A stretch of DNA of 64,000 nt, taken from assembly GCF_004353825.1 (NCBI RefSeq), contig NZ_SMNA01000011.1, forward strand, positions 62,001 through 126,000, in the 5' to 3' direction. Below, in pieces: positions 1-64,000 of this stretch (positions within the stretch are counted from its first letter, which is position 1; each line of letters begins with the position of its first letter). The notes under the pieces are model-generated. The model ran no database searches. It was not told the DNA's origin and worked only from the letters and a program-made list of their open reading frames with translations. Both the position numbers and the translations under genes were made by a program. The stretch is from Occultella glacieicola. Its GTDB lineage: Bacteria > Actinomycetota > Actinomycetes > Actinomycetales > Beutenbergiaceae.

Positions 1-20
1 TGCCGGCCGTCGCCGCCGGC

Positions 21-1136
21 GTGGCCCACGCCCGGGAAGTGCCCGCCGACGCCGGCGACGACGCGCCCGGCGCCGATCCTGCCGAGGTCGCCACCCTCCG
101 GATCGGCTACCTGCCCATCACCGACGCTTCGCCGCTGCTGCTCGCCCATGCCGACGGCGACTTCGCCTCGCGGGGCATCGACGTCCCCGAGCCCACCCTG
201 TTCCGCGGCTGGGCGCCCCTGGTCGAGGCACTGCAGGGGGGCCAGGTGGACATCGTGCACCTGCTCATGCCGCTCGCGATCCAACTTCGCTACGGCGCGG
301 GCGTGCCGGTCAAGGTTCTCGGCTGGAACCACACCAACGGATCGGCGCTCGCGGTGGCCCACGACGTGGACGACCTCGCCGACCTCGCTGGCACCACCTT
401 CGCGGTGCCTGGCTGGTACTCCGTGCACAACGTGGTCTTCCAGAAGATGCTGCGCGACGCGGGCCTTGAGCCCGTCATCGACACCGAGCCGGGACCCGGG
501 ACCGTCCAGTTGGTGGTGCTGCCGCCCGCGGACATGCCGACCGCGCTCGAGGCGGGGACGGTCTCCGGCTACATCGTCGCGGAGCCGTTCTGCGCCGTCG
601 CCGAGGTGCAGGGCATCGGGAAGATCCTGCGCTTCACCGGGGACGTCTGGAAGGACCACGCCTGCTGTGTGACCGTGGTGCACGAACGGCTCGTGACGGA
701 ACGGCCCGACGTGGCGGCCCGTGCCCTGGAGGCGATCGTGGCCGCCCAGCTGCGGATCCGCGACGACCGGCACACCGCCGCCGTCGGGCTCTCCGAGGGT
801 GGGTACCTGCCCCAGCCGTTGCCGGCGATCGACCTCACCCTCACCGAGGAGCAGGATCCCGCCTACGTGACCTCCGGGGCCGTGCAGCACCCCGAGTGGG
901 AGTCCCACCGGATCGACTTCCAGCCCTATCCGTTCCCCGGCTACACCGCGGAACTCGTCGACGCGATGCGCGAGACCACGGTGGACGACTCGCTCGACTG
1001 GCTCGACGCCGTCGAGACCGGCGATGTGCACGCCGACCTCGTCGCGACCGATCTGAACCTGGCCGCGATCGAGTCGGTCGGCGGACTCGCCGCGTTCGGG
1101 GTCGGCCCCGACCGAGTGGAGGTGATCGCGCCATGA
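21..1136 (+). CDS. ABC transporter substrate-binding protein (NrtA/CmpA/SsuA-like); probably 5'-truncated by the window edge
   Basis: Motifs LRIGYLPITDASPLLLA, GWNHTNGSAL, VAEPF and HACCV; the frame is open back to position 3. Confidence 0.85.
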   Translation: MAHAREVPADAGDDAPGADPAEVATLRIGYLPITDASPLLLAHADGDFASRGIDVPEPTLFRGWAPLVEALQGGQVDIVHLLMPLAIQLRYGAGVPVKVLGWNHTNGSALAVAHDVDDLADLAGTTFAVPGWYSVHNVVFQKMLRDAGLEPVIDTEPGPGTVQLVVLPPADMPTALEAGTVSGYIVAEPFCAVAEVQGIGKILRFTGDVWKDHACCVTVVHERLVTERPDVAARALEAIVAAQLRIRDDRHTAAVGLSEGGYLPQPLPAIDLTLTEEQDPAYVTSGAVQHPEWESHRIDFQPYPFPGYTAELVDAMRETTVDDSLDWLDAVETGDVHADLVATDLNLAAIESVGGLAAFGVGPDRVEVIAP

Positions 1137-1975
1137 GCGACGTCCAGCTCGCCGAGGCACCGGTCCGAACGCCCGCCCCGACAGTGCGCCCGGCCGGTGA
1201 CGACCGGAGCAGGCCGCCGCGCGGCGCCTCCCTGGCCGCCCGCGTGCTCGCCCGGGTCGCCGTGGTGGCCGTCGTCCTCGCGCTCTGGTGGCTCGCCACC
1301 GGGGTGATCTTCGCCGACAACGCCGTCGTCGCCCGGATGGGTCCGTGGGCCGCGATCTCGGAACTGGTCCTCAGCCTCGGCGACGTGGCGACCCTGGACG
1401 CGGTCGCCGTCTCCCTCGGCCGGCTGCTGGCCGGGCTGGGCCTGTCCATCGTGGTGGCGGTCCCGCTCGGGCTGCTGCTCGGGTCGAACGCGCTGCTCGA
1501 CTACGCCTCGGCACCGGTGGTGCAGTTCCTGCGGATGACGTCGCCGCTGGCCTGGGCGCCGCTGGTGATCGTGCTGCTCGGCAGCGGTACCCCCGCGGTG
1601 ATCGCGCTGGTCGCGCTCGCGACCACCTGGCCCGTGGTGCTCGGCACTGCGAGCGGCCGCCGGGCCATCGACGCCGGCATGCTGGACATGGTCCGCTCGC
1701 TCGGCGCCACCCGGTGGGAGGGGATCCGCACCGTCGTCCTGCCCGGACTCGTCACGCACCTACGGACTGCGGTCCGGGTGGCCCTCGGGGTCGGTTGGGT
1801 CGTGCTGGTCCCGGCCGAGATGTTCGGGGTCACGAACGGGCTCGGCTACGCGATCCTGAACGCCCGCGACAACCTCGACTACGAGGCCCTCGCCGCCACC
1901 ATGCTGCTGATCGGGGTGGTCGGGTTCCTCCTGGACTCGATCCTGCGCGCGGTCGGCGCCGACGACCAGGCCTGA
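1133..1975 (+). CDS. ABC transporter permease (SsuC/NrtB-like)
   Basis: ATGA overlap with the upstream gene; TM helices; motifs RSLGATRW and LVPAEMFGVTNGLGY. Confidence 0.88.
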   Translation: MSDVQLAEAPVRTPAPTVRPAGDDRSRPPRGASLAARVLARVAVVAVVLALWWLATGVIFADNAVVARMGPWAAISELVLSLGDVATLDAVAVSLGRLLAGLGLSIVVAVPLGLLLGSNALLDYASAPVVQFLRMTSPLAWAPLVIVLLGSGTPAVIALVALATTWPVVLGTASGRRAIDAGMLDMVRSLGATRWEGIRTVVLPGLVTHLRTAVRVALGVGWVVLVPAEMFGVTNGLGYAILNARDNLDYEALAATMLLIGVVGFLLDSILRAVGADDQA

Positions 1976-2821
1976 CCGGCCGGCGAGCTCGACCCGCGGT
2001 CGCGCACCCGCCTCGCCGTAGAAGCGACCCTCGCGCGCCTTCACGGCGGCCACGAGCACGAAGCTCAAGGAGACCAGCAGCGCCCACGAGCCCCACTTCC
2101 CGGCGTGCACCATGCGCCAGATCTCGGTCTGGTCGGGGTACTGCCACGCCCCCAGGAACGTCGCCGCGTTCTCGGCGACCCACAGGAAGAAGCCGATCAG
2201 GACGAACGAGACGGTGAGCGGCATCGAGTACCGGCGTGCGCCGACGACGTAGAACACCCGGCTGCGCCAGAGGGCCACGACGAACCCGGCGGCGATCAGC
2301 CACCTCAGGTCCGCGATCACGTGGTGGGTGTAGAAGTTCGCGTACGCGGCCGCGGCCAGGACCACGGCCGGCACCCAGCGGAAGTCGGTCACCCGCAGGT
2401 CGAACCGGCGGAACGCCTGGCACAGGTAGGAGCCGACGGCCGCGTACATGAAGCCCGAGTACAGCGGGACCCCGCCGACCTTCGCCCACGCGTCCTCGGG
2501 GTAGGCCCACGACCCGGCGTTCACCTTGTACAGCTCGAGCGCGAGCCCGAGCAGGTGGAACGCCGCGATCACGGCGATCTCACGTCCGGTCTCGAGGCGG
2601 AGCAGGTAGAACACGACCGTGATCGCCACGCCGTACAGGGCCAGGGCGTCATAGCGGGCGATCGGCAGCGGCACCACCGCGCTGGCCGCGAGACCGGCGA
2701 AGATCGCCGCGGCGAACAGGCAGCACTGCACCTGGAGCCAGCCGAACCGCAGCAACTGCCCAACGGCGGCCGCCACCCCTCTCGAAGGAGCGGCGGCGAG
2801 GGCGATGGGCGTGTCGGTCAC
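1760..2821 (-). CDS. DUF817-like membrane protein
   Basis: Motifs FHLLGLALELYKV..GSWAYP, GVPLYSGFMYAAVGSY and WVAENAATFLGAWQYP; the C-terminus runs into the convergent permease. Confidence 0.75.
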   Translation of the reverse strand: MTDTPIALAAAPSRGVAAAVGQLLRFGWLQVQCCLFAAAIFAGLAASAVVPLPIARYDALALYGVAITVVFYLLRLETGREIAVIAAFHLLGLALELYKVNAGSWAYPEDAWAKVGGVPLYSGFMYAAVGSYLCQAFRRFDLRVTDFRWVPAVVLAAAAYANFYTHHVIADLRWLIAAGFVVALWRSRVFYVVGARRYSMPLTVSFVLIGFFLWVAENAATFLGAWQYPDQTEIWRMVHAGKWGSWALLVSLSFVLVAAVKAREGRFYGEAGARPRVELAGRSGLVVGADRAQDRVQEEPDHPDQQHGGGEGLVVEVVAGVQDRVAEPVRDPEHLGRDQHDPTDPEGHPDRSP

Positions 2822-2946
2822 GGCCAGAAGCGTGCCAGCGCCACCGGCCGACCTGCGCGCCCGGACCGCCGGTTCCGCAAGACCCGCCCATCAGTCCCAC
2901 CCAACCTCCCCGCGGTGTCCACGATCGGCCGGGCCACCGACACCCG

Positions 2947-3076
2947 GGCGAGCGTGCGATTCCCCGGCGCGTCCGGCCCATCGGCCGTGCAACGGCACCC
3001 TCGCGCCGATCGGCTCCCGGCGAGCGTGCGGATCTTCGGCCCACGTGACCGATCGGCCGCAACATGCCTCTCTCGC
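2947..3076. repeat. Two degenerate ~72-bp REP-like hairpin units
   Basis: GGCGAGCGTGCG at 2947 and 3019, each followed by ATCGGCCG..GCAAC and a complementary ..CTCGC arm. Confidence 0.4.
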
Positions 3077-3145
3077 ACCACCGACCGCGGCGAGGGCGAG
3101 CACCTGAGCGAGCGGACGCCGTCGTCGGCCTGTCACCATGGGTGG

Positions 3146-5812
3146 ATGGCCCGCAACTCCGAGACGTCCGTCGCCGTCGACGGTCGGCGGGTGCGCCTGA
3201 CGAACCTGGACAAGGTCCTCTACCCCGCGACCGGCACCACGAAGGCCGAGGTGATCGCGTACTACTCGGAGATCGCACCGGTGATGCTGCCGCACTGCTC
3301 GGGCCGGCCGGCGACGCGGAAGCGGTGGGTGAACGGGGTGGGTACCGAGGACGACCCCGGCCAGGTGTTCTTCACGAAGAACCTCGACTCCGGCACGCCG
3401 GACTGGGTGGTGCGCGCCGAGCTGACCCACAGCGACCACACGAACGTCTACCCCCTCGTCGGCGACCGGGCGACCCTCGTCTGGCTGGCGCAGATGGCGG
3501 CGTTGGAGATCCACGTCCCGCAGTGGCGGTTCGACTCCGCGGGGCGCCCACGCAACCCCGATCGGATCGTCTTCGACCTCGACCCCGGCCCCGGCATCGA
3601 GCTGGCGCAGGTGGCGCAGGTGGCCCGGTTCGTGCGCGAGGTGCTGAGCGGAATGGGCATGGACGCCGTTCCGGTGACCAGTGGCTCCAAGGGCATCCAC
3701 GTGTACGCGGCGCTGCCCGGCGTGCATACCTCCAGCCAGATCAGCGACCTGGCCAAGGAGCTGGCGCGGAGCCTGGAGGCCGACCATCCGGACCTGGTGG
3801 TCTCGGAGATGGCGAAGGCCAAGCGGGTCGGCAAGGTCTTCATCGACTGGAGCCAGAACCACTCGAACAAGACGACCGTGGCCCCGTACTCGCTGCGCGG
3901 GCGCCATCATCCGACCGTCGCGGTCCCCCGCACCTGGGACGAGCTCGCCGAGAAGGACCTGCGCCACCTGGACCTGACCGAGGTGCCCGCCCTCGTCGCC
4001 GAGCGCGGGGACCCGATGGCGGCGCTGGAGAGCGTGGCCCACTCGACGGACACCGCCGGGGGGCATGGTCCGGACCGGCTGACCGCCTACCGCGCCAAGC
4101 GGGACGCGGCCCGGACCCCCGAGCCGGTGCCGCACGCGGCGCCACCGGAGGTCACCGAGCCGGTGTTCGTGATCCAGGAGCACGACGCCAGCCGGCTGCA
4201 CTGGGACCTGCGCCTGGCCCACGAGGGCGTCCTGGTGAGCTGGGCGCTTCCGAAGGGGGTGCCGACCGATCCGGCCGGCAACCACCTGGCCGTGCAGACC
4301 GAGGACCACCCGATGGAGTACCTGACCTTCCACGGATCGATCCCGCGGGGCGAGTACGGTGCCGGCGAGATGACGATCTGGGACACCGGTACCTACGACC
4401 TGGAGAAGTGGCGCGAGGGCAAGGAGGTCATCGTCACCCTGACCGGGGCCGACGGCGGTGGGCTGGCCGGGTCGGTCGGGCGCAGCGCCCGGTTCGCCCT
4501 GATCCGGACCGGCCGCCGTGACGGCGACGATAACCACTGGCTGATCCACCTCATGAAGCCCCCCGGGCCGGCCCCGAACGGGATGACCGCCGACGGCGGA
4601 GGGCGGGTCCCGAAGGATGGCTCGCCCGGTCGCGTCTCACCGGCCCGAGCCGGCCGCGCCGTCAGCGCTTCCGCGGAAGCACCGACACCGGGGACGAGGA
4701 TCACCACCACACCCCCACCACGACCCGCTTCCGCGCAAGCGCTCCCGAACCACACCCGCACCGCCGGACCGCCCACCACCGCTTCCGCGAAAGCGCGCGA
4801 CCGCGTCGGCGGCTCGACCTCCGCCGCCCGCTCCGCGGCTCCGCCGCTCCCGATGCTCGCGACGCTCGGCTCGCCCGTCGACGTACCGGACGGGCCGGGG
4901 TGGGCGCTGGAGATGAAGTGGGACGGGATGCGCGCGGTCGCCGTCGTGGACCGGGACGCGGACCCGGTCGTGAGGTTGTGGGCCCGGAGCGGACGTGACA
5001 TCACCGCGACGTTCCCGGAACTGGCGGCGCTCACCGACGCGGTCTCGGTCGAGCGGGCCGTGCTCGACGGCGAGATCGTCGCCCTGGACGCCGGCGGGCG
5101 CCCGGACTTCGCCGATCTGCAACCCCGGATGCAGGCCACCAACCCCCGGGAGATCGCGGCCGCCGCAGCCCGCCGCCCCGTCCACCTCATGCTCTTCGAC
5201 GTCCTGGAGGTGGACGGCACCGAACTCCTGGACCAGCGCTATGACGACCGACGGGCCGCACTCGAGACCGTCGTCGACGCCCCGGCCGGCGGCATCGTCC
5301 AGGTGCCGCCGGTGTTCGACGGCGACCTCGACGCCGCCGTCGAGGCGTCGCTGGCCTGGAACCTGGAGGGGGTCGTGGCCAAGCGGCGCGACTCGCGCTA
5401 CCTGCCCGGGCGGCGCGCCTCGAGTTGGATCAAGATCAAGCACACCCGCACGCAGGATGTGGTCGTCGGGGGTTGGCGCCCCGGGCAGGGCGGCCGCACC
5501 GGGCAGGTCGGCTCGCTCCTGGCCGGGGTCTTCGACGACGACGGCGCTCTGCACTACGTGGGCCGGGTGGGCTCGGGCTTCACGGCGGCCGAGACCTCTG
5601 CGTGGGTCCGCGAGTTCACGTCCACCGCCCGGGACCGCAGCCCGTTCGAGGAGGTGCCCGCCCTGGACGCCCGGGACGCGCACTGGCTCGAGCCGACCCG
5701 GGTCGGGGAGGTCGCGTTCGGCGAGTGGACCCCGACGGGCCGGCTGCGCCACCCGCGCTGGCGCGGCTGGCGGCCGGACCTCGACCCGGCCACCGTCCGG
5801 CGCAACGGCTGA
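3146..5812 (+). CDS. ligD: Multifunctional NHEJ DNA ligase D (polymerase-phosphoesterase-ligase)
   Basis: POL domain (LTNLDKVLYP, FDLDPG, TSGSKGIH, FIDWSQN), PE domain (QEHDASRLHWDLRL, TEDHP) and LIG domain (EMKWDGMR, EGVVAKR, LRHPRWRG); start set at ATG 3146 rather than the ORF-track start 2105. Confidence 0.95.
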   Translation: MARNSETSVAVDGRRVRLTNLDKVLYPATGTTKAEVIAYYSEIAPVMLPHCSGRPATRKRWVNGVGTEDDPGQVFFTKNLDSGTPDWVVRAELTHSDHTNVYPLVGDRATLVWLAQMAALEIHVPQWRFDSAGRPRNPDRIVFDLDPGPGIELAQVAQVARFVREVLSGMGMDAVPVTSGSKGIHVYAALPGVHTSSQISDLAKELARSLEADHPDLVVSEMAKAKRVGKVFIDWSQNHSNKTTVAPYSLRGRHHPTVAVPRTWDELAEKDLRHLDLTEVPALVAERGDPMAALESVAHSTDTAGGHGPDRLTAYRAKRDAARTPEPVPHAAPPEVTEPVFVIQEHDASRLHWDLRLAHEGVLVSWALPKGVPTDPAGNHLAVQTEDHPMEYLTFHGSIPRGEYGAGEMTIWDTGTYDLEKWREGKEVIVTLTGADGGGLAGSVGRSARFALIRTGRRDGDDNHWLIHLMKPPGPAPNGMTADGGGRVPKDGSPGRVSPARAGRAVSASAEAPTPGTRITTTPPPRPASAQALPNHTRTAGPPTTASAKARDRVGGSTSAARSAAPPLPMLATLGSPVDVPDGPGWALEMKWDGMRAVAVVDRDADPVVRLWARSGRDITATFPELAALTDAVSVERAVLDGEIVALDAGGRPDFADLQPRMQATNPREIAAAAARRPVHLMLFDVLEVDGTELLDQRYDDRRAALETVVDAPAGGIVQVPPVFDGDLDAAVEASLAWNLEGVVAKRRDSRYLPGRRASSWIKIKHTRTQDVVVGGWRPGQGGRTGQVGSLLAGVFDDDGALHYVGRVGSGFTAAETSAWVREFTSTARDRSPFEEVPALDARDAHWLEPTRVGEVAFGEWTPTGRLRHPRWRGWRPDLDPATVRRNG
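4666..4794. repeat. Three 15-bp palindromic direct repeats inside the ligD linker
   Basis: CGCTTCCGCG(G/C/A)AAGC at 4666, 4726 and 4780, with spacers of 45 and 39 bp. Confidence 0.8.
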
Positions 5813-5845
5813 CGGCGCGCCCGACCCGAACCGCGGCGGGCCCGC

Positions 5846-7702
5846 TCAGAGTGCGGCCGGGACCCGCCGGCGTCGAGCCCCATGGGGGTGCGAGGCCCGG
5901 TCGAACGGGTCCGGGTCGTCGAGCGAGTCGGTGTCGTCGTAGGACGCCCGGTCCTCGGTCAGCCGCGGCCTGACCGCCACGACGTCCTCGGGCGACTCGG
6001 CGTCGGCGAGCGGCGTGACCTCGGTGCGGGGCGACCCGTTCCCGAGCGACGTGCCGTCGGCGGTGGGCCCGACGTCGGCGACCGCGACGTGCCCGGCGAA
6101 CGGCTCAGGCTCGGCGAACGGCTCAGGCTCGACGAACAGCTCGGGCTCGGCGATCGGGCCCCCATCGGTGACCGACCCCGCATCGGCGACCCGCTCGCCC
6201 GACGCACGCTCCGCCGTCGGCCCGGTTACCGCGGTGACCGCTACCGGCACCGCGACCTCCTCGACAGCCTCCGCCGCTCGCGGCGGGGGGACGTCGAGAC
6301 CCGCCTCGGGGGCCGGCCCAGCCACGGCAGCGACGGGCACGACCGGTGCCGCCGAGACCGTGCCGGCGCCGTGCACCCGCGGCACGACGTAGACGAAGCC
6401 GCGCCCCGGCCGGTTGCGAAGCCGCAGCACCGGCTTGAGGTCACCGCGGCGGGCGAGGATGGCGCCGACCACGGCGACCCCAAGCAAGGGGCCGACGGCG
6501 CACGCCGCCAGGCCGGCGTGGGCACCATGGTGCTCGGCGACCCAGCCGATCAGTAGGCCGGAGAAAGCCTGCGCGCCCATGTTGATGAGCACGTACAGGG
6601 ACAGCACCCGGCCACGCATCGCCGGGTCGGCGCTCGTCTGCACGAGCGTGTTGCTCCGGGTCAGGTAGAGCAGGCAGCTCAGCCCGACGCCGAAGAGTGC
6701 CACCAGGAACAGCCAGAACACGGACAGCGCGGAGGCCACCAGGAGCAGAACCCCGAGCGTGGCGGCACCACCGACGAGGGTCCGCAGCCGCAACCGTCGG
6801 GCGCGGCCGGCGAAGATCGCGCCTGTGCACGCCCCGGCGGCGAGCGTCGAGGTGAGCAGGCCGTAGCCGCTGGCGCCGGCGCCGACCACCTCGCTGGCGT
6901 ACTGCGCGAGCACCGTGGCCATGTTCACCCCGGTGATCGCGACGAACCCGACCAACACGCAGGCCCAGAGGATCTCGGGCTTGCTCCGCACGTGGGCCAG
7001 GCCCTCGCGCAACTGTCCCTTGGCCCGTGCCACCACCGGCGCGAGGTGCATCTCCGCTCGCCTCATCCGGAAGATCAGGAACGCCGCGATCCAGCAGGCG
7101 AGCGCGTTGGCGACGAACGCCCAGCCGTTGCCGACCAGGGCGATCAGCGCGGCGGCAAAGGCCGGGCCGATCAGCGCGCCGAGCTGGAACACGGAGGTGT
7201 TCAGGCTGATCGCGCGGCGGAGCAGCTTCGGGCCGGCGATCTCGTGGATGAACGCCTGACGGGCCGGGTTGTCGATGACGATCGCCATCCCCCCGAGCAG
7301 GGCCGAGGCGAGCACGTGCCAGACCTCGACCACACCGAGCAGGGTGAGCACCCCGACCACGAGCGTGAACGTGCCGAACAGCGTCTGGGTCACGGTCAGG
7401 ATCCGCTGACGGTCGTACCGGTCCGCGATCACACCGCCGAACAGGCCGAACAGCAGCATCGGCGCGAACTGCAGCGCGACGGTGAGACCGACCAGCGCGG
7501 CGGAACCGCTCAGTTCCAGCACCAGCCAGTCCTGGGCCACGCGGGCGGCCCAGCCGCAGGTGCTGGTGAGCACCTGGGAGGAGACGTAGTACCGATAGTT
7601 GCGCACGCGCAGGGCATCGAGGATGCCGGAGCCGGCGGCCGGCGAGCGGAGGGGGCGGAGGGCGAACGGGGACGGGAGCCTGGGGAGGCGGGCCGAAGAC
7701 AC
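5846..7702 (-). CDS. MFS transporter with a long acidic Pro/Ala-rich C-terminal tail
   Basis: Motifs GGVIADRYDRQRIL, DNPARQAF and DPAMRGRVLSLY; about 12 TM segments; tail contains an 18-bp x3 repeat (6098-6151, EPEPFA). Confidence 0.88.
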   Translation of the reverse strand: MSSARLPRLPSPFALRPLRSPAAGSGILDALRVRNYRYYVSSQVLTSTCGWAARVAQDWLVLELSGSAALVGLTVALQFAPMLLFGLFGGVIADRYDRQRILTVTQTLFGTFTLVVGVLTLLGVVEVWHVLASALLGGMAIVIDNPARQAFIHEIAGPKLLRRAISLNTSVFQLGALIGPAFAAALIALVGNGWAFVANALACWIAAFLIFRMRRAEMHLAPVVARAKGQLREGLAHVRSKPEILWACVLVGFVAITGVNMATVLAQYASEVVGAGASGYGLLTSTLAAGACTGAIFAGRARRLRLRTLVGGAATLGVLLLVASALSVFWLFLVALFGVGLSCLLYLTRSNTLVQTSADPAMRGRVLSLYVLINMGAQAFSGLLIGWVAEHHGAHAGLAACAVGPLLGVAVVGAILARRGDLKPVLRLRNRPGRGFVYVVPRVHGAGTVSAAPVVPVAAVAGPAPEAGLDVPPPRAAEAVEEVAVPVAVTAVTGPTAERASGERVADAGSVTDGGPIAEPELFVEPEPFAEPEPFAGHVAVADVGPTADGTSLGNGSPRTEVTPLADAESPEDVVAVRPRLTEDRASYDDTDSLDDPDPFDRASHPHGARRRRVPAAL

Positions 7703-7887
7703 AGGGGGTCCTTGGAGAAGAGCGCGAGTGAGTGAGTCGGAGTCGGACCGAACGAACGGTTTCGAGGTAGTACCGGGGGGCTCACGGCAGTGCGAACGGC
7801 ACCGGGGCGACCCCTCGGAAGTGAGGCGGTACCGCCAACCCTAGGTAGCCTTGACCCATAAGTCGAAGCCATACATCCTATAAGTGC

Positions 7888-7904
7888 CATTGCCAATCGC
7901 AATG
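7888..7904. promoter_or_regulatory. Putative LysR recognition box
   Basis: CATTGC-CAATC-GCAATG inverted repeat containing T-N11-A, between the divergent MFS and LysR genes. Confidence 0.7.
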
Positions 7905-7940
7905 AGTAGCACGACATGATCGAATCGTTACGACGACAAG

Positions 7941-8816
7941 GTGCGGCCTTTGTTCGATCCCACCCTGCTGCGTACCTTCCTGGTACTGAGCGAGACGCTG
8001 AGCTTCACCCGGACCGCCGAGCGGCTGGGCATCTCGCAGCCGACGGTGAGCCAACACGTGGGCCGATTGGAGCGCGCCTCGGGCCGTTCCCTGGTCCTTC
8101 GGGACACCCGGGCGGTCACGCTGACGGACAACGGTGAGGCGATGGCCGGCTTTGCCCGCACCATTCTCGCCGCCCACGACCAGGCCGTGGCGTACTTCAC
8201 AGGCTCGGCGATGAGCGGCCGGCTCCGGTTCGGCGCGGCCGACGACCTGGCCCTGACCCAACTCCCCCGGATCCTGCGGGACTACCGCCAGTTGCACCCG
8301 CGGGTCAGCCTCGAGCTCACGGTGGCCCAGTCCGGCCTGCTGCACCGGCGGCTGCTGGCCGGGCACCTGGACCTGGTTTTCATCAAGGAGAACCCCGGCG
8401 AGACCGAGGGACAACTGGTCCGCCGGGACCGTCTGGTCTGGGCCGGACTGCCGAGCACCCACATCGACCCCGGCGACGTGGTGCCGCTGATCACGTACCC
8501 GAACCCGAGCCTGAGCCGGCTCACGGCGGTGCGCGCGCTCGAGGACGCCGGCCGCACCTGGCGGGTGACCTGCACGACGCGGGAGATCAACGGGGTGCTG
8601 GCGGCGGTCCGCGCGGGCCTGGGCGTCACCCCGCTCGCCCAGAGCCTGATCCCGCAGGACCTCTCGATCCCGCCGGCGGCGTCGGGCCTGCCCCCGCTCG
8701 GTGACGTCGACCTGACCCTGGTCGCCAACCCCCGCGCACCGGTCGCCCCGGTCGCCGCGCTGTCGGCCGCGATCCTGGGCCGCGGCGGCGACCCGCTGGT
8801 GCCGGTGCAGCGCTGA
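7941..8816 (+). CDS. LysR-family transcriptional regulator
   Basis: HTH LLRTFLVL..SFTRTAERLGISQPTVSQHVGRLE followed by a substrate-binding domain; the true start may be TTG 7950. Confidence 0.93.
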   Translation: MRPLFDPTLLRTFLVLSETLSFTRTAERLGISQPTVSQHVGRLERASGRSLVLRDTRAVTLTDNGEAMAGFARTILAAHDQAVAYFTGSAMSGRLRFGAADDLALTQLPRILRDYRQLHPRVSLELTVAQSGLLHRRLLAGHLDLVFIKENPGETEGQLVRRDRLVWAGLPSTHIDPGDVVPLITYPNPSLSRLTAVRALEDAGRTWRVTCTTREINGVLAAVRAGLGVTPLAQSLIPQDLSIPPAASGLPPLGDVDLTLVANPRAPVAPVAALSAAILGRGGDPLVPVQR

Positions 8817-8860
8817 CGGCGGCCGGCTTGGCGGGAACTACCCGCCGCAGGTCGTGCGCG

Positions 8861-9472
8861 TCAGACCTCGGACTTCGTGGACTCGAGCGCCTTCGCCTGC
8901 TGCACGAAGTAGTCGACGAACAGCCGGCCCACCGTCAGCACCACGAACCCGAGGGCTGCACCGCTGACCAGCGAGACGATCCCGCCGAGCAGGCTCCCCA
9001 CGCTGCCGTACGGGCCGAACGCCCAGAACTGTCCGATCGCGTTGAACAGCCCACCCACTGCGAGCACGCCCGCCAGCACGATGATCGCGATATACGCGAG
9101 CTTCGCCGTCTTCAGCGTCGAGGGTTGCGCGAACTCGGTGTCGAAGAGCCCGGGCCCACCCGGCGCCGTCGGGTACGGCGCGCCGCCGTACTGACCACCG
9201 AAGCCCTGCTGGCCCGGCTGGCCGTACTGGCCCTGTTGACCGTGCGGGCCCTCCTGGCCGTATTGGCCCTGCTGTGCTGGTTGCCCGGGCTGCTGGCCGT
9301 GCTGCGGGTAGCCGGCGGGCTGCCCGTAGGCGCCCGGAGCCTGGCTCGCCTGCCCGTACGCATCCTGGACCGGAGCCTGGCTCGCCTGCCCGTACTCACC
9401 GGACGGGTTCTGTGGTGCGCCGTACTGCCCGGGGACACCCTGCGGCGACTGTGGTGGCTGGTACTGGCTCAT
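8861..9472 (-). CDS. Hypothetical membrane protein with a Q/P/G/Y-rich N-terminus
   Basis: Low-complexity GQYGQPG repeats followed by two TM helices. Confidence 0.75.
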   Translation of the reverse strand: MSQYQPPQSPQGVPGQYGAPQNPSGEYGQASQAPVQDAYGQASQAPGAYGQPAGYPQHGQQPGQPAQQGQYGQEGPHGQQGQYGQPGQQGFGGQYGGAPYPTAPGGPGLFDTEFAQPSTLKTAKLAYIAIIVLAGVLAVGGLFNAIGQFWAFGPYGSVGSLLGGIVSLVSGAALGFVVLTVGRLFVDYFVQQAKALESTKSEV

Positions 9473-9703
9473 GTGTCGAAACCCCTCGGAGAACGTGATC
9501 GGCTGCGCAGGCATCACCCGCGCTCAGCAACCTTAGGCCCCCAGCCCCACGGGTCCGGCAGGGCGGGTGGGCAGTCCTACCCGTCGGACGCCGGCGGCCG
9601 GCCGGCTCCGCGACCGCCCCACCACCCGCGGACCCCGGTCTTGTGCCCGGCAGCGGGCGCTCAGTACGGTCGGTCCTGACCGACCAGGAACAGGAGACAC
9701 CAC

Positions 9704-10198
9704 GTGAGCGACGCCCGCGCCACCGGCTACCTGCGGGAGAACACCAGTGGCCTGGAACTCGTGTTCGAGCGCACCCTCGAGGCTCCGGTCGCCGAGATCT
9801 GGTCCGCGCTGACCACTTCCGAGGGCACGGCCTCCTGGATCGGCACCTGGACCGGCGACGCCCGGGAGGGCGGCACCGTCTCGTTCACGATGACCGCCGA
9901 GGACAGCGCCGAGCCGGAGGACGTCACGATCCTGGAGTGCCAGGCACCGAGCCGGCTCCAGGTCGAGTTCTCCAGCGAGGCCGGGGTGTGGCACCTGGAG
10001 GCCGACCTGCAGGAGGTCGACGGCGTCACCAGGCTCGAGTTCTCGCAGCTGCTCGATCAGGGCCAGGACATCACCGGCATCGGCCCTGGTTGGGACTTCT
10101 ACCTGGACCGCCTGGTGGCGTCCCGCACCGGCGCGGCGATGCCGTCCTGGGACGACTACCACCCCGCCCTCGCCGAGCACTACGCCGGACTCGGCTGA
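9704..10198 (+). CDS. SRPBCC/AHSA1-family protein
   Basis: Motifs FERTLEAPVAEIWSALT and GPGWDFYLDRL; RBS AGGAG. Confidence 0.85.
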   Translation: MSDARATGYLRENTSGLELVFERTLEAPVAEIWSALTTSEGTASWIGTWTGDAREGGTVSFTMTAEDSAEPEDVTILECQAPSRLQVEFSSEAGVWHLEADLQEVDGVTRLEFSQLLDQGQDITGIGPGWDFYLDRLVASRTGAAMPSWDDYHPALAEHYAGLG

Positions 10199-10267
10199 TC
10201 CACTGTCGCGCGGCGGCGCCGTCGGGCAGGATGGGTGCAGCACACACCCGCCTGCGAAGGAGCGACG

Positions 10268-10654
10268 ATGACCAGCCACGAGGTCCGCGCCGGGGTCACG
10301 GACCTGGACGGTCTGGCCCGTGAACACCTGGCCCTGGCCGCCGAGTCCCCACACGGGCGCAGCGCGCACCTGTTCGTCCACGACGGGCCACTGCGTCAGA
10401 CCATCGTCGCGATCCTCGCCGGCTCCGAACTGCCCGAGCACAACGCCCCGCCGGCCGCGAGCCTGCAGGTACTGACCGGCCGGATCGTGCTCTGGAGCGC
10501 CGACGCCGAGGACGAGGTGGCCGCCGGCGGGGTCATCTCGATCCCGCAGACCCGGCACGGCGTGCGCGCCGTCGAGGACTCCGCGTTCGTGCTGACGGCG
10601 GTCACCTCGACCCCGCTGGGCGGTCGGGACTGGGGCATCAGCCAGGCGCACTGA
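10268..10654 (+). CDS. Cupin-domain protein
   Basis: Motifs LPEHNAPPAASLQVLTG and IPQTRHGVRAVEDSAFVLT; RBS AAGGAG. Confidence 0.8.
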   Translation: MTSHEVRAGVTDLDGLAREHLALAAESPHGRSAHLFVHDGPLRQTIVAILAGSELPEHNAPPAASLQVLTGRIVLWSADAEDEVAAGGVISIPQTRHGVRAVEDSAFVLTAVTSTPLGGRDWGISQAH

Positions 10655-10707
10655 CCCTGCCGCGGACCGCCGGGAATGCCGGGCTACCCGTGCTCGTTGC
10701 CACCGAT

Positions 10708-11376
10708 ATGACGAAACCCTCCCTCACCGTTGACATCTGGTCCGACATCGCCTGCCCGTGGTGCTACATCGGCAAGCGGAAGTTCGAGGAGGGGCGCCGC
10801 GCCTACGACGGCGAGGTCGAGGTGCGCTACCACTCGTTCGAGCTCTCGCCGGACACGCCCGTCGACTTCGAGGGCAGTGAGGTGGACTTCCTCGCGACCC
10901 ACAAGGGCATGCCGGCCGGCCAGGTGCGGCAGATGCTCGACCGAGTCACCGCGATCGCCGCCGAGGTCGGGCTGACCTACGACTTCGGCACGCTTCGCCA
11001 CACGAACACCCTCCTCGCCCACCAGGCGCTGCACTACGCGAAGGCCGAGGGAAAGCAGCACGACCTCCTGGAGCGACTGTTCGCCGCGTACTTCGAGCAG
11101 GGCCGCCACCTCGGTCACGCCGAGGAACTTGCCGACCTCGGGGCCGAGGTCGGGCTGGACCGGGAAGCCCTGCTCGCCGCGCTCGAGGCGCAGACCTACG
11201 CCGACGACGTCCGCGCCGACCTCGACCAGGCCCGTGCGCTCGGGATCTCGGGCGTGCCGTTCTTCGTCATTGACGGCAAGTACGGCGTGTCCGGAGCCCA
11301 GAGCCCGGAGACGTTCACCGAGGTTTTGGAGCACGTCGCCGCCGACGAGGCTCGCGCCGGAGCCGGCGTTGAGTGA
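10708..11376 (+). CDS. DsbA-family oxidoreductase (FrnE-like)
   Basis: Motifs DIWSDIACPWCYIGKR and GISGVPFFVIDGKYGVSGAQ. Confidence 0.92.
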   Translation: MTKPSLTVDIWSDIACPWCYIGKRKFEEGRRAYDGEVEVRYHSFELSPDTPVDFEGSEVDFLATHKGMPAGQVRQMLDRVTAIAAEVGLTYDFGTLRHTNTLLAHQALHYAKAEGKQHDLLERLFAAYFEQGRHLGHAEELADLGAEVGLDREALLAALEAQTYADDVRADLDQARALGISGVPFFVIDGKYGVSGAQSPETFTEVLEHVAADEARAGAGVE

Positions 11377-11599
11377 GCCGGCGTTCCCTCCGCCGGCCAT
11401 GCCGGGCCCGGCCGGCCTCGCCTCGATCCCCGGGCTGCCGGACCTCGAGGCGGTCGGCTGGTGCGGGCCCGACGGCGTCTGTCACGTTGCTCAGGACCAC
11501 GCTCCTCAGGACCACGTTCCTCAGGACGCGGCGGCCGCCCGTACGGGCGCCGAGCCCGCCGACGAGACCGAGAGCCGGTGGCGCAGCGCGGCCAGCTGA
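11369..11599 (+). CDS. Putative small Cys-pair protein (WCGPDGVCH)
   Basis: TTG start overlapping the DsbA stop (alternative ATG 11399); motif resembles the C-terminal Cys tail of FrnE proteins; includes a 15-bp x3 repeat at 11483-11527. Confidence 0.5.
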
Positions 11600-13488
11600 C
11601 CCGTCAGCTCGGCCGGCAGCCGGTCGCCGAACCGCGCGAAGAAGTCCTCGGTGAGGTCGGCCTCAGCGAGCCACGCCTGCTCGTCGACGTCGAACAGGGC
11701 CGCCAGTGCGCCGTCGGACAGTTCGAGGCCGGCCAGGTCCAACTCGCCGGTGGCGGGCACCGTGCCGACCGGGCTCGGCCGGCCGGGCACCTCTCCGGCA
11801 ACCCGGCGCAGGACCCAGTCCAGCACCCTGGCGTTCTCCGAGAACCCGGGCCACAGGAAGCTCCCGTCGGTGCCCTTGCGGAACCAGTTCACGGCGAAGA
11901 TCTTCGGTGCACGCTCGCCGAGGACCTCACCGACGTCGAGCCAGTGCCCCCAGTGGTCGGCCATGTTGTAGCCGCAGAACGGGAGCATTGCGAACGGGTC
12001 CCGGCGCAGCTGCCCGACCGTGCCCTCGGCCGCCGCCGTCTGCTCCGAGGACACGGTGGCGCCGTAGAACACCCCGTGGGCCCAGTCCTGGCTCTGTGAG
12101 ACCAGCGGCACGTTGGTGGCGCGGCGGCCTCCGAACAGGATCGCGTCGACCGGCACGCCGGCGGGGTCGTCCCAGTGCTCGTCGATGACCGGGCACTGGT
12201 CCGCCGCCACCGTGAAGCGTGAGTTCGGGTGGGCCGCGGGCCGGCCCTGCGCCGCCCCGAGTTCGGGGGTCCAGTCCCGGCCCTGCCAGTCGACGAGATG
12301 CGCCGGCGCCTGCGGTGTGAGCCCTTCCCACCAGACGTCGCCGTCGTCGGTCAGAGCGACGTTCGTGAAGATGACGTCGTGGGCGAGGGTCTCGATCGCC
12401 GTCGGGTTCGTGGTGATCCCGGTGCCGGGAGCGACACCGAAGAAGCCGGCCTCGGGGTTGATCGCGCGGAGCCGGCCGTCGGGTCCGGGCCGCATCCAGA
12501 CGATGTCGTCGCCGAGGGTGGTCACCTGCCAGCCGGGGATCGACGGGCGCAGCATGGCCAGGTTCGTCTTGCCGCACGCGCTCGGGAACGCCGCGGCCAC
12601 GTGGTACGCGCGGCCGGAGGAGTGGGTGAGCCGGATCAGCAGCATGTGTTCGGCCAGCCAACCCTCGTCCCGGGCGATCGCTGAGGCGATCCGCAGGGCG
12701 TAGCACTTCTTGCCGAGCAGGGCGTTCCCGCCGTAGCCGGAGCCGTAGGACCAGATCTCCCGGGACTCGGGGAAGTGCGTGATGTATTTCGTGTCGTTGC
12801 AGGGCCAGGGCACGTCATCGATCGGCTCGCCGGAGGCACCGACCAGGGGCATGCCGACCGAGTGCACCGCGGGCACCCAGGAGGCGCCACCGGCGATCTG
12901 GTCCAGGGCCGCCGCGCCGACGCGCGTCATGATCCGCATGCTCGCCACGACGTACGGGGAGTCCGTGATCTCGATGCCGACCTGGGAGATCGGTCCGCCG
13001 ACCGGGCCCATGGAGAACGGCACCACGTACATCGTGCGACCACGCATGCTGCCGGCGAACACGTCGTCGAGGACCTCGCGCATCTCGGCGGGGTCCATCC
13101 AGTTGTTCGTCGGGCCGGCATCGACCTCACGCGCCGAGCAGATGTACGTGGCGGACTCGACCCGTGCCACGTCCGACGGCGCCGAGCGGGCCAGGTAGGA
13201 GCCGGGCCGGATCCGGGGGTTCAGCGGGATCAGGGTGCCGGCGTCGACGAGCGTCTCGATGATCCGGTCGTTCTCCGCGTCGGAGCCGTCGCACCAGTGC
13301 ACGGCGTCGGGCCGGGTGAGGGCGGCGATCCGGTCGACCCAGGCGCTCACCTCGGCCAGTGGGCGGCTCGGCAGCCGGGGGGCAGCCGCGCGGCGGTTGT
13401 CGAGTGCGCGGGACGGCCGCTCGGCGGTCAGCGCGACCGGGGACTCGATGACGTCGTCGTCGGATTCGTCGATGGCGGAGAGGAACAT
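11521..13488 (-). CDS. pckG: Phosphoenolpyruvate carboxykinase (GTP)
   Basis: Motifs [44 protein letters not shown] and [13 protein letters not shown]. Confidence 0.97.
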
Positions 13489-13565
13489 GTGCGGGACCTT
13501 TCGTCGCTGCGGGCCGGTGAGACCACACTGACGCGACTCGGATCGGATTCCCCGGTACATTCGCT

Positions 13566-13587
13566 GGCAACTTCTGCCGAAGTTGCC
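13566..13587. promoter_or_regulatory. Putative operator of the RamB-like regulator
   Basis: Perfect inverted repeat GGCAACTTC-TGCC-GAAGTTGCC between the divergent pckG and regulator genes. Confidence 0.7.
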
Positions 13588-13600
13588 TTATCGTCAACTC

Positions 13601-15154
13601 ATGCGTCAGACCGGCGAGCCGTCGACTCAGCCCACGATCACCGCGCCGGTGATCCCGCTCGGCGGTGGCGTGCCCGGCGCCGAGCCCCCTGCCTCGCCGG
13701 CACCGGACGGGCTCACGCTCGGCCGCCGAATCCGGCACTTCCGGACCGAACGTGGTCTGACCCTCAAGGAACTCGCCGCGCGGGTCTCCTCCACCACCAG
13801 CCAGCTCTCGCACGTCGAGAACGGCAACCGGGAGCCGCGGCTGTCCCTGATCTCCGCGATCGCCACGGAGCTCGAGGTGGGCGTGGCCGACCTGCTCGAG
13901 CCGGCGCCGCCGCCGGACCGCCGCGCGGCGCTCGAGATCGCGCTCGACCGGGCCCAACGGAGCACTCTGTACGCCGGGCTCGGGGTCGCGCCGGTCCGGC
14001 CCGGCCGCACCGTGCCGCTGGGCGTCCTCGAGTCCTTGGTCGCGCTGCACACCGAGCTCGCCCGGCGCGCCGCGGAGGCCGTCGCCACCCCGGAGGAGGC
14101 CCGTCGGGCGAACACCGAGATCCGGAGGTTCATGCGGACCCGGGACAACTACCTACCCGAGATCGAGGAACTCGGCGAGGACCTGATCCGACGCGCCGGG
14201 TACACCTCCGGCGCGCTGACCCACAGCACCGTCTCCGAGATGGCTCGCACGCTCGGCTTCGAGATCATCCACGTGCCGGACCTGCCGCACTCCACGCGCA
14301 CCGTGACCGACCTCGCGAACGGACGGATCTATCTGCCTCCGGCCTCGATCCCCGGCGGGCACGGCCTGCGGTCCCTGGCGCTGCAGGCGATCGCGCACCG
14401 CGTGCTCGGACACACCCGTCCGGTCAGCTACGCGGACTTCCTGCGCCAGCGCTTGGAGATCACCTACTTCGCGGCGACCTGCCTGATCCCCCGCAGCGCC
14501 GCCGTCGAGTATCTCTCCGAGCGCAAGCGGAGCCGCGACCTCGCCATCGAGGACTTCCGCGACGCGTTCGGAGTGACCCATGAGGCGGCCGCGCTGCGGT
14601 TCACGAACCTGGCCACCTCGCACCTGGACCTGCCGCTCCACTTCCTGCGGGTCTCCGACGACGGCGCCCTCTACAAGGGCTACGAGAACGACGGGGTCGG
14701 CCTGCCCGCGGACGTGCACGGCGCGATCGAGGGCCAGTACGTCTGCCGGCACTGGGCGGCCCGGGCCGCGTTCGAGCGACGGACCCGCACCACCGAGTTC
14801 CACCAATACACCGACACCCCGGCCGGCACGTTCTGGTGCTCGACGCAGACCGGACGCTCGGACGCCGGGGAGTTCGCGATCACCGTGGGTGTGCCGTTCA
14901 ACCACGCCAAGTGGTTCCGCGGCCGCGAGACCGCCCGGCGGGCCGCCTCGACGTGTCCGGACGAGGCCTGCTGCCGGCGTCCGGCCGCCGACCTGAGCCG
15001 GCGCTGGCACGAGCACTCCTGGCCGAGCGCCGCGCTGCACGCGCAGATCCTCGCACCGCTCCCCTCCGGCACGTTCCCCGGCGTGGACGATGCCGAGGTG
15101 TACGCCTTCCTCGAGGCGAACGCGCCCGACGCCCGCTCGCGGGAGATCCCGTAG
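13601..15154 (+). CDS. XRE-family regulator, RamB/PrpR (ScfR)-like
   Basis: XRE HTH (LSHVENGNREP), NYLPEIEE, FGVTHEAAALRFTNL and a Cys-rich C-terminus (CRHW, CPDEACC). Confidence 0.85.
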   Translation: MRQTGEPSTQPTITAPVIPLGGGVPGAEPPASPAPDGLTLGRRIRHFRTERGLTLKELAARVSSTTSQLSHVENGNREPRLSLISAIATELEVGVADLLEPAPPPDRRAALEIALDRAQRSTLYAGLGVAPVRPGRTVPLGVLESLVALHTELARRAAEAVATPEEARRANTEIRRFMRTRDNYLPEIEELGEDLIRRAGYTSGALTHSTVSEMARTLGFEIIHVPDLPHSTRTVTDLANGRIYLPPASIPGGHGLRSLALQAIAHRVLGHTRPVSYADFLRQRLEITYFAATCLIPRSAAVEYLSERKRSRDLAIEDFRDAFGVTHEAAALRFTNLATSHLDLPLHFLRVSDDGALYKGYENDGVGLPADVHGAIEGQYVCRHWAARAAFERRTRTTEFHQYTDTPAGTFWCSTQTGRSDAGEFAITVGVPFNHAKWFRGRETARRAASTCPDEACCRRPAADLSRRWHEHSWPSAALHAQILAPLPSGTFPGVDDAEVYAFLEANAPDARSREIP

Positions 15155-15259
15155 GGACGCGACCGCGACCGCGGTCACCGTGCTCACGCCAACCGGCGCA
15201 TCGCCCGCTGGAGCTACCGACGATGCCCGAACGCCGCCCAGCAGCGCTAGCCTCACCGA

Positions 15260-16609
15260 GTGATCAACGACGTCGCGCCCGGCGCCCCCACCGACGACGA
15301 CGCCGTCGCCGCGCTGGTGGCCCTGGTCCGTATCCCGACCGTCTCGGTGGGCGGTGAGCCCTCCACGGGAGTCCCGTTCACGGACTTCCTCGCCGAGCAC
15401 GCCCGCCGCTTCCCGCTGATGCACGCACGCCTGGACCTGACCCTGCTGGAAGGCACGGCGATGCTGTTCCACTGGCGCGGCGCATCGAGCGAGCGTCCCG
15501 TGGTGCTGATGGCGCACCTGGACGTCGTCGGCGTCGAGGAGGCCGATCCCTGGCGCCATCCGGCCTTCTCCGCAGAGATCTCCGACGGCGAGATCTGGGG
15601 GCGCGGCACGCTGGACGACAAGGGCTCCCTGGCCGCGCTGTGCGTCGCCGTGGAACGCCTGCTCGCGCGCGGCGTCACGCCGGCCCAGGACGTCTGGCTC
15701 AGCTTCGGCAACGGCGAGGAGGTGTCCGGTGCCGCCGCGTCGGCCGCGGTCGAGCAGCTACGGACCACCGGCGTGCGGCCCTGGTTCGTGCTCGACGAGG
15801 GCGGTGCGGTGGCGGCGCGCGCGTTCCCGGGCGTGTCCCGGCCGCTCGCCGTGATCGGGGTCGCCGAGAAGGGCACCACGACGGTCGAGCTCACGGTCGC
15901 CGGCCGCGGGGGCCACTCGTCCACGCCCGCCCGCGGGGACGCCGTCGCCCGACTGGCCCGCGCGATCGTGCGGCTGGACAGGTACAGCTTCCCCGCTTCC
16001 CTACCGGCTCCGACGATCGAGATGCTCACCCGCCTGGCCCCGCACGCCGCACCCGCGATGCGCCCGGTCCTCTCCCGCACCGGGCGGTTCGGCGGGGCGA
16101 TCACCAAGGCGCTGCAGGCGGCCGGGCCCGAGTCGGCCGCGATGACCCGCACGACGGCGGTGGTCACCACCCTGGCCGGCTCACCCGGGCACAACGTCCT
16201 CGCGTCGGTTGCCCGGGCCGGGGTGAACCTGCGGATCATGGTCGGGGACACCGTGGCCGGTACGGTCGAGCGGATCCGCCGGGTGATCGGGGACGACCGC
16301 GTCCGGATCACCGTGATCGATGCCAACGAGCCGTCGCCGATCTCCCCGTGGGACGACGACGCGTTCCGGCTGATCGAGACCGTGATCGCCGGGTCCCACC
16401 CGGACGCCATTCCCACGCCGTACGTGATGATGGGCGGCACCGATGCGCGGTTCTTCACGACGATCTGCCCACGCGTCTACCGCTTCGCACCCCTGCGGAT
16501 GAGCAAGGAGCAACGGGCCTCGATCCATGCCTATGACGAGCGGGTCGGGGTGCGCGACTACCTCGACGGCATCGGTTTCTATGTCGACCTGATCGAGCGG
16601 ATCGGCTGA
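15260..16609 (+). CDS. M20-family metallopeptidase/amidohydrolase
   Basis: Motifs LMAHLDVV, IWGRGTLDDKG, GEEV, GGHSSTP, GGTDAR and IHAYDER. Confidence 0.92.
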   Translation: MINDVAPGAPTDDDAVAALVALVRIPTVSVGGEPSTGVPFTDFLAEHARRFPLMHARLDLTLLEGTAMLFHWRGASSERPVVLMAHLDVVGVEEADPWRHPAFSAEISDGEIWGRGTLDDKGSLAALCVAVERLLARGVTPAQDVWLSFGNGEEVSGAAASAAVEQLRTTGVRPWFVLDEGGAVAARAFPGVSRPLAVIGVAEKGTTTVELTVAGRGGHSSTPARGDAVARLARAIVRLDRYSFPASLPAPTIEMLTRLAPHAAPAMRPVLSRTGRFGGAITKALQAAGPESAAMTRTTAVVTTLAGSPGHNVLASVARAGVNLRIMVGDTVAGTVERIRRVIGDDRVRITVIDANEPSPISPWDDDAFRLIETVIAGSHPDAIPTPYVMMGGTDARFFTTICPRVYRFAPLRMSKEQRASIHAYDERVGVRDYLDGIGFYVDLIERIG

Positions 16610-18081
16610 TGGACGACCGCGCGGCCCCGGCTCCGGGGTCGACGGAGCCGGCGACCGGGCCGAGTGCCGGCCCCACCCTGACGCACGGCCTGTGGGCGGT
16701 CGTCGGCTTCCTCATCTGCGTGGAACTCGCCTCCGGGATCCTCCAGGGCTTCTACACGCCGATCTTCTCCGACATCGCGACGCATCTGGGCATCCAGGAC
16801 GCGGACGTGAACTGGTTCGAGGCGGCGCAGCTGATCGTGTCCGCGCTGTGTGTGCCACTGCTGGCCCGGCTCGGGGACGTGATCGGGCACCGCAGGGTCC
16901 TGCTGCTCTCGACGGCGGTCACCGCGCTCGGGTCCTGGATGCTCGCGTTCTCTCCCACGTTCTCCACGTTCCTGATCGGCTGGGCGCTCCAGGGTGCGTA
17001 CGTCGTGTGGCTGCCGTTGGAGGTCGCGATCATCCACCGCCGCACGGCGGCGAGCGGCCAGCAGGCGCGCCTCACCCGCCGGGCCGCCGGGTTCCTGGTT
17101 GCCGGGCTGGAGGCCGGGGTGATCGTCGGGGCACTGACGTCCGGGGCGCTGGTCGAGGCGACGTCGATGACGGTGCTGCTGATGCTCCCGGCGGTCGCCG
17201 TGACCGTCTGCTTCGCCGTGATCTGGTTCGGCGTCGAGGACGTCGCCGGCACCTCGACGGGCGGGATCGACTGGGCCGGGCTCGGCATGATCACGACGGT
17301 GCTCGGACTCATCATGGCCGGGTTGATCACGATCCGGCTGCAGGGTCCGGGGAGCCCGCTGGCCTGGGCCCTGATCCTCGCCGGTCTGGTACTGGTGCTG
17401 CCGTTCGTGCGGATCGAGCGCGCGCTGGCCGAGCCGCTCATCGACGTCAGGCTGCTCATGCAGCCGGCGCAGTGGCCGGTGCAGCTGACCGCGTTCCTGT
17501 TCGGGATGTCCGTGCTCGGCGCACAGATCCCGCTGTCCACGTTCGCCCGCACCGACCCGGCGACGGCGGGTTTCGGCCTGGGTGCCAGCGCCGGCTTCGT
17601 CTCCACCTTGGTGGGGCTCTACGTGATCTCGATGGCCGCCGGCGCCCTGCTCGTGCCGGCGCTGGCCGGACTGATCGGCCCGCGCCGTTCACTCGTGGTC
17701 GCGGCGTTGCTGGTCGCGGTCGGCTATGCCCTGTTCCTGCCGTTCCACGACACCACCTGGCAGACGATGACGAACATGGCGGTGGCCGGTCTCGGCTCCG
17801 GCGCCCTGGTCGCCTCGCTCCCGGCTGCGGCTGCCGCGGCCGCGCCGCCGGAGCGGACCGGATTCGCGACCGGGATGACGAACGCCATCAAGACCGTGGG
17901 TGGGGCGATCGCGTCCTCGGTGTTCGCGATCGCGCTGGCCGCGACCGGGTCGCTCGAGGGACCGGCCGCCGGGCACGCACCACTGTCCGGCTACCTCACC
18001 GTCTGGGCGGTGTGCGCCGTGACCGCGCTGGTGGCGGCGGTGTGTCTGCTGCTCGTGCCGAGGACCGCGTTCGGCGACTGA
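16609..18081 (+). CDS. MFS transporter
   Basis: TGATG coupling to the M20 gene; motif LARLGDVIGHRRVLL; about 14 TM segments. Confidence 0.88.
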   Translation: MDDRAAPAPGSTEPATGPSAGPTLTHGLWAVVGFLICVELASGILQGFYTPIFSDIATHLGIQDADVNWFEAAQLIVSALCVPLLARLGDVIGHRRVLLLSTAVTALGSWMLAFSPTFSTFLIGWALQGAYVVWLPLEVAIIHRRTAASGQQARLTRRAAGFLVAGLEAGVIVGALTSGALVEATSMTVLLMLPAVAVTVCFAVIWFGVEDVAGTSTGGIDWAGLGMITTVLGLIMAGLITIRLQGPGSPLAWALILAGLVLVLPFVRIERALAEPLIDVRLLMQPAQWPVQLTAFLFGMSVLGAQIPLSTFARTDPATAGFGLGASAGFVSTLVGLYVISMAAGALLVPALAGLIGPRRSLVVAALLVAVGYALFLPFHDTTWQTMTNMAVAGLGSGALVASLPAAAAAAAPPERTGFATGMTNAIKTVGGAIASSVFAIALAATGSLEGPAAGHAPLSGYLTVWAVCAVTALVAAVCLLLVPRTAFGD

Positions 18082-18106
18082 ACCCGGCTCGGCCGGCTCA
18101 CGCACG

Positions 18107-18143
18107 CGAACGCCCGACGGCGGGGGCTGCCGTCGGGCGTTCG
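18107..18143. terminator. Bidirectional hairpin terminator
   Basis: 15-bp stem CGAACGCCCGACGGC...GCCGTCGGGCGTTCG between convergent genes. Confidence 0.8.
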
Positions 18144-18185
18144 GGTGGCCGGATGCCGGTCTCCCGTGGGAGGTCGACCGCGCGG

Positions 18186-18677
18186 TCAGTCGCCGGAGTC
18201 GGCGGAGGGCGCGGACGCGGGGCTGGCCGGGGAGGCGGGGCTCGCCGGGGAGGCGGGGCTCGCCGGGGAGGCTGGCGACGCGGGGCTTGCCGGGCTCGGC
18301 GCGGACACCGGGCTGGGCGCGGAGGCCGGGCTGGCCGGGCTCTGTGCGGACGCGGGGCTGGCCGGGCTGGGTGCCGACACCGGACTGGCCACCGGCGACG
18401 GCGCCGAGACCGAACTGATCGCGGTCACGGCGGAGACCGCGCTGCCCGGGTCGACCGTGGCCGGGTCCGTGGTGGCCGGGGTGGTGGCCGGGGCCGTGGG
18501 GGCGGCGGGCGAGGCCGCCGAGGGGGCCGCCGGTGAGGGGGCGGAGGTGGCCGGGGCCTGGGACTGCTCCGGCGCCGGCGTCGACGTGAACGTGTCCGCG
18601 CTCGCCGCCACGGCTCCCCCGGCAACGGCCACGACACCCAGGGTCCCGGTCACGATCCAGGCGGTGCGCTTGTTCAT
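18186..18677 (-). CDS. Secreted Ser/Pro/Ala low-complexity protein
   Basis: Signal peptide MNKRTAWIVTGTLGVVAVAGGAVAASA followed by an (SPA)n repeat tail. Confidence 0.75.
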   Translation of the reverse strand: MNKRTAWIVTGTLGVVAVAGGAVAASADTFTSTPAPEQSQAPATSAPSPAAPSAASPAAPTAPATTPATTDPATVDPGSAVSAVTAISSVSAPSPVASPVSAPSPASPASAQSPASPASAPSPVSAPSPASPASPASPASPASPASPASPASPASAPSADSGD

Positions 18678-18917
18678 TCTGATTCCTCCGAAGTCCAGGG
18701 CCCCGGTTCGGGACCACCTCATCTGTTGCTGACATCCATCAGATTCCCGGGCCACGATGAGCCCACAAGGAGAGGAATGTGAAAGCCTTCTCATCCGGCC
18801 CGGTGCCCGATCGCCAAGGGACACCGACGCCGATCCCGGCGGGCGGCGACGGCACGGCGGAGCACGCCCGTCGGCACGCGGGCCGGTCCCGGTCGACGGC
18901 CTCAGGCAGATCCGCTG

Positions 18918-19322
18918 TCAGGCGGTGACGACGTTGCCCTCTCGGATCTGCACGGCGACCTCGGGAAGCGGCTGGTCGGCCGGGCCGGAGACGACCGCCC
19001 CGGTGAGTTGCTCGAACTCCGACCCGTGGCACGGGCAGTACAACACGTCCTCCCGCACCCGCACGCTGCAGCCCTGGTGGGTGCAGATCGCGCTGAACGC
19101 GACCACCTCACCGTCCGTAGGCTGCGCGACGACCAGTTCCACGCCGTCATCCGTGGTGAGCACGAGCGAGCCCCCCACCGGGACGTCTGCGAGCGCGACC
19201 AGGGTCTCCCCCGCCGTCGGTTCCTCGACCTCGGGTGCGCCGGTGCAGGCGGCGAGCCCGGCGAGGGTGACCCCGCCCCCGGAGGCGAGCAGGACCTGGC
19301 GGCGGCTGGGGCAGGGGCACAT
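18918..19322 (-). CDS. Rieske [2Fe-2S] protein, Tat lipoprotein
   Basis: SRRQVLL..LAAC signal; CTHQGC and CPCHGSEF boxes. Confidence 0.92.
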   Translation of the reverse strand: MCPCPSRRQVLLASGGGVTLAGLAACTGAPEVEEPTAGETLVALADVPVGGSLVLTTDDGVELVVAQPTDGEVVAFSAICTHQGCSVRVREDVLYCPCHGSEFEQLTGAVVSGPADQPLPEVAVQIREGNVVTA

Positions 19323-19419
19323 GGGGGTCAATCTAGTCCGGCCGGACGCACGGCGCCCGCCCCACCGCGAGGGTGGGACGGGCGACGGTCGGCGACGGGC
19401 CGCCGGTCACGAAGGCAGG

Positions 19420-20586
19420 TCAGGAACGCTCGGCGAACTTACCCTCGTCGCGGATGCGCTTGTTCAGCTCGTCGAGGTAGCGGTCCTCGTCGAGGTCCAG
19501 CGGGACCTCCTCGCCGAGCCAGCTCGAGAGGTGGATGGCGTTGGCGAGGCGGACCCCGTTGATGCCCTCCGACCCGGGTGCCAGCAGCGGTGTCCCGTCG
19601 AGGATGTTCGCCGCGAAGTTCTCCAGGACGCCCGCATGCTGCTGGCCCCACGGGCGGTCGTACTCGATGGTCTCGGTCTCCTGGTAGGAGTCGAGGTTCA
19701 TCTCGCCCATGAACATCTTCTTGACGTCGTCCGGGCCGATCGAGTCCGAGATCTCCTGTTCGGTCTTGGACAGCCGGGTCACGTACGCGGTCTTGGAGCC
19801 CTCGACGACGATCTTGCCGGAGTCCCCGAGGATCTCGAACCGGTCGGTGCCGATCAGGTCGTGGGTCGCGGTCACGAGCACCCCGGTGGCACCCTCGCCG
19901 TAGTCGACGACCACGGTGACCTCGTCCTCGGTGGCGATGTTGCGCCGGAAGCCGTAGGCGACCTTCGCGAAGACGGACTTCGGCACACCGGCGATCCACT
20001 GCAGCAGGTCGAGCTGGTGCGGGACCTGGTTGACCAGGACTCCACCGCCCTCGCCGCCCCAGGTGGCGCGCCAGTCGCTCTGCTCGTAGTAGCCCTGCGG
20101 CCGCCACCAGGTGGTGATGATCCAGTTGGTGCGGCGGATCTTCCCGATCTCGCCGGCCTCCACGATCTCCTTGATGCGCTGGTAAAGCGGATTGTTGCGC
20201 TGGTTGAACATGATCCCGAAGGTCAGTTCGGGCTTCGTCGCCGCGTACTCGTTGAGTTCCTTGACCTGCTTGGTGTAGACCCCGGCAGGCTTCTCGACGA
20301 GCGGGTGGATCCCGCGGGACAGGGCCGCGATACCCATCTCCGGGTGCAGGTAGTGCGGCACGGTCGTGACGACCGCGTCGACGTCACCGCTGTCGAGAAC
20401 GCTCTCGAAGTCCTCGTACACCGGGACGCCCGGGTAGGTCGACGCAGCCAGTTCGCGCTTGGCCGGGTCGTGATCGACGATCGCGCCGATCACCATGTTG
20501 GGGACCTTGCCGTCGGAGATGAGCCTGGCGTAGAGCCCGCCCTGGGCGCCGAGCCCGATGATGCCGAGTCTGACCTTGTCTGCCAC
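19420..20586 (-). CDS. Gfo/Idh/MocA-family oxidoreductase
   Basis: Motifs GIIGLGAQG, VPHYLH, LVEKPAG and GGGVLVNQVPHQLD; start set at GTG 20586. Confidence 0.92.
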   Translation of the reverse strand: MADKVRLGIIGLGAQGGLYARLISDGKVPNMVIGAIVDHDPAKRELAASTYPGVPVYEDFESVLDSGDVDAVVTTVPHYLHPEMGIAALSRGIHPLVEKPAGVYTKQVKELNEYAATKPELTFGIMFNQRNNPLYQRIKEIVEAGEIGKIRRTNWIITTWWRPQGYYEQSDWRATWGGEGGGVLVNQVPHQLDLLQWIAGVPKSVFAKVAYGFRRNIATEDEVTVVVDYGEGATGVLVTATHDLIGTDRFEILGDSGKIVVEGSKTAYVTRLSKTEQEISDSIGPDDVKKMFMGEMNLDSYQETETIEYDRPWGQQHAGVLENFAANILDGTPLLAPGSEGINGVRLANAIHLSSWLGEEVPLDLDEDRYLDELNKRIRDEGKFAERS

Positions 20587-20794
20587 GTTGGAGTCTCCTG
20601 ATGTCGTTCGAGGGAAGCATCGCTGCCGATCCCCCGAGGCTAGGGCGCGCCCGCCGGGCCGGACCATCGGTTGCCGCCTGTTGCCACCCGGCCCGCGCGC
20701 GGGCACCGGAAGCGGTTCCGTGGTTGCAGCCGGCGCGAGGATGCAGACCTCTGCCCATGTCACCGGCCCGAGGATTGGTGCGAGGATGTGGCCC

Positions 20795-21376
20795 ATGATC
20801 GTTGTGACCACGAATGAGATCCCCGGCTACCGCATCGACGCAGTGATGGGTGAGGTGATGGGCCTGACCGTCCGCTCCGCGAACATCGGTCAGAACTTCG
20901 TCGCGTCGTTCCGCTCGATCGGCGGTGGTGAGGTGACCGAGTACACCCGGCTGGTCTACGAGAGCCGCCAGGAGGTCATGAACCGGATGACGGTCGAGGC
21001 CCAGCGGCGCGGGGCCAACGCGGTGATCGGGATGCGGTTCGACACCGGTGACATCGCCCAGGCATTCAGCGAGGTCTGCGCGTACGGCACGGCCGTGTAT
21101 GCCACGCCGATCGGCGAGGACGAGGACGGGCACACCAAGCAGTCCGTCGAGCAGGCGAAGAACCCCGCCAACGTCGGCCCGGCCCCGGCCCCGAACCCGG
21201 GTCAGCCGCCGGCCCAGGGCTACGGCGGCGCGTCCGGCCAGCCGCAGGGCGGATACGGCCAGCAGCCGGGGTACGGCCAGCAGCCGGGCTACGGTCAGCA
21301 GCCCGGTCCGCCCGGCCCGCCGCCGGCCGGTGGCTACCAGCAGCCGCCCGCGGGGGGCTACCAGCCGGGCTACTGA
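20795..21376 (+). CDS. YbjQ/UPF0145-family protein with a Q/P/G/Y tail
   Basis: Motifs MIVVTTNEIPGYRI and GANAVIGMRFD..EVCAYGTAV. Confidence 0.88.
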   Translation: MIVVTTNEIPGYRIDAVMGEVMGLTVRSANIGQNFVASFRSIGGGEVTEYTRLVYESRQEVMNRMTVEAQRRGANAVIGMRFDTGDIAQAFSEVCAYGTAVYATPIGEDEDGHTKQSVEQAKNPANVGPAPAPNPGQPPAQGYGGASGQPQGGYGQQPGYGQQPGYGQQPGPPGPPPAGGYQQPPAGGYQPGY

Positions 21377-21420
21377 CGCCGCGAGCGGTCCGCGCGGGGG
21401 TCCTCCTCCCGGGGACGGAC

Positions 21421-22680
21421 CTAGAAGTCGACGGGGTCGCGAGCGATCGGGCAGGTCATGCAGTGCCCGCCGCCGCGGCCCCGGCCGAGTTCGGCCCCGA
21501 CGATCTCGACCACCTCGATGCCGGCGTTGCGCAGCAGCGCGTTCGTCTGGGTGTTGCGGTCGTAGGTGATCACCACGCCGGGCTCGAGGGCGACCGCGTT
21601 GTTGCCGCTGTCCCACTGCTGGCGCTCGGAGGCGTAGAAGTCCCCACCGGTCTCGATGACGTGCATCCCGGAGAGCCCGAGGGCCTCGGTGACGACCTTG
21701 ACGAAGGTGCCCTCACCCTCGTCGATGACGTCGAGCCCGGCGGGCCCGTCACCGGGCACCAGGGTGAACGTGTGCACGCCGTCCATGATCCGCGGGTAGA
21801 GCGTGACGACGTCCCGGTCGGCGAACGTGAACACCGTGTCCAGGTGCATGGCCGCGCGCAGCTTCGGCAGCGCGGCCACGACCACGCGTTCCGCCGCGCC
21901 GTGCGCGAACAGATTCGCCGCCACCTGCGTCACCGCCTGGCGGGACGTCCGTTCGCTCATGCCCATCAGCACCACCCCGTTGCCTACCGGCATGACGTCG
22001 CCGCCCTCGAACGTGGCCTGGCCCCAGTCCGCCTCCGGGTCACCCCACCACACCCGCGACCCGGCCAGCCCGGGGTGGAACTCGTAGATGGCTTTCATCA
22101 GCAGGCTCTCCCCGCGGCGTGCCGGCCAGTACAGCGGATTCAGGGTGAGCCCGCCGTAGAGCCAGCAGGTGGTGTCCCGGGTGTAGAGGGTGTTCGGCAG
22201 CGGCGGCATCAGGAACTCCTGCGCCCCGCGGGACTCCCGGGCCATGGACAGCGCCGCGGACCGGAACTGTGCCGGCAGGTCGCCGGTCGCGAGTCCGCCG
22301 ATGAGGTACTCGGCCAGGGTCGCCGCGTCCAGGGTGTCCAGGTAGGCGCGGATGTCGTCGATGACCCCCAGCCCGACGACGTTCGCCACGATCTTGCGGT
22401 CGAGCAGCCAGGCCCGCGCCTGCGGGATGGCCATGGTCTCGGCGAGGACGTCGTGGAGCTCGAGCACGTGGATCCCGCGCTCGACCATCCGGGTCACGAA
22501 GTCGGCGTGGTCGCGCTGGGCATTCTCCACCCACATGACGTCGTCGAACAGAAGCGCGGCGCTGTTGCTCGGCGTGAGTCTGTGGTGCGCCAGCCCGGGG
22601 CGACAGACCAGCACCGTCCGGAGCCTGCCGACCTCCGAGTGCACGCCGGGGATGAGGGTGGCATCCGCTGCGATGGGCAT
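21421..22680 (-). CDS. arcA: Arginine deiminase
   Basis: Motifs [27 protein letters not shown] and [11 protein letters not shown]. Confidence 0.95.
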
Positions 22681-22702
22681 GCCCGAGCCTCTCACGCCGG
22701 CT

Positions 22703-22807
22703 GGTCGGGGCGCGACGGTCGGGGCGCGACGGCCGGGGCGCGACGGTCGGGGCGCGACGATCAGGGCGCGACGATCAGGGCGCGACGATCAGGGTGCGAT
22801 GATCAGG
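22703..22807. repeat. 14-bp tandem repeat (VNTR), 7 copies plus a partial
   Basis: GGTCGGGGCGCGAC-type x4, then GATCAGGGCGCGAC-type x3. Confidence 0.92.
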
Positions 22808-23288
22808 CAGGGGCTCGACGCGGTGGCGAGCACCCGACCGTGGGCGTCGCGCAGGTCCGCCTCCGCGAACGCGGCCCGGCGGCCGGGCTTGGTCACCCAC
22901 CCGTGCGCCGTCACTGGACCGGTCTCGACCGAGATCGGCCGCAGCAGTGAGATCTTGATCTCCAGCGTCGTGTATCCGACGCCGGCCGGGGGAGCGTCGA
23001 GTGCACCGCGCAGCCGCAGGCGGAGTCCAGGAGGGTGGCGGCGAAGCCGGCGTAGACGGACCCGATCGGGTTGTCGTGGGAGTCGTCCGGCACCCCGGTG
23101 AGCACGACGTCCCCTTCGGCCACGGAGACGAGGTCCATCCCGACGTGAGCGGCGATCGGAGGTGGTGGCGTGGTGCCGGCGATCAGGGCCTGCAGTTGCT
23201 CGACGCCGGTGCGCTCGAAGGAGCCGGCAGCATGCGGCAGCGGATCCTCGTAGCGCAGCGTCCTGGTCCGTTCGGCGTCCGTGCTCAC
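22789..23288 (-). pseudogene. PaaI-family thioesterase, frameshifted
   Basis: The N-half (NPIGSVYAGFAATLLDSACGCAVHSTL) and C-half (AGVGYTTLEIKISLLRP..GRRAAFAEA) are in different frames, with the junction at the G5 run 22988-22992. Confidence 0.8.
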
Positions 23289-23397
23289 GCATCCACTCCT
23301 TCGTCGGGGGTCGGGCCGGCCCGCCTCCATTGCCGGGTCGGCTCAGCCACCGTACCGTCGCCACCAGCAGATCCGACTCACGGCAGGAGCGCGGCAC

Positions 23398-23961
23398 ATG
23401 ACGGACTGGGTGGCCCAACCGGGGCACGACGACGACCTCGTGCGCTCGAACACCGGACACGGCTGGGACGAATGGGTCCGCCTCCTCGACGCCGGTCCGG
23501 GGCGCGCGGCCGGCCACACCGAGCAGGCCCGGTGGGTCCGCGAGGAGCATGGCGTCGACGGGTGGTGGGCGCAGAGCGTTGTGGTCGGCTACGAACGGAT
23601 CGTCGGGATCCGGCTACCCGGACAGATGCCGGACGGAACCTTCACGGTGTCCCGATCCCGCATCCTCGACATGGACGCGGACACCTGGCGGGCCCGGCTC
23701 CTCGACGACGCCACCCGCGCAGCGCTGTTCGAGCCACTGGGCACCACCCTGCGTTCGAAGCCGGAGGCGCGCAGCCTGCGCTTCGACCTCGCCGACGGCG
23801 ACACCTCGCTCGGTGTCGTCGCGGTCGCCCTCGACCCGCTGGCCGAGCGGGTCCGGCTCACGATCACCCACGAGAAGCTGGCGGACCCGGGCGCGGCCGA
23901 GCGGTGGAAGGACCACTGGTCGGCCTGGATCGGCGGGCTCGGGACGGAGCAGTCCTCCTAG
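23398..23961 (+). CDS. Hypothetical protein (DUF4287-like N-terminus)
   Basis: Motifs TGHGWDEWVRLLD and HGVDGWWAQSVVVGYER; RBS AGGAG. Confidence 0.7.
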   Translation: MTDWVAQPGHDDDLVRSNTGHGWDEWVRLLDAGPGRAAGHTEQARWVREEHGVDGWWAQSVVVGYERIVGIRLPGQMPDGTFTVSRSRILDMDADTWRARLLDDATRAALFEPLGTTLRSKPEARSLRFDLADGDTSLGVVAVALDPLAERVRLTITHEKLADPGAAERWKDHWSAWIGGLGTEQSS

Positions 23962-24009
23962 CCGCATAGGCTGGACCGTTGGAGCTACACCCGAGGAGAG
24001 GCGGTCACG

Positions 24010-24561
24010 ATGCCGGGTGGCGAAGAGATCCTGGTCGAGACGGTCGACGAGCAGGGCCGGGCGGTCGGCACCGCCGAGAAGCTCGAGGCCCATCGTGAGC
24101 CCGGGGTGTTGCACCGGGCGTTCTCGCTGTTCGCGTTCGACGGCGCCGGCCGGCTCCTGCTGCAGCGCCGCGCCGCCGGCAAGTACCACTCGCCGCTGAT
24201 GCTCACGAACAGCGCCTGCGGCCACCCGTTCCCGGGTGAGGCCCCGGCGACGGCGGTGGCCAGGCGTGCCGCCGAGGAGTTGGGCGCGCCCGTGCGGGAC
24301 CTGACCGAGCTCGGGATCGTGCAGTACCACGTCCACGACGACGCGACCGGGCTCTACGAGCGCGAGTACAACCACGTGTTCGCGGGCCTGGTCGACGCCG
24401 AGTCCCTGGCGCACGACCCCGACGAGATCGCCGAGATCGTGTTCGTGACCGGTGCCGAACTGGCCGCCCTGCGTGCCGCGGAGCCGTTCACGGCCTGGTT
24501 CGACGACGTCTGGGGCGTCACCCGCGGGCATCTCAGCCACTGGGGCTTCCGGGACGCGTGA
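24010..24561 (+). CDS. idi: Isopentenyl-diphosphate delta-isomerase type 1
   Basis: Motifs LHRAFSLF, LLLQRRA..KYH, TNSACGHP and EREYNHVF. Confidence 0.93.
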   Translation: MPGGEEILVETVDEQGRAVGTAEKLEAHREPGVLHRAFSLFAFDGAGRLLLQRRAAGKYHSPLMLTNSACGHPFPGEAPATAVARRAAEELGAPVRDLTELGIVQYHVHDDATGLYEREYNHVFAGLVDAESLAHDPDEIAEIVFVTGAELAALRAAEPFTAWFDDVWGVTRGHLSHWGFRDA

Positions 24562-24793
24562 TCCGCTGGGATGCCGCCGGGCTGCGCGAGACGCACACCG
24601 GTCCCCCACGACACCTCCGCGACACCGGCTCCGCCACGGCCGCCACACGCATGGCACGGCGGCACGAGTCACTAGACTCAAGCCCGTTCCGCCCATGGCG
24701 ACCGGCGCCGTGGGCCACGACCCCACCCACACACGAAAGCCCTGCGATGCCACGAACCCCTCCCGCCCGGTACGACCGGGTCGAGGCCTCGTG

Positions 24794-25780
24794 ATGGTGG
24801 CGTCGTCCCCGATCGTGGGCGCGGGCCGGAGTACCGGCGTCGGCGCGGTCGACCCGGTGGCCGTCGGCGCGGGCCACGCCAAGGCGATCCTGATCGGTGA
24901 GCACTCGGTCGTCTACGGGCACCCGGCCATCGCCCTGCCGCTCCTGCCCCTGCGCACCGTCGCCCGGCTGCGGGCCGTGCCCGGCCCGCTCAGCGCCCGG
25001 CACGGGGACCGGCGGCTCCCGGTGGCGGACCTGCCCGAGCGATTCGCACCGGTCGGTGCCGCCGTCACGGCCGCGCTGGCCCACTTCGGCCTGCCCGGGG
25101 ACGACCTCGAGATCGAGCTCGACAGCGACATCCCACCGGGCGCCGGCCTGGGCGCGAGCGCCGCATCCGCGCACGCCATCGTCGAGGCCGTGCGCGCCCA
25201 CGCCGACCGGGAACTCGACGAGGAGGCCCGGTTCGAACTCGTCCAGACGGCTGAACGGGTGGCACACGGCAACCCCAGCGGTCTGGATGCGCGAGCCACC
25301 CGGGCCCGCACCCCGGTGGCGTTCAACGACGGCGTGACGTCCAGGCTCGAACTCGGCGCGTCGTTCTCGTTCGCGGTCGCCGACACCGGCGTGCGCTCGC
25401 CCACCCGCGACGCCGTCGCCGGGGTCCGCAGCCTCGTCGAAGCCGACCCCGACCACGGCAGGGAGCTCCTCGAACGCCTCGCCGAACTGACCCGGACCGC
25501 GGCCGAGGATCTGCGCGACGGCCGGATCGGTGACCTCGGCGCACGACTCCACGCCGCGCAGGACACCCTCGATGCGCTCGGCGTCGGGCACCCCGCCATC
25601 GACCGGCTGGTCGCCGCGGCCCGGGCCGCGGGCGCAGCCGGGGCGAAGCTCACGGGCGCCGGGCGCGGCGGCTGCGTCATCGCGGTCACGGACTCCCCCG
25701 AGCGCGCCGCGGAGATCGTGACCGCGATGCGGCAGGCGGGCGCGGTCGGGGGCTGGATCGTCACGGCGGGTGGCCGGTGA
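24794..25780 (+). CDS. mvk: Mevalonate kinase
   Basis: Motifs KAILIGEHSVVYG, PPGAGLGASAA, HGNPSGLD and GAKLTGAGRGGC. Confidence 0.94.
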   Translation: MVASSPIVGAGRSTGVGAVDPVAVGAGHAKAILIGEHSVVYGHPAIALPLLPLRTVARLRAVPGPLSARHGDRRLPVADLPERFAPVGAAVTAALAHFGLPGDDLEIELDSDIPPGAGLGASAASAHAIVEAVRAHADRELDEEARFELVQTAERVAHGNPSGLDARATRARTPVAFNDGVTSRLELGASFSFAVADTGVRSPTRDAVAGVRSLVEADPDHGRELLERLAELTRTAAEDLRDGRIGDLGARLHAAQDTLDALGVGHPAIDRLVAAARAAGAAGAKLTGAGRGGCVIAVTDSPERAAEIVTAMRQAGAVGGWIVTAGGR

Positions 25781-26751
25781 GCGTCACCGCCGTCGCGCAC
25801 CCCAACATCGCGCTGATCAAGTACTGGGGCAAGGCCGACGAGCGGCTGTCGCTGCCCGCGACCGGCAGCCTCTCCCTCACCCTCGACATCGCCCCGACCC
25901 GAACCACGGTCACGCTCGACCCCGAGGCGGACACCCACGTCGCGTCCTGGAGCGGTGAGCCGATGACCGGCGGGGAACTGGCGCGGGTGAGCGCGTTCCT
26001 GGACCTGGTCGCCGAGCGCGCCGGCAGCCGCGCCCGCGCCGTCGTGGAGACGGCCAACGAGATCCCCACCGGTGCCGGCCTGGCCTCCTCGGCGGCCGGG
26101 TTCGCGGCGCTCGCGGCCGCCGCGAGCAGCGCCTACGGGCTCACCCTCACCCCCCGCGAGCTGTCCCGGCTCGCCCGGCGCGGCTCCGGGTCGGCGTCCC
26201 GGTCGGTCTTCGGGGGGCTCGTCCAGTGGCACCCGGGCGACGACGAGGGCTCGTTCGCCGAGCCGATCGATGCCCCGGGCCTGGACCTCGCGCTCGTCGT
26301 CGCCGTGCTCACCGCCGGACGCAAGCCGATCGGCAGCCGGGAGGCGATGCGTCGCACGGTGGCGACCTCACCGTTCTTCGACGCCTGGGTCGCGAGCGTG
26401 CCCGGCGACCTGGACGCGATGCGAGCGGCGATCGCCCGGGCCGACTTCACGGCCGTCGGCGAACTGGCCGAGTCGAACGCGATGCGCATGCACGCGACCA
26501 TGCTCGGCGCCGTCCCGCCGGTCCGGTACTGGAACGCGGACACGGTCGCCGCGCTCGACGTCGTCGCCCGGTGCCGGCGCGATGGCATCGAGGCCTACGC
26601 GACCATCGACGCCGGACCGAACGTCAAGGTGCTCTGCCGGCCCGAGGCGACCTCCGCCGTCGCCGAACGGTTCGCGGACGCGTTCGACGGCGTCAAGCTG
26701 CTGGTCTCGGGGACCGGCCCGGGCGTTCGGATCGTCGGGCCGACCGCATGA
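25777..26751 (+). CDS. mvaD: Diphosphomevalonate decarboxylase
   Basis: Motifs HPNIALIKYWGK, GLASSAAG, GSGSASRS and TIDAGPNVK; GTGA overlap. Confidence 0.96.
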   Translation: MSVTAVAHPNIALIKYWGKADERLSLPATGSLSLTLDIAPTRTTVTLDPEADTHVASWSGEPMTGGELARVSAFLDLVAERAGSRARAVVETANEIPTGAGLASSAAGFAALAAAASSAYGLTLTPRELSRLARRGSGSASRSVFGGLVQWHPGDDEGSFAEPIDAPGLDLALVVAVLTAGRKPIGSREAMRRTVATSPFFDAWVASVPGDLDAMRAAIARADFTAVGELAESNAMRMHATMLGAVPPVRYWNADTVAALDVVARCRRDGIEAYATIDAGPNVKVLCRPEATSAVAERFADAFDGVKLLVSGTGPGVRIVGPTA

Positions 26752-27848
26752 TCACCGCCCGGGCACCCGGCAAGCTCTTCATCGCCGGCGAGTACGCCGT
26801 CGTCGAACCCGGCGGGGACGCGGTGGTCGTGGCCGTGGACCGGCACGTCGTCGTGACCCTGGGTCCGGCGCGGGACCGCGGCAGGATCGACTCCGACCAG
26901 CCCGGCTGGGCACCGCTGACCTGGTCGCGGGAGGCCACCGGCGTGGTGGCCGAGGACGGTCGCGGCCTCGATCATGCGCTCTCGGCCGTCCGGACGATCG
27001 ATGAGTTCGTGATCGGTCTCGGCATCGACCCCCGCAACCACTCCCTGCGGATCTCCAGCGACCTCGACGACGCCGACGGGCACAAGTATGGGCTCGGCTC
27101 CAGCGGCGCCGTCACGGTCGCCACGATCCGGGCACTCGACGAGTTCTACGGGCTGGGGCTCACGCGACTCGAGCAGTTCCGGCTCGCCCTGCTCGCGATC
27201 GTCGACGTCGCGCCGTCGTCCTCCGGCGGCGACGTCGCTGCGAGCACGTTCGGCGGCTGGGTCTCCTACCGCTCCCCCGACCGGGCCGCACTGGCCGAGC
27301 TACGCGCCCGCGACGGAGTGCTCGCCGCGTTCCGGGCGCCTTGGGCGCCGCTCGCGATCACCCCGCTGCCGTCCCCGGACGCGCTCGAGCTCGTGGTCGG
27401 TTGGACCGGCGCCGCGGCGTCGACGGCGCGACTCGTCGATGACGTGCAGGCTGCGGTGGGCGCCGGCACGTCGGCGATCCAGGCGCTGCCCTACGAGGAA
27501 TTCCTGACCGAGAGCCGCGCCCGCGTCGCGGACGTGGCCGCCGGCCTCACCGACGGCGACCCCGCGCGGGTCCTGGCCGCGGTGCGCGCGGCGCGGCGGT
27601 TGCTCGTCGGACTCGGGTCCACCCTCGACGTCGGGATCGAGACGCCGACGCTGACCCGGCTGTGCGACGAGGCCGAGGCCATCGGGGCAGCGGCGAAGTC
27701 CTCCGGTGCCGGCGGCGGCGACTGTGGAATCGTGCTGGTGCCCCGCGGCACCGACCTGACCGCGATGCTGGCCGGCTGGGAACGCGCGGGAGTGCGCAGG
27801 CTCACGCTCGCGGTGGCGCCCCCGGAGCCGCTGGTCGGTGCGCGATGA
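26748..27848 (+). CDS. Phosphomevalonate kinase
   Basis: Motifs APGKLFIAGEYAVVE, KYGLGSSGA and KSSGAGGGDCG; ATGA overlap. Confidence 0.95.
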   Translation: MITARAPGKLFIAGEYAVVEPGGDAVVVAVDRHVVVTLGPARDRGRIDSDQPGWAPLTWSREATGVVAEDGRGLDHALSAVRTIDEFVIGLGIDPRNHSLRISSDLDDADGHKYGLGSSGAVTVATIRALDEFYGLGLTRLEQFRLALLAIVDVAPSSSGGDVAASTFGGWVSYRSPDRAALAELRARDGVLAAFRAPWAPLAITPLPSPDALELVVGWTGAAASTARLVDDVQAAVGAGTSAIQALPYEEFLTESRARVADVAAGLTDGDPARVLAAVRAARRLLVGLGSTLDVGIETPTLTRLCDEAEAIGAAAKSSGAGGGDCGIVLVPRGTDLTAMLAGWERAGVRRLTLAVAPPEPLVGAR

Positions 27849-28933
27849 CAGACAATAGGGCGATGAGCGAATCCGTGGCAGCGGTCCCCATGCGCTGGGT
27901 CGGTCCGATCCGACTCAGTGGCAACGTGCTCTCCGGCGAACAGGAGGTGCCGCTGGCCACGTACGAGTCGCCGCTGTGGCCGTCGGTGGGCCGCGGCGCC
28001 CGGATCTCCCGACTGATCGAGAGCGGCATCGCCACGACCCTGGTATCGGAGCGGATGAGCCGCTCGGTCTATTTCGAGACCGACGGCGCCGGGGTCTCCG
28101 TCCGCACCCTGGCCGAGATCCGCGCCGCCTTCACCGAACTCCAGGAGATCGTGGCGGCGAGCAGCAGGTTCGCCCAGCTCATCGACCTGCACAGCGAGAT
28201 CGCGGGCCGGCTGCTGTTCCTGCGTTTCGAGTTCCTCACCGGCGACGCCTCCGGCCACAACATGGCCACGCTCGCGGCGGAACGGCTGATGTCCCACCTC
28301 ATGGCGACGTGGCCGCACCTGCGGTACGGCTCGATCTCCGGCAACTACTGCTCCGACAAGAAGGCGACGGCCGTCAACGGCATCCTCGGGCGCGGCAAGC
28401 ACGTGGTGACCGAGGCGGTCATCCCGCGGGACGTCGTCGTGAAGCGGTTGCGCTCCACCCCCGAGCAGATCGCCGCGCTCAACACGAACAAGAACCTGGT
28501 CGGCACCATCCTGGCCGGCGGGCTGCGCTCGGCGAACGCCCACTACGCGAACATGCTGCTGGGCTTCTACCTCGCGACCGGGCAGGACGCCGCGAACATC
28601 GTGGAGGGGTCGCAGGGCGTCACGCAGGCGGAGGTCGACGACGGCGACCTGTACTTCTCCTGCACGCTGCCGAACCTGATCGTCGGCACCGTGGGCAACG
28701 GCAAGGGGCTACCGTTCGTGGAGGAGAACCTGCAGCGGCTCGGTTGCCGCGAGGAACGCGAGTCGGGCGAGAACGCGCATCGGCTCGCCGCCCTGTGCGC
28801 GGCGTCGGTGTGGTGCGGCGAACTCTCACTGCTCGCGGCGCAGACCAATCCCGGCGAGCTGATGGCCGCTCACGTGGCCATCGAACGCTCCGCTCGCCAC
28901 AATGCAGACACCAGCACCTCGACCCAGGAGTGA
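27845..28933 (+). CDS. HMG-CoA reductase (actinobacterial class I-like)
   Basis: Motifs PLATYESPL, TGDASGHNM, SGNYCSDKK, ATGQDAAN and GELSLLAA. Confidence 0.95.
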   Translation: MTDNRAMSESVAAVPMRWVGPIRLSGNVLSGEQEVPLATYESPLWPSVGRGARISRLIESGIATTLVSERMSRSVYFETDGAGVSVRTLAEIRAAFTELQEIVAASSRFAQLIDLHSEIAGRLLFLRFEFLTGDASGHNMATLAAERLMSHLMATWPHLRYGSISGNYCSDKKATAVNGILGRGKHVVTEAVIPRDVVVKRLRSTPEQIAALNTNKNLVGTILAGGLRSANAHYANMLLGFYLATGQDAANIVEGSQGVTQAEVDDGDLYFSCTLPNLIVGTVGNGKGLPFVEENLQRLGCREERESGENAHRLAALCAASVWCGELSLLAAQTNPGELMAAHVAIERSARHNADTSTSTQE

Positions 28934-28936
28934 GAC

Positions 28937-30109
28937 ATTTCCCCCGCAATCGGCATCGATGACCTCGCCTTCGCCACAGGCTCCTTCCGTATCGACCTCG
29001 CGGTCCTCGCCGCCAGGCTCGGCGCCGACCCCGAGAAGTACTACCGCGGGCTCGGACAGTCCGAGATGAGCGTGGTGGCCGAGGACGAGGACATCGTGAC
29101 GATGGGCGCGGCCGCAGCGCAGCAGATCCTCGACCGCAGTGGCGGCGCGGGCGTGCGGACCCTGATGTTCGCGACCGAGACCGGCATCGACCAGTCCAAG
29201 GCGGCCGGGGTGTACGCGCACCGGCTGCTCGGACTCGGCCCGAACGTCCGGGTCGTCGAGCTCAAGCAGGCCTGCTACTCGGCGACGGCCGCGATGCAGT
29301 TCGCGGTGGCGCTGGTGGCGCGGGACCCGAGCGAGAAGGTGCTCGTGATCGCGAGCGACATCGCCCGCTACCAACTCGACAGTGCCGCGGAGCCGACCCA
29401 GGGCGCCGGCGCGGTGGCGTTCACGGTCGCCGCGAACCCCGCCCTGCTCGAGCTCCACCCCGCGAACGGCGTCTACACCGACGACGTCATGGACTTCTGG
29501 CGGCCGAACCACTCCACGACCGCGATCGTGGACGGCAAGAGTTCGATCACGGCGTACCTGGACGCCGTCGCCGGGGCGTTCGACGACTACCTGGCCCACG
29601 GTGGTGTGCCGTTCGAGCAGATCGACCGGTTCTGCTACCACCAGCCGTTCACGAAGATGGCCGTCAAGGCGCATCGCCACCTTGCCGCGCGCGCCGGCTC
29701 CGAGCTCGACCCGGCGGCCCTGCAGGCGCAGATCGAGCCGACCATGGGCTACAACCGGCGGATCGGGAACAGCTACACGGCCTCGGTGTACCTGGCGCTG
29801 CTCGCGTTGCTGGACGGCGACGAGGACCTGACCGGCAAGCGGGTCGCGATCGCCAGCTACGGTTCCGGCGCCGTCGCGGAGTTCCTCACCGGAACCGTCG
29901 CGGACGGCTACCGGGCGGGGCTGCGTCGCGCCGAGAACGAGGAGCGGCTCACCGGACGGACGCCCGTGGACGACGCCGCCTATCTGGCCCTGCAGCGCAC
30001 GGCCGCCCGCCCCGACCCCTCGAACTTCGAAACCGCCCGGCAGACGCCGTCCCCGTTCCGGTTCGGTGGGGTCCGGCAGGACCAGCGGGTCTACGAGCCC
30101 ACGGCCTGA
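28937..30109 (+). CDS. HMG-CoA synthase (start anomalous)
   Basis: Motifs IGIDDLAFAT, FATETGIDQSK, KQACY, YHQPF, GNSYTAS and SYGSG; no in-frame ATG/GTG/TTG precedes the conserved N-terminus. Confidence 0.92.
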   Translation: MSPAIGIDDLAFATGSFRIDLAVLAARLGADPEKYYRGLGQSEMSVVAEDEDIVTMGAAAAQQILDRSGGAGVRTLMFATETGIDQSKAAGVYAHRLLGLGPNVRVVELKQACYSATAAMQFAVALVARDPSEKVLVIASDIARYQLDSAAEPTQGAGAVAFTVAANPALLELHPANGVYTDDVMDFWRPNHSTTAIVDGKSSITAYLDAVAGAFDDYLAHGGVPFEQIDRFCYHQPFTKMAVKAHRHLAARAGSELDPAALQAQIEPTMGYNRRIGNSYTASVYLALLALLDGDEDLTGKRVAIASYGSGAVAEFLTGTVADGYRAGLRRAENEERLTGRTPVDDAAYLALQRTAARPDPSNFETARQTPSPFRFGGVRQDQRVYEPTA

Positions 30110-30145
30110 GCCCTCCAGCACCAACGGCTCGGTGCCCGCCCGAAC

Positions 30146-30769
30146 TCACGCCGGCGGTTCGGTGATCGCCGCCACCAGCACATCGAGCGAGGAGTCGTCG
30201 TCGCCGGCCCGGAGCATGATGGCCGTGCGCGGGTAGCGGTCCAGGTCCAGCCGCTCCAAGGCCGCGGTGAACCCCGGCGGTGCCGCGTTCGATCCGGACA
30301 GCAGCAGCCGGCCGTGCAGCCACTCGGTGACCAGCATGGTCAGGCTCGCGGCCCGGGCACTCGGATGTCCGACCGCATCGACGAAGAAGTCGAGCAGGGC
30401 CTCGTTCAGGGCCAGGGTGCGTGGCCCGGCGATCCGCTGCGCGGCCAGGATCGCGACCTGGCCGGGTGCCCCCTCGGCGACCCCGAGCACATGAGCCAGG
30501 AACTGCCGGAGCGCGTGCGCCGGGCACGCCTGGCGCAACAGACCCAGGTCGAACCGCCCGACGAAGTCGTCACCGATGCGGTTGCGGAGGGCCGCCATAT
30601 CCTCGAAGTAGGTGTAGATGGCGTTCGGGGTGACGCCCGCCTCGGAGGCGACGGCCCGCAACGTCAGTGCCGCGGCACCACCGGTACCCAGGACCCGCTG
30701 CGCGGCCTCCAGAAGGTCCTCGGGACGGATGTCCCCACGGGGGCCACGGCGGTGGTGCCGACTCGTCAT
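30146..30769 (-). CDS. TetR/AcrR-family regulator
   Basis: HTH LTLRAVASEAGVTPNAIYTYF. Confidence 0.9.
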   Translation of the reverse strand: MTSRHHRRGPRGDIRPEDLLEAAQRVLGTGGAAALTLRAVASEAGVTPNAIYTYFEDMAALRNRIGDDFVGRFDLGLLRQACPAHALRQFLAHVLGVAEGAPGQVAILAAQRIAGPRTLALNEALLDFFVDAVGHPSARAASLTMLVTEWLHGRLLLSGSNAAPPGFTAALERLDLDRYPRTAIMLRAGDDDSSLDVLVAAITEPPA

Positions 30770-30772
30770 CCG

Positions 30773-30808
30773 GTCACGCTAGCGTGACGATTTGTGCAGC
30801 GAACAAAT
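30773..30808. promoter_or_regulatory. Putative TetR operator/promoter palindromes
   Basis: GTCACGCTAGCGTGAC (30773-30788) and ATTTGT-N7-ACAAAT (30790-30808) between divergent genes. Confidence 0.55.
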
Positions 30809-31681
30809 AAGGCTGAGATCCGCGCAGCGCGTATCTTCGTGAGCATCGTCATGGGCGCCATCATGGCGATCTGCGCCGTCTTCCTCGCGGTTGGCGCCAC
30901 CATCCCGGAATGGTTCGTCATCGCCGGCCGGTGGCTGCCCGCCCTGGTCTCGCTCCTCGTGCTGCGGGTGGTGGCACTACCCGGCGGGCCGGTTCGCTGG
31001 TGGGCCTTGCGGGCGGGCGGATGGCGCCAACTCCTCGGGGGCAGTGCACTGACGATCCTCGCCCTGCTCACCGTCTACGTCCTGAGCGTGCTGCCCGTCC
31101 TGATCCTGGGGACCGCGCAGCCACAGCCCGCGGCCGCCCTTGGCCAGGTGGCCCTCGCGCTGATCCCGACGATCGTGCTGTTCTCGCTCAGTACGTTCGG
31201 GGAGGAGGTCGGCTGGCGGGGCTTCCTGCAACGGACCCTGGCCGACCGGGGGTTCTGGCGCGCGTCGCTCACGGTCGCCGCCGCCTGGGCGGCCTTCCAC
31301 GTTCCGCTGCACGGTGCGATGGCGATCCAGGGCACGATCCCCTGGCTGATCGCGGCCACCTCGACGGTCGGCCTGATTCCCCTCGGCCTGTTCCTGAGCG
31401 CCGCGGTGGTTCGGTTCGGCAGCGTCTGGCCGGCGGTCTTCGCCCATGCCGTGCCGCTGTCCGCACTGAACCTGATCTCGAACGCCGGCGACCTGCCGCC
31501 GGGCACGCACTGGATCCTGACGGCGGTCACGGCCGTGCTGCTGACCGGCGCCGCGGCCCTGCTCGCGCGGCGTCAGCCCGCCGCGGACAGCGCCCGCAAC
31601 GGCCGCATGCCCTCCTCGACGACGTCGGCGATCGGGCGGGTACCGCCGTCGTCGAACCAGCGCTCCAACGCGGCGAAGTAG
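30794..31681 (+). CDS. CPBP (CAAX/Abi) intramembrane metalloprotease
   Basis: Motifs EEVGWRG, WAAFH and SVWPAVFAH; TM helices. Confidence 0.88.
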   Translation: MQRTNKAEIRAARIFVSIVMGAIMAICAVFLAVGATIPEWFVIAGRWLPALVSLLVLRVVALPGGPVRWWALRAGGWRQLLGGSALTILALLTVYVLSVLPVLILGTAQPQPAAALGQVALALIPTIVLFSLSTFGEEVGWRGFLQRTLADRGFWRASLTVAAAWAAFHVPLHGAMAIQGTIPWLIAATSTVGLIPLGLFLSAAVVRFGSVWPAVFAHAVPLSALNLISNAGDLPPGTHWILTAVTAVLLTGAAALLARRQPAADSARNGRMPSSTTSAIGRVPPSSNQRSNAAK

Positions 31682-32157
31682 CCGAACGCGAGGGCGTGGG
31701 CGACGACCTGGGCCTGCGTGCCGCTGCGCCCCGGCCCGGCGAGCAGGGGTGCGATCCGGTTGGCGGCGCGGTCGAGAGTGACCAGCACCGCCGCTCGGAC
31801 CGACGGTTCGGCGAAGAAGTAGCGGACCCGGCGCCGTGAGGTGGGCTCCGCGGACCCGCCGCCGAGATCGGTGGGCGTCTCGTACCTCAGCACGGACTCG
31901 AGCAGGCTGCCGACCGGGTCCGCCGGGTCGAACCTCTCCGCGAGCTCGGCGTCCGTGAGCGTGTCGAAGTCATCGGCAACGAGCAGGCCCTCCTTGGTGC
32001 CGAAGTAGCGATACACCGAGGACGGCGAGACCTCGGCCGCGGCCGCGATCTGCTCGATCGTGACGGCCGCGTAGCCGTGCTCGTCGAAGAGGTCGAGGGC
32101 ACGTTCGGTGATGGTGTGCATGGCGGCTCGGCGCCACTGCTCGCGAAGTCCCGACAT
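31573..32157 (-). CDS. TetR-family regulator
   Basis: HTH VTIEQIAAAAEVSPSSVYRYFGTKE; start MSGLREQW. Confidence 0.9.
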   Translation of the reverse strand: MSGLREQWRRAAMHTITERALDLFDEHGYAAVTIEQIAAAAEVSPSSVYRYFGTKEGLLVADDFDTLTDAELAERFDPADPVGSLLESVLRYETPTDLGGGSAEPTSRRRVRYFFAEPSVRAAVLVTLDRAANRIAPLLAGPGRSGTQAQVVAHALAFGYFAALERWFDDGGTRPIADVVEEGMRPLRALSAAG

Positions 32158-32177
32158 ACCCAGGATCCTAGTCAGGA

Positions 32178-32257
32178 GACAGTTACTGTCCAGTTGATGT
32201 TGACTGCCTTGGTACCGAATGGCAGAGTTGCTTTCGTACAGACAGTCACTGTCTGTA
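32178..32257. promoter_or_regulatory. Two TetR operator palindromes
   Basis: GACAGT-T-ACTGTC (32178-32190) and TACAGACAGT-C-ACTGTCTGTA (32237-32257). Confidence 0.8.
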
Positions 32258-32284
32258 TTCCCCAAGAGATTCTGGAGGGTCTCC

Positions 32285-32779
32285 ATGACCGCCATGTCCA
32301 CGTCGCCCCCACGTCCGAGCCAGCGGGCCGCGCTGCCCGCACTGTGGCTCGGGCTCGTGCTCACGATCGCCGTCGGTGCCTACGCCGCGCTCGACAACAT
32401 GACCACCCACGTGCTCGCCGATCACATCCGAGCCACCTACCCGGCCGTCGGCGAGCCCGGCGTCCAAGCGGGCGTGACCACGTATGTCGCGATCCTGCTG
32501 ACCGTAGGCGGCCTCGGCGCCCTTGGGTGGCTCGCGACCATCTGGGTGGCCCACGGCGGCCGGCGCGGGACGCACTGGGTCGCGACCGGCCTGCTCGGCG
32601 CCGCCGTCGCGGTCGCCGTGGTGGGCCTGACCACGCTGGACACGTCCGGCGAGGTCGGCCTCGCGCCGCTGATGGGCTGGCTGGTGCTGCTCCCCTGCGT
32701 GCCCGGCCTGGTCGCCGTCGTCATGCTGTGGGCCCGGCGTCGCACGGCGAGCACACGTGGCTCGGCGAACACACCATGA
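32285..32779 (+). CDS. Hypothetical 4-TM membrane protein
   Basis: RBS GGAGG; four hydrophobic segments. Confidence 0.75.
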   Translation: MTAMSTSPPRPSQRAALPALWLGLVLTIAVGAYAALDNMTTHVLADHIRATYPAVGEPGVQAGVTTYVAILLTVGGLGALGWLATIWVAHGGRRGTHWVATGLLGAAVAVAVVGLTTLDTSGEVGLAPLMGWLVLLPCVPGLVAVVMLWARRRTASTRGSANTP

Positions 32780-33306
32780 GCCGTGCCACGGCCCGGCCGC
32801 GGGCCCCGGCCTCCCGGCTCGGCCGGGCCGTGGTGCACCGCGCCGGGGCTCTCAAGCGTGCGCTCTACCGGACCGGCCGACCGACGGCACCGATGCGCTG
32901 CTGGAACCGTCTCGATGCCCGGCTGTACGCACTCTGTGGGCTCGTCCCCCGGCGGGCAGCCGTGCTCGAGGTCCCCGGTCGGCACTCCGGCCAGGTGCAC
33001 CGGGTCCCTGTCGCCATCGCGGATCTCGACGGCGATGAGTACCTGGTCTCGATGCTGGGGCCCGGGGCGAACTGGGTGGGCAACGTCGAGGCGACCGGCG
33101 CGCGGGCAACGCTGCGTCGGCGCGGGCGGAGTGTCCGGGTACGCCTGGAGCCCGTGCCCGTGGCCGAGCGCGCGCCGATCCTACGGCGCTATCTCGCGGT
33201 CGCCCGAGGAGCGCGGCCGCATCTGGCGGTGTCCCCGGAGGCGCCGCTGACCGAGTTCGCCCGGATCGCGGCCAACCATCCGACGTTCCGCGTCCAGGAT
33301 CGGTGA
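32776..33306 (+). CDS. Deazaflavin (F420)-dependent nitroreductase-like protein
   Basis: Motifs LEVPGRHSGQVHRVPV, ANWVGNV and HPTFRV; ATGA overlap. Confidence 0.75.
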   Translation: MSRATARPRAPASRLGRAVVHRAGALKRALYRTGRPTAPMRCWNRLDARLYALCGLVPRRAAVLEVPGRHSGQVHRVPVAIADLDGDEYLVSMLGPGANWVGNVEATGARATLRRRGRSVRVRLEPVPVAERAPILRRYLAVARGARPHLAVSPEAPLTEFARIAANHPTFRVQDR

Positions 33307-33314
33307 GCCGGCCG

Positions 33315-34178
33315 CTATCGCTCCAGGACCGCACGCAGCTTCTCGGCGAACGCCGCCGGATCGTTGTCGGGCGTCCACTCGTTGGCGGCGAAGCCGCCAT
33401 GGTCGCCGGGGAACACGACGGGCTCGACGCCCAGCCGGGCGGCCAGTGCCTGGCCACCGCGCCGCGCCATCGTGCCCTCACCCTCGGCGCCCACGGCCGG
33501 GACGATCCGCGCCGGCGAGCCGAGCAGGGCCGCGACGTCCGGCGTGTAGGGCGGTGCCGCCATCGTGTGGGCGAGCAGCGGGTCGGCGCGCGAGCCGTCG
33601 TCGCCGGTGGGCAGACCGTACTGCGCGGGATCGGGTTCGGGCTGTTCCAGGTAGTCCGCCGGTAACGGGCCGGCCTGGGTGACCAGCCGAAGGAACTTGG
33701 CCATGGCGGGCCCGAACCCACGGTCCCGGTAGGTGGAGACGATGTCGGCGTTGACCTCGGCCAGGATGTCGGCGTCCTCGAGCAGCGTGGCGAGGGGCGG
33801 TTCATGGGCGACCAGCGTCCGAACCTGATCCGGGTGGCTCACCACCCAGCAGAGCGCGACCGTCGCTCCCCCACTCGAACCGAACACGTCGACCGGACCC
33901 GGTCCGACCGCCTCCCACACCCGGTGGATGTCGTCAGCGTGGATCTCGGTGGTCGCCACGCCGCCGGTGGTGAGGTGGCTGCGGTCCGCCATCCGGGGGT
34001 CATAGGTGATCACCACCCGGTCGTCGAGATGGGACACCAGCTGCTCGAAGCCCGAGGCACCCATGGGCGAGCCGACGATGACGAGCGGCAGGTGCTGCGC
34101 CGGACGCTCCGGCTCATGCACGTCGTAGGTCAGCACGGCTCCGGGCACGTCCAGGGTCCGCGTCGTGGTCATCGTCAT
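33315..34178 (-). CDS. Alpha/beta hydrolase
   Basis: Motifs TYDPR, GSSGG (nucleophile elbow), HEPP and FPGDHGGF. Confidence 0.88.
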   Translation of the reverse strand: MTMTTTRTLDVPGAVLTYDVHEPERPAQHLPLVIVGSPMGASGFEQLVSHLDDRVVITYDPRMADRSHLTTGGVATTEIHADDIHRVWEAVGPGPVDVFGSSGGATVALCWVVSHPDQVRTLVAHEPPLATLLEDADILAEVNADIVSTYRDRGFGPAMAKFLRLVTQAGPLPADYLEQPEPDPAQYGLPTGDDGSRADPLLAHTMAAPPYTPDVAALLGSPARIVPAVGAEGEGTMARRGGQALAARLGVEPVVFPGDHGGFAANEWTPDNDPAAFAEKLRAVLER

Positions 34179-34206
34179 GCTCGAATCCCTCCGGCGGTCG
34201 CGTCAG

Positions 34207-34746
34207 TCAGTCGGTGGATCGGTAGGTCAGGAGCAGGCTCCCCTTAGGGGTGTGCTCGGCGGCGACGAGGTCAAGCCTCGGATGGTGCCCGGCGCCGTCC
34301 AGGAGCCGCCGCCCGCTGCCCGCGATGGACGCCGCGACCACGAGCCGGAGCTCGTCGACCAGCCCCGCGGCCAGGAGTGCACGCGCCAGGGTGATGCTGC
34401 CGTGCACGCCGATGTCACCGCCGTCGCCGCGACACAGCTCGGCGACGTACTCGGGCGCCGGGCGGTCGACCGGGATCGTATTGGCCCACTCCCCGTCCAG
34501 CGGCCGGGAACTGAAGACGTGCTTGGGCGTGGTGTTGATGAAGGTCGCGAACGGCTCCACCTCGGACGTCGGCCAGTAGCCGGACCAATAGTCGTAGGTG
34601 CCACGCCCCAACAGGACGTCCTCCTGGCGCGCGATGATCGTCGCGAGATTGTCGAAGATGGGCCGGTCGCCGTCATGCATCCAGTCGCCCGGCTCCTCGG
34701 CGACGCCGTCCAGGGAGATCAGTTCGTAGAGCACCACTCGGCGCAT
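34207..34746 (-). CDS. Dihydrofolate reductase/RibD-C-family protein
   Basis: Motifs ISLDGV, LLGRGTY and GSITLARALLAAGLVDEL. Confidence 0.88.
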   Translation of the reverse strand: MRRVVLYELISLDGVAEEPGDWMHDGDRPIFDNLATIIARQEDVLLGRGTYDYWSGYWPTSEVEPFATFINTTPKHVFSSRPLDGEWANTIPVDRPAPEYVAELCRGDGGDIGVHGSITLARALLAAGLVDELRLVVAASIAGSGRRLLDGAGHHPRLDLVAAEHTPKGSLLLTYRSTD

Positions 34747-34822
34747 GGTCGGACCCGTTCCCTCGCTCGTTCGGTCTGGCGGTCGCCACGCGTCGATCAT
34801 GCCCGCCGGTCTCGGACGGAGC

Positions 34823-34840
34823 ATACGCCGGTGGGCGTAT
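34823..34840. promoter_or_regulatory. Putative response-regulator box
   Basis: ATACG-N8-CGTAT; a second copy lies at 36721. Confidence 0.6.
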
Positions 34841-34870
34841 CTTCCTCGAGGGCCCCGCGATGGGACGGGC

Positions 34871-35986
34871 TCAACCGGGCAGGACCGCGATGACCCGGAA
34901 CCGACCGTCGCCGGTGCCCACCAAGATCTCGCCACCCACGGCGTCGACCCGTCGGCGCATCCCCGTGATCCCGAAACCCTCGCTGACCGGCCCGGCGTGC
35001 GCCGTCGGGTTGACCACCTCGAGGTGCACGGCCGCGAGGACGTACCGCAGGGTGACCGTCGCATGGCGTCGGCTCGCATGCTTGGCGACGTTGGTGAGCG
35101 ATTCCTGGACCACGCGGTATCCGGCGACGTCCACTGCCGGGTCGAGCACCCGCGGCGTTCCGGTGATGGCCAGGTCGACGTCGACACCCGACTCTCGCAT
35201 TCGGGCGCACAGGTCCGCGAGCCGGGCCAGACCCGGAGTCGGGGCGCGGGACTCGGTGGACGCAGTGGTGGCGTCGTGCGGGGCGATGGCCGCGAGCGTG
35301 ACGCGCAGCTCGGCCAGCGCCTCGGCGCTGGCCCGGCTGATGGCGTCGAGGGCGATGTCCGCCTGCTCCGGCTTGCGGCCGCGGACGTGCCGCGCGATGT
35401 CGGCCTGCATCTGGATCGCGGCCAGGCCGTGTCCGACGATGTCATGGACCTCGGACGCGAGCCGGAGCCGCTCCTCGTCCAGAGCACGTCGCTCGGTCTC
35501 GGCTCGCTGTCGCGCGGCCGACTCGACGACCAGGCGCCGAGTCAGTCCCACGCTGAAGGGCACCACGATCCAGGCCGATCCGGGCAGGAAGCCCCAGAGC
35601 CCGTCGAGCGCCGCCGCGTTGGTGAACACGTGCACGAGCAGGAGTGGCAGAGCGATCCCCGCGGCCAGCACGGCCGGCCGCATCCGCTCCCGGCGGGCCA
35701 TCGTGTAGGTCGCGACCGCGACGCAGAGCAGGATCGACCCGTAGGGGTAGCCGACGATCAGGTACACCGACGCTGAGATGGTGCAGATCCCGAAGGAGAT
35801 CAGCGGCCACCATCGCAGCCCCGCGGAGATGGCCGCCACCACCACGAGGACCACGGCCCAGGCGTCGATCGGTCGGGACTGGGTCCCCCAGACGTTCAGC
35901 AACGGAAGGCTGACCACGCCCAGGACCGCGAGGAACCCCATCAGGACGAGGTTCCCGATGAGGTCGCGGTTCGCGCGCGTCACCAC
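34871..35986 (-). CDS. Sensor histidine kinase (HisKA_3/NarX-type)
   Basis: TM N-terminus; motifs ERLRLASEVHDIVGH, QESLTNVAKHA and GFGITGMRRR. Confidence 0.92.
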   Translation of the reverse strand: MVTRANRDLIGNLVLMGFLAVLGVVSLPLLNVWGTQSRPIDAWAVVLVVVAAISAGLRWWPLISFGICTISASVYLIVGYPYGSILLCVAVATYTMARRERMRPAVLAAGIALPLLLVHVFTNAAALDGLWGFLPGSAWIVVPFSVGLTRRLVVESAARQRAETERRALDEERLRLASEVHDIVGHGLAAIQMQADIARHVRGRKPEQADIALDAISRASAEALAELRVTLAAIAPHDATTASTESRAPTPGLARLADLCARMRESGVDVDLAITGTPRVLDPAVDVAGYRVVQESLTNVAKHASRRHATVTLRYVLAAVHLEVVNPTAHAGPVSEGFGITGMRRRVDAVGGEILVGTGDGRFRVIAVLPG

Positions 35987-35987
35987 C

Positions 35988-36662
35988 TCACCATGGTGCC
36001 GTACCCGGCGCGGCGGGCACGGCCGCACGCGCGCGGTGGTAGGCGGTGCCGGCGACGACCAGGGTGACCATGCACGCCAGACGTCCCAGGGGCAGGAACA
36101 GGGAGGCGTAGTAGATCGCGATCGACAGCAGCGACAGGACCGCCAGGCTCCCCGCGATCCGGGCAACCACCCGGACCGACCGGCTCCAGCCGTGGGCCAC
36201 ACTGATCGACAGCACGAAGACGCCGAGGGCGACCACGTGGGTCACACCGCCGGCGTAGAACGAGACGCTGCGCACCGTGGCGACCACGCCGGTGCCGGCG
36301 GTCTCGGCGATGAGGCCGAGGACGACCGAGAGGATCGCGCTGGTGAGGATCGCCGCCACCGCGACCCAGCCGGCGACCCGGCCCAGTCGCTCCAGCCGCC
36401 CGCGCGCCGGCTCCGTTGCGGTCGTTCGGGTGAGCGGCCCGGCGACGACGATGGCGAGGCCGAGCCCGGAGACGCCCTGGAGCAGCCCGGTGAGCAGCGA
36501 CGGGGTCGTGTTCGCCGCGAGGTACTCCTGCACCTGCGCCGGCGGGGACCCGGGCAACGGCAGGTCCCCGACGCTGAACGCGCCGGCGACCGGCGAGACG
36601 GCCAGATAGAACAACAGGAAGAGCAGGGCGCCGAGCAAGGGCGAGGGAGTGCGTGCGGTCAT
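35988..36662 (-). CDS. Hypothetical membrane protein
   Basis: About six hydrophobic segments; directly upstream of the kinase. Confidence 0.7.
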   Translation of the reverse strand: MTARTPSPLLGALLFLLFYLAVSPVAGAFSVGDLPLPGSPPAQVQEYLAANTTPSLLTGLLQGVSGLGLAIVVAGPLTRTTATEPARGRLERLGRVAGWVAVAAILTSAILSVVLGLIAETAGTGVVATVRSVSFYAGGVTHVVALGVFVLSISVAHGWSRSVRVVARIAGSLAVLSLLSIAIYYASLFLPLGRLACMVTLVVAGTAYHRARAAVPAAPGTAPW

Positions 36663-36720
36663 GCAGGTCAGCCTCGTCGTGCGGCGACGTCGCGTCGTCC
36701 TGCCACGAGCGTCATTCTGA

Positions 36721-36738
36721 ATACGTCCACCGCCGTAT
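36721..36738. promoter_or_regulatory. Putative response-regulator box
   Basis: ATACG-N8-CGTAT in a divergent intergenic region. Confidence 0.6.
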
Positions 36739-36795
36739 GCACCGCGCCGGGACGTGTGCCGATACTGGGGTCCCGACCGGACCGGAGGAGCCCAG

Positions 36796-37398
36796 ATGAC
36801 CACCACGGTACCCACCGCGCCCGACCAGTCCACCGCGTCGGCGGGCCGAGCGCCGCGCCGGACCAGCCCGATGGAGCCTCGCCCGCGCTCGTGGCCGCGA
36901 CTCGGTGCCCGCGCGCGTCGGGTGGTGCTGATCGTGCACCTGGCCTCCGCCGGGTCGTGGCTCGGTCTCGACGTGGTCCTCGGGGTCCTGGTCGTCACCG
37001 CGCTCGGTGCGGCACCCGCCACGGCCGCAGCCCTCACGGTCGCGATCGGCACGTTCGTCGGCTGGCCGCTCGTCGCCGTCGCCCTGATCACCCTGCTCAG
37101 CGGCGGTGTGCTCGGGCTGGGGTCCAAGTACGGGCTGGTGCGCTACCGGTGGGTCCTGACCAAACTCGTCCTGACCCTGGTGCTGATCGGGCTGGTCGTC
37201 GGCGTGCTGGTCCCGTCCGTCGCCGAGCTCGCGGCGACGGCGACGGCGTCGGCGCCGCCTGTCGGGACAGGCACCTTCGAGGTCGGTCGGCAGTTGATCT
37301 TCCCTCCGATCGTGTCCTCGCTCGCCCTGTTGTTCGCCATCACGCTCTCGGTCACCAAGCCATGGGGTCGCCGCCGGGCCGCCGGGTTGGCCCGATGA
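36796..37398 (+). CDS. Hypothetical membrane protein (DUF2269-like)
   Basis: Motifs HLASAGSWLG, GLVRYRWVLTKL and LSVTKPWG; RBS GGAGGAG. Confidence 0.72.
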   Translation: MTTTVPTAPDQSTASAGRAPRRTSPMEPRPRSWPRLGARARRVVLIVHLASAGSWLGLDVVLGVLVVTALGAAPATAAALTVAIGTFVGWPLVAVALITLLSGGVLGLGSKYGLVRYRWVLTKLVLTLVLIGLVVGVLVPSVAELAATATASAPPVGTGTFEVGRQLIFPPIVSSLALLFAITLSVTKPWGRRRAAGLAR

Positions 37399-38045
37399 TC
37401 CGGGTGCTCCTGGTCGACGACCAGGACCTGGTCAGGATCGGGCTGCGGACGCTGATCGAGAACGAGGACGGGTTCGAGGTCGCCGGCGAGGCGGCGGACG
37501 GCCTGGCCGCCGTGGACGAGGCGATCCGGACCCGGCCGGACGTCGTCCTGATGGACATCAGGATGCCCGGGATCGACGGCCTCGAGGCGACCAGGCGGAT
37601 CGTCGCCGAGGCGGACCTGGCCGGGACCCGGGTGATCGTACTGACCACGTTCGAGCGGGACGAGTACGTGTTCGAGGCCCTGCACGTCGGGGCGTCGGGA
37701 TTCCTGCTGAAGGACACCCCGCCGGCGCACCTGCTCGACGCGATCACCACGGTGGTCGACGGCGGTGCGCTGTTGGCACCGAGCGTCACCCGGACCCTCA
37801 TCGCCGAGTTCGTCACGGCCGGCCGCCGGGTGTTGACGCCCCACCCGCAACTCGACCAACTGACCGCCCGGGAGACCGAGATCGTGACCCTGGTCGCCGA
37901 GGGTCTCAACAATCACGAGATCGCGCAGCGGCTGTTCCTCAGTCCGGCCACCGCCCGCACCCACGTCAGCCGGGCCATGATCAAACTCGGCGCACGCGAC
38001 CGCGCGCAACTCGTGGTCTTCGCCTTCCAGTCGGGCCTCGCCTGA
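37395..38045 (+). CDS. NarL/LuxR-family response regulator
   Basis: Receiver domain (LLVDDQ, VLMDIRMP, FLLKD) plus HTH LTARETE..KLGARDR. Confidence 0.95.
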   Translation: MIRVLLVDDQDLVRIGLRTLIENEDGFEVAGEAADGLAAVDEAIRTRPDVVLMDIRMPGIDGLEATRRIVAEADLAGTRVIVLTTFERDEYVFEALHVGASGFLLKDTPPAHLLDAITTVVDGGALLAPSVTRTLIAEFVTAGRRVLTPHPQLDQLTARETEIVTLVAEGLNNHEIAQRLFLSPATARTHVSRAMIKLGARDRAQLVVFAFQSGLA

Positions 38046-38073
38046 GACCGAGGTGCCGGGTTGGACAACGAGA

Positions 38074-38108
38074 AGAACCCCGCTCCGCGAACACGCGGGC
38101 CGGGTTCT
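38074..38108. terminator. Hairpin terminator (downstream of the RR gene and of the tRNA fragment)
   Basis: AGAACCC..CCGCG-AACA-CGCGG..GGGTTCT. Confidence 0.7.
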
Positions 38109-38123
38109 GCTTACTTCGCATTC

Positions 38124-38140
38124 TGTGGAGCTAAGGGGAA
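38124..38140 (-). other. tRNA-Ala 3'-end fragment, putative att core of a genomic island
   Basis: The minus strand reads TTCCCCTTAGCTCCACA, matching the T-stem/acceptor end of actinobacterial tRNA-Ala; no 5' tRNA portion is present. Confidence 0.75.
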
Positions 38141-38417
38141 ACGCACCAGCATCGCGCTGGCCAGGTCAGACACCAAGAAGCTGAGAGTTGTGCCAGCCTT
38201 GTGCCAGTTCTGCGGATATCCGGTGCTGGCCACCGGCATAGGTTGCAAGGGAGGTGGACGGATGGGCTCTTGCACCCCTTGACCAGCTCCGTTCCGCAAG
38301 CAACGCAAGGATCCGACCCATTGGGTGCAACGAACATCGCGCGTGGCTCACGCCGTTCGGGTGGGCTGGGCGTCAGCATGCCCCACCGGGGTTTCCCATG
38401 CTGAGCAGTTGACGTTG

Positions 38418-38930
38418 TCACCGGCGAGTTGAGGCTGGCTCTGGCATGTCGTCCCACGTGCGGCCCTCAAGCTGACGACCGTTCGCTTTCGGTGTCCGAC
38501 CACCCCACTGCTTGAAGAAGAACGCCACGTCTGCTTCTAGGCACTGATCGCGGAGGTCCTCCACCCAGGCCGGGTCCATGGCACGCGCGCGAGGGCCGGA
38601 CTCTCCGCCGGCGATGAGCCAGTCGATCCTGTCGAGATTCAGCGCAGGCAGCGCAGTGATGAGCGGTTCACAGGATAGGAACCGGGTAGATGCGGGGACC
38701 GCTCGGAGATGGTCGATCCTGTCGACGGCATCGTACGACTCTATCGAGACTCCCATCCAGAGGTTGTCGGGCCAGTCGAGTCTGTCCGCCACTCTCGCCA
38801 TCCGGTGGGCACGCTTCGTCAGCACCTGGTAGGTATGCTGGGGAGTCCGGCGGATGACGTCGAAGATGCCACGGATGAAGTCGATTGGGACCTTGGCATG
38901 GAACAAGTCACTCATTGAGTTCACGATGAC
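38418..38930 (-). pseudogene. 5'-truncated phage Gp37/Gp68 (DUF5131) family gene
   Basis: Motifs VNSMSDLFH, YQVLTKR, RFLSCEPL, GGESGPRAR and FFFKQWGG; the Cys-rich N-terminus is absent. Confidence 0.8.
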
Positions 38931-39290
38931 CCTGTCCTGGTGGAAGCAAGAGCGCATCACCCCGGCTGATCGACACGCTCGGTGACGAATTGCTTGAGGT
39001 GCTCCTCACCTTTGAAGTCCCTGGTGCAGTCCCACATTCGACTGCCAGACGTGCGCGAGCACCTTGCGCGGGATGGCCGAGTGATGCTGGCGGATGCGGT
39101 ACGGCGTACGTAGCCGCGGCTGGTGTTCTCCGCGCACGAGACCAGCGAGTGTCCGGGGCATTGAACGAGGGACGAACGTGGGTTGAGGTCTTGATCATCG
39201 AGCCCAAGCCCGGGTCGACTCTCGTGCGGAACTTGGCGAGACTGTCCGTCGACCGGGAGTCCATCTGCGCACACTCACCTGCCAAGAACT

Positions 39291-39314
39291 GTTGATTCCC
39301 GAATCAATCTTGAC
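39291..39314. promoter_or_regulatory. Conserved 24-bp box, copy 1
   Basis: GTTGATT-CCCGAA-TCAATCTTGAC upstream of FAD oxidoreductase 1. Confidence 0.8.
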
Positions 39315-39505
39315 AGCATGGACAACCCGCATATCTACTCGGTACATAGTTGCGACCGTGCCACCTTGCCCTTCTGTCACATCGGCGGCGCGGCCGGGCG
39401 CATTCTGCGCAAGCAGTAGCAGCGGGTCGATGTTCGGCACTTCGTTCGGAAGGTTCCACCGAAGAGCAGTCACTACTCGCTCACGAGACATCTGGGAGAA
39501 CACAC

Positions 39506-40879
39506 ATGGCCCGCTCCGAATATCGGAGTTCGCTTCACGAGCCGAGACGTCAGATCCCGCTCGACGACGAGTCCGATGTTGTCGTGTGTGGAGGTGGACC
39601 AGCCGGCGTCGCCGCCGCACTAGGTGCTGCGCGGCTCGGCGCACGCACCACACTCGTCGAGTCTCAGGGCGCGCTAGGCGGTGTCTGGACCTCGGGCGCG
39701 TTGTCCTGGATCATCGATGCCGCTCTAAAGCCGGGAATCATGGCTGAGATCGTGGAAGCGCTGGAGGCAGCTGGTGCGGACACCCCCGTCGGCTTCCCTG
39801 ACTTCTCCTACGACGTCGAGAGAATGAAACTCGTGCTCGAGAGTATGTGCACAGCCGCCGGGATACGGATGCTATTCAACACCGATGTAGTCGGCGCTCG
39901 GGTCCACGAAGGCCGACTCCAGGCAATCATCACTGAGTCGAAGAGTGGCCGCATTGCCTTCTCCGCGTCGACATTCGTCGACTGCACGGGCGACGGCGAC
40001 GTCGCTGCACTGGCCGGTTGCCAGTTCGAGATCGGCCACCCTCAGACTGGGCAACTGCAACCCATGTCTCTCATGGCACTGGTCAGCGGCATCTCCGTCG
40101 ACGAGATGCACGACGTGATTATAGCCAACGACGTGGTTCGCGCAGATGAGGAGGACTTTTCACTGGCACGCAGGCGAAAGATCTCCAAGCACAATCTTCT
40201 TCGCGAGCTCGGAAGGGCTGGATTCGACCCGAGCTATACGGGTATCAGCCTCTTCAAGGTTCACGACGATGTCTTCGCGCTGATGGCGAACCACCAGTAC
40301 GACGTTCGGCCAGACGATGTCGGCGCGATTACCTCGGCAACGATCGAAGCGCGCCGTGAGATCAATCAGGTCGTCGAGGCCCTCCGTCTGTTGGGGGGGC
40401 GCTGGTCGGGTTTGCGCCTCATCAACACTGCTGCTCAAATAGGGGTACGTGAAGGGCGGCGCATCGCTGGGCGCTACCACATCACGCGAGACGACGTCAT
40501 GCGGGGCGCTGAGCACGAGGACGCTGTGGCGCGAGTCGCCTTCGGCTTCGACGTGCATGCCCTCACACGCGCGGAAGGCGGCTACCGCAGTCCGACAATG
40601 TCTGATGTCGAGACCCGCGCGCGGCCCTACGAGATCCCGCTTCGCGCCCTCATCGCGCGGGATGTCGATGGCCTGCTGATGGCCGGACGGTGCATCTCTG
40701 GCGACTTCTGGGCTCACTCGAGCTACCGCGTCACGGGCAATGCCGTTGCCACCGGCGAGGCGGCAGGGGTCGCGGCGGCGGTAACAAACTCATTGGGATG
40801 CACGGTCGCCCAGACCCCGTGGGCCGCGATCGCCAAGGCACTGCCATACCAAGCTGAACGGATTCTCGAACAGGCCTAA
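39506..40879 (+). CDS. FAD-dependent oxidoreductase (FAD_oxidored/PF12831-like)
   Basis: Motifs VVVCGGGPAG, FVDCTGDGD, GVREGRRI, YEIPLRAL and LLMAGRCIS. Confidence 0.9.
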   Translation: MARSEYRSSLHEPRRQIPLDDESDVVVCGGGPAGVAAALGAARLGARTTLVESQGALGGVWTSGALSWIIDAALKPGIMAEIVEALEAAGADTPVGFPDFSYDVERMKLVLESMCTAAGIRMLFNTDVVGARVHEGRLQAIITESKSGRIAFSASTFVDCTGDGDVAALAGCQFEIGHPQTGQLQPMSLMALVSGISVDEMHDVIIANDVVRADEEDFSLARRRKISKHNLLRELGRAGFDPSYTGISLFKVHDDVFALMANHQYDVRPDDVGAITSATIEARREINQVVEALRLLGGRWSGLRLINTAAQIGVREGRRIAGRYHITRDDVMRGAEHEDAVARVAFGFDVHALTRAEGGYRSPTMSDVETRARPYEIPLRALIARDVDGLLMAGRCISGDFWAHSSYRVTGNAVATGEAAGVAAAVTNSLGCTVAQTPWAAIAKALPYQAERILEQA

Positions 40880-40882
40880 TCC

Positions 40883-41492
40883 GGCTCATCGCACACGAGG
40901 GTGTAGCGGTGGTGCCCGGGTAAGGGCCGAGGTCCCAGGATGGAAATTCTCACACTGCCCATCCGGAAGACCTCGACGTGGACGACGCTACCTTCTGGAC
41001 TCCTGACCTGACGAGGCTCTGCCGCTTGGACGAGCTTGGCCTCGTGGCTGTCGGGCAGGCACTGGAGCCCGATCGGGGAGTGCTGGCTTGCAGGGTGGTC
41101 GAGCCCGATGGGTGGTGCCGCCGCTGCGGGTGCGAAGGCGTGCCGCGGGGAACTGTGTGCGCGGCTTGCGCATGAGCCGTTTGGCTGGCGTCCCACGGTC
41201 TGTTGGTCCGGATGCATCGCTAACGGTGCTGCGGGTGTGGGCACGTGTGGCGTCAGGACTCCACCACAGCGGCGCCGCCGCGGGCGAAGCTGTCCCGGGC
41301 GGCAGTGCGCTGGGCCTTGGTCGCCCTGGTCGGCCACCTGACAGTCGCCACGATCGCCGAAGCCCTCGCGGTGTCGTGGCACACCGCTAACGACGCCGTC
41401 CTGGCCGGGGCCGTCGGGTCCTGATCGACGACCCAACCCGGTTCGATGGCGTCGCCGTGATCGGAGTCGAGGAGCACGTGTCGCGCCACACG
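40883..41492 (+). mobile_element. Degenerate, truncated ISL3-family (IS1096-like) element
   Basis: End sequence GGCTCATCGCAC; frameshifted transposase pieces PDLTRLCRLDELGL, WCRRCGCEG, AHEPFGWRP, VSWHTANDAV and DDPTRFDGVAVIGVEEH. Confidence 0.85.
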
Positions 41493-41696
41493 TCACTTCA
41501 CGTCAGACGCCCAGCACGAGCATGCTTCACCATCGGCAACAACGGCGGTGGGTGTGTTTGCGATGGGCGGCCAAGCACCCCAGATCGGGACTCGCGAGCC
41601 GACCTGCCCACTGCCGGAGAGCTGACCCGCGACACTGCCCGTGCGGGTGTTCTGTGTTCCGAAGTCTTCGACCCAGGCAATCGCGAACGGCGATGA

Positions 41697-41751
41697 GTTG
41701 ATTGCCCGATCAATCTTGACTCAACTGGATCGGAACAGTTGACTCAGCTGG
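41697..41751. promoter_or_regulatory. Conserved 24-bp box, copy 2, plus a downstream direct repeat
   Basis: GTTGATT-GCCCGA-TCAATCTTGAC (41697-41720); TTGACTCA(A/G)CTGG at 41716 and 41739. Confidence 0.8.
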
Positions 41752-41868
41752 TCGAGCCGTCCGGTTCCCTGCCGTAGGTTGGGCCTCACATCCTGGCGAA
41801 ACGGCACACCACAGCAGGATTTCAGCACGTCACCATGGCGTTGAAGCCACGAGAAGGAGTAGCAGTCA

Positions 41869-43833
41869 ATGGCGAAGCATCTACTCTTCGGCACCTCATA
41901 CAGTCGGCGGACTGCACTGAAGGTGGCCGCAGCGGCGTCCGCCGGTGTCGCGTCCGGGCCACAGGCGCAAGCCTGGACTCACGGGTCCGGTCCAAGCAGG
42001 ACCGACGACTCCCATCCGCGTCTCCTCGCGAGGCCCAGCGACTTCGACGCAGTGGCCTCTCGCGTCGTCACGGACGAGGTATCCCAGGGATGGTTCAGCA
42101 CGCTGGAGGAGCTCGGGACGGAGTTGTTGGCGGTACCCACGCCGACCTTCCCGAACGGCGCAAGCCTGCTCAACACCGCCAGAACTGCCGTCAATCGCAT
42201 CTACACACTCGCCCTGCTCGAGCAACTCGCCGCCGACCCCTCCTACGCACAGCGCGCGCGAGCTGAGATCGCGGCAATCGCGGAGTTTCCTCAATGGAGC
42301 CGAACGAACCCACCGAAACTCGCCGACGACTTCCTCTCGGTTGCGGAGATGACCCACGCGATGGCAATCGGGTACGACTGGCTGTTCCACACCATGAGCG
42401 ACGACGAGCGTGCCGATGCCCGCGAAGCCATCATTGAAAAGGGGCTGCGCACAGCCCTGAACGCCTACCGGGAAGATTCGATCTACACCGGTTCACCAAA
42501 CAACGTCGGGATCGTCACCAACGCTGGATTCGGTGTGGGGGCACTCGCCATCGAGCCAGAGTCGCCCTTGATCGCACGGGACATCCTGCGCAGGAGCCTG
42601 CACTGCATCCGACCAGCCGTCCAGCAGCTCAGCCCCGACGGGAGCAGCCCCGAGGGCGGCTATTGGGGATATGTCATCAGGTACCTCGGCATCTACCTCG
42701 CAGCACTGGAGTCCTCTGGCGTCCGCGATAACGGGATCTCACAAACCGTCGGGCTGTCCGAAACAGGAAACTATGCGATCTACCTGACCGGTCCCGCGGG
42801 GCAGTTCTTCAACTACTCGGACTCCGATCCAACGTCGCAGCAGCCTCCGGAACTGCTGTGGCTCTCTGAGCGGTACTCGAATCCCGTCTACACATGGTGG
42901 GGCAGCCGGAGCCGGTCGACGAGCACCCTCTACCTGCCCCGCTACTTGTTGTGGTACGACCCCAGCAAGGACGTCGGTCCGCTCGAGTCCGACCTGCCAC
43001 TCGACATCCATTTCGCCAGCGTGGAGGTTGCAACCTTCCGCAGCGCGTGGGAGGACCCGGACGCCCTGTTCGCCGGCTTCAAGGCGGGCGACAACGCCAG
43101 CAGCCACGGTGACCTCGATCAGGGCACCTTCGTCATCGATGCGAATGGGCGCAGGTGGGCGACAGAACTAGGCAAGGACAGTTACGGCCTTTCCGGCTAC
43201 TTCGACTACGGCGGTGGCAGGCGCTGGAACTACTATCGCAAACGCGCCGAGGGCCAGAACACCCTGGTCATCAACCCGACCTCGGCACCCGACCAACTCC
43301 CCAACGCCTCCTGCCACATCTCCCGCTACGAGTCATCCGCCGCCGGCGGATACGCGATCGCGGACCTCACCGGTGCAGTCCCCGGAGATGCGGTCACGTC
43401 CTGGCAGCGCGGCGTCGCCATGGTCGACCAGCGTCGGCGCACCCTGGTGCAGGACGAGGTGACTCCGAACGGTCACATCACGGCGTGGTGGTTCATGCAC
43501 ACGACCGCACAGGTAGCGGTCTCCGAGGATGGCCGGTCCGCATCGTTGACCATGGCGGATGAGGACGGCGGCAACCCCGCCACTCTCCTGGTCCAGATGG
43601 TGTCCGCTCCCCCGGACTCGGCATTCACGGTTCGTGCTGCAACACCACTTCCGACGTCTCCCACCCCCCAGGGACAATCGGCGAACGCAGGCGTCTCGAA
43701 ACTCACGATCGAACTGGCGGCTGATGACGCGTTCACGCTGGCGGTGCTCTTCAGCCCGATCACCGAGCCGGCCAACCCGGATTTGACGACTCCCAGCGTC
43801 GTCGCGCTGCATGATTGGTCGACGGACATGTAA
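41869..43833 (+). CDS. Tat-secreted heparinase II/III-like polysaccharide lyase
   Basis: SRRTALK Tat motif; HPRLL, AIGYDWL, PEGGYWGY, HGDLDQGTF and YYRKRAEGQNTL. Confidence 0.8.
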   Translation: MAKHLLFGTSYSRRTALKVAAAASAGVASGPQAQAWTHGSGPSRTDDSHPRLLARPSDFDAVASRVVTDEVSQGWFSTLEELGTELLAVPTPTFPNGASLLNTARTAVNRIYTLALLEQLAADPSYAQRARAEIAAIAEFPQWSRTNPPKLADDFLSVAEMTHAMAIGYDWLFHTMSDDERADAREAIIEKGLRTALNAYREDSIYTGSPNNVGIVTNAGFGVGALAIEPESPLIARDILRRSLHCIRPAVQQLSPDGSSPEGGYWGYVIRYLGIYLAALESSGVRDNGISQTVGLSETGNYAIYLTGPAGQFFNYSDSDPTSQQPPELLWLSERYSNPVYTWWGSRSRSTSTLYLPRYLLWYDPSKDVGPLESDLPLDIHFASVEVATFRSAWEDPDALFAGFKAGDNASSHGDLDQGTFVIDANGRRWATELGKDSYGLSGYFDYGGGRRWNYYRKRAEGQNTLVINPTSAPDQLPNASCHISRYESSAAGGYAIADLTGAVPGDAVTSWQRGVAMVDQRRRTLVQDEVTPNGHITAWWFMHTTAQVAVSEDGRSASLTMADEDGGNPATLLVQMVSAPPDSAFTVRAATPLPTSPTPQGQSANAGVSKLTIELAADDAFTLAVLFSPITEPANPDLTTPSVVALHDWSTDM

Positions 43834-44058
43834 CGGGCTCTCATTCTGGCTCGCAGGTGCGTCGCCGGGCAGCTCACCGAGGTCACCACGGGGCGACCGA
43901 ACTGCCGCCCAGCACCTACACAATTCTGCTCCGACAGAAGTCCCTCGGAACTCACCGCAGCGATCAGCACCAACCGCGGTCGGCAAGCGTATGCCGGTCA
44001 TCGGTCCGTGTTGACGCGCCCTCCTAGACCGCTCCGCACACAAGATTCGGGAGTACCC

Positions 44059-45684
44059 ATGCAGCACCCATCCTTCGACCGACGCACTTTCCTCCTGGGA
44101 GCGGGCGGAGCCCTCACTCTCGCAGCCTTGCCAAGTTGCTCCACCGGCGGCACTGGTTCCGAAGCTCCGACGACTGACAACAGTGGCGTCGAGCTACCCT
44201 CCTACATCCCCTCGACGGGTGTTAAGCCGGACCTTCAAGGTACGCCGGAGGGCGTGCCGGACGGGTTCTTCAACTACCCCGCCGATCAGCATCGTTCCGT
44301 CACCGAAACACCGGGGGCGGGTGAGTCGATCAGCGGGATGGCGATGATCTCCACGGCGGTCCCGCCGACCCGATCCGAGAACGCCTACTGGCGAGAGCTG
44401 GAGGACCGGCTCGGTGTATCGCTCGACCTGATGATGACCCCGTCGGCCGATTACGATCAGAAGTTGGCCACCGTCGTTGCAGGCGGCGACATCCCTGACA
44501 TGGTTCAGATTCGGGATGCCCCGGATCTTCCTCGACTGCTCGAGTCGCAGTTCCAAGACCTGTCCGAGTACCTCTCCGGCGATGCGATCCAGGACTACCC
44601 GAACCTGGCCACCTTGCCGCCTCTGACGTGGCGGGGGGCCATCTACAACGGTGGCATCTACGGCATCCCGAATCCACGGCAGGCGATCGGGAGTTACGTG
44701 TTCGTACGCCAGGACATCTTCGACTCGCTGGGGCTGTCGACCGAACCCGAGAACCTTGATGAGTTCCTCGAGACCTGTCGCGCGCTCACCAACGCCCAGG
44801 AGAACAGGTGGGCGATGGGCGATTCCGGATCGGCGGCTGCGCTCGTGATCATGGGCATGTTGTCCGGAGTGCCGAACGAATGGCGCAACGAGAACGGCTC
44901 GCTCACCCATAAGTACGAGACGGACGAGTTCGCGCGTTCGGTCGAATGGGTTACGCAGCTCTGGCAGGACGGCTTGATGCACCCGGATACGTTCGCGAGC
45001 TCCGACACGAGTGGTCAGTGGTTCCATGCGGGCCGAACCGGGATCTGGCTGACGGGCAACGGACACTGGAACAGCGCATTGAAGAACCATCCGACGTCAG
45101 AGCTCGGACTGATGACCCTGCCGAACTGGGATGGTGGCGGCCTCGCACCGTGGCGGCTCGGGTCAGGCTTCTTCTCGATCAATGCCTTCAAGAAGGCCGA
45201 ACCCGAGCGAATCAAGTTGCTGCTCCGGGTCTGCAACTGGCTCGCTGCTCCGTTCGGCAGTGAGGAGAACTACCTCCGCGCGTATGGGCTGGACGGCGTT
45301 CATCACACCGTCGACGCCGATGGGAATCCGACTCTCACCGAGTTGGGTCAGGCAGAGCTGCGGCTCCCGGTCAGTTATCTGGCGGCGCCGCCGACTCCGC
45401 TGTACACACCCGGGCGGCCCGACGACACGAGGGTCCAGCATGCCTATCAGTCCGAGGTGATTCCCGTGGGCGAGCCCAACCCGGTGATCGGTCTCTACTC
45501 GGCCACGGACGCCGACGACGGGGTCAGGCTGAAGCAGACCTTCGACGACGCCGTCAACGACATCATCACTGGCCGGGCGACCATCTCCACACTCACCGAG
45601 TCCGTGGACGCGTGGAAGCGCGATGGAGGCGACGCGATGAGGGCCGAGTACGAGGAACAACTCGCCGCCTACCCGATCGACTGA
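44059..45684 (+). CDS. Carbohydrate ABC transporter substrate-binding lipoprotein (Tat)
   Basis: DRRTFLL..LPSC signal; motifs YDQKLATVVAGGDIPD and NGGIYGIP. Confidence 0.9.
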   Translation: MQHPSFDRRTFLLGAGGALTLAALPSCSTGGTGSEAPTTDNSGVELPSYIPSTGVKPDLQGTPEGVPDGFFNYPADQHRSVTETPGAGESISGMAMISTAVPPTRSENAYWRELEDRLGVSLDLMMTPSADYDQKLATVVAGGDIPDMVQIRDAPDLPRLLESQFQDLSEYLSGDAIQDYPNLATLPPLTWRGAIYNGGIYGIPNPRQAIGSYVFVRQDIFDSLGLSTEPENLDEFLETCRALTNAQENRWAMGDSGSAAALVIMGMLSGVPNEWRNENGSLTHKYETDEFARSVEWVTQLWQDGLMHPDTFASSDTSGQWFHAGRTGIWLTGNGHWNSALKNHPTSELGLMTLPNWDGGGLAPWRLGSGFFSINAFKKAEPERIKLLLRVCNWLAAPFGSEENYLRAYGLDGVHHTVDADGNPTLTELGQAELRLPVSYLAAPPTPLYTPGRPDDTRVQHAYQSEVIPVGEPNPVIGLYSATDADDGVRLKQTFDDAVNDIITGRATISTLTESVDAWKRDGGDAMRAEYEEQLAAYPID

Positions 45685-45786
45685 CCAGGGAGGCAATGCG
45701 ATGAGACGCCCAGTGATGGGACACACTGACCTCGGCATCGAGATCTCGCAACCGAGGACGACGATACGGCCAACGCGGGGGTCACG

Positions 45787-46782
45787 ATGGTGATCGTCAA
45801 AACCGCTCCGAACGCGGGTGGACGAGAGCAGATGACGAGTTCCCGTGGCCCCAGTCCTTCAGAGCAACGCCGTGGACGGCGCCGTGGTCGCTGGCGGCGG
45901 GACAGGTTACTGCTGTTGTTGGGTCTGCCGGGGCTCGCGGTCGTAGTGCTGTTCAACTACGTTCCGCTTCTGGGGAATGTCATTGCCTTCAAGGACTATG
46001 TGCCGTATGTCGGGATTCTCGAGTCTCCCTGGGTGGGCTGGCAGAACTTCCAAGTCATATTCAATGGGGATCCGGAGTTTCTGACGGCGCTGTCGAACAC
46101 GTTGATCATCTCGCTCGTGCAGATTGCATTCGTGTTTCCGGTACCCATCGCGCTCGCACTGCTGCTGAACAGTCTGGTCAGTGAACGAATCAAGCGCGTG
46201 GTGCAGTCGGTTCTGTACCTGCCCCACTTCATGTCGTGGGTGGTCGTCGTCGCGATCTTCCAGCACATGCTCGGAAACGCTGGACTGTTGAACAGCTGGC
46301 TACGCTCGCAAGAATTGGTCACACTCCCGATTATCGGCAACCCGGACCTGTTCATCGGGCTCATCACGTCGCAGGTGATCTGGAAGGATGCCGGTTGGGG
46401 CACGATCATCTTCCTGGCGGCGTTGTCCAACATCGACGTGCAACTGTATGAGGCGGCCGCGGTCGACGGCGCCAGTAGGTTAAGGCAGCTGTGGCACGTC
46501 ACCCTGCCGGGAATCCGGAGTGTGATCTTCTTGATGCTGATCCTCAAGCTGGGTGACGTACTGACCGTCGGTTTCGAGCAGATCCTGCTGCAGCAGGGTC
46601 CGGTCGGACTGCATGCGTCAGAAGTGCTGGATACCTACGTGTATCGGAACGGCGTCCTGAGCGGCGACTGGGGCGTGGCCGCGGCCGTCGGCCTGGTGAA
46701 GGGCCTCGTCGGAGTGATGCTGGTTCTTGGCGCCAACAGGCTGGCCCACGTGTTCGGCGAACGAGGGGTCTACTCACGATGA
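45787..46782 (+). CDS. Carbohydrate ABC permease (LplB-like)
   Basis: Motifs SPWVGWQNF, YLPHFMSWV and LYEAAAVDGA; start uncertain. Confidence 0.92.
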   Translation: MVIVKTAPNAGGREQMTSSRGPSPSEQRRGRRRGRWRRDRLLLLLGLPGLAVVVLFNYVPLLGNVIAFKDYVPYVGILESPWVGWQNFQVIFNGDPEFLTALSNTLIISLVQIAFVFPVPIALALLLNSLVSERIKRVVQSVLYLPHFMSWVVVVAIFQHMLGNAGLLNSWLRSQELVTLPIIGNPDLFIGLITSQVIWKDAGWGTIIFLAALSNIDVQLYEAAAVDGASRLRQLWHVTLPGIRSVIFLMLILKLGDVLTVGFEQILLQQGPVGLHASEVLDTYVYRNGVLSGDWGVAAAVGLVKGLVGVMLVLGANRLAHVFGERGVYSR

Positions 46783-47699
46783 GAGCCAAGATCATTCCCG
46801 GGCGACCGTCGACGGCGCGAAGCACAACTGGTGCGATGGCCCCGCCAAGTCCGCTGATGCGTGGCTCCAAGGGACTCCTCCTGATGCTGTGCTGCGCCGT
46901 GGTCATCGTCCCATTCCTTTCGGTGGTCTCCACCAGCCTGGCAAGTCCGGCGGAGGTCACGGCCGCCGGCGGGTACGTGCTCTGGCCATCGCAGCCAAGC
47001 CTGGATGCCTACCGAGCGATCTTTGCCGGAGGGGTGGTCACTCGTGCCTTGCTGGTATCGGTCGGGATCACAGTGGTGGGCACCACACTCTCGCTGGCCT
47101 GCACGACCCTCTTGGCCTACTCCCTCAGCCGCCCGGGCTCGTTCGGTAGCAAACCCGTGCTGATGATCGTGCTGTTCACGCTGCTGTTCAGCCCGGGCAT
47201 GATCCCCATGTACCTGCTGATCAAGCAGCTTGGGTTGCTCGACTCCTACTGGTCGCTCATTTTGCCTGGCCTCATCAGCGGATTCCTCGTGATCATCATG
47301 CGCGGGTTCTTCCTTGACCTCCCCGGGGAACTGTTCGACGCAGCGCGTATCGACGGCGCCAATGAGGTGCAGACCTTGCTGCGTATCGTGGTGCCGCTGT
47401 CGAAGGCGGTGATGGCCGTGGTCGGCCTATTTATGGCTGTGGCCTATTGGAACGCCTTCTTCAGCGCATTGCTGTACATCAACGACACAGACAAGTGGCC
47501 GCTACAGCTCGTGCTGCGAAGTTACGTCGTGAACGATACCCCGGTCGGCGCAGAGGGCTTCGTTGGGGAGGTCGCACCTCCCCAACAATCCCTGCAGATG
47601 GCGATCCTCGTCGTCAGCCTGATCCCGATCGTCCTCGTCTACCCGTTCCTGCAACGCCATTTTGCCAAGGGCATGCTCATCGGCGCCGTCAAGGGGTGA
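46779..47699 (+). CDS. Carbohydrate ABC permease (LplC-like)
   Basis: Motifs ELFDAARIDGA and YPFLQRHFAKGMLIGAVKG. Confidence 0.92.
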   Translation: MRAKIIPGRPSTARSTTGAMAPPSPLMRGSKGLLLMLCCAVVIVPFLSVVSTSLASPAEVTAAGGYVLWPSQPSLDAYRAIFAGGVVTRALLVSVGITVVGTTLSLACTTLLAYSLSRPGSFGSKPVLMIVLFTLLFSPGMIPMYLLIKQLGLLDSYWSLILPGLISGFLVIIMRGFFLDLPGELFDAARIDGANEVQTLLRIVVPLSKAVMAVVGLFMAVAYWNAFFSALLYINDTDKWPLQLVLRSYVVNDTPVGAEGFVGEVAPPQQSLQMAILVVSLIPIVLVYPFLQRHFAKGMLIGAVKG

Positions 47700-47861
47700 G
47701 CGTCAAAACCGCGACGTGCAATCGGACCGGCGCCGCGGCAAGCCTTCCTGGGCGAACGCCGGTGATGAGCCCGTCTGGTGCCGCCCTGGTCCGGGCGACG
47801 GCCCCGATGTGTCCCAGGGCGTGCACTCACACACCGCAACCATCCCGATGGAGGTCCCACG

Positions 47862-50633
47862 TTGGAGTCAGACTCGAAGAACGGTCGGGAGGTCGCGCAG
47901 CATCCGCGGCTCTTCGGCAGCGACCTTTCTCATGTTCAGGAGCTGATCCTCGACGACGATCGTTCGCGCGGCTGGTACCGCAACGTCGAGCAGCAAGCCG
48001 AACAGCTCCTGTCCACGCCTGCTTGTGAGTACCTGATTCCCGATGGCAAGCGTCTACTGGACACGAGCAGGGAGGTCCTCCGGCGAACCTATTTGCTAGC
48101 GCTGGCACACCATGTCTCGCGTCGAAAGGAATTCGCCGACCGACTCTGGCTGGAATTGCTGACCGCGTCGCGATTCTCCAACTGGAACCCAAGCCACTTC
48201 CTCGACGTGGCGGAGATGGCTCACGCTTTTGCAGTCGGATACGACTGGCTGTACGAAGAGTGGGACGCCACCCAACGAGAGCACCTCGAGCACGCAATTG
48301 TGATGCACGCTCTGCGCCCTGGACTCCAGGCGTACAGGGAAGCTCATCGATGGACGGTCCGCACTAGCAATTGGAATCTTGTGTGCAACGCCGGCCTCCT
48401 GATGGCGGCTCTGGCCATCGCCGACGTGCACGGTAATCTCGCACAGGAGGTGATCGACGCGGCGATGGCGTCCATGGCCCGGGCGGTCGCTGTGTACGGC
48501 CCGGACGGCGCCTACCCCGAAGGCCTGGGCTACTGGAGCTACGGCACCCAGTACCTCGTCTTGGGCCTCGCCGCGTTCACGACTGCGACGGGCATGCCTG
48601 AGCAGCTCAGTTCCGTGCCAGGTCTCGACCGCACGGCGAGATTCGCCGTCCACGTCACTGGTCCCCTGGGGTTGGCGTTCAACTACTACGACGGCGCGGC
48701 GCGCGTCACGGTGCCGCCGGCTGGTTTCTGGCTCGCGCGCCGCTTCGACGATGGCTTGGCGGCCGGGTTGGCAGCCCAAGGCGCCGATGAGCTGCTCACG
48801 GACTGGGATCAGCTTCCGACCAGCCTGCTGTGGTACCGGCCGAGGTCAGAGGTCGATCCCGCAACAGCAGGCGAGCCACTCGACTCCTACTTCCGGGCAT
48901 CGGAGGTCGTCACCATGCGCAGCGCGTGGCAGCAGCGAACTGCGGTGTGGCTGGCAGGCAAGGCTGGCGACAACGCAACCCCGCACGGCGACCTAGACCT
49001 GGGTACCTTCGTACTCGATGCGCTGGGCACCCGTTGGCTGCACGACCTCGGGTGGGACAACTACAGCCTGCCGGGGTACTTCGACTTCACGGGAGGTCAG
49101 CGCTGGACCTACTACCGCAAGCGCACCGAGGGACACAACACGCTGGTGGCCAACCCAGACGCCACCGGGGGCCAGTCGTGCTCGACGACTCTTGGCGAGG
49201 CGGCCGGGACGGGAACCGGGGCTGTGATCGCACATCAGAGCAACGCTTCGGAGGCCTACGTCGTGCTCGACTTGACCAGTGCCGATCCCGCGTACCGCTC
49301 CTGGAAGCGTGGATGGCGCCTGTTCGACTTCCGCAGGCAGGTGCTCCTGCAGGACGAAGTCACCCTGCACGAAGCCGGCGAGGTCTGGTCGTTCCTTCAC
49401 ACGTCGGCGCAGATCGACATTGCCGACGACGGGCGAGGCGCCGTGCTCCGCGACGGGCCCAAGCGCCTAATCGTGCGACTGTCGGATCAGACTCCGGGTC
49501 TACTCGTGGAAATGGAAGCCACCCCGATGTGGACCTCGCCCGCCCCTCGGGGACAGAGCACCAACACGGCGATACGGAAACTCGCGCTACGGGTCTCAGT
49601 CGAGGGTCCGGTCACCCTCGTCGTCCAATTGTCACCAGTAACCGAGCACGAGCCAGTACCCCCACCGACCTCGGTGATGCCGCTTGCGAACTGGACTGTG
49701 AGCACCGAACCCGTCGCGCAACTGGAGCGCCTCGCCATCGACGGAGAAGACGTTCCCGGGTTCTCACCAGAAGTTTGGAGCTACGAGATCCCCGCATCGC
49801 AGATCGGACAAATCCAGGCGACTGCTCCCGCCGGCAGCACCGTCGACCAAATCCGCGAGCCCGGAGGCGATGTCGTGCTCGACGTCCACGCTCGAGGTGC
49901 CCGGACCGGCAGTTACCGACTCCGACGACTCCTCGATGACTCTCCACAGGCGATGACCTCGCCGATCTTCGCGAGAAGTGACGACGGGAACGTCGCCGCC
50001 AACGCTTTCGACGGGACGGCGGACTCGTTCTGGCGACCCGGTACCGCGGGCCCCGAGTGGATCGGATGCGATCTCGGTGTCGAGACCGGGTTGGGTGCCG
50101 TCCTGATCGCTTGGCACGAGGGCGCGCGCGCTTCAGTCCAGTTCGATGTCGAACTGGCCGGAGCGGAGGGGACGTGGCAGCAAGTCTGGACCGGATCGTC
50201 CTCTGGTACAACAACAGCGGCTCAACGGGTGACCTGGCCACCGCGGAAGGCTCGTCACGTACGCATCGTGCGGCGAGATGACGGGCCCGCCTCGCTGTTC
50301 GCCGTCACCTCGATGGAGCTGCCTGGGCGCCTCCCGCGTCAACCGTCGCAGCTGCGAAGCACTGACATCCACCTTTTGGTGCCGGCCTTGCGGGCGGGCT
50401 CCGCCCAACAAGCTTCCGTTTCGTTGAGATCGCCGCAGGGAGGAATCGTCCCAAGTTCTGACTACACCGTCGAACTCATCTCTTCCGATTCCTCGGTTCT
50501 CCAGATCGCTGGTGACCGCCTGGCCCCAATCTCGCCGGGCACCGTCGTCGTGACCGCCGTCGTCCGAACCAAGGAGCGACTCCTGCTTCATCACAGCGTG
50601 AATGTGCAGGTGCAACCGCCACAGCCTGCCTGA
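47862..50633 (+). CDS. Heparinase II/III-like lyase with F5/8 (discoidin) and Ig-like domains; no evident signal peptide
   Basis: TTG start after GGAGG; motifs HFLDVAEM, SNWNLVCN, YPEGLGYWSY and HGDLDLGTF; discoidin segment AFDG..SFW..EWI. Confidence 0.8.
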   Translation: MESDSKNGREVAQHPRLFGSDLSHVQELILDDDRSRGWYRNVEQQAEQLLSTPACEYLIPDGKRLLDTSREVLRRTYLLALAHHVSRRKEFADRLWLELLTASRFSNWNPSHFLDVAEMAHAFAVGYDWLYEEWDATQREHLEHAIVMHALRPGLQAYREAHRWTVRTSNWNLVCNAGLLMAALAIADVHGNLAQEVIDAAMASMARAVAVYGPDGAYPEGLGYWSYGTQYLVLGLAAFTTATGMPEQLSSVPGLDRTARFAVHVTGPLGLAFNYYDGAARVTVPPAGFWLARRFDDGLAAGLAAQGADELLTDWDQLPTSLLWYRPRSEVDPATAGEPLDSYFRASEVVTMRSAWQQRTAVWLAGKAGDNATPHGDLDLGTFVLDALGTRWLHDLGWDNYSLPGYFDFTGGQRWTYYRKRTEGHNTLVANPDATGGQSCSTTLGEAAGTGTGAVIAHQSNASEAYVVLDLTSADPAYRSWKRGWRLFDFRRQVLLQDEVTLHEAGEVWSFLHTSAQIDIADDGRGAVLRDGPKRLIVRLSDQTPGLLVEMEATPMWTSPAPRGQSTNTAIRKLALRVSVEGPVTLVVQLSPVTEHEPVPPPTSVMPLANWTVSTEPVAQLERLAIDGEDVPGFSPEVWSYEIPASQIGQIQATAPAGSTVDQIREPGGDVVLDVHARGARTGSYRLRRLLDDSPQAMTSPIFARSDDGNVAANAFDGTADSFWRPGTAGPEWIGCDLGVETGLGAVLIAWHEGARASVQFDVELAGAEGTWQQVWTGSSSGTTTAAQRVTWPPRKARHVRIVRRDDGPASLFAVTSMELPGRLPRQPSQLRSTDIHLLVPALRAGSAQQASVSLRSPQGGIVPSSDYTVELISSDSSVLQIAGDRLAPISPGTVVVTAVVRTKERLLLHHSVNVQVQPPQPA

Positions 50634-50677
50634 TGCCCTGAGCCAGGGGGTGTCTGGACCTCAAGTTGTTGAGCGCT

Positions 50678-51871
50678 TCAGTCCTGGGTCTGCGGCCACC
50701 CACGTTCGACCGCCCGATGCGGTTCGCGCAATCGTGAGATGGTGCCCATCTCATATTCGTCGATCGCGTGCGCAATCCACCCTGCGGACCGTGCGATACC
50801 AAACATGACCTCGCTGGCACCGTGCTCCATTGATGACGAGTCGGCAATCATGCCGAGCGCCAGGTACACGTTCGGGGGCGGGAGCCGGCGACTCTTGAGG
50901 AGCGCCAGCATCTCGAACGATCGCTGAAGTCTGGCGTCTTCTGTTGCGAGCGGCTTGAGCAGCTTCAGTAGGTGGCTGGCCCTAGCGTCCCCTTGCGGGT
51001 GCTGTGGGTGCCCGAATCCAGGTAGCCGTCCTTCGTCCCGGAGTCGTGCACTCAACACGAACATGGTCCCGTGTGTGTCTCCGAAGGTGCTCAGCATTGC
51101 TTCAACGGCAGTCGCGGACGCACCGAGTACGGCACTGCTGCCCACTCCTAGCCCTGCGGCTAGAACACCGTAGAGGTCGGCGTGTGCCGACGCTGCGATC
51201 TGTGCGGCGTACGTGGACGGCGACAACCCGTGATCCGCGAGCAACACAAGGGCGGCGTTCAGGACACGGACCTGCTCCTCGTTGGGCGTGATGGTCGAAA
51301 GGCGTGACCAGAGCATGGATGCCAAATCAACATCGATCGGTTCCGATCTCTGAGGCATTGCCTCCACCAGAGTCCGCAAGAGCGGTCCCGCAGCGTGCGC
51401 AGCCGATTGGATACTGGAGTCGGAGCGAAACGGATCCGCGGCAGTGACGGCGGCAAGCATGACACGGAGCCGGTCAGAGGAGATGGTTTCCTGCGGCAAC
51501 GACGTACCCACTCGCCGGGCCACGGCCACGGATTCCGCGTTGGCCACCCATCCGACGCTCTCCTCCCACCGCCCGGTCCAGAGGAAGTGCGCCACCGACT
51601 CGAAGGGTTGCTCAACGAGTTCAGACACAGGTCTGGCCCGGTAGTGGAGCATGTCGTCCTTCAACGTGCTCAAACGGGAGGTCTTGCCAAACTCGTTGAG
51701 CGAGGGCCGACGGCCTTCCTGCAGCAATCGGTCCACGTCCTCAGGGCGAAAGTAACTGATCCTGCCATCCCGCTGCCGTGGCAATGCTCCACGGCTGACA
51801 TAGGCGTAGATCGTCTCGCGCTTGACTCCCAGCCGTGCCGCGGCCTGTGTCGCTGTCAGCAAGTCATTCAT
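50678..51871 (-). CDS. HTH (excisionase-like)-citrate synthase-fold fusion, probable regulator/pseudoenzyme
   Basis: N-terminal LTATQAAARLGVKRETIYAYVSRG; CS motifs ADHGLSPST, PGFGH and ARSAGWIAH are present; LHGGA is replaced by VLGAS and PNVD by PNVY. Confidence 0.88.
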   Translation of the reverse strand: MNDLLTATQAAARLGVKRETIYAYVSRGALPRQRDGRISYFRPEDVDRLLQEGRRPSLNEFGKTSRLSTLKDDMLHYRARPVSELVEQPFESVAHFLWTGRWEESVGWVANAESVAVARRVGTSLPQETISSDRLRVMLAAVTAADPFRSDSSIQSAAHAAGPLLRTLVEAMPQRSEPIDVDLASMLWSRLSTITPNEEQVRVLNAALVLLADHGLSPSTYAAQIAASAHADLYGVLAAGLGVGSSAVLGASATAVEAMLSTFGDTHGTMFVLSARLRDEGRLPGFGHPQHPQGDARASHLLKLLKPLATEDARLQRSFEMLALLKSRRLPPPNVYLALGMIADSSSMEHGASEVMFGIARSAGWIAHAIDEYEMGTISRLREPHRAVERGWPQTQD

Positions 51872-51914
51872 CTGGGTCTCCTCTGACGTCCCGCACCCAA
51901 GATAGCGGACCATA

Positions 51915-51938
51915 GTTGATTCATGACTCAATCTTGAC
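51915..51938. promoter_or_regulatory. Conserved 24-bp box, copy 3
   Basis: GTTGATT-CATGAC-TCAATCTTGAC between the HTH-CS gene and the divergent FAD oxidoreductase 2. Confidence 0.82.
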
Positions 51939-51997
51939 GCGACTTGATCAACTCTGGTTCGCTCGCCGAGACCGAACAACACCGAAGAAGGAGCAAC

Positions 51998-53395
51998 GTG
52001 GCCGAGCAGTTGGCAACGAGTCATCACGACATCGTGATCGTCGGAGGCGGAGCAGCAGGAGTCGCCGCTGCGATCGCAGCGCGCCGCAGCGGCCTCGACA
52101 CCGTGCTAATCGAGGCAGGACCGTTCTTCGGCGGCGAGCTCGTCAGCGGATTGCCCATCGACGGCTGTCTCAACGCCCGGGGTGAGTGGATCGTTGGAGG
52201 CGTCGCACGACAGCTGTTCGACGCCGTCGAGTCGGCCGGGAGCTTTGCCCGGGCGATGTCCGACTACCGCCAGATGTGGGCGGTGTGCGTCGATCCGGAG
52301 ATGCTCAAGATGAGCATCATCGAGGCATTGGCCGAAGCCAGGGTCAACCCACGGCTGTACCTCACCAGCCAGGATGTGGTGGTACGCCGCAACCGCGTCG
52401 AGGGAATCATCGCGGTAGGAAAGGGGAAGCGCTACCTCATCACCGGAGACGTCTTCATCGACTGCACCGGCGACGGACAGTTGGCTGTCTCTGCGGGTGC
52501 GCCCTTCGAATTCGGCGGCCGAGCGGGCGAGCTGCAGCCGGTGTCACTGACCTACCGACTCACGAACGTCGACTACAGCAAGTACCTGGACTGGGTGGCC
52601 GCCGAACCGGACCTCTTCCTCCTCGCAGAGAACCCCGCCCTGGGCTACGCCGGCAAGCGCGAGGCAGCACGTGCGGCGCGAGATGGCGGGTTTCCATTCG
52701 TCGCCCTCGATGCGAACGGAACTGTCCTTGGGGACGCGATCGAGCGTGGCGCGATGGACCCCTGCACCGCGTTGTACTTGTGGCCGACATCGCCAGCGCG
52801 CAACGAAGTTGGCATGAACACCACGCGATTGTCAGGGGTCGATGGCACCAACCCCCAAGAACTGAGCGAATCCCTCTCCACCCTCACCGCCCAGATCAAC
52901 CGCTGCATCGATTTCTGCCAGAAGAACATTCCGGGCTTTGCGGATGCGCGCCTTGCCGGAATCGCACCCCGAGTTGGGGTCAGGGAGACCAGGCGCGTGG
53001 TCGGCGAGTACGTCCTCACTGAGGAAGACGTGGTCGAGGGCAAGAAGTCTGATCGCGGCGTCGCCAAGGGCGGTCACCACGTCGACATCCATGGCGAAGG
53101 CACCGCACAAGTTCGACGGGCAGTGAATGATGGCCGCTCGTACGACATTCCCTACGAGGCACTCGTGCCCAAGAATATCAAGAACGTGCTGATGGCCGGC
53201 CGGTGCCTCTCCTCTACTAGGGAGGCCAACGGCTCGGCTCGCGTCATGGGCACCTGCATGGCGACTGGAGAGGCCGTCGGCGTGGCCGCAGCAATGATGG
53301 TCGAGGCTGGTCTGCGTGATGTCCGCGAAGTCGATGTCGCGACGCTGCGCTCTCGACTCACGGCAGACGGCGCCGTCGTCGACGGCACCAACTGA
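51998..53395 (+). CDS. FAD-dependent oxidoreductase (FAD_oxidored/PF12831-like)
   Basis: RBS AAGGAG plus GTG; motifs IVIVGGGAAG, FIDCTGDG, GVRETRR, YDIPYEAL and LMAGRCLS. Confidence 0.9.
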   Translation: MAEQLATSHHDIVIVGGGAAGVAAAIAARRSGLDTVLIEAGPFFGGELVSGLPIDGCLNARGEWIVGGVARQLFDAVESAGSFARAMSDYRQMWAVCVDPEMLKMSIIEALAEARVNPRLYLTSQDVVVRRNRVEGIIAVGKGKRYLITGDVFIDCTGDGQLAVSAGAPFEFGGRAGELQPVSLTYRLTNVDYSKYLDWVAAEPDLFLLAENPALGYAGKREAARAARDGGFPFVALDANGTVLGDAIERGAMDPCTALYLWPTSPARNEVGMNTTRLSGVDGTNPQELSESLSTLTAQINRCIDFCQKNIPGFADARLAGIAPRVGVRETRRVVGEYVLTEEDVVEGKKSDRGVAKGGHHVDIHGEGTAQVRRAVNDGRSYDIPYEALVPKNIKNVLMAGRCLSSTREANGSARVMGTCMATGEAVGVAAAMMVEAGLRDVREVDVATLRSRLTADGAVVDGTN

Positions 53396-53568
53396 GCAAT
53401 CGTGAATCAACATGCCGATTTGACCACGGAATGGCAATGATCGCGCGTCGACCCGGAGTCTCTCGGCGCTCAGCACCCCAATGCTTCACACCCAGCGGAC
53501 ACCAGACGGTCGTACTGCCACCGGTAGTCGAAATTGCTGCGCCGGTTCTCGAAGGGCAGGTGATCTGA

Positions 53569-54585
53569 ATGCCGGCTGTGTTGTTTCCTGGCGACGCAGT
53601 GACGTTGGCCGTCGAGATGGAACCGCCAGAGCCGACACCCGGTGAAGTGCTCATCCGGCTCACCAAGTCCGGTGTGTGTGGCACGGATGTCCACTACTGG
53701 CGCGAGACTCCACAACAGCGCGGGCACAGACGCGACGTCGTGCCGGGACACGAGGCCGTCGGCGTGGTGGATTGCGTGGGACCGGGTGTCGTGGCATTCG
53801 GACCGGGTGATCGCGTCGTCGTCGGCATGCTCCATATCGGCTGCGGGCGATGCCGAGACTGTGCGTCCGGAAACTACTCCCATTGTCTCGACAAGCAGGT
53901 CTTGGGACGGACCCTGCATGGCTCGTACGGGCAGTACGTGTGCGTGCCCGACCGAGCGGTGTACCGACTGCCGGACGCCCTGACGGACAGCGTCGCGGTC
54001 ATGACCGCGTGCAACCTGTCCACCGCTCACTCCGCGGTGCGCAAGGCGGCCTTGTCTGCTGGCGGCAAGGTCGCGATCTTCGGACTGGGAGGGGTGGGGT
54101 TGTGCGCGCTGATGGCCGCCGCCACACACGGCGTCGAAGTCACCGCCATCGATCCCATCGCCGGTCGACGGGACATGGCAGCTTCGTTGGGCGCGACTCT
54201 CGTGAGCGACCCAGAAGACTTCCACGCCTCGCTGGCCGCCGGTCACACACGTGGCTACGACGCCACGATCGAGTGCAGTGGGCACCCAGGTGCACAAGCA
54301 GATTCGATTCGGGCACTGGTCCCCGGAGGGCGGTCCGTGGTCGTCGGCGGTGGAGGTCGGTTCACGTTCCGAGCCGAAGAACTGCTGGCACGTGAGTTGA
54401 CCCTGGTCGGCTCCTCGGTGTGCCCCGCCGATCTGTTCTACGACGTGCTGGACTTCGCTGCCACACACCATCGAGAACTTGAGGGGCTACTCGGGCCGAC
54501 GTTCGGCATCACCGACGCAGAGCAAGCCTTGCGACACTCTGCCGACGGGGGCATAGGCAAGCCGATCTTCGACTGGCCGCACTGA
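53569..54585 (+). CDS. Zn-dependent (MDR) alcohol/polyol dehydrogenase
   Basis: Motifs GVCGTDVH, PGHEAVG, CGRCRDC..C and IFGLGGVG. Confidence 0.92.
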   Translation: MPAVLFPGDAVTLAVEMEPPEPTPGEVLIRLTKSGVCGTDVHYWRETPQQRGHRRDVVPGHEAVGVVDCVGPGVVAFGPGDRVVVGMLHIGCGRCRDCASGNYSHCLDKQVLGRTLHGSYGQYVCVPDRAVYRLPDALTDSVAVMTACNLSTAHSAVRKAALSAGGKVAIFGLGGVGLCALMAAATHGVEVTAIDPIAGRRDMAASLGATLVSDPEDFHASLAAGHTRGYDATIECSGHPGAQADSIRALVPGGRSVVVGGGGRFTFRAEELLARELTLVGSSVCPADLFYDVLDFAATHHRELEGLLGPTFGITDAEQALRHSADGGIGKPIFDWPH

Positions 54586-55205
54586 ACCCGATCCAGGACG
54601 GCCCGGACCCCGCTTCCAGTGCCCGAGCAGGCACCGCCTGACGCGGAGTTGAGGCCACCTGGACCTCGACTCACGGACTGACCGACCCGCACTACACGGT
54701 GCCGCCCACGTGTCAGGCGAGGTCTTGACCCGAAGTTTCGAAGAGAGCGACTAGGTGTTGAAGCGGAACTCCACCGAGTTCCGGTACCGACCAACCTCGG
54801 ATCGAGCGGCACCATGGAGCTACTCCGGCGGTTGCAGCCGCGGGTTCCCCGACAGCGCCCGATCCCACCCGTGACGCTCATGGACGGTCTTAACGTGGGC
54901 CTCGGCGTTCGCCTTGGGCGCCGACAATTTGCTGCAGGTCATGCCCGACCGAGCGGAAACGCTTGTGCCCGATGGATTTCCAGTCCTCTCCGAGCACTCC
55001 GTGAAAGCCGAAGAGAGGCAGACGATGCTTGCCCAGCGCTTGATCGAGTCGGCAACGGCCGCACGCAACTCTCGCTCGAGGGGTCGAAGTCCGCACCTTC
55101 CCGTGTGCGTCGATCTTGCCCCCCACGTCCAGCGTGGTCGCGCCGACGAGGCTTGTGCCGGCGCGCTCCCGTAGCACCTTGGAAACGACGACGGCTTGCG
55201 AAGGG

Positions 55206-56693
55206 TCAGTGCGCCACTGTGATGAACGTGCACGAGGCCGCTGGCAGGTGCAGGTCGCCGACGGATGTCGCGACGCGAGTCTCGTGCTCGAGAGCGTCCG
55301 TGCCGAGCGGTGACCGGTACGACTCGGCCATGGTGATAGTGCCTGCAGGGACATCGAGCGTTGCGCTCAGCGTCTGCTCACTGCGGTTGAGGATCGCGAT
55401 CTGTAGGACGCCGTCGGTGTTTCTGGTGGCCACGGCGTCCAGCGCTGGGACCTGTCGCGGAACGCTGCTGGGATCGACACGGACGGAGGGGTTGCGGCTG
55501 TGCAGGTCGGGGACCTCGACCTCGGGTGCGTCGATTTGTACGTCCATGCGAGTCCCGGTCAGGCGTTCCCGGTAGGTGCGGAAGATGGGAAACAGTGCTG
55601 ATCGCATCACGGTCCCATGACGGGCGTCGAGGACTGCGTTTCCGTTGACGAGGAATACGTAGTTCGCCATGGTGACGACATCCGCAGCGCGGAGCATGGC
55701 GTGGAACACACCAGCGACGAAGATGGCGTCGCTGCCCGTCCGCGGTGCCGTCCGATCCAGGCGAAAGGTGTCGTCTGCCTCCTGTCGGTAGTGTCGAATG
55801 TTCCACTCGTCGATGGCGATTCCGACTACCCGCGAGGCAGTTAGGTTGTGCTTGCGGACCAGTTGGCCCATCGCCTCGATCTGTGCCTCGAAGTGCAGGG
55901 GTGCCAGCATGACGGCTCGGCGTGCCTCGCTGCTGGCGGCAGGGTGCCCATCGCGATCGACTCTCGACCCGTAGAGGTGGAGGGAGAGGAGATCGATGCT
56001 GCTTCCTGCCACATCGAGGACCGTCGAATCCCAATCGGGGTCGGTGGCGCCGCTCGAGCCGACCCCGACGAGGCGGACGTCAGGCTGGTAGCGGCGGAAG
56101 AAGCGCGCCCAGCTGTCTAGCGTGTCTGCGTATTTCGCCGCCGTCATCCGCCCGGCCTCCCAGGCACCCCAGGTCTCATTGCCCAGGCCCCAGTACGCGA
56201 CGGGCCACGGATCGTGGCGCCCGTTGCGCATCCGCTCGAGGACGTCGCTCGTGGGCTGGGAGCCGGTGGTGTAGTCGAGCCATCGGAGCGCCTCGATCAT
56301 GGTGCCGGTGCCCATGTTGACGTTGATGTAGGAAGCTGCGCCCACGCGTTCGCACCAGTTGAGGAACTCGTGTGTTCCGAACTGGTGACTCTCGAGCTGG
56401 CCGCCGCCCCAGTGCCAGTTGGGTCGCACGGGGCGCCGCTCGAGGGGGCCGACGCCTTCCTCCCAGTGATAGCAGTCGGCGAAGCAGCCCCCGGGCCAGC
56501 GCACGACCGGTACCTGCAGCTCGGCCGCGGCAGCAATCACGTCCTCGCGGAGCCCGTCGTCGTCCATTAACCCCGGGTAGACGCAGTCTTCTACGTGCTC
56601 GAAGTACTGTCCGTAGATGTCGCGGTTGATCTCAATCGGTGCCGCGGGTTCCGCCACCGTGATCGTGCTGGTCAGAGTCCTGGCGTTGGTCAT
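55206..56693 (-). CDS. GH51 alpha-L-arabinofuranosidase-like hydrolase
   Basis: Motifs YGQYFEH, RWPGGCF, FGTHEF, WGLGNE and IAIDEWN. Confidence 0.9.
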   Translation of the reverse strand: MTNARTLTSTITVAEPAAPIEINRDIYGQYFEHVEDCVYPGLMDDDGLREDVIAAAAELQVPVVRWPGGCFADCYHWEEGVGPLERRPVRPNWHWGGGQLESHQFGTHEFLNWCERVGAASYINVNMGTGTMIEALRWLDYTTGSQPTSDVLERMRNGRHDPWPVAYWGLGNETWGAWEAGRMTAAKYADTLDSWARFFRRYQPDVRLVGVGSSGATDPDWDSTVLDVAGSSIDLLSLHLYGSRVDRDGHPAASSEARRAVMLAPLHFEAQIEAMGQLVRKHNLTASRVVGIAIDEWNIRHYRQEADDTFRLDRTAPRTGSDAIFVAGVFHAMLRAADVVTMANYVFLVNGNAVLDARHGTVMRSALFPIFRTYRERLTGTRMDVQIDAPEVEVPDLHSRNPSVRVDPSSVPRQVPALDAVATRNTDGVLQIAILNRSEQTLSATLDVPAGTITMAESYRSPLGTDALEHETRVATSVGDLHLPAASCTFITVAH

Positions 56694-56854
56694 GAGGTCC
56701 TTCTGGTTCACTTTGCGCAGCGGGTAGATGAAGGCTCCCGCGAAGCGAGAGGGACCTGCTCAAGACTCCGTCACTATGAGTCCGCCTCCCGCTGTCGCCG
56801 TACATCTAGGCGGTCTCAATCTGCTCGGCGGATTTGGGACGGCGGAACGCGCTG

Positions 56855-57184
56855 CTACTGCTTGAGCACGAGGTAGAGGTCATACTTGAACGCGGTCGCA
56901 TCGGGCCCGTCGATCCTCAGCCGCAGCCAGCCACCGAAGTGCGAGATCGGGACCCGGATGCCCTCGGCACCGGCTGGCAGCACGGCAGATGTCCCATGGG
57001 GCAGCCAGCGTCGTCCGTCTGCGGAGACCTCGACCTCCAGTGCGATCGGGTCGGGGCAGGGGACAACCGCATACAGGAACGCCGTGGCTTCCCCTGCCCA
57101 GGCGCACTCGTACGGCTCGGTGTGATGGGTGCCGGAGAAGTCGGCATGCCGCTCCAGGATCGCGGTGTGGCTCTCACGGATCAT
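56855..57184 (-). CDS. Small conserved-looking hypothetical protein
   Basis: ATGA coupling; motifs TEPYECAWAGEA, SADGRRW and HFGGWLRL. Confidence 0.75.
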   Translation of the reverse strand: MIRESHTAILERHADFSGTHHTEPYECAWAGEATAFLYAVVPCPDPIALEVEVSADGRRWLPHGTSAVLPAGAEGIRVPISHFGGWLRLRIDGPDATAFKYDLYLVLKQ

Positions 57185-58011
57185 CCGATAACTCCCGTCG
57201 ACAGCATCACCGAGTCCACGTAGAGGAAGGATCGGGAGTCGGTGTTCGCGTCCACCCAGAACCCGACGTTGAGCATCCCGCGCAGGTTGGGCCAGGCGGG
57301 CATAGTCAGCGGTTCGAGCGAGGCGCCGGACCAGACACGGTCGTTGCACTGGAACTCCAGGTAGCGCATCGTCGCCAGATCGAAGTCCACCCTCAGGTAG
57401 TGCCAGTTCTGTTTCGTGGCCAACTCGTTGTAACAGAGGTCCTGACGGCCGTCGGGGACGTCAGTCCACTGATCGTTTCCAAGGTGGAAGTGGGTCCTGG
57501 TCTCGGAGGAGATCGTCTGCGCGCGGCGGGGACTCGCCTTGTATTGCCATTGGTGCCGTGGCGGGCCGTCGCCGTCGGCGTTGAGGAAGCGCAGGTGCGG
57601 CATCACCCGGTGTTCGTCGTCCTGTAGGTCGAGGAAGATGCCAAAGCTGCGCACGTCACGGTCAGACAGCGTCATCGACGTCGCCTCCGGTTTGGAGGTG
57701 ACCCATCCCTCGACGCGGATCGGCTGCGCCCGCCGGAACGTCAGGCGCTTCAGGGCAACGGCGATGCTGTCGCGGCGGGCACGGGTGGCCAGTTTCATCG
57801 CGTAACTGCCATGCAGCGAGCCCGCGGTGCCGGTGTCCCACATGGTGAGGTTGCTGAGCATCGGGGGTCGGAAGTCGCGTTGCTCGGGAAGGATCGTGTC
57901 CAGCGAGCCCTCGTAGTTCCCGGTCAGCAGCGTCCAGCCCTGCAGCCCGCGGTCGAAGTCGTCGTCGAGCAGTATCTGGGATAGCGGCTCGAAGCCGTCG
58001 GCGGCGTTCAC
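57181..58011 (-). CDS. Hypothetical protein (DUF6772-like, tentative)
   Basis: GTGA coupling; motifs DDFDRGLQGW, PPMLSN, YAMKLATR and LCYNE..TKQNWHY. Confidence 0.7.
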   Translation of the reverse strand: MNAADGFEPLSQILLDDDFDRGLQGWTLLTGNYEGSLDTILPEQRDFRPPMLSNLTMWDTGTAGSLHGSYAMKLATRARRDSIAVALKRLTFRRAQPIRVEGWVTSKPEATSMTLSDRDVRSFGIFLDLQDDEHRVMPHLRFLNADGDGPPRHQWQYKASPRRAQTISSETRTHFHLGNDQWTDVPDGRQDLCYNELATKQNWHYLRVDFDLATMRYLEFQCNDRVWSGASLEPLTMPAWPNLRGMLNVGFWVDANTDSRSFLYVDSVMLSTGVIG

Positions 58012-58658
58012 AGCGGAAGCAGTACGGCTCGGCTGGGCGAGGCCTCTGCCTCGGCCAGGGGCAGAGGCAGGCAGATGAGCAGGTATTCCCCGGGGTCGAC
58101 GTGGTGCAGCACGAGGCCCTCCACAACGGTGACGTCGGCGCCCAGCAACGTGTGGTGTACCGCGCGATCCGTTGAGCCGAAAGGTTCGATGGAAGGTGCG
58201 TCGATCCCGATCAGGGCGACGCCGGCGGTGACCAGCCGCTCGGCCGCCGCTCCGGAGAGCGCGCGGAAGTGAGGGTCGAACGACTCGCCTGCGCGTGCTG
58301 GCGCCGGGGTTCGCAGGAGCAGTCGCTCCTGCGGCTGCGGCTGCAGGGCGTCGATCTCGGCGGCCTCGATTGTGCCGGTCGGCGCGGCGACCTCGGCCAC
58401 CCGGCAGCGGCCGATCAGCGGTGCCAGTGACTGCCCGCCAATCCGGGCGCCTCCGGCGAGGTGGTGGTAGGGGGCGTCGACGTGGGTGCCGGTGTGGCTG
58501 TTGAGCAACCAGCTGCTGTGAGCGGTCCGTTCGCCGGGTCGATGCCTGGAGTGCCAGCGCACCTCCGGCGGGAAACGATCCTCCCACGATGCCATTCCCG
58601 GCAGGATCGGTGCGGAGATGTCGATGATCGGCCCGAGCGACGTCGAGAGTGCACTCAT
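58008..58658 (-). CDS. Cyclase-family (kynurenine formamidase-like) metallohydrolase
   Basis: Motifs HTGTHVDAPYH, IGIDAPS and HHTLL..VVEGL. Confidence 0.88.
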   Translation of the reverse strand: MSALSTSLGPIIDISAPILPGMASWEDRFPPEVRWHSRHRPGERTAHSSWLLNSHTGTHVDAPYHHLAGGARIGGQSLAPLIGRCRVAEVAAPTGTIEAAEIDALQPQPQERLLLRTPAPARAGESFDPHFRALSGAAAERLVTAGVALIGIDAPSIEPFGSTDRAVHHTLLGADVTVVEGLVLHHVDPGEYLLICLPLPLAEAEASPSRAVLLPL

Positions 58659-59404
58659 CGCGCCAGCACCCCCCCGTCGACGGCGATCGCGTCGCCCGTC
58701 ATGAAGGAGGCGTCCGGGCCGCACAGCCAGGTAGCGAGTCGGGCGACCTCGTCGGGGTCGCCGAGCCGCCGCAGCGCCGCGTTGTCCAGATACGCCTGTT
58801 CCTTGACCGGCTCTTTGGTGATGACGCGCTCCACCATCGGTGTCCGAATGTGGCCAGGCAGGATCGCGTTGACCCGAATGCCGTGCTCGGCCTCTTCCAG
58901 CGCGGCGCAACGGGTGAGGCCGATGATCCCGTGCTTGGCAGCTACATAGGCGGCGGCACCTCGGACGCCGCGCACTCCGACGACCGATGAGGTATTGACA
59001 ATCGCGCCGCCGCCCGCGCGCCGCAGCAGCGGGATCTCGTGCTTCATCGACAGCCAGATGCCCTTGAGGTCGATGTCGATCGTCCGGTCCCAGTTCTCCT
59101 CGGTGCAGTCTGCGATAATCGCGCGCTGCTGCTCCACGCCGGCGCAGTTGACGGCGTGATCGAGCCGGCCCCAACGCTCTTCGATGACGGCGGCCAGGGC
59201 GCGCATGTCGTCTTCGCGTTGCACGGCACAGGGCACGAACAGCGCAGTCCCACCCGCCGATTCGATCTCGGCGGCGGTGCGAGCACCACCGTCGGCATCG
59301 ACGTCAGCGATCACCACCGCGGCGTCCCCGGCGGCGAAACGCAGTGCGACAGCCCGGCCGATACCGGACCCACCGCCCGTAACTAAAGCGACTCGTTGAC
59401 TCAT
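58655..59404 (-). CDS. SDR-family oxidoreductase
   Basis: Motifs TGGGSGIG, NCAG, YVAAKHG and IRVNAILPG. Confidence 0.93.
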   Translation of the reverse strand: MSQRVALVTGGGSGIGRAVALRFAAGDAAVVIADVDADGGARTAAEIESAGGTALFVPCAVQREDDMRALAAVIEERWGRLDHAVNCAGVEQQRAIIADCTEENWDRTIDIDLKGIWLSMKHEIPLLRRAGGGAIVNTSSVVGVRGVRGAAAYVAAKHGIIGLTRCAALEEAEHGIRVNAILPGHIRTPMVERVITKEPVKEQAYLDNAALRRLGDPDEVARLATWLCGPDASFMTGDAIAVDGGVLAR

Positions 59405-59413
59405 GTGGAGTAC

Positions 59414-59425
59414 TGTAGCGCTACA
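59414..59425. promoter_or_regulatory. LacI-type operator 1
   Basis: Perfect palindrome TGTAGCGCTACA between the SDR and lacI genes. Confidence 0.82.
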
Positions 59426-59473
59426 AGCGACCTGTGAAGCGCAGATCCGAGAATCGTGGGGTAAAACTGTCCG

Positions 59474-60499
59474 ATGACCACGCTGCAAGACGTAGCGGCG
59501 CACGCCGGAGTCTCACCGATGACAGTTTCCAACGTGGTCAACGGTCGCCCCGGGGTCGCTGAGTCCACGAGGCTGCTGGTTGACGCTTCCATTCGGCACC
59601 TCGGGTACAAGCCGAACCTCTCCGCGCGACGCCTGGCCAAGGGCCGCACCGGCATGCTGACTCTCAGCATCCCCGAGGTGGAGATCCCGTATTTCGCGGA
59701 GATCTCCAGTGCGATGCTGCGGGCCGCTCTTGAGCGCTCGATGGACATCCTCATCAACCAGAGCGACTGGGACCGCGATCGCGAGCTGGATCTGATCCAC
59801 GGCTCGATGAGCCTGCTGACCGATGGAATCCTGCTCTACCCCTCGACCCTGACGCAATCCGATCTGAACGGTGCCCGTCCTGGCGTCCCGCTGGTGCTGT
59901 TCGGGGGTTCGGAGGTGTTCACCAACGTCGATCATGTGGTGATCGACAACGTCGCGGCGGCTCAGGAGGCCACCGAGCACCTGGTCTCGCTCGGGCATCG
60001 GCGGATAGCCTTGATCGGTCCCCACCTGGAGCCGAATAGCCGCAAGCCGAACGGGCGTCTCGCGGGTTACGCCCGGGCACTAGAGGTAGCACGGATCAAG
60101 CGCAGCCAGGAGCTACTGGTCAACGTGCCCACCTATCACCGGGTCGACGGCTACCGCGCGATGCAGCAACTGTTCGAACTCCCGCAGCCGCCCACCGCGG
60201 TGTTCTGTCTCAGCGACCTGCTGGCGGTTGGCGCGCTGCACGCGGCCTACGACCGCGGCGTCGCGGTTCCCGGGGAGCTATCGATCATGGGGTTCGACGA
60301 CGTCGAGGAGTCGCGGTACTCGAACCCGGCGCTCACCACGATCAAACCGGACAAGCTTGCGATCGCCAGGCACGCGCTCGACCTCATCTCCGGGCCAGGC
60401 GAGGGTTCCGAACAGAACGGGCCCCGCACCGTGATCACCAACCACGAGTTGGTTATCCGGGCAAGCACCGCGGCGCCGGGCCGCACTGCCGCCCACTGA
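59474..60499 (+). CDS. LacI-family transcriptional regulator
   Basis: Motifs TLQDVAAHAGVSPMTVSNVVN, GYKPN, GFDD and LTTI. Confidence 0.95.
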   Translation: MTTLQDVAAHAGVSPMTVSNVVNGRPGVAESTRLLVDASIRHLGYKPNLSARRLAKGRTGMLTLSIPEVEIPYFAEISSAMLRAALERSMDILINQSDWDRDRELDLIHGSMSLLTDGILLYPSTLTQSDLNGARPGVPLVLFGGSEVFTNVDHVVIDNVAAAQEATEHLVSLGHRRIALIGPHLEPNSRKPNGRLAGYARALEVARIKRSQELLVNVPTYHRVDGYRAMQQLFELPQPPTAVFCLSDLLAVGALHAAYDRGVAVPGELSIMGFDDVEESRYSNPALTTIKPDKLAIARHALDLISGPGEGSEQNGPRTVITNHELVIRASTAAPGRTAAH

Positions 60500-60574
60500 C
60501 CAGATTAGTCATCGCCGCGACAGTTGCGGACCGTGCATACGTACCTCCGACCGTCCTACTTGCGGGAGGGTGTA

Positions 60575-60586
60575 TGTAGCGCTACA
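60575..60586. promoter_or_regulatory. LacI-type operator 2
   Basis: Identical TGTAGCGCTACA upstream of the third lyase. Confidence 0.82.
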
Positions 60587-60607
60587 GTCGCGGTCGGAGG
60601 TTCCACC

Positions 60608-63600
60608 GTGCAACGTCGCCACTTCATGTTCCTTGCCACTGCCGCAGCCGCCGGCGCTCTCAGCCACGTGTCCCTGGAGGCACGACTCGCCGCAGCAGCG
60701 CCGCGGACGATCCGCCCCGAGCACCCCAGGCTGCTGCTCACCGACCTCGATCGGATCCGCAACGTCGCGGTCGGCGACCCGGTCGCCGAGGCGTGGTGTG
60801 CGGAGATCGTCGCCGTCGCCGAGGGGCTGACCGGCCAGCCGGTCTCGGCGTACACGCTCTCGGGCGGCCGACTGCTCGCCGTCAGTCGCGAAGTACTGCA
60901 CCGGGTCTACTCCTTGGCGACCGCCTGGATCCTCACGGACGACCCGCGCTACGCGACGCGGCTGTGGCAGGAGCTCGACGCGGTGTGCGCCTTTCCTGAC
61001 TGGCATCCGTCACACTTCCTCGACACCGCCGAGATGACGCACGCGGTCGCCATCGGCTACGACTGGCTGTACGGCCACTGGACCAGCGCCCAGCGCGGTG
61101 TCTTGGAGACAGCGATCATCGCCCACGGGCTGAGCGCCGCGCTCCCCGCCTATGCGGGATCGCAGCCGTGGCCTGCGTGGCCGAACAACTGGAACATCGT
61201 CTGCAATGGCGGCATGGTCGCGGGTGCTCTCGCTGTCGCCGACGTCGACACCGATCTCGCCGAGGACATCTTGGCCAAGGCGCTCGCCTCGTTGCCGCTC
61301 GCCCTGGAGGCCTACGGTCCCGACGGCGGCTACCCCGAGGGCCCGGCCTACTGGGAGTACGCCTTCAAGTATCTCGTGCTGCTCGTCGCGAGTCTGGAGA
61401 GCGCCACCGGGGACGACGAGGGGATCGCCGACCTGCCTGGCGTCGCGGACACCGGTGACTTTCCCCTGCACCTGACGGGCCCAACTGGCCTGATCTTCAA
61501 CTACTACGATGGCGCGGACACGCCGGTGCATGCGCCTGAACTGCTCTGGCTGGCCCAGCGATTCGGGCGGGACGACGTCGGGTGGATCGGGCTGCGTGGC
61601 GTAGAGGAGCGCAAGTCCGGTTGGCCGAAGTTGGCGAGCGGCCTGATCTGGTATGACCCCGAGCTGGTGCAGGGTCCGGTCGAGGCCGACACGGCTCTGG
61701 ATGCCCGATTCGACCGCTGTTGCGTGGTGACCTTCCGGAGCGGATGGGAGAGCGAGGAGGCGCTCTACCTCGGCGCCAAGGGGGGCGACAATAGCGAGCG
61801 GACGCTGGAGATATCTGGCCACTCGGACATGGACATCGGGACGTTCGTGCTCGATGCGCTCGGGCAGCGCTGGTTCACCGAGCTCGGCAGTGACGACTAC
61901 GGCCTGCCCAGCTATTTCCGGAGCCTGCGCTGGAGCTACTACCGCAAGCGCCCCGAGGGTCAGAACACCCTGGTCATCGGGCCGGGTGACATCGACTCAC
62001 CCGGGCAGGCGCTGCAAGCGGTCGGTACCGTCGTCGCTCGCGCGGTCGGACCCGAGGAGGCGTGGGCCGTCATGGACGGGACTGACGCCCGGGACGGCAT
62101 CGTGTCCTGGCGGCGTGGCTGGCGCCTGTTCGACCACCGTCGCCGGGTCCTGGTCCAGGACGAGTTCGAGCTGGACGAGCCCCAGGACGTCTGGTGGTTC
62201 GCCCACACCGCCGCCGAGGTCGAGATCGCAGCGGATGGTCGCAGCGCGACCCTGACGTCCAGGGGTGAGAGCTTGCTGGCGCGAATTACGACGCCCGGTG
62301 CGGTGTTCCTCGCACTTGCTGCCCGGCCGCTGTGGACCTCGCCGGACCCCGCGGGACAGTCGCAGAACCGAAGCATCTCCAAGCTCGCGATCCGGCTTGT
62401 CGGGGTACAGCAGGGCAGCATCGCCGTGGAGTTCGAGCCGCGCGTGCCCGGCGCTCCGGCGGCAGCGCCGGAGCCGGTGGTGCCACTCGCGGACTGGGTC
62501 GCGCCGGCGAGCGAGGTCGCCATGCTGACGTCGCTTGAGAACGATGACACGCCGATCCCCGCGTTCGCACCCGGCAACTTCAGCTACCGCGTGGGCGAGC
62601 TCGCGAACCTGACCGCTACCGCGGAGTCTGGGGCGAGCGCCACTGTCACCGACGGTGACGCGTCCACCCCGGCCACCGTGGTTGTGACTAAACCTGGCCA
62701 TCGCCCCGGTCGCTACCTCATCTGGCAGCACAACCCGTGGGGTCTGGGCAACTTCGCCCGTCCGATCATCGCCAGCGACGACGACGGCAACGTCCCGGAG
62801 AACACGATGGACGGCCAGACCGGTACCCGCTGGTCCGCGTTCGGCGACGGGCAGTGGATCGCCTTCGACTTGGGCTCGGATGGGCCGATCGGGAGCATCC
62901 GGATTGCCTGGCAGAGCGGCGAGGCCCGGGTCGCGTCCTTCGCGATCGAGGTCGCCGGCGAGGACGACCTGAGCTGGACGCCCGTCTGGCAGGGGCAAAG
63001 CAGCGGCACTACCGCGGGGCTAGAGACGACCACCTTCGGTTCCGTGACCGCGCGCTACATCCGGATCGTGTGCTTCGGCACCTCGACCGGTCAGTGGAAC
63101 TCCATCACCGAGGTCGAGATCCCGGGTCGCGAGGTCGAGACCAGCTGGCTGGAGCGGGTGGAGCGCCTGGAGCTCGCCGTCGGCGATGTTCCGGTCGATG
63201 GCAGCGCGGCCAGTACTCTCGCCGGTATCGCGCGGAGTGGCGCTCAGATCGACGTCGACGACTGGACGGTCGAGTACCTCTCGCTCGATGAGTCGGTGGC
63301 CACCGTTGACCAGAGCGGCGTGATCTCTGGGGAGTCAATCGGTGCGGCCACCGTGGTCGCGATCGCGACGTCGCCTGGTCGGCGCCTGCTTCACACGGCT
63401 TGCACCGTCGCGGTCGGGGATCCGGACCGTCCAAGGTTCGCCTCTATCGGGGACACGTACGTGCGCGCCGGGCAGTACGCCGATACGAACTACGGGACAT
63501 TCGGGGTGCTCCGGGTGAAGGCGACCCTCGACCCGGACGACGACCTCCACCGACGTGCGTTCCTGGAGTTCGCGCCGCAGCCGCAGTCGCGTCCGATCGC

Positions 63601-63934
63601 GCAGGTGCTGCTGCACCTGTCCGCGAGGGTGGCCGATCCAGCCGGATCGAGCATCGACCTGGTGGTCCGTGCGGCCGCTGGTGCGTTCGACGAAGCGGCC
63701 ACGACCTGGAACGACCAACCTGCGCTCGGCGCGGCGCTCGGCGTCGTACCCGTCGACAGCTCCGTCGCGTGGCGCACGGTCGACCTCACCGACGAACTGG
63801 CGGAGCAGATTGGCGCCGGCGAGGCCGTGCTGCTTGCGCTCGTCCAGGAACCGGCCAGCGGTACCGGGCTCGCCACCGAGGTCTCAGGTCGACGCTCCAC
63901 GACGATCCCCTACCTGGAGGTCGTGCTCGCATGA
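60608..63934 (+). CDS. Tat-secreted multidomain heparinase II/III-like lyase (discoidin, Ig-like and DNRLRE/CBM96-like domains)
   Basis: QRRHFM Tat motif; HFLDTAEM, NNWNIVCN and YPEGPAYW; discoidin segment TMDG..TRWSA; C-terminal DTYVRAG..NYG..TWNDQP. Confidence 0.82.
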   Translation: MQRRHFMFLATAAAAGALSHVSLEARLAAAAPRTIRPEHPRLLLTDLDRIRNVAVGDPVAEAWCAEIVAVAEGLTGQPVSAYTLSGGRLLAVSREVLHRVYSLATAWILTDDPRYATRLWQELDAVCAFPDWHPSHFLDTAEMTHAVAIGYDWLYGHWTSAQRGVLETAIIAHGLSAALPAYAGSQPWPAWPNNWNIVCNGGMVAGALAVADVDTDLAEDILAKALASLPLALEAYGPDGGYPEGPAYWEYAFKYLVLLVASLESATGDDEGIADLPGVADTGDFPLHLTGPTGLIFNYYDGADTPVHAPELLWLAQRFGRDDVGWIGLRGVEERKSGWPKLASGLIWYDPELVQGPVEADTALDARFDRCCVVTFRSGWESEEALYLGAKGGDNSERTLEISGHSDMDIGTFVLDALGQRWFTELGSDDYGLPSYFRSLRWSYYRKRPEGQNTLVIGPGDIDSPGQALQAVGTVVARAVGPEEAWAVMDGTDARDGIVSWRRGWRLFDHRRRVLVQDEFELDEPQDVWWFAHTAAEVEIAADGRSATLTSRGESLLARITTPGAVFLALAARPLWTSPDPAGQSQNRSISKLAIRLVGVQQGSIAVEFEPRVPGAPAAAPEPVVPLADWVAPASEVAMLTSLENDDTPIPAFAPGNFSYRVGELANLTATAESGASATVTDGDASTPATVVVTKPGHRPGRYLIWQHNPWGLGNFARPIIASDDDGNVPENTMDGQTGTRWSAFGDGQWIAFDLGSDGPIGSIRIAWQSGEARVASFAIEVAGEDDLSWTPVWQGQSSGTTAGLETTTFGSVTARYIRIVCFGTSTGQWNSITEVEIPGREVETSWLERVERLELAVGDVPVDGSAASTLAGIARSGAQIDVDDWTVEYLSLDESVATVDQSGVISGESIGAATVVAIATSPGRRLLHTACTVAVGDPDRPRFASIGDTYVRAGQYADTNYGTFGVLRVKATLDPDDDLHRRAFLEFAPQPQSRPIAQVLLHLSARVADPAGSSIDLVVRAAAGAFDEAATTWNDQPALGAALGVVPVDSSVAWRTVDLTDELAEQIGAGEAVLLALVQEPASGTGLATEVSGRRSTTIPYLEVVLA

Positions 63935-64000
63935 GCCCGACCGGCTCCGAGAGCACCGATTCCAACACATCCATCCCCCGCGACGACCCGAAGGGCCCCA
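63931..64000 (+). CDS. Start of the next gene, truncated by the window end
   Basis: ATGA overlap with the preceding stop; frame open to the window end. Confidence 0.5.
   Translation, partial: MSPTGSESTDSNTSIPRDDPKGP

Follow-up and report, generated by a model that had tools for sequence, protein, structure and literature searches.

A conserved 24-bp box as the probable operator of a citrate-synthase-fold pseudoenzyme regulator in a PL35-lyase island of Occultella glacieicola

We propose with good confidence that a 24-bp box repeated at the promoters of a genomic island serves as the operator of P0001, a predicted pseudoenzyme regulator that would have been re-wired from citrate metabolism to genes for PL35 lyases, ABC uptake and flavoenzymes. 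Direct binding of P0001 to the box seems slightly more secure still, given the evidence of co-occurrence and position. P0001 would act as a one-component transcription regulator whose citrate-synthase body serves as the dimerisation and metabolite-sensing module, and its helix-turn-helix (HTH) heads may read the TTGA/TCAA half-sites of TTGA-N8-TCAA-NN-TTGA, overlapping the -35 element. Its targets would be four promoters, namely those of oxidoreductase 1, the lyase-ABC-lyase operon, oxidoreductase 2 together with the divergent gene of P0001 itself, and a fourth lyase gene off the window (the whole 64,000-nt stretch analyzed; Table 1). The ancestral HTH-citrate-synthase (HTH-CS) protein would adjoin, and probably control, a citrate synthase gene; the P0001 clade lost the catalytic His and Asp, retained the residues that hold a 2-oxo-acid or carboxylate, and would have been re-wired to uronate-polysaccharide catabolism. 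A gene switch of this type appears new to the literature: as the first-pass annotation had supposed, no citrate-synthase-fold regulator of glycan genes is described in the literature searched, most subscription journals and all supplements lying outside it.

The box, GTTGATT-N6-TCAATCTTGAC, occurs on the + strand without a mismatch at 39291, 41697 and 51915, which bears out the earlier claim that 18 fixed positions are identical at three sites. Three exact copies compare with a shuffle mean of 0.01 (0/100 shuffles reach 3), and the window holds no further match even at up to 3 mismatches. All three copies had also been described as intergenic, and this holds relative to the likely starts, at distances of 194 nt for box 1 (ATG 39509), 148 nt for box 2 (ATG 41869) and 59 nt for box 3 (GTG 51998); the TTG at 39350 given by the ORF caller is an upstream extension of oxidoreductase 1, whose likely start is ATG 39509. 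Across the 5.34 Mb genome to which the window belongs (G000), exactly four sites are found at up to 2 mismatches, all within the island that carries the regulator, the fourth lying outside the window, 7 kb beyond its end. Among the genes of G000, the box directly precedes 2/11 PF12831 genes and 2/7 lyase homologues. When the four sites are taken together with two from a metagenome contig (L016), identity is 82-100% at the fixed positions, 0-50% in the N6 spacer and 15-53% in the 40-nt flanks. Spacer and flanks have diverged while the fixed positions were kept, which argues that the boxes are not duplicated promoter blocks; with the shuffles, this rules out chance or block duplication as their origin. 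A scoring matrix built solely from 14 sites in other genomes places the four island sites at the top (31-39 bits), with the best site off any HTH-CS locus at 20.4. The TTGA-N8-TCAA dyad first named as the core does lie inside the conserved unit TTGA-N8-TCAA-NN-TTGA, but the part invariant across the family is TCAA-NN-TTGA, which occurs only 9 times in G000, 5 of them at HTH-CS loci. An Rfam scan of 37500-64000 for a leader RNA element gave no match at the gathering threshold.

Table 1. Features of the island and its boxes, in window coordinates unless a contig is given
Feature	Position	Strand	Remarks
17-bp direct repeat of tRNA-Ala(GGC) 3' end	38123..38139	.	Left edge (att) of 35-kb island; blastn 17/17 at C2:100123-100139
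Box 1	39291..39314	+	GTTGATTCCCGAATCAATCTTGAC; its last TTGAC(A) is the predicted -35 of the FAD oxidoreductase 1 promoter
FAD-dependent oxidoreductase 1 (PF12831)	39509..40879	+	72% identical to L016 boxed gene
Broken ISL3-family transposase remnant	40882..41421	+	HTH_Tnp_ISL3 E 2.6e-7; between box 1 gene and box 2
Box 2	41697..41720	+	Precedes lyase-ABC-lyase operon; identical in G002
Lyase 1, PL35-like, twin-arginine-like N-terminus	41869..43833	+	8khv E 1e-64
ABC solute-binding protein	44008..45684	+	Weak matches: AlgQ1, other sugar-binding proteins
ABC permease	45787..46782	+	
ABC permease	46779..47699	+	
Lyase 2, PL35-like with F5/8 type C (CBM32-like) domain	47778..50633	+	
HTH-CS regulator P0001 (predicted), 397 aa	50678..51871	-	HTH_17/excisionase-type head 4-53; citrate-synthase fold 65-381
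TATGGT, possible -10 of regulator gene	51909..51914	-	Abuts box 3; TATCGT in L001
Box 3	51915..51938	+	Divergent regulator/FAD oxidoreductase 2 spacer; overlaps both predicted promoters; orthologous site in L016
Extra half-site pair TTGATCAA	51944..51951	.	In -35/-10 spacer; TGATCA kept in L016
FAD-dependent oxidoreductase 2 (PF12831)	51998..53395	+	29% identical to oxidoreductase 1
Zn-dependent dehydrogenase	53569..54585	+	Follows oxidoreductase 2
TGTAGCGCTACA palindrome, candidate LacI operator	59414..59425	.	Between SDR and LacI genes
LacI-family regulator	59474..60499	+	Own palindrome nearby
Second TGTAGCGCTACA	60575..60586	.	Before likely start of lyase 3, which is without HTH-CS box
Box 4	G000:C2:132990-133013	-	1 mismatch; 175 nt before fourth lyase gene

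Across genomes, the occurrence of the box coincides with that of the regulator. The P0001 gene is accompanied by the box at 4/4 sites in G002 (97% identical), where box 1 is kept with spacer changes and one changed fixed position. Two congeners without a P0001-type HTH-CS protein (G001 and G003) have 0 boxes at up to 1 mismatch despite carrying 4 PL35-like lyases each, and the box pattern is found in 0/400 other genomes of the class. In L016, a P0001 orthologue (68% identical) stands with the same cargo, its genes differently ordered, and with two boxes of 1 mismatch each, one before the oxidoreductase-1 orthologue and binding protein and one before a lyase. The scan of genome and orthologue neighbourhoods suggested in the first-pass annotation thus yields 4 sites in G000 and 2 in L016, and its worry that the motif might track a different regulator is answered by a box that follows HTH-CS (G002, L016) and is missing in G001 and G003. 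The glycan cargo has been seen at this one independent orthologous locus: the genome-contig scan with P0001 gave one locus, and the metagenome scan gave 80, of which one is a true orthologue and the rest mostly ordinary citrate synthases, L016 and L018 alone having entered the upstream-motif counts.

P0001 has the build of its family, an N-terminal HTH_17 domain with TxYAYVSRG joined to a citrate-synthase body. The head matches Pfam HTH_17 (E 1e-10) and, above cut-off, the TIGR01764 excisionase domain; a structure search with the HTH alone matched no solved relative. The body matches PF00285 (E 1e-45), and the model (pLDDT 90.8) shows the citrate-synthase fold, with citrate and methylcitrate synthases as top Foldseek matches (TM 0.6-0.7). 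P0001 nonetheless scores below the curated cut-off of all 20 matched citrate-synthase/citryl-CoA-lyase models, the best being PRK12350 (105.9 vs 332). The catalytic His is missing, with GPLHGGA aligned to SAVLGAS (Leu249), as is the catalytic Asp, with PNVD aligned to PNVY (Tyr336). Retained are His214, His288, Arg297 and Arg361, aligned to the enzyme residues at DH, GFGH, DxR and AR, for which we assume oxaloacetate/citrate-binding roles; Arg380 is present too, as in 4/5 clade members. P0001 is best read as a catalytically dead citrate synthase body on a DNA-binding head, that is, a predicted pseudoenzyme regulator.

Judged by sequence comparison, the island box belongs to a family-wide signal, of which it represents one spacing variant and which usually lies beside a citrate synthase gene; it is not island-specific. 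The core TCAA-NN-TTGA is present upstream of 36/44 HTH-CS genes from three phyla (shuffles mean 0.09, maximum 1), a set that is not independent, with 8 genes of a single genus and 5 close paralogues in it; the core is downstream in 1/44, inside 0/44, and missing in 8/44 within the 280 nt examined. The fixed positions of the HTH segment TxYAYVSRG are 96-99% invariant in the family, and we count this match of an invariant segment to an invariant DNA core in favor of the HTH reading the core. The P0001 clade (SH-aLRT 100 in a quick tree) comprises only two 50% clusters in a profile search of 1.84 billion representatives. Both catalytic residues are retained in 147/162 family proteins and missing in 5/5 clade members; they are also missing, replaced differently, in 14/148 other representatives. 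Of the divergent partners of other HTH-CS members, 21/25 scanned ORFs are citrate synthases and 4 are HMGL-like enzymes, 8 ORFs with a miscalled frame or orientation being left out of the count. In the window and in L016 alike, the P0001 partner is instead a PF12831 oxidoreductase, not a citrate synthase or HMGL-like enzyme as in 25/25 scanned others. Cupin and dioxygenase partners are also found in the family.

When placed beside known systems, P0001 shows a familiar plan with unfamiliar parts. MocR/GabR, ROK/NagC and SorC/DeoR regulators join an HTH to a metabolite-binding body that derives from an enzyme and is often inactive, and they control neighbouring catabolic genes; P0001 shares this plan and differs by its citrate-synthase sensor and its HTH_17 head of the MerR-like/excisionase type. 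With BldC, Xis and MerR-like HTH_17 proteins, which are small and stand-alone, it has in common the HTH_17 head and a site of several short half-sites. It can be likened, by HTH-CS architecture and a TTGA/TCAA site between the genes, to the divergent Streptomyces coelicolor pair sco5831 (citA3)/sco5832 (citA4), of which we take sco5831 to be an HTH-CS protein. In the accessible portion of PMC12323332, these two are listed as putative citrate synthases and treated as enzymes, the HTH goes unmentioned, and MtrA binds a probe in their spacer. Unlike such pairs, P0001 is without the catalytic His and Asp and comes with four dispersed sites and a glycan-catabolism cargo. Caulobacter crescentus CitB/CitC are an adjacent citrate-synthase-like pair, and gltA complementation in E. 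coli failed with CitC, as would be expected for a non-enzyme (PMC7083601, available portion). The terms "helix-turn-helix" and "HTH" are absent from the main text of that article, which, in the same portion, gives the regulatory role to CitA, without a DNA site; P0001 differs in having a predicted one.

Public databases label HTH-CS family proteins as citrate synthases, and Streptomyces studies count them so, as far as the consulted portions of these go. Should these proteins be regulators, such annotations, and with them any metabolic models derived from the annotations, are wrong, and an operator could be predicted for each protein. The island would form an unusually good test case for HTH-CS regulation, as its four dispersed copies separate an operator from plain divergent-promoter sequence and, with P0001 predicted to be catalytically dead, enzyme and regulator roles cannot be confused.

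The position of the box bears on the sign of control. Its final TTGAC is predicted to be the -35 hexamer of the downstream promoter, and NANNNT follows the last TTGA by 16-18 nt in 27/36 family sites against a background of 8.6%, which points to that TTGA as a true -35. No TANNNT -10 was found after any of the six subfamily sites (4 in G000, 2 in L016), which leaves these promoters unproven; in place of it they have T[CT]NNNT at 17-18 nt (TNNNNT background 5.5%), and the missing -11 A suggests that they need help to fire. As all six are without the A of a TANNNT -10, we lean modestly toward activation, not repression, of the cargo promoters by P0001, and consider it likely that P0001 represses its own gene. 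P0001 might alternatively bind the box simply to repress all four promoters until released by an inducer, a reading to which we give a substantial minority share of the probability; it departs from the preferred one in the sign of control alone, and its share is counted inside the confidence stated at the outset. The site overlaps the -35, a classic repressor position, and a good -10 is present at most target promoters of the family (the same 27/36), but the -11 A is missing from all six subfamily promoters. A true MerR activator sits within a -35/-10 spacer stretched to 19-20 nt; the box is not a MerR-type operator, as it covers the -35 and the sequence upstream, and the -10-like hexamers follow at 17-18 nt. 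The TATGGT reported to abut copy 3 on the regulator strand does so, but it is separated from the back-to-back TTGAGT by 11 nt instead of 17, which makes it a doubtful -10 for the regulator gene.

Ownership of the box by something other than P0001 is far less probable. G000 has a second HTH-CS gene on contig C18, divergent from a true citrate synthase gene, and it seems improbable that this paralogue occupies the island boxes, whether by itself or in cross-talk, with P0001 as a passenger or mere modulator. Its HTH segment is nearly identical to that of P0001 and could read the same half-sites, TCAA-NN-TTGA is common to both kinds of site, and the island matrix gives the C18 spacer 23-24 bits. 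Its own site, however, is N5-spaced in all 7 same-family relatives (L009-L015) as against N8 at the island sites, P0001 sits in a separate clade, and box 3 and its L016 counterpart lie in the island gene's own promoter. Still less credible is a motif that is promoter sequence only, either back-to-back divergent -35s or an alternative sigma site, with no dedicated factor. This would fit the final TTGAC, the TANNNT found 17 nt from the opposite-strand TTGAT in several family members, and the atypical subfamily -10 regions; yet the third half-site is not a promoter element, and the full dyad is kept without a divergent partner both at box 2, after the IS remnant, and at the second L016 box, after the regulator's 3' end. 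The enrichment of the core at HTH-CS loci and the absence of the full pattern from the 400 other genomes rule out a generic -35 artefact. We reject, as the least probable owner, the island LacI (99% identical in G002) or another sugar regulator elsewhere, even though PL35-like lyases of G003 adjoin LacI-type genes and regulators of the LacI type serve the xanthan loci of Microbacterium (bioRxiv 10.64898/2026.04.20.719765, in the portion available), since another perfect palindrome, TGTAGCGCTACA, lies on both sides of the LacI gene and ahead of lyase 3, and the boxed L016 has no LacI match in its 21 kb.

TGTAGCGCTACA has exactly two exact copies in G000, both kept in G002. A LacI operator is a short perfect palindrome with a central CG/GC near the LacI gene, a form that the copies at 59414 and 60575 fit and the 24-bp box does not, and TGTAGCGCTACA is a candidate marker of a second regulon in the same island. 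Lyase 3, an SDR/cyclase/GH51 block and a second ABC set stand behind LacI-type sites, so the HTH-CS box accounts for no more than part of the island. The regulon first put forward, of cleavage, uptake and flavin-dependent catabolism, stands in that the lyase-ABC-lyase operon and both oxidoreductase genes are boxed; it gains a fourth site and takes in part of the island's glycan genes only.

The GC content falls from about 0.72 to 0.62 at the left edge of the island, which is integrated at tRNA-Ala, and its far end lies at G000:C2:~135230, beside a tyrosine integrase (Phage_integrase). Lyases 1 and 2 match PL35 GAGases (E 1e-64 and 2e-71), and lyase 1 keeps the GAGase II catalytic Asn/Tyr/His positions in an alignment whose numbering offset of 22 is inferred. 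Lyase 1 is thus classed here as a predicted PL35 lyase, by homology to GAGase II/VII and its Asn-Tyr-His triad. According to the consulted part of PMC12088678, its Asn sits where alginate-active PL35 members have His. Both lyases are homologous to those of the PL35 GAGase loci in that part of the article (GAGase II, 8KHV; GAGase VII, 8KHW), from which the present locus differs in being an island of an actinobacterium and in its ABC uptake genes and PF12831 flavoenzymes. G000 gave no GH88 match above cut-off and its KduI-family matches fall outside the island, which argues against the textbook GAG pathway as the downstream route.

The signal perceived by P0001 could tentatively be a 2-oxo-acid end product of the lyases, such as 4-deoxy-5-keto-uronate or KDG, which share the HOOC-CO-CH2 head of oxaloacetate. 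A structure search with the oxidoreductase gave Rossmann/FAD-binding-motif matches only and no closer solved relative; as this does not identify the substrate of the PF12831 enzymes, the ligand is a guess. A broader and more doubtful conception is that HTH-CS proteins are an undescribed, multi-phylum family of metabolite-sensing transcription factors with the core as a near-universal operator element, and that the P0001-clade pocket, converted to a receptor when the two residues that activate acetyl-CoA were lost, senses a PL35-released 2-keto-3-deoxy sugar acid, the protein then activating the four-promoter regulon. If true, a Krebs-cycle enzyme fold would have been re-tuned as a sugar-acid sensor, and the regulon would include the flavoenzymes of an unknown uronate pathway. 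Shared control would tie the two PF12831 flavoenzymes to the PL35 lyases and provide a pointer to their substrates. PF12831 is a very large family without a close solved relative. The ISL3-family remnant is not part of the regulon, and the Zn-dependent dehydrogenase possibly shares a transcript with oxidoreductase 2, to judge from orientation alone.

The sequence comparisons support a new, predicted regulon of four sites, in which a catalytically dead clade of HTH-citrate-synthase (HTH-CS) proteins would be re-wired to polysaccharide catabolism. The three exact copies of GTTGATT-N6-TCAATCTTGAC reported in the first-pass annotation are borne out by a pattern scan of the window, which yields no further match at up to 3 mismatches (shuffled window, mean of 0.01 matches). 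Genome-wide (5.34 Mb), a fourth copy turns up, with 1 mismatch and 7 kb past the window end, and no other site at 2 or fewer mismatches. When six sites are compared, the fixed positions are 82-100% identical and the spacers and flanks are close to background, as is typical of a protein-binding site and not of a duplicated segment. All four boxes lie within one low-GC island. One edge is marked by a tRNA-Ala(GGC) gene next to a tyrosine integrase, the other by a 17-bp repeat of that tRNA's 3' end.

Boxes and other features of the island (window coordinates unless a contig is named)
Feature	Position	Strand	Context
Box 1	39291	+	precedes PF12831 FAD oxidoreductase (oxidoreductase 1)
Box 2	41697	+	precedes lyase, binding protein, two permeases, second lyase
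Box 3	51915	+	between HTH-CS gene and second PF12831 gene (oxidoreductase 2)
Box 4	C2:132990	-	precedes fourth lyase
HTH-CS gene (P0001)	50678..51871	-	
LacI-family gene	59474-60499	+	
Palindrome, copy 1	59414-59425		beside LacI gene
Palindrome, copy 2	60575-60586		before lyase 3
SDR to GH51-like block	55206-59503	-	behind LacI palindrome
17-bp tRNA 3'-end repeat	38123-38139		island edge
DUF5131 (Gp37/Gp68-like) gene	38418-38960	-	left edge of island
Broken ISL3 transposase remnant	40882-41421		between oxidoreductase 1 and box 2

In four tests, the box tracks the HTH-CS gene. The motif scan proposed at first pass, covering the genome and HTH-CS orthologue neighbourhoods, finds the two together in the congener G002, which has the island HTH-CS gene and all four boxes, and in the metagenome locus L016, whereas G001 and G003, congeners without the island gene, have no box at 1 mismatch or fewer despite carrying four PL35-like lyases each. 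A regulator 97% identical to P0001 is present in Occultella aeris (L001), and the L016 orthologue is 68% identical within a different gene order. One L016 box (1 mismatch) lies in the divergent spacer of the regulator, where it precedes the gene for an orthologue of oxidoreductase 1 (72%) and that for a binding protein (52%), and the second (1 mismatch) follows the regulator and precedes a lyase (59-63%). The promoter divergent from the regulator (TTGAC-N5-xTGATCA ... TTCGCT) is conserved between L016:8416-9864 and window 51998-53395, and drives oxidoreductase 1 in the former and oxidoreductase 2 in the latter; as the promoter is conserved yet the oxidoreductase differs, the cargo appears to have been swapped behind it.

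Of 44 HTH-CS genes from Actinomycetota, Deinococcota, and Pseudomonadota, 36 have the core TCAA-NN-TTGA in the 280 nt flanking their start (shuffle control: mean 0.09, maximum 1). It also lies downstream of one gene (the second L016 box) and inside none. Kin among the 44 do not count as independent cases, the set includes both genes of the source genome, and a locus that lacked an N-terminal match was left out of it. The core is absent from these 280 nt in L008, L099, L105, L107, L111, L122, L127, and L128, and L111 carries a full N8 site elsewhere in the locus. The upstream spacer of family sites varies, being mostly N5 (15 cases) or N8 (13), and none of 400 further genomes from the class has the full box pattern. 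With a matrix from 14 sites of other genomes, selected for the N8 form, the four island boxes rank first at 31-39 bits, and the best unrelated site reaches 20.4 bits. The earlier proposal that the HTH-CS protein is the regulator tied to the box thus gains support, as the box follows the gene across genomes, and P0001 is predicted to work like other one-component regulators of the enzyme-fold type, belonging neither to the active citrate synthases nor to the true MerR activators.

Cross-talk on the island boxes from the HTH-CS paralogue resident on contig C18 is unlikely, as the sites of that paralogue have N5 spacing. The resident gene (L004:7811-10375), present in all three congeners, is divergent from a PRK12350 citrate synthase gene, with TTGA-N5-TCAA-NN-TTGA-N11-TCAA in its spacer. 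It is less probable still that the box represents back-to-back -35 elements, a reading that does not fit box 2 and its second counterpart in L016, since neither has a divergent partner. Ownership by the island LacI-family regulator is rejected as highly improbable: LacI has its own perfect palindrome, TGTAGCGCTACA, of which the genome holds only two exact copies, both kept in G002, and L016 has boxes but no LacI match within its 21 kb. The motif, which might have tracked a different regulator across genomes, instead stays with HTH-CS. One further copy of TGTAGCGCTACA lies elsewhere in each of G001, G002, and G003. The palindrome is likely the LacI operator, which would give the island two regulons and leave lyase 3 and the SDR/cyclase/GH51 block outside box control. 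That block (SDR, cyclase/arylformamidase-like, DUF6772, and GH51-like genes) may encode an uncharacterised sugar-acid or amino-sugar pathway.

P0001 joins an HTH_17/excisionase-type head to a citrate-synthase body, and its predicted model (pLDDT 90.8) matches citrate and methylcitrate synthases. Over 162 family proteins, the segment TxYAYVSRG is nearly invariant, which fits the invariant DNA core; 147 of them retain the catalytic His, and 147 the catalytic Asp. The five members of the P0001-P0005 clade all have Leu/Val in place of the His and Tyr in place of the Asp, with His214, His288, Arg297, and Arg361 retained. The clade stands on a long branch apart from the resident C18 protein in a quick tree (SH-aLRT 100) and, in a set of 1.84 billion representatives, makes up no more than two 50% clusters. 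Among 25 scanned divergent partners of family members, 21 are citrate synthases and 4 are HMGL-like enzymes, a count that leaves out 8 miscalled ORFs of 33 and takes in one annotated plasmid gene. The divergent partner is an HMGL-like (DRE-TIM) enzyme at L098, L109, L112, and L124, and by N-terminal sequence also at L096, L102, and L108. Such partners suggest that a non-homologous acetyl-CoA condensing enzyme comes under HTH-CS control. Other members are paired with a cupin or a dioxygenase gene. The betaproteobacterial HTH-CS proteins of L126, L127, and L128 lack the catalytic residues, neighbour cupin, aldolase, flavin oxidoreductase, or ring-hydroxylating dioxygenase genes, and are probably further re-wired dead branches.

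A NANNNT hexamer lies 16-18 nt after the last TTGAnn in 27 of 36 family sites, against 8.6% in background, which points to the last TTGA as the -35 element of the target promoter and so places the box on and just upstream of it. Box 3 extends over the promoter region of the regulator gene as well, which suggests autorepression by P0001. The TATGGT beside box 3, previously read as a -10-like hexamer, is present, but it lies 11 nt from the opposite-strand TTGAGT; the hexamer resembling it in L016 is 4 nt further out. All six subfamily promoters have T[CT]NNNT at 17-18 nt and miss the -10 A, modest support for activator dependence, which we slightly favour over repression of the cargo promoters. 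The P0001 pocket keeps the residues that hold the carboxylate and carbonyl of oxaloacetate and lacks those that activate acetyl-CoA. As 4-deoxy-5-keto-uronates and KDG share the 2-oxo-acid head of oxaloacetate, they are the leading ligand candidates, and it could tentatively be speculated that P0001 binds a lyase end product of this kind.

No description of an HTH-citrate-synthase regulator or its site was found in the full-text literature covered, the main texts of largely open-access papers. In PMC12323332 and PMC9739823, sco5831/sco5832 are treated as putative citrate synthases, and in PMC7083601, Caulobacter CitC fails to complement gltA and no HTH is mentioned in the main text. The preprint bioRxiv 10.64898/2026.04.20.719765 describes a xanthan locus from Microbacterium that carries an FAD-dependent oxidoreductase and uses LacI- and TetR-type regulators.

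The closest relatives of lyases 1 and 2 are PL35 GAGases, and the Asn/Tyr/His triad named for GAGases in PMC12088678 is kept in lyase 1, by an alignment with inferred numbering offset. The fourth lyase is 60% identical to lyase 1. The source genome has 11 PF12831 oxidoreductase and 7 PL35-like lyase genes, of which the box directly precedes only two of each, and congener genomes have 4-7 PL35-like lyases. No GH88 was found above cut-off in the genome; KduI-family matches are present but outside the island. A DUF5131 gene stands at the left edge of the island, and at the position of the ISL3 remnant G002 has a different sequence that includes a lone TCAA-NN-TTGA core.

Follow-up and report, generated by a model that had tools for sequence, protein, structure and literature searches.

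A predicted catalytically dead HTH–citrate synthase fusion and its candidate operators on a low-GC island of Occultella glacieicola encoding PL35-like lyases

In the ROK (NagC/XylR), MocR/GabR, NrtR/AraR and RpiR families, a helix-turn-helix (HTH) domain is joined to a metabolic-enzyme fold that senses a ligand for the neighbouring catabolic cluster. We know of no enzyme-fold one-component regulator that uses the citrate synthase (CS) fold. The protein described here differs from the above families both in its sensor fold and in the type of its HTH domain.

The Si-citrate and 2-methylcitrate synthases (type I dimeric; 3hwk, 1ixe, 2p2w) share with this protein the fold and the residues His238, His320, Arg329 and Arg401. 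However, it has Leu instead of His274, Tyr instead of Asp375 and Ser instead of Asn242, and carries an extra N-terminal HTH domain. The HTH_17–CS fusions, annotated as 'citrate synthase family protein', resemble it in architecture, with about 40% identity, in the divergent promoter, and in the operator core TCAA-NN-TTGA with flanking half-sites. Most of these fusions retain His274 and Asp375 and face a citrate synthase gene, whereas the branch considered here has lost both residues and also the Y-x-G arm at its C-terminus; its linker is shorter (55 against about 60–69), and it is associated with a predicted multi-site polysaccharide regulon.

In Caulobacter, the citrate synthase CitA has a catalysis-independent regulatory role (Berge et al. 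2020, PMC7083601). Unlike the fusion, CitA is catalytically active and exerts its effect on the cell cycle, and the part of that paper dealing with it describes no DNA-binding domain or operator (PMC7083601). The same source reports that E. coli gltA is complemented by CitB, not by CitC (PMC7083601). The 6-codon citC primer resembles the N-termini of the HTH–CS proteins, which suggests that CitC (CCNA_03758) may be HTH-fused. In Streptomyces, SCO5831 is presumably an HTH-fused citrate synthase. The passages on SCO5831/5832 in two papers treat them only as putative citrate synthases (PMC12323332, PMC9739823). A literature search, covering mainly openly accessible papers, yielded no paper on HTH–citrate synthase fusions as regulators.

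The protein and its active site

The gene is situated in a 64,000-nucleotide stretch of the O. glacieicola genome. This whole stretch is referred to below as the window, and coordinates are those of the window unless a contig is named. The protein has the following elements.

50678..51871, minus strand: HTH_17–citrate-synthase-fold protein of 397 aa, a single open frame; predicted catalytically dead one-component regulator
51713..51862, minus strand: HTH_17 DNA-binding domain (excisionase/MerR-like), residues 4–53 (Pfam E 1e-10)
50729..51679, minus strand: citrate-synthase body (Citrate_synt, PF00285), residues 65–381 (Pfam E 1e-45)
51125..51127, minus strand: Leu249 replacing the catalytic His274 (pig numbering), by alignment
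50864..50866, minus strand: Tyr336 replacing the catalytic Asp375 (pig numbering), by alignment
50726..51232, minus strand: span with the kept carboxylate-site residues His214, His288, Arg297, Arg361 and probably Arg382, by alignments

An initial sequence-only reading had proposed an excisionase-like HTH domain at the N-terminus, and the profiles agree: besides the HTH_17 match, the TIGR01764 excisionase domain scores 29.8 bits, just over the cut-off of 28.8. A stand-alone regulator of the BldC/excisionase type was ruled out, as the HTH_BldC model NF033787 has no match in the fusion (P0001) at E 0.001, with weak matches in its relatives, and a fusion of 397 aa is not a small single-domain protein.

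The same reading had noted the replacement of LHGGA by VLGAS and of PNVD by PNVY. This is confirmed by HMMER alignments of the fusion with three solved citrate/methylcitrate synthases (2p2w, 1iom, 3hwk), in which Leu249 (SAVLGAS) aligns with the His of the GP[LR]HGG motif and Tyr336 (PNVY) with the Asp of PNVD/PNLD; no compensating His or acid was found in these two columns. The ADHGLSPST and GFGH motifs and an arginine had been claimed to be retained, and indeed His214 of ADH (His238 in the pig numbering), His288 of GFGH (His320), Arg297 (Arg329) and Arg361 (Arg401) are all kept. What had been overlooked is Ser217 in the column of Asn242, the Asn of HGFNAST, a change common to the whole HTH–CS family. 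Further, the Arg directly following the GFGH motif in the synthases aligns with Pro in the fusion. Arg382 is probably the equivalent of Arg421', as judged by the profile alignment in a low-confidence tail (pLDDT 53–62), and the family Y-x-G tail is absent after it.

The AlphaFold model, with a 108-row alignment as input, has pLDDT of 92.6, and all its listed fold matches are citrate/methylcitrate synthases, with TM about 0.66; hence the fold is that of a citrate synthase. The fusion is far under the cut-off of every NCBIfam citrate synthase model (at best, 106 against 332 bits), as are two intact HTH–CS relatives, P0006 and P0040. Substitution of either His274 or Asp375 is known to cripple citrate synthase. 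By its alignments, the fusion is almost certainly dead as a citrate synthase. According to a description of a solved citrate synthase, His274 and Asp375 contact the acetyl group, and Arg329, Arg401, His320 and Arg421* contact oxaloacetate (10.1101/2024.11.06.622199). Mapping of the lost and kept residues onto these roles shows that the acetyl side is gone from the fusion and the acid side is retained.

Among 119 homologues from the first search, His is present at 274 in 109, and so is Asp at 375 (109/119). On the other hand, all four closest homologues (63–69% identity) have Leu or Val and Tyr in the two catalytic columns. The five sequences with this combination (P0001–P0005) form a clade with support 100/99 in a FastTree phylogeny of 54 of the 164 aligned rows, constructed with the motif columns left out. 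The clade has its own conserved pocket wall, GS[SG]A[VIL][LV]G and N[VA]Y; Tyr336 is common to all five members and one neighbour, P0229.

The dN/dS ratio is 0.061 in comparison with L001 (labelled Occultella aeris, 97% identity; Sd 50, Nd 10), and none of the 10 nonsynonymous differences is at the active site. In comparison with the metagenome locus L019 (68% identity, dS about 1.2) it is 0.198. Three neighbouring genes yield 0.11–0.20, and the regulator is within this range or lower. These ratios indicate purifying selection on the regulator gene. Since the Leu/Val and Tyr residues recur in the four closest homologues, the clade is supported at 100/99, and dN/dS is between 0.06 and 0.20, the catalytic loss is not decay. 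Frameshift or decay was ruled out by the same ratios, the open frame, and the substitutions common to five divergent sequences.

The clade is tiny, five representatives and L001. Its gene is present in two of 36 family genomes, and no further members were found in 401 class genomes. The search of 1.84 billion representatives produced only P0005 besides the own cluster of P0001; the plasmid search yielded no clade member (the best match being 39%), and the ESM Atlas search only the already-known HTH–CS family.

The island and the predicted operators

At 38 kb of the window, the GC content drops from about 72% to 63%. This is a 35-kb low-GC island at tRNA-Ala(GGC), from G000:C2:100123 to about 135231–135289, and thus extending beyond the window; at its right end there is an integrase-like frame, which is frameshifted. 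Transposase remnants are seen at 40880–41500 and at C2 about 129.7–130.2 kb, and a fragment of DUF5131 at 38418–38960. The GC3 of the regulator gene is lower than that of the host. The island encodes four PL35-like lyases, two PF12831 flavoproteins, ABC transporters, dehydrogenases, a GH51-like protein and a LacI-type regulator (59474–60499). The features closest to the regulator gene and the left border are listed below.

38123..38139, plus strand: att-like repeat bounding the island on the left, 17 bp of the tRNA-Ala 3' end
39506..40879, plus strand: PF12831 FAD-dependent oxidoreductase 1, predicted target; 72% identical to the divergent neighbour of the regulator gene in L019
41869..43833, plus strand: PL35-like polysaccharide lyase 1 (heparinase II/III-like), predicted target; matches 8khv (E 1e-64) and 9o3q (E 7e-50)
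44008..47699, plus strand: ABC solute-binding protein and two permeases; binding protein 51% to that of L019
47778..50633, plus strand: second PL35-like lyase, carrying an F5/8 module and transcribed convergently with the regulator gene, by domain match
51998..53395, plus strand: PF12831 FAD-dependent oxidoreductase 2, divergent from the regulator, predicted target, by domain match

The lyase at 41869 keeps the Asn/Tyr/His catalytic set of PL35, as counted manually on the alignment to solved lyases, and is 57% identical to the lyase beyond the window. The ABC transporter genes at 44008..47699 are probably co-transcribed with it. The substrates of PL35 enzymes are described as uronate-containing glycosaminoglycans, sometimes alginate (PMC12088678). 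In the window as well as in L019, PF12831 flavoproteins are encoded next to PL35-like lyases and ABC transporters. For the first of them (39506–40879), no solved relative was found beyond the FAD-binding motif; an FAD oxidoreductase is reported from a xanthan locus, with a putative function (10.64898/2026.04.20.719765).

It had been claimed that no companion citrate synthase or CoA-transferase gene is adjacent. This holds: the sole PF00285 match on the contig is the regulator gene itself, flanked by lyase, ABC-transporter and flavoprotein genes. There are eight PF00285 matches in the genome. An intact HTH–CS gene with a divergent CS gene is situated at G000:C18:130909–133323, and ordinary citrate synthases are also encoded elsewhere. 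Two further CS-fold genes lack the HTH domain and have altered catalytic motifs (G000:C19:298970–299935 and C18:288044–288634), the second apparently resembling citryl-CoA lyases.

The predicted regulatory elements are as follows.

51915..51952, plus strand: predicted operator in the regulator/PF12831 divergent promoter, a 24-bp core (51915–51938) and a fourth half-site to 51952
39291..39314, plus strand: predicted operator before the first PF12831 flavoprotein gene, by repeat search and matrix scan
41697..41720, plus strand: predicted operator before the PL35-like lyase/ABC transporter/lyase run; box also present before the orthologous lyase in L019
C2:132990–133013, minus strand: fourth predicted operator, past the window, before another lyase (lyase 4), by matrix scan
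51909..51914, minus strand: candidate −10 box of the regulator gene, TATGGT, immediately following the operator; tentative, from the sequence

The sequence-only reading had mentioned a 24-bp box, and the box is real, with copies at 39291, 41697 and 51915. Genome-wide (5.3 Mb), the pattern TTGA-N8-TCAA-NN-TTGAC occurs four times, in all four cases inside the island. The bare palindrome TTGA-N8-TCAA was rejected as evidence, as it occurs at the chance level (10 seen, 6 expected). With the weight matrix built from the four island sites and two L019 sites, the four boxes score 41–44 bits, and the next place 24. A partial half-box-like stretch before the Zn-dehydrogenase gene, at 53403–53425 (GAATCAAC...TTGACC), scores less than 14 bits in the same scan.

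In L019, the box is situated between the regulator and flavoprotein genes (the latter 72% to flavoprotein 1) and, again, before the lyase ortholog (59%); the binding-protein ortholog (51%) is encoded 3' of the flavoprotein. The box is the conserved element of the alignment of the window and L019 intergenic regions. Out of 41 related genomes, two, G000 (four copies) and G014 (three copies), have the exact pattern, and both have the regulator gene; the pattern is absent in the other 39, including genomes of the same genus with only the intact paralogue. This co-occurrence is not independent, as the same island carries both the box and the gene, and the independent support comes from L019 only, one 21-kb locus. 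With these observations in hand, it is highly probable that the regulator binds the box. The minus-strand operon at 55206–59503 (SDR, a cyclase-like frame, DUF6772, a small protein and the GH51-like protein) is divergent from the LacI gene; since there is no box upstream of it, it probably belongs to a separate LacI regulon.

A hexamer TATCGT is found at or near the place of the candidate −10 box in L001 and L019. The scan with the sigma-70 consensus yielded no promoters in 50500–53700, hence the −35/−10 reading is tentative; six independent sites of the clade are followed only by weak T-x4-T hexamers.

The gene could also be a decaying extra copy of an intact HTH–CS regulator, its boxes being either relics or sites read by the C18 paralogue. 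The mobile nature of the island, with its transposase and integrase remnants, and the GC3 below that of the host are consistent with this. However, the open frame, the dN/dS of 0.06–0.20 and the substitutions shared by five divergent sequences largely refute it, and the box is retained at orthologous genes over dS of about 1.2, so that we regard this explanation as hardly credible. Two points count against the regulator reading more generally: the intact C18 paralogue could in principle read the boxes, and the island has its own LacI.

The fusion family and repeated loss of catalysis

A functional regulator would most likely switch the genes for the breakdown of acidic polysaccharides through the box, and the box itself has counterparts in the wider family. 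The pattern TCAA-NN-TTGA-Nx-TCAA is found upstream in 80 of 103 HTH–CS loci (a redundant set of mostly intact members), compared to 98 of 2060 random segments. Judging from the shared core, the island box is a variant of the family operator. The spacer is N3 in 38 cases, N4 in 15, N7 in 15, N5 in three and N6 in three, and six cases scored as N2 are read as N7 by eye. Exclusivity of the N6 spacing to the dead clade was rejected, as the N6 half-pair is present in betaproteobacterial intact members and in L107; it is exclusive only within the set of 41 genomes. A dependence of the spacer length on the linker length is seen as a weak trend only, the medians for N3–N7 being 61, 60, 60, 55 and 69, with n=3 at N6.

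A −10-like hexamer often lies 16–18 bp beyond the last half-site of intact members, in 8/36 cases with N3 and 18/41 with N4, the controls yielding 0–3. Given this spacing, the last half-site is probably the −35 box. As the operator core is also found beside members with His274 and Asp375, the DNA binding probably predates the catalytic loss. Indeed, these counts suggest that DNA binding is a trait of the family, with or without the catalytic residues.

Of the 88 loci with enough upstream sequence, 63 have a citrate synthase gene as the divergent partner. The regulator's divergent partner in the window, L001 and L019 is the PF12831 gene, not a citrate synthase. In family f8, the divergent partner often is a protein of the homocitrate/isopropylmalate-synthase family (below the cut-offs). 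There, intact HTH–CS genes face a DRE-TIM gene over the same operator (L164:4955–6178, L165:7731–8975 and, at their upstream ends, several of L133–L161), that is, a non-homologous condensing enzyme takes the place of the citrate synthase partner; this DRE-TIM protein may resemble Re-citrate synthases.

To describe the loss of catalysis across the family, we took the 150 listed representatives of a 50% clustering and set aside P0001 and P0005, leaving 148. Arg329 is retained in all 148, Arg401 in 147 and His238 in 143. Both His274 and Asp375 are kept in 111, and 37 representatives are without one or both. Position 375 is Glu in fifteen of the 148; one row is truncated. Glu at this position is also found in 53 of 56 partner synthases without the HTH domain, e.g. 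L101:8206–9372. As a control, all these 56 (67 frames minus nine mis-sorted family members and two copies of one divergent gene) keep His274, Asn242 and Asp or Glu at 375. At the level of genomic loci intact members dominate, with His in 121 and Asp in 116 of 126. On these counts, the dead HTH–CS members are diverse, not abundant. A larger clade that has lost Asp is supported at 89/84 and contains one intact member.

The near-invariance of Arg329, Arg401 and His238 bears on the possibility that the CS body is just a scaffold for dimerisation or partner binding, e.g. in a heterodimer with another CS-fold protein, with no small-molecule ligand. The eight PF00285 matches in the genome, including the intact HTH–CS paralogue, provide possible partners, and the Y-x-G arm is absent in all five clade members. 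However, a scaffold would not need the carboxylate-site residues, which are retained in the 148 representatives despite the free loss of the catalytic pair, and this explanation is quite improbable.

The residues at 375 are informative about another possibility, a bifunctional protein combining DNA binding with new chemistry, in which Tyr336 and His288 would turn over a pathway acid or a CoA ester. The presence of Tyr336 in the whole clade and P0229 fits this suggestion, and the CS-fold citryl-CoA lyases are a precedent for a change of the reaction within the fold. Still, in the wider group without Asp position 375 is occupied by Y, G, H, F, Q, R or A, i.e. there is no common catalytic substitute, the Arg following GFGH is replaced by Pro, and no CoA-handling gene is among the box targets. 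We consider new chemistry very improbable.

In f8, one of the 30 loci listed has the K/G combination and the other 29 have His274 with Asp or Glu; a second K/G copy is present in genome G583. The two dead K/G copies of this genome (L162, L163), both belonging to the larger clade without Asp, are each the last gene of an operon. One operon encodes TcuA (above the cut-off), MmgE/PrpD and a CoA-transferase, and the other, aconitase-family subunits, a CitE-like lyase and TctA. TTGAT-N7-ATCAA precedes one copy, and the other is without a box. The K/G copies are a second candidate rewired branch, linked to tricarballylate/aconitate-like catabolism.

Proposed function and ligand

We propose that the fusion is a one-component regulator of island genes that senses a free carboxylic acid, with the binding, the ligand and the sign all inferred; as a whole, this reading is reasonably likely. 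The CS body would dimerise, as suggested by the fold, and place two HTH domains on the TTGA/TCAA half-sites. A free carboxylic acid would bind in the former oxaloacetate pocket via the retained His and Arg residues, and Leu249 and Tyr336 would close or reshape the acetyl subsite. The open–closed hinge motion of the fold may then move the HTH domains and induce expression of the lyase, the transporter and the flavoproteins, while the regulator would repress its own gene. The sign at the target promoters is ambiguous, since the last half-site resembles a −35 hexamer; activation is slightly favoured because of the poor −10 boxes, derepression being nearly as likely.

The sequence-only reading had held that the CS fold was repurposed to sense an organic or sugar acid or an acyl-CoA from the island pathway. 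In its favour, the protein is almost certainly dead as a citrate synthase, is under purifying selection and is linked to a box before island genes, but the regulatory role is not a consequence of the catalytic loss. Rather, the comparison with the family indicates that the dead branch arose by later loss of catalysis and rewiring to a polysaccharide regulon.

That the regulator senses a small carboxylate is likely in view of the kept pocket residues. An acyl-CoA is less probable than a free acid, since the acetyl subsite is now occupied by Leu and Tyr, the Arg after GFGH has become Pro, and there is no CoA enzyme among the box targets. The ligand would most likely be a 2-oxo or dicarboxylic sugar acid from the processing of the PL35-like lyase products, perhaps via the PF12831 enzymes, although we assign such a pathway sugar acid slightly less than even confidence.

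An alternative is that the same regulator responds to oxaloacetate, citrate or another TCA acid as a central metabolite, so that the use of polysaccharides would follow the carbon status instead of a pathway product. The retained residues are exactly those of the oxaloacetate site, and a TCA-type ligand may have been ancestral, given that intact members face CS (63/88 loci) or a condensing enzyme of the DRE-TIM type. On the other hand, the clade has a specifically reshaped, conserved pocket alongside the change of the regulon, and dedicated regulators on mobile catabolic islands more often sense their own substrate. Thus a TCA acid seems unlikely, and the pathway sugar acid is favoured over it by context only.

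If the sugar-acid reading is true, the protein would represent the first use of the CS fold for the control of a polysaccharide-utilisation regulon, and the identity of its ligand would hint at the reaction of the PF12831 flavoproteins, providing a lead on their role beside PL35-like lyases. It would exemplify the transition from an enzyme via a pseudoenzyme to a rewired regulon, and might serve as a scaffold for biosensors of organic or sugar acids. The new elements are the dead branch, rewired from a citrate synthase partner to a predicted four-site polysaccharide-catabolic regulon, and the recurrent loss of catalytic residues, seen in 37 of 148 representatives against an invariant Arg329. 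The dead branch is the cleanest test case, as it cannot be explained as an enzyme, has left its partner behind, and has four predicted operators. More tentatively, the CS fold may be the sensor of a so far undescribed multi-phylum family of transcription factors in which catalysis has been repeatedly dropped and the pocket retuned, to tricarboxylates in one branch and to uronate-derived sugar acids here. Many proteins with an HTH domain annotated as 'citrate synthase' are probably gene switches, and this annotation is misleading for metabolic models.
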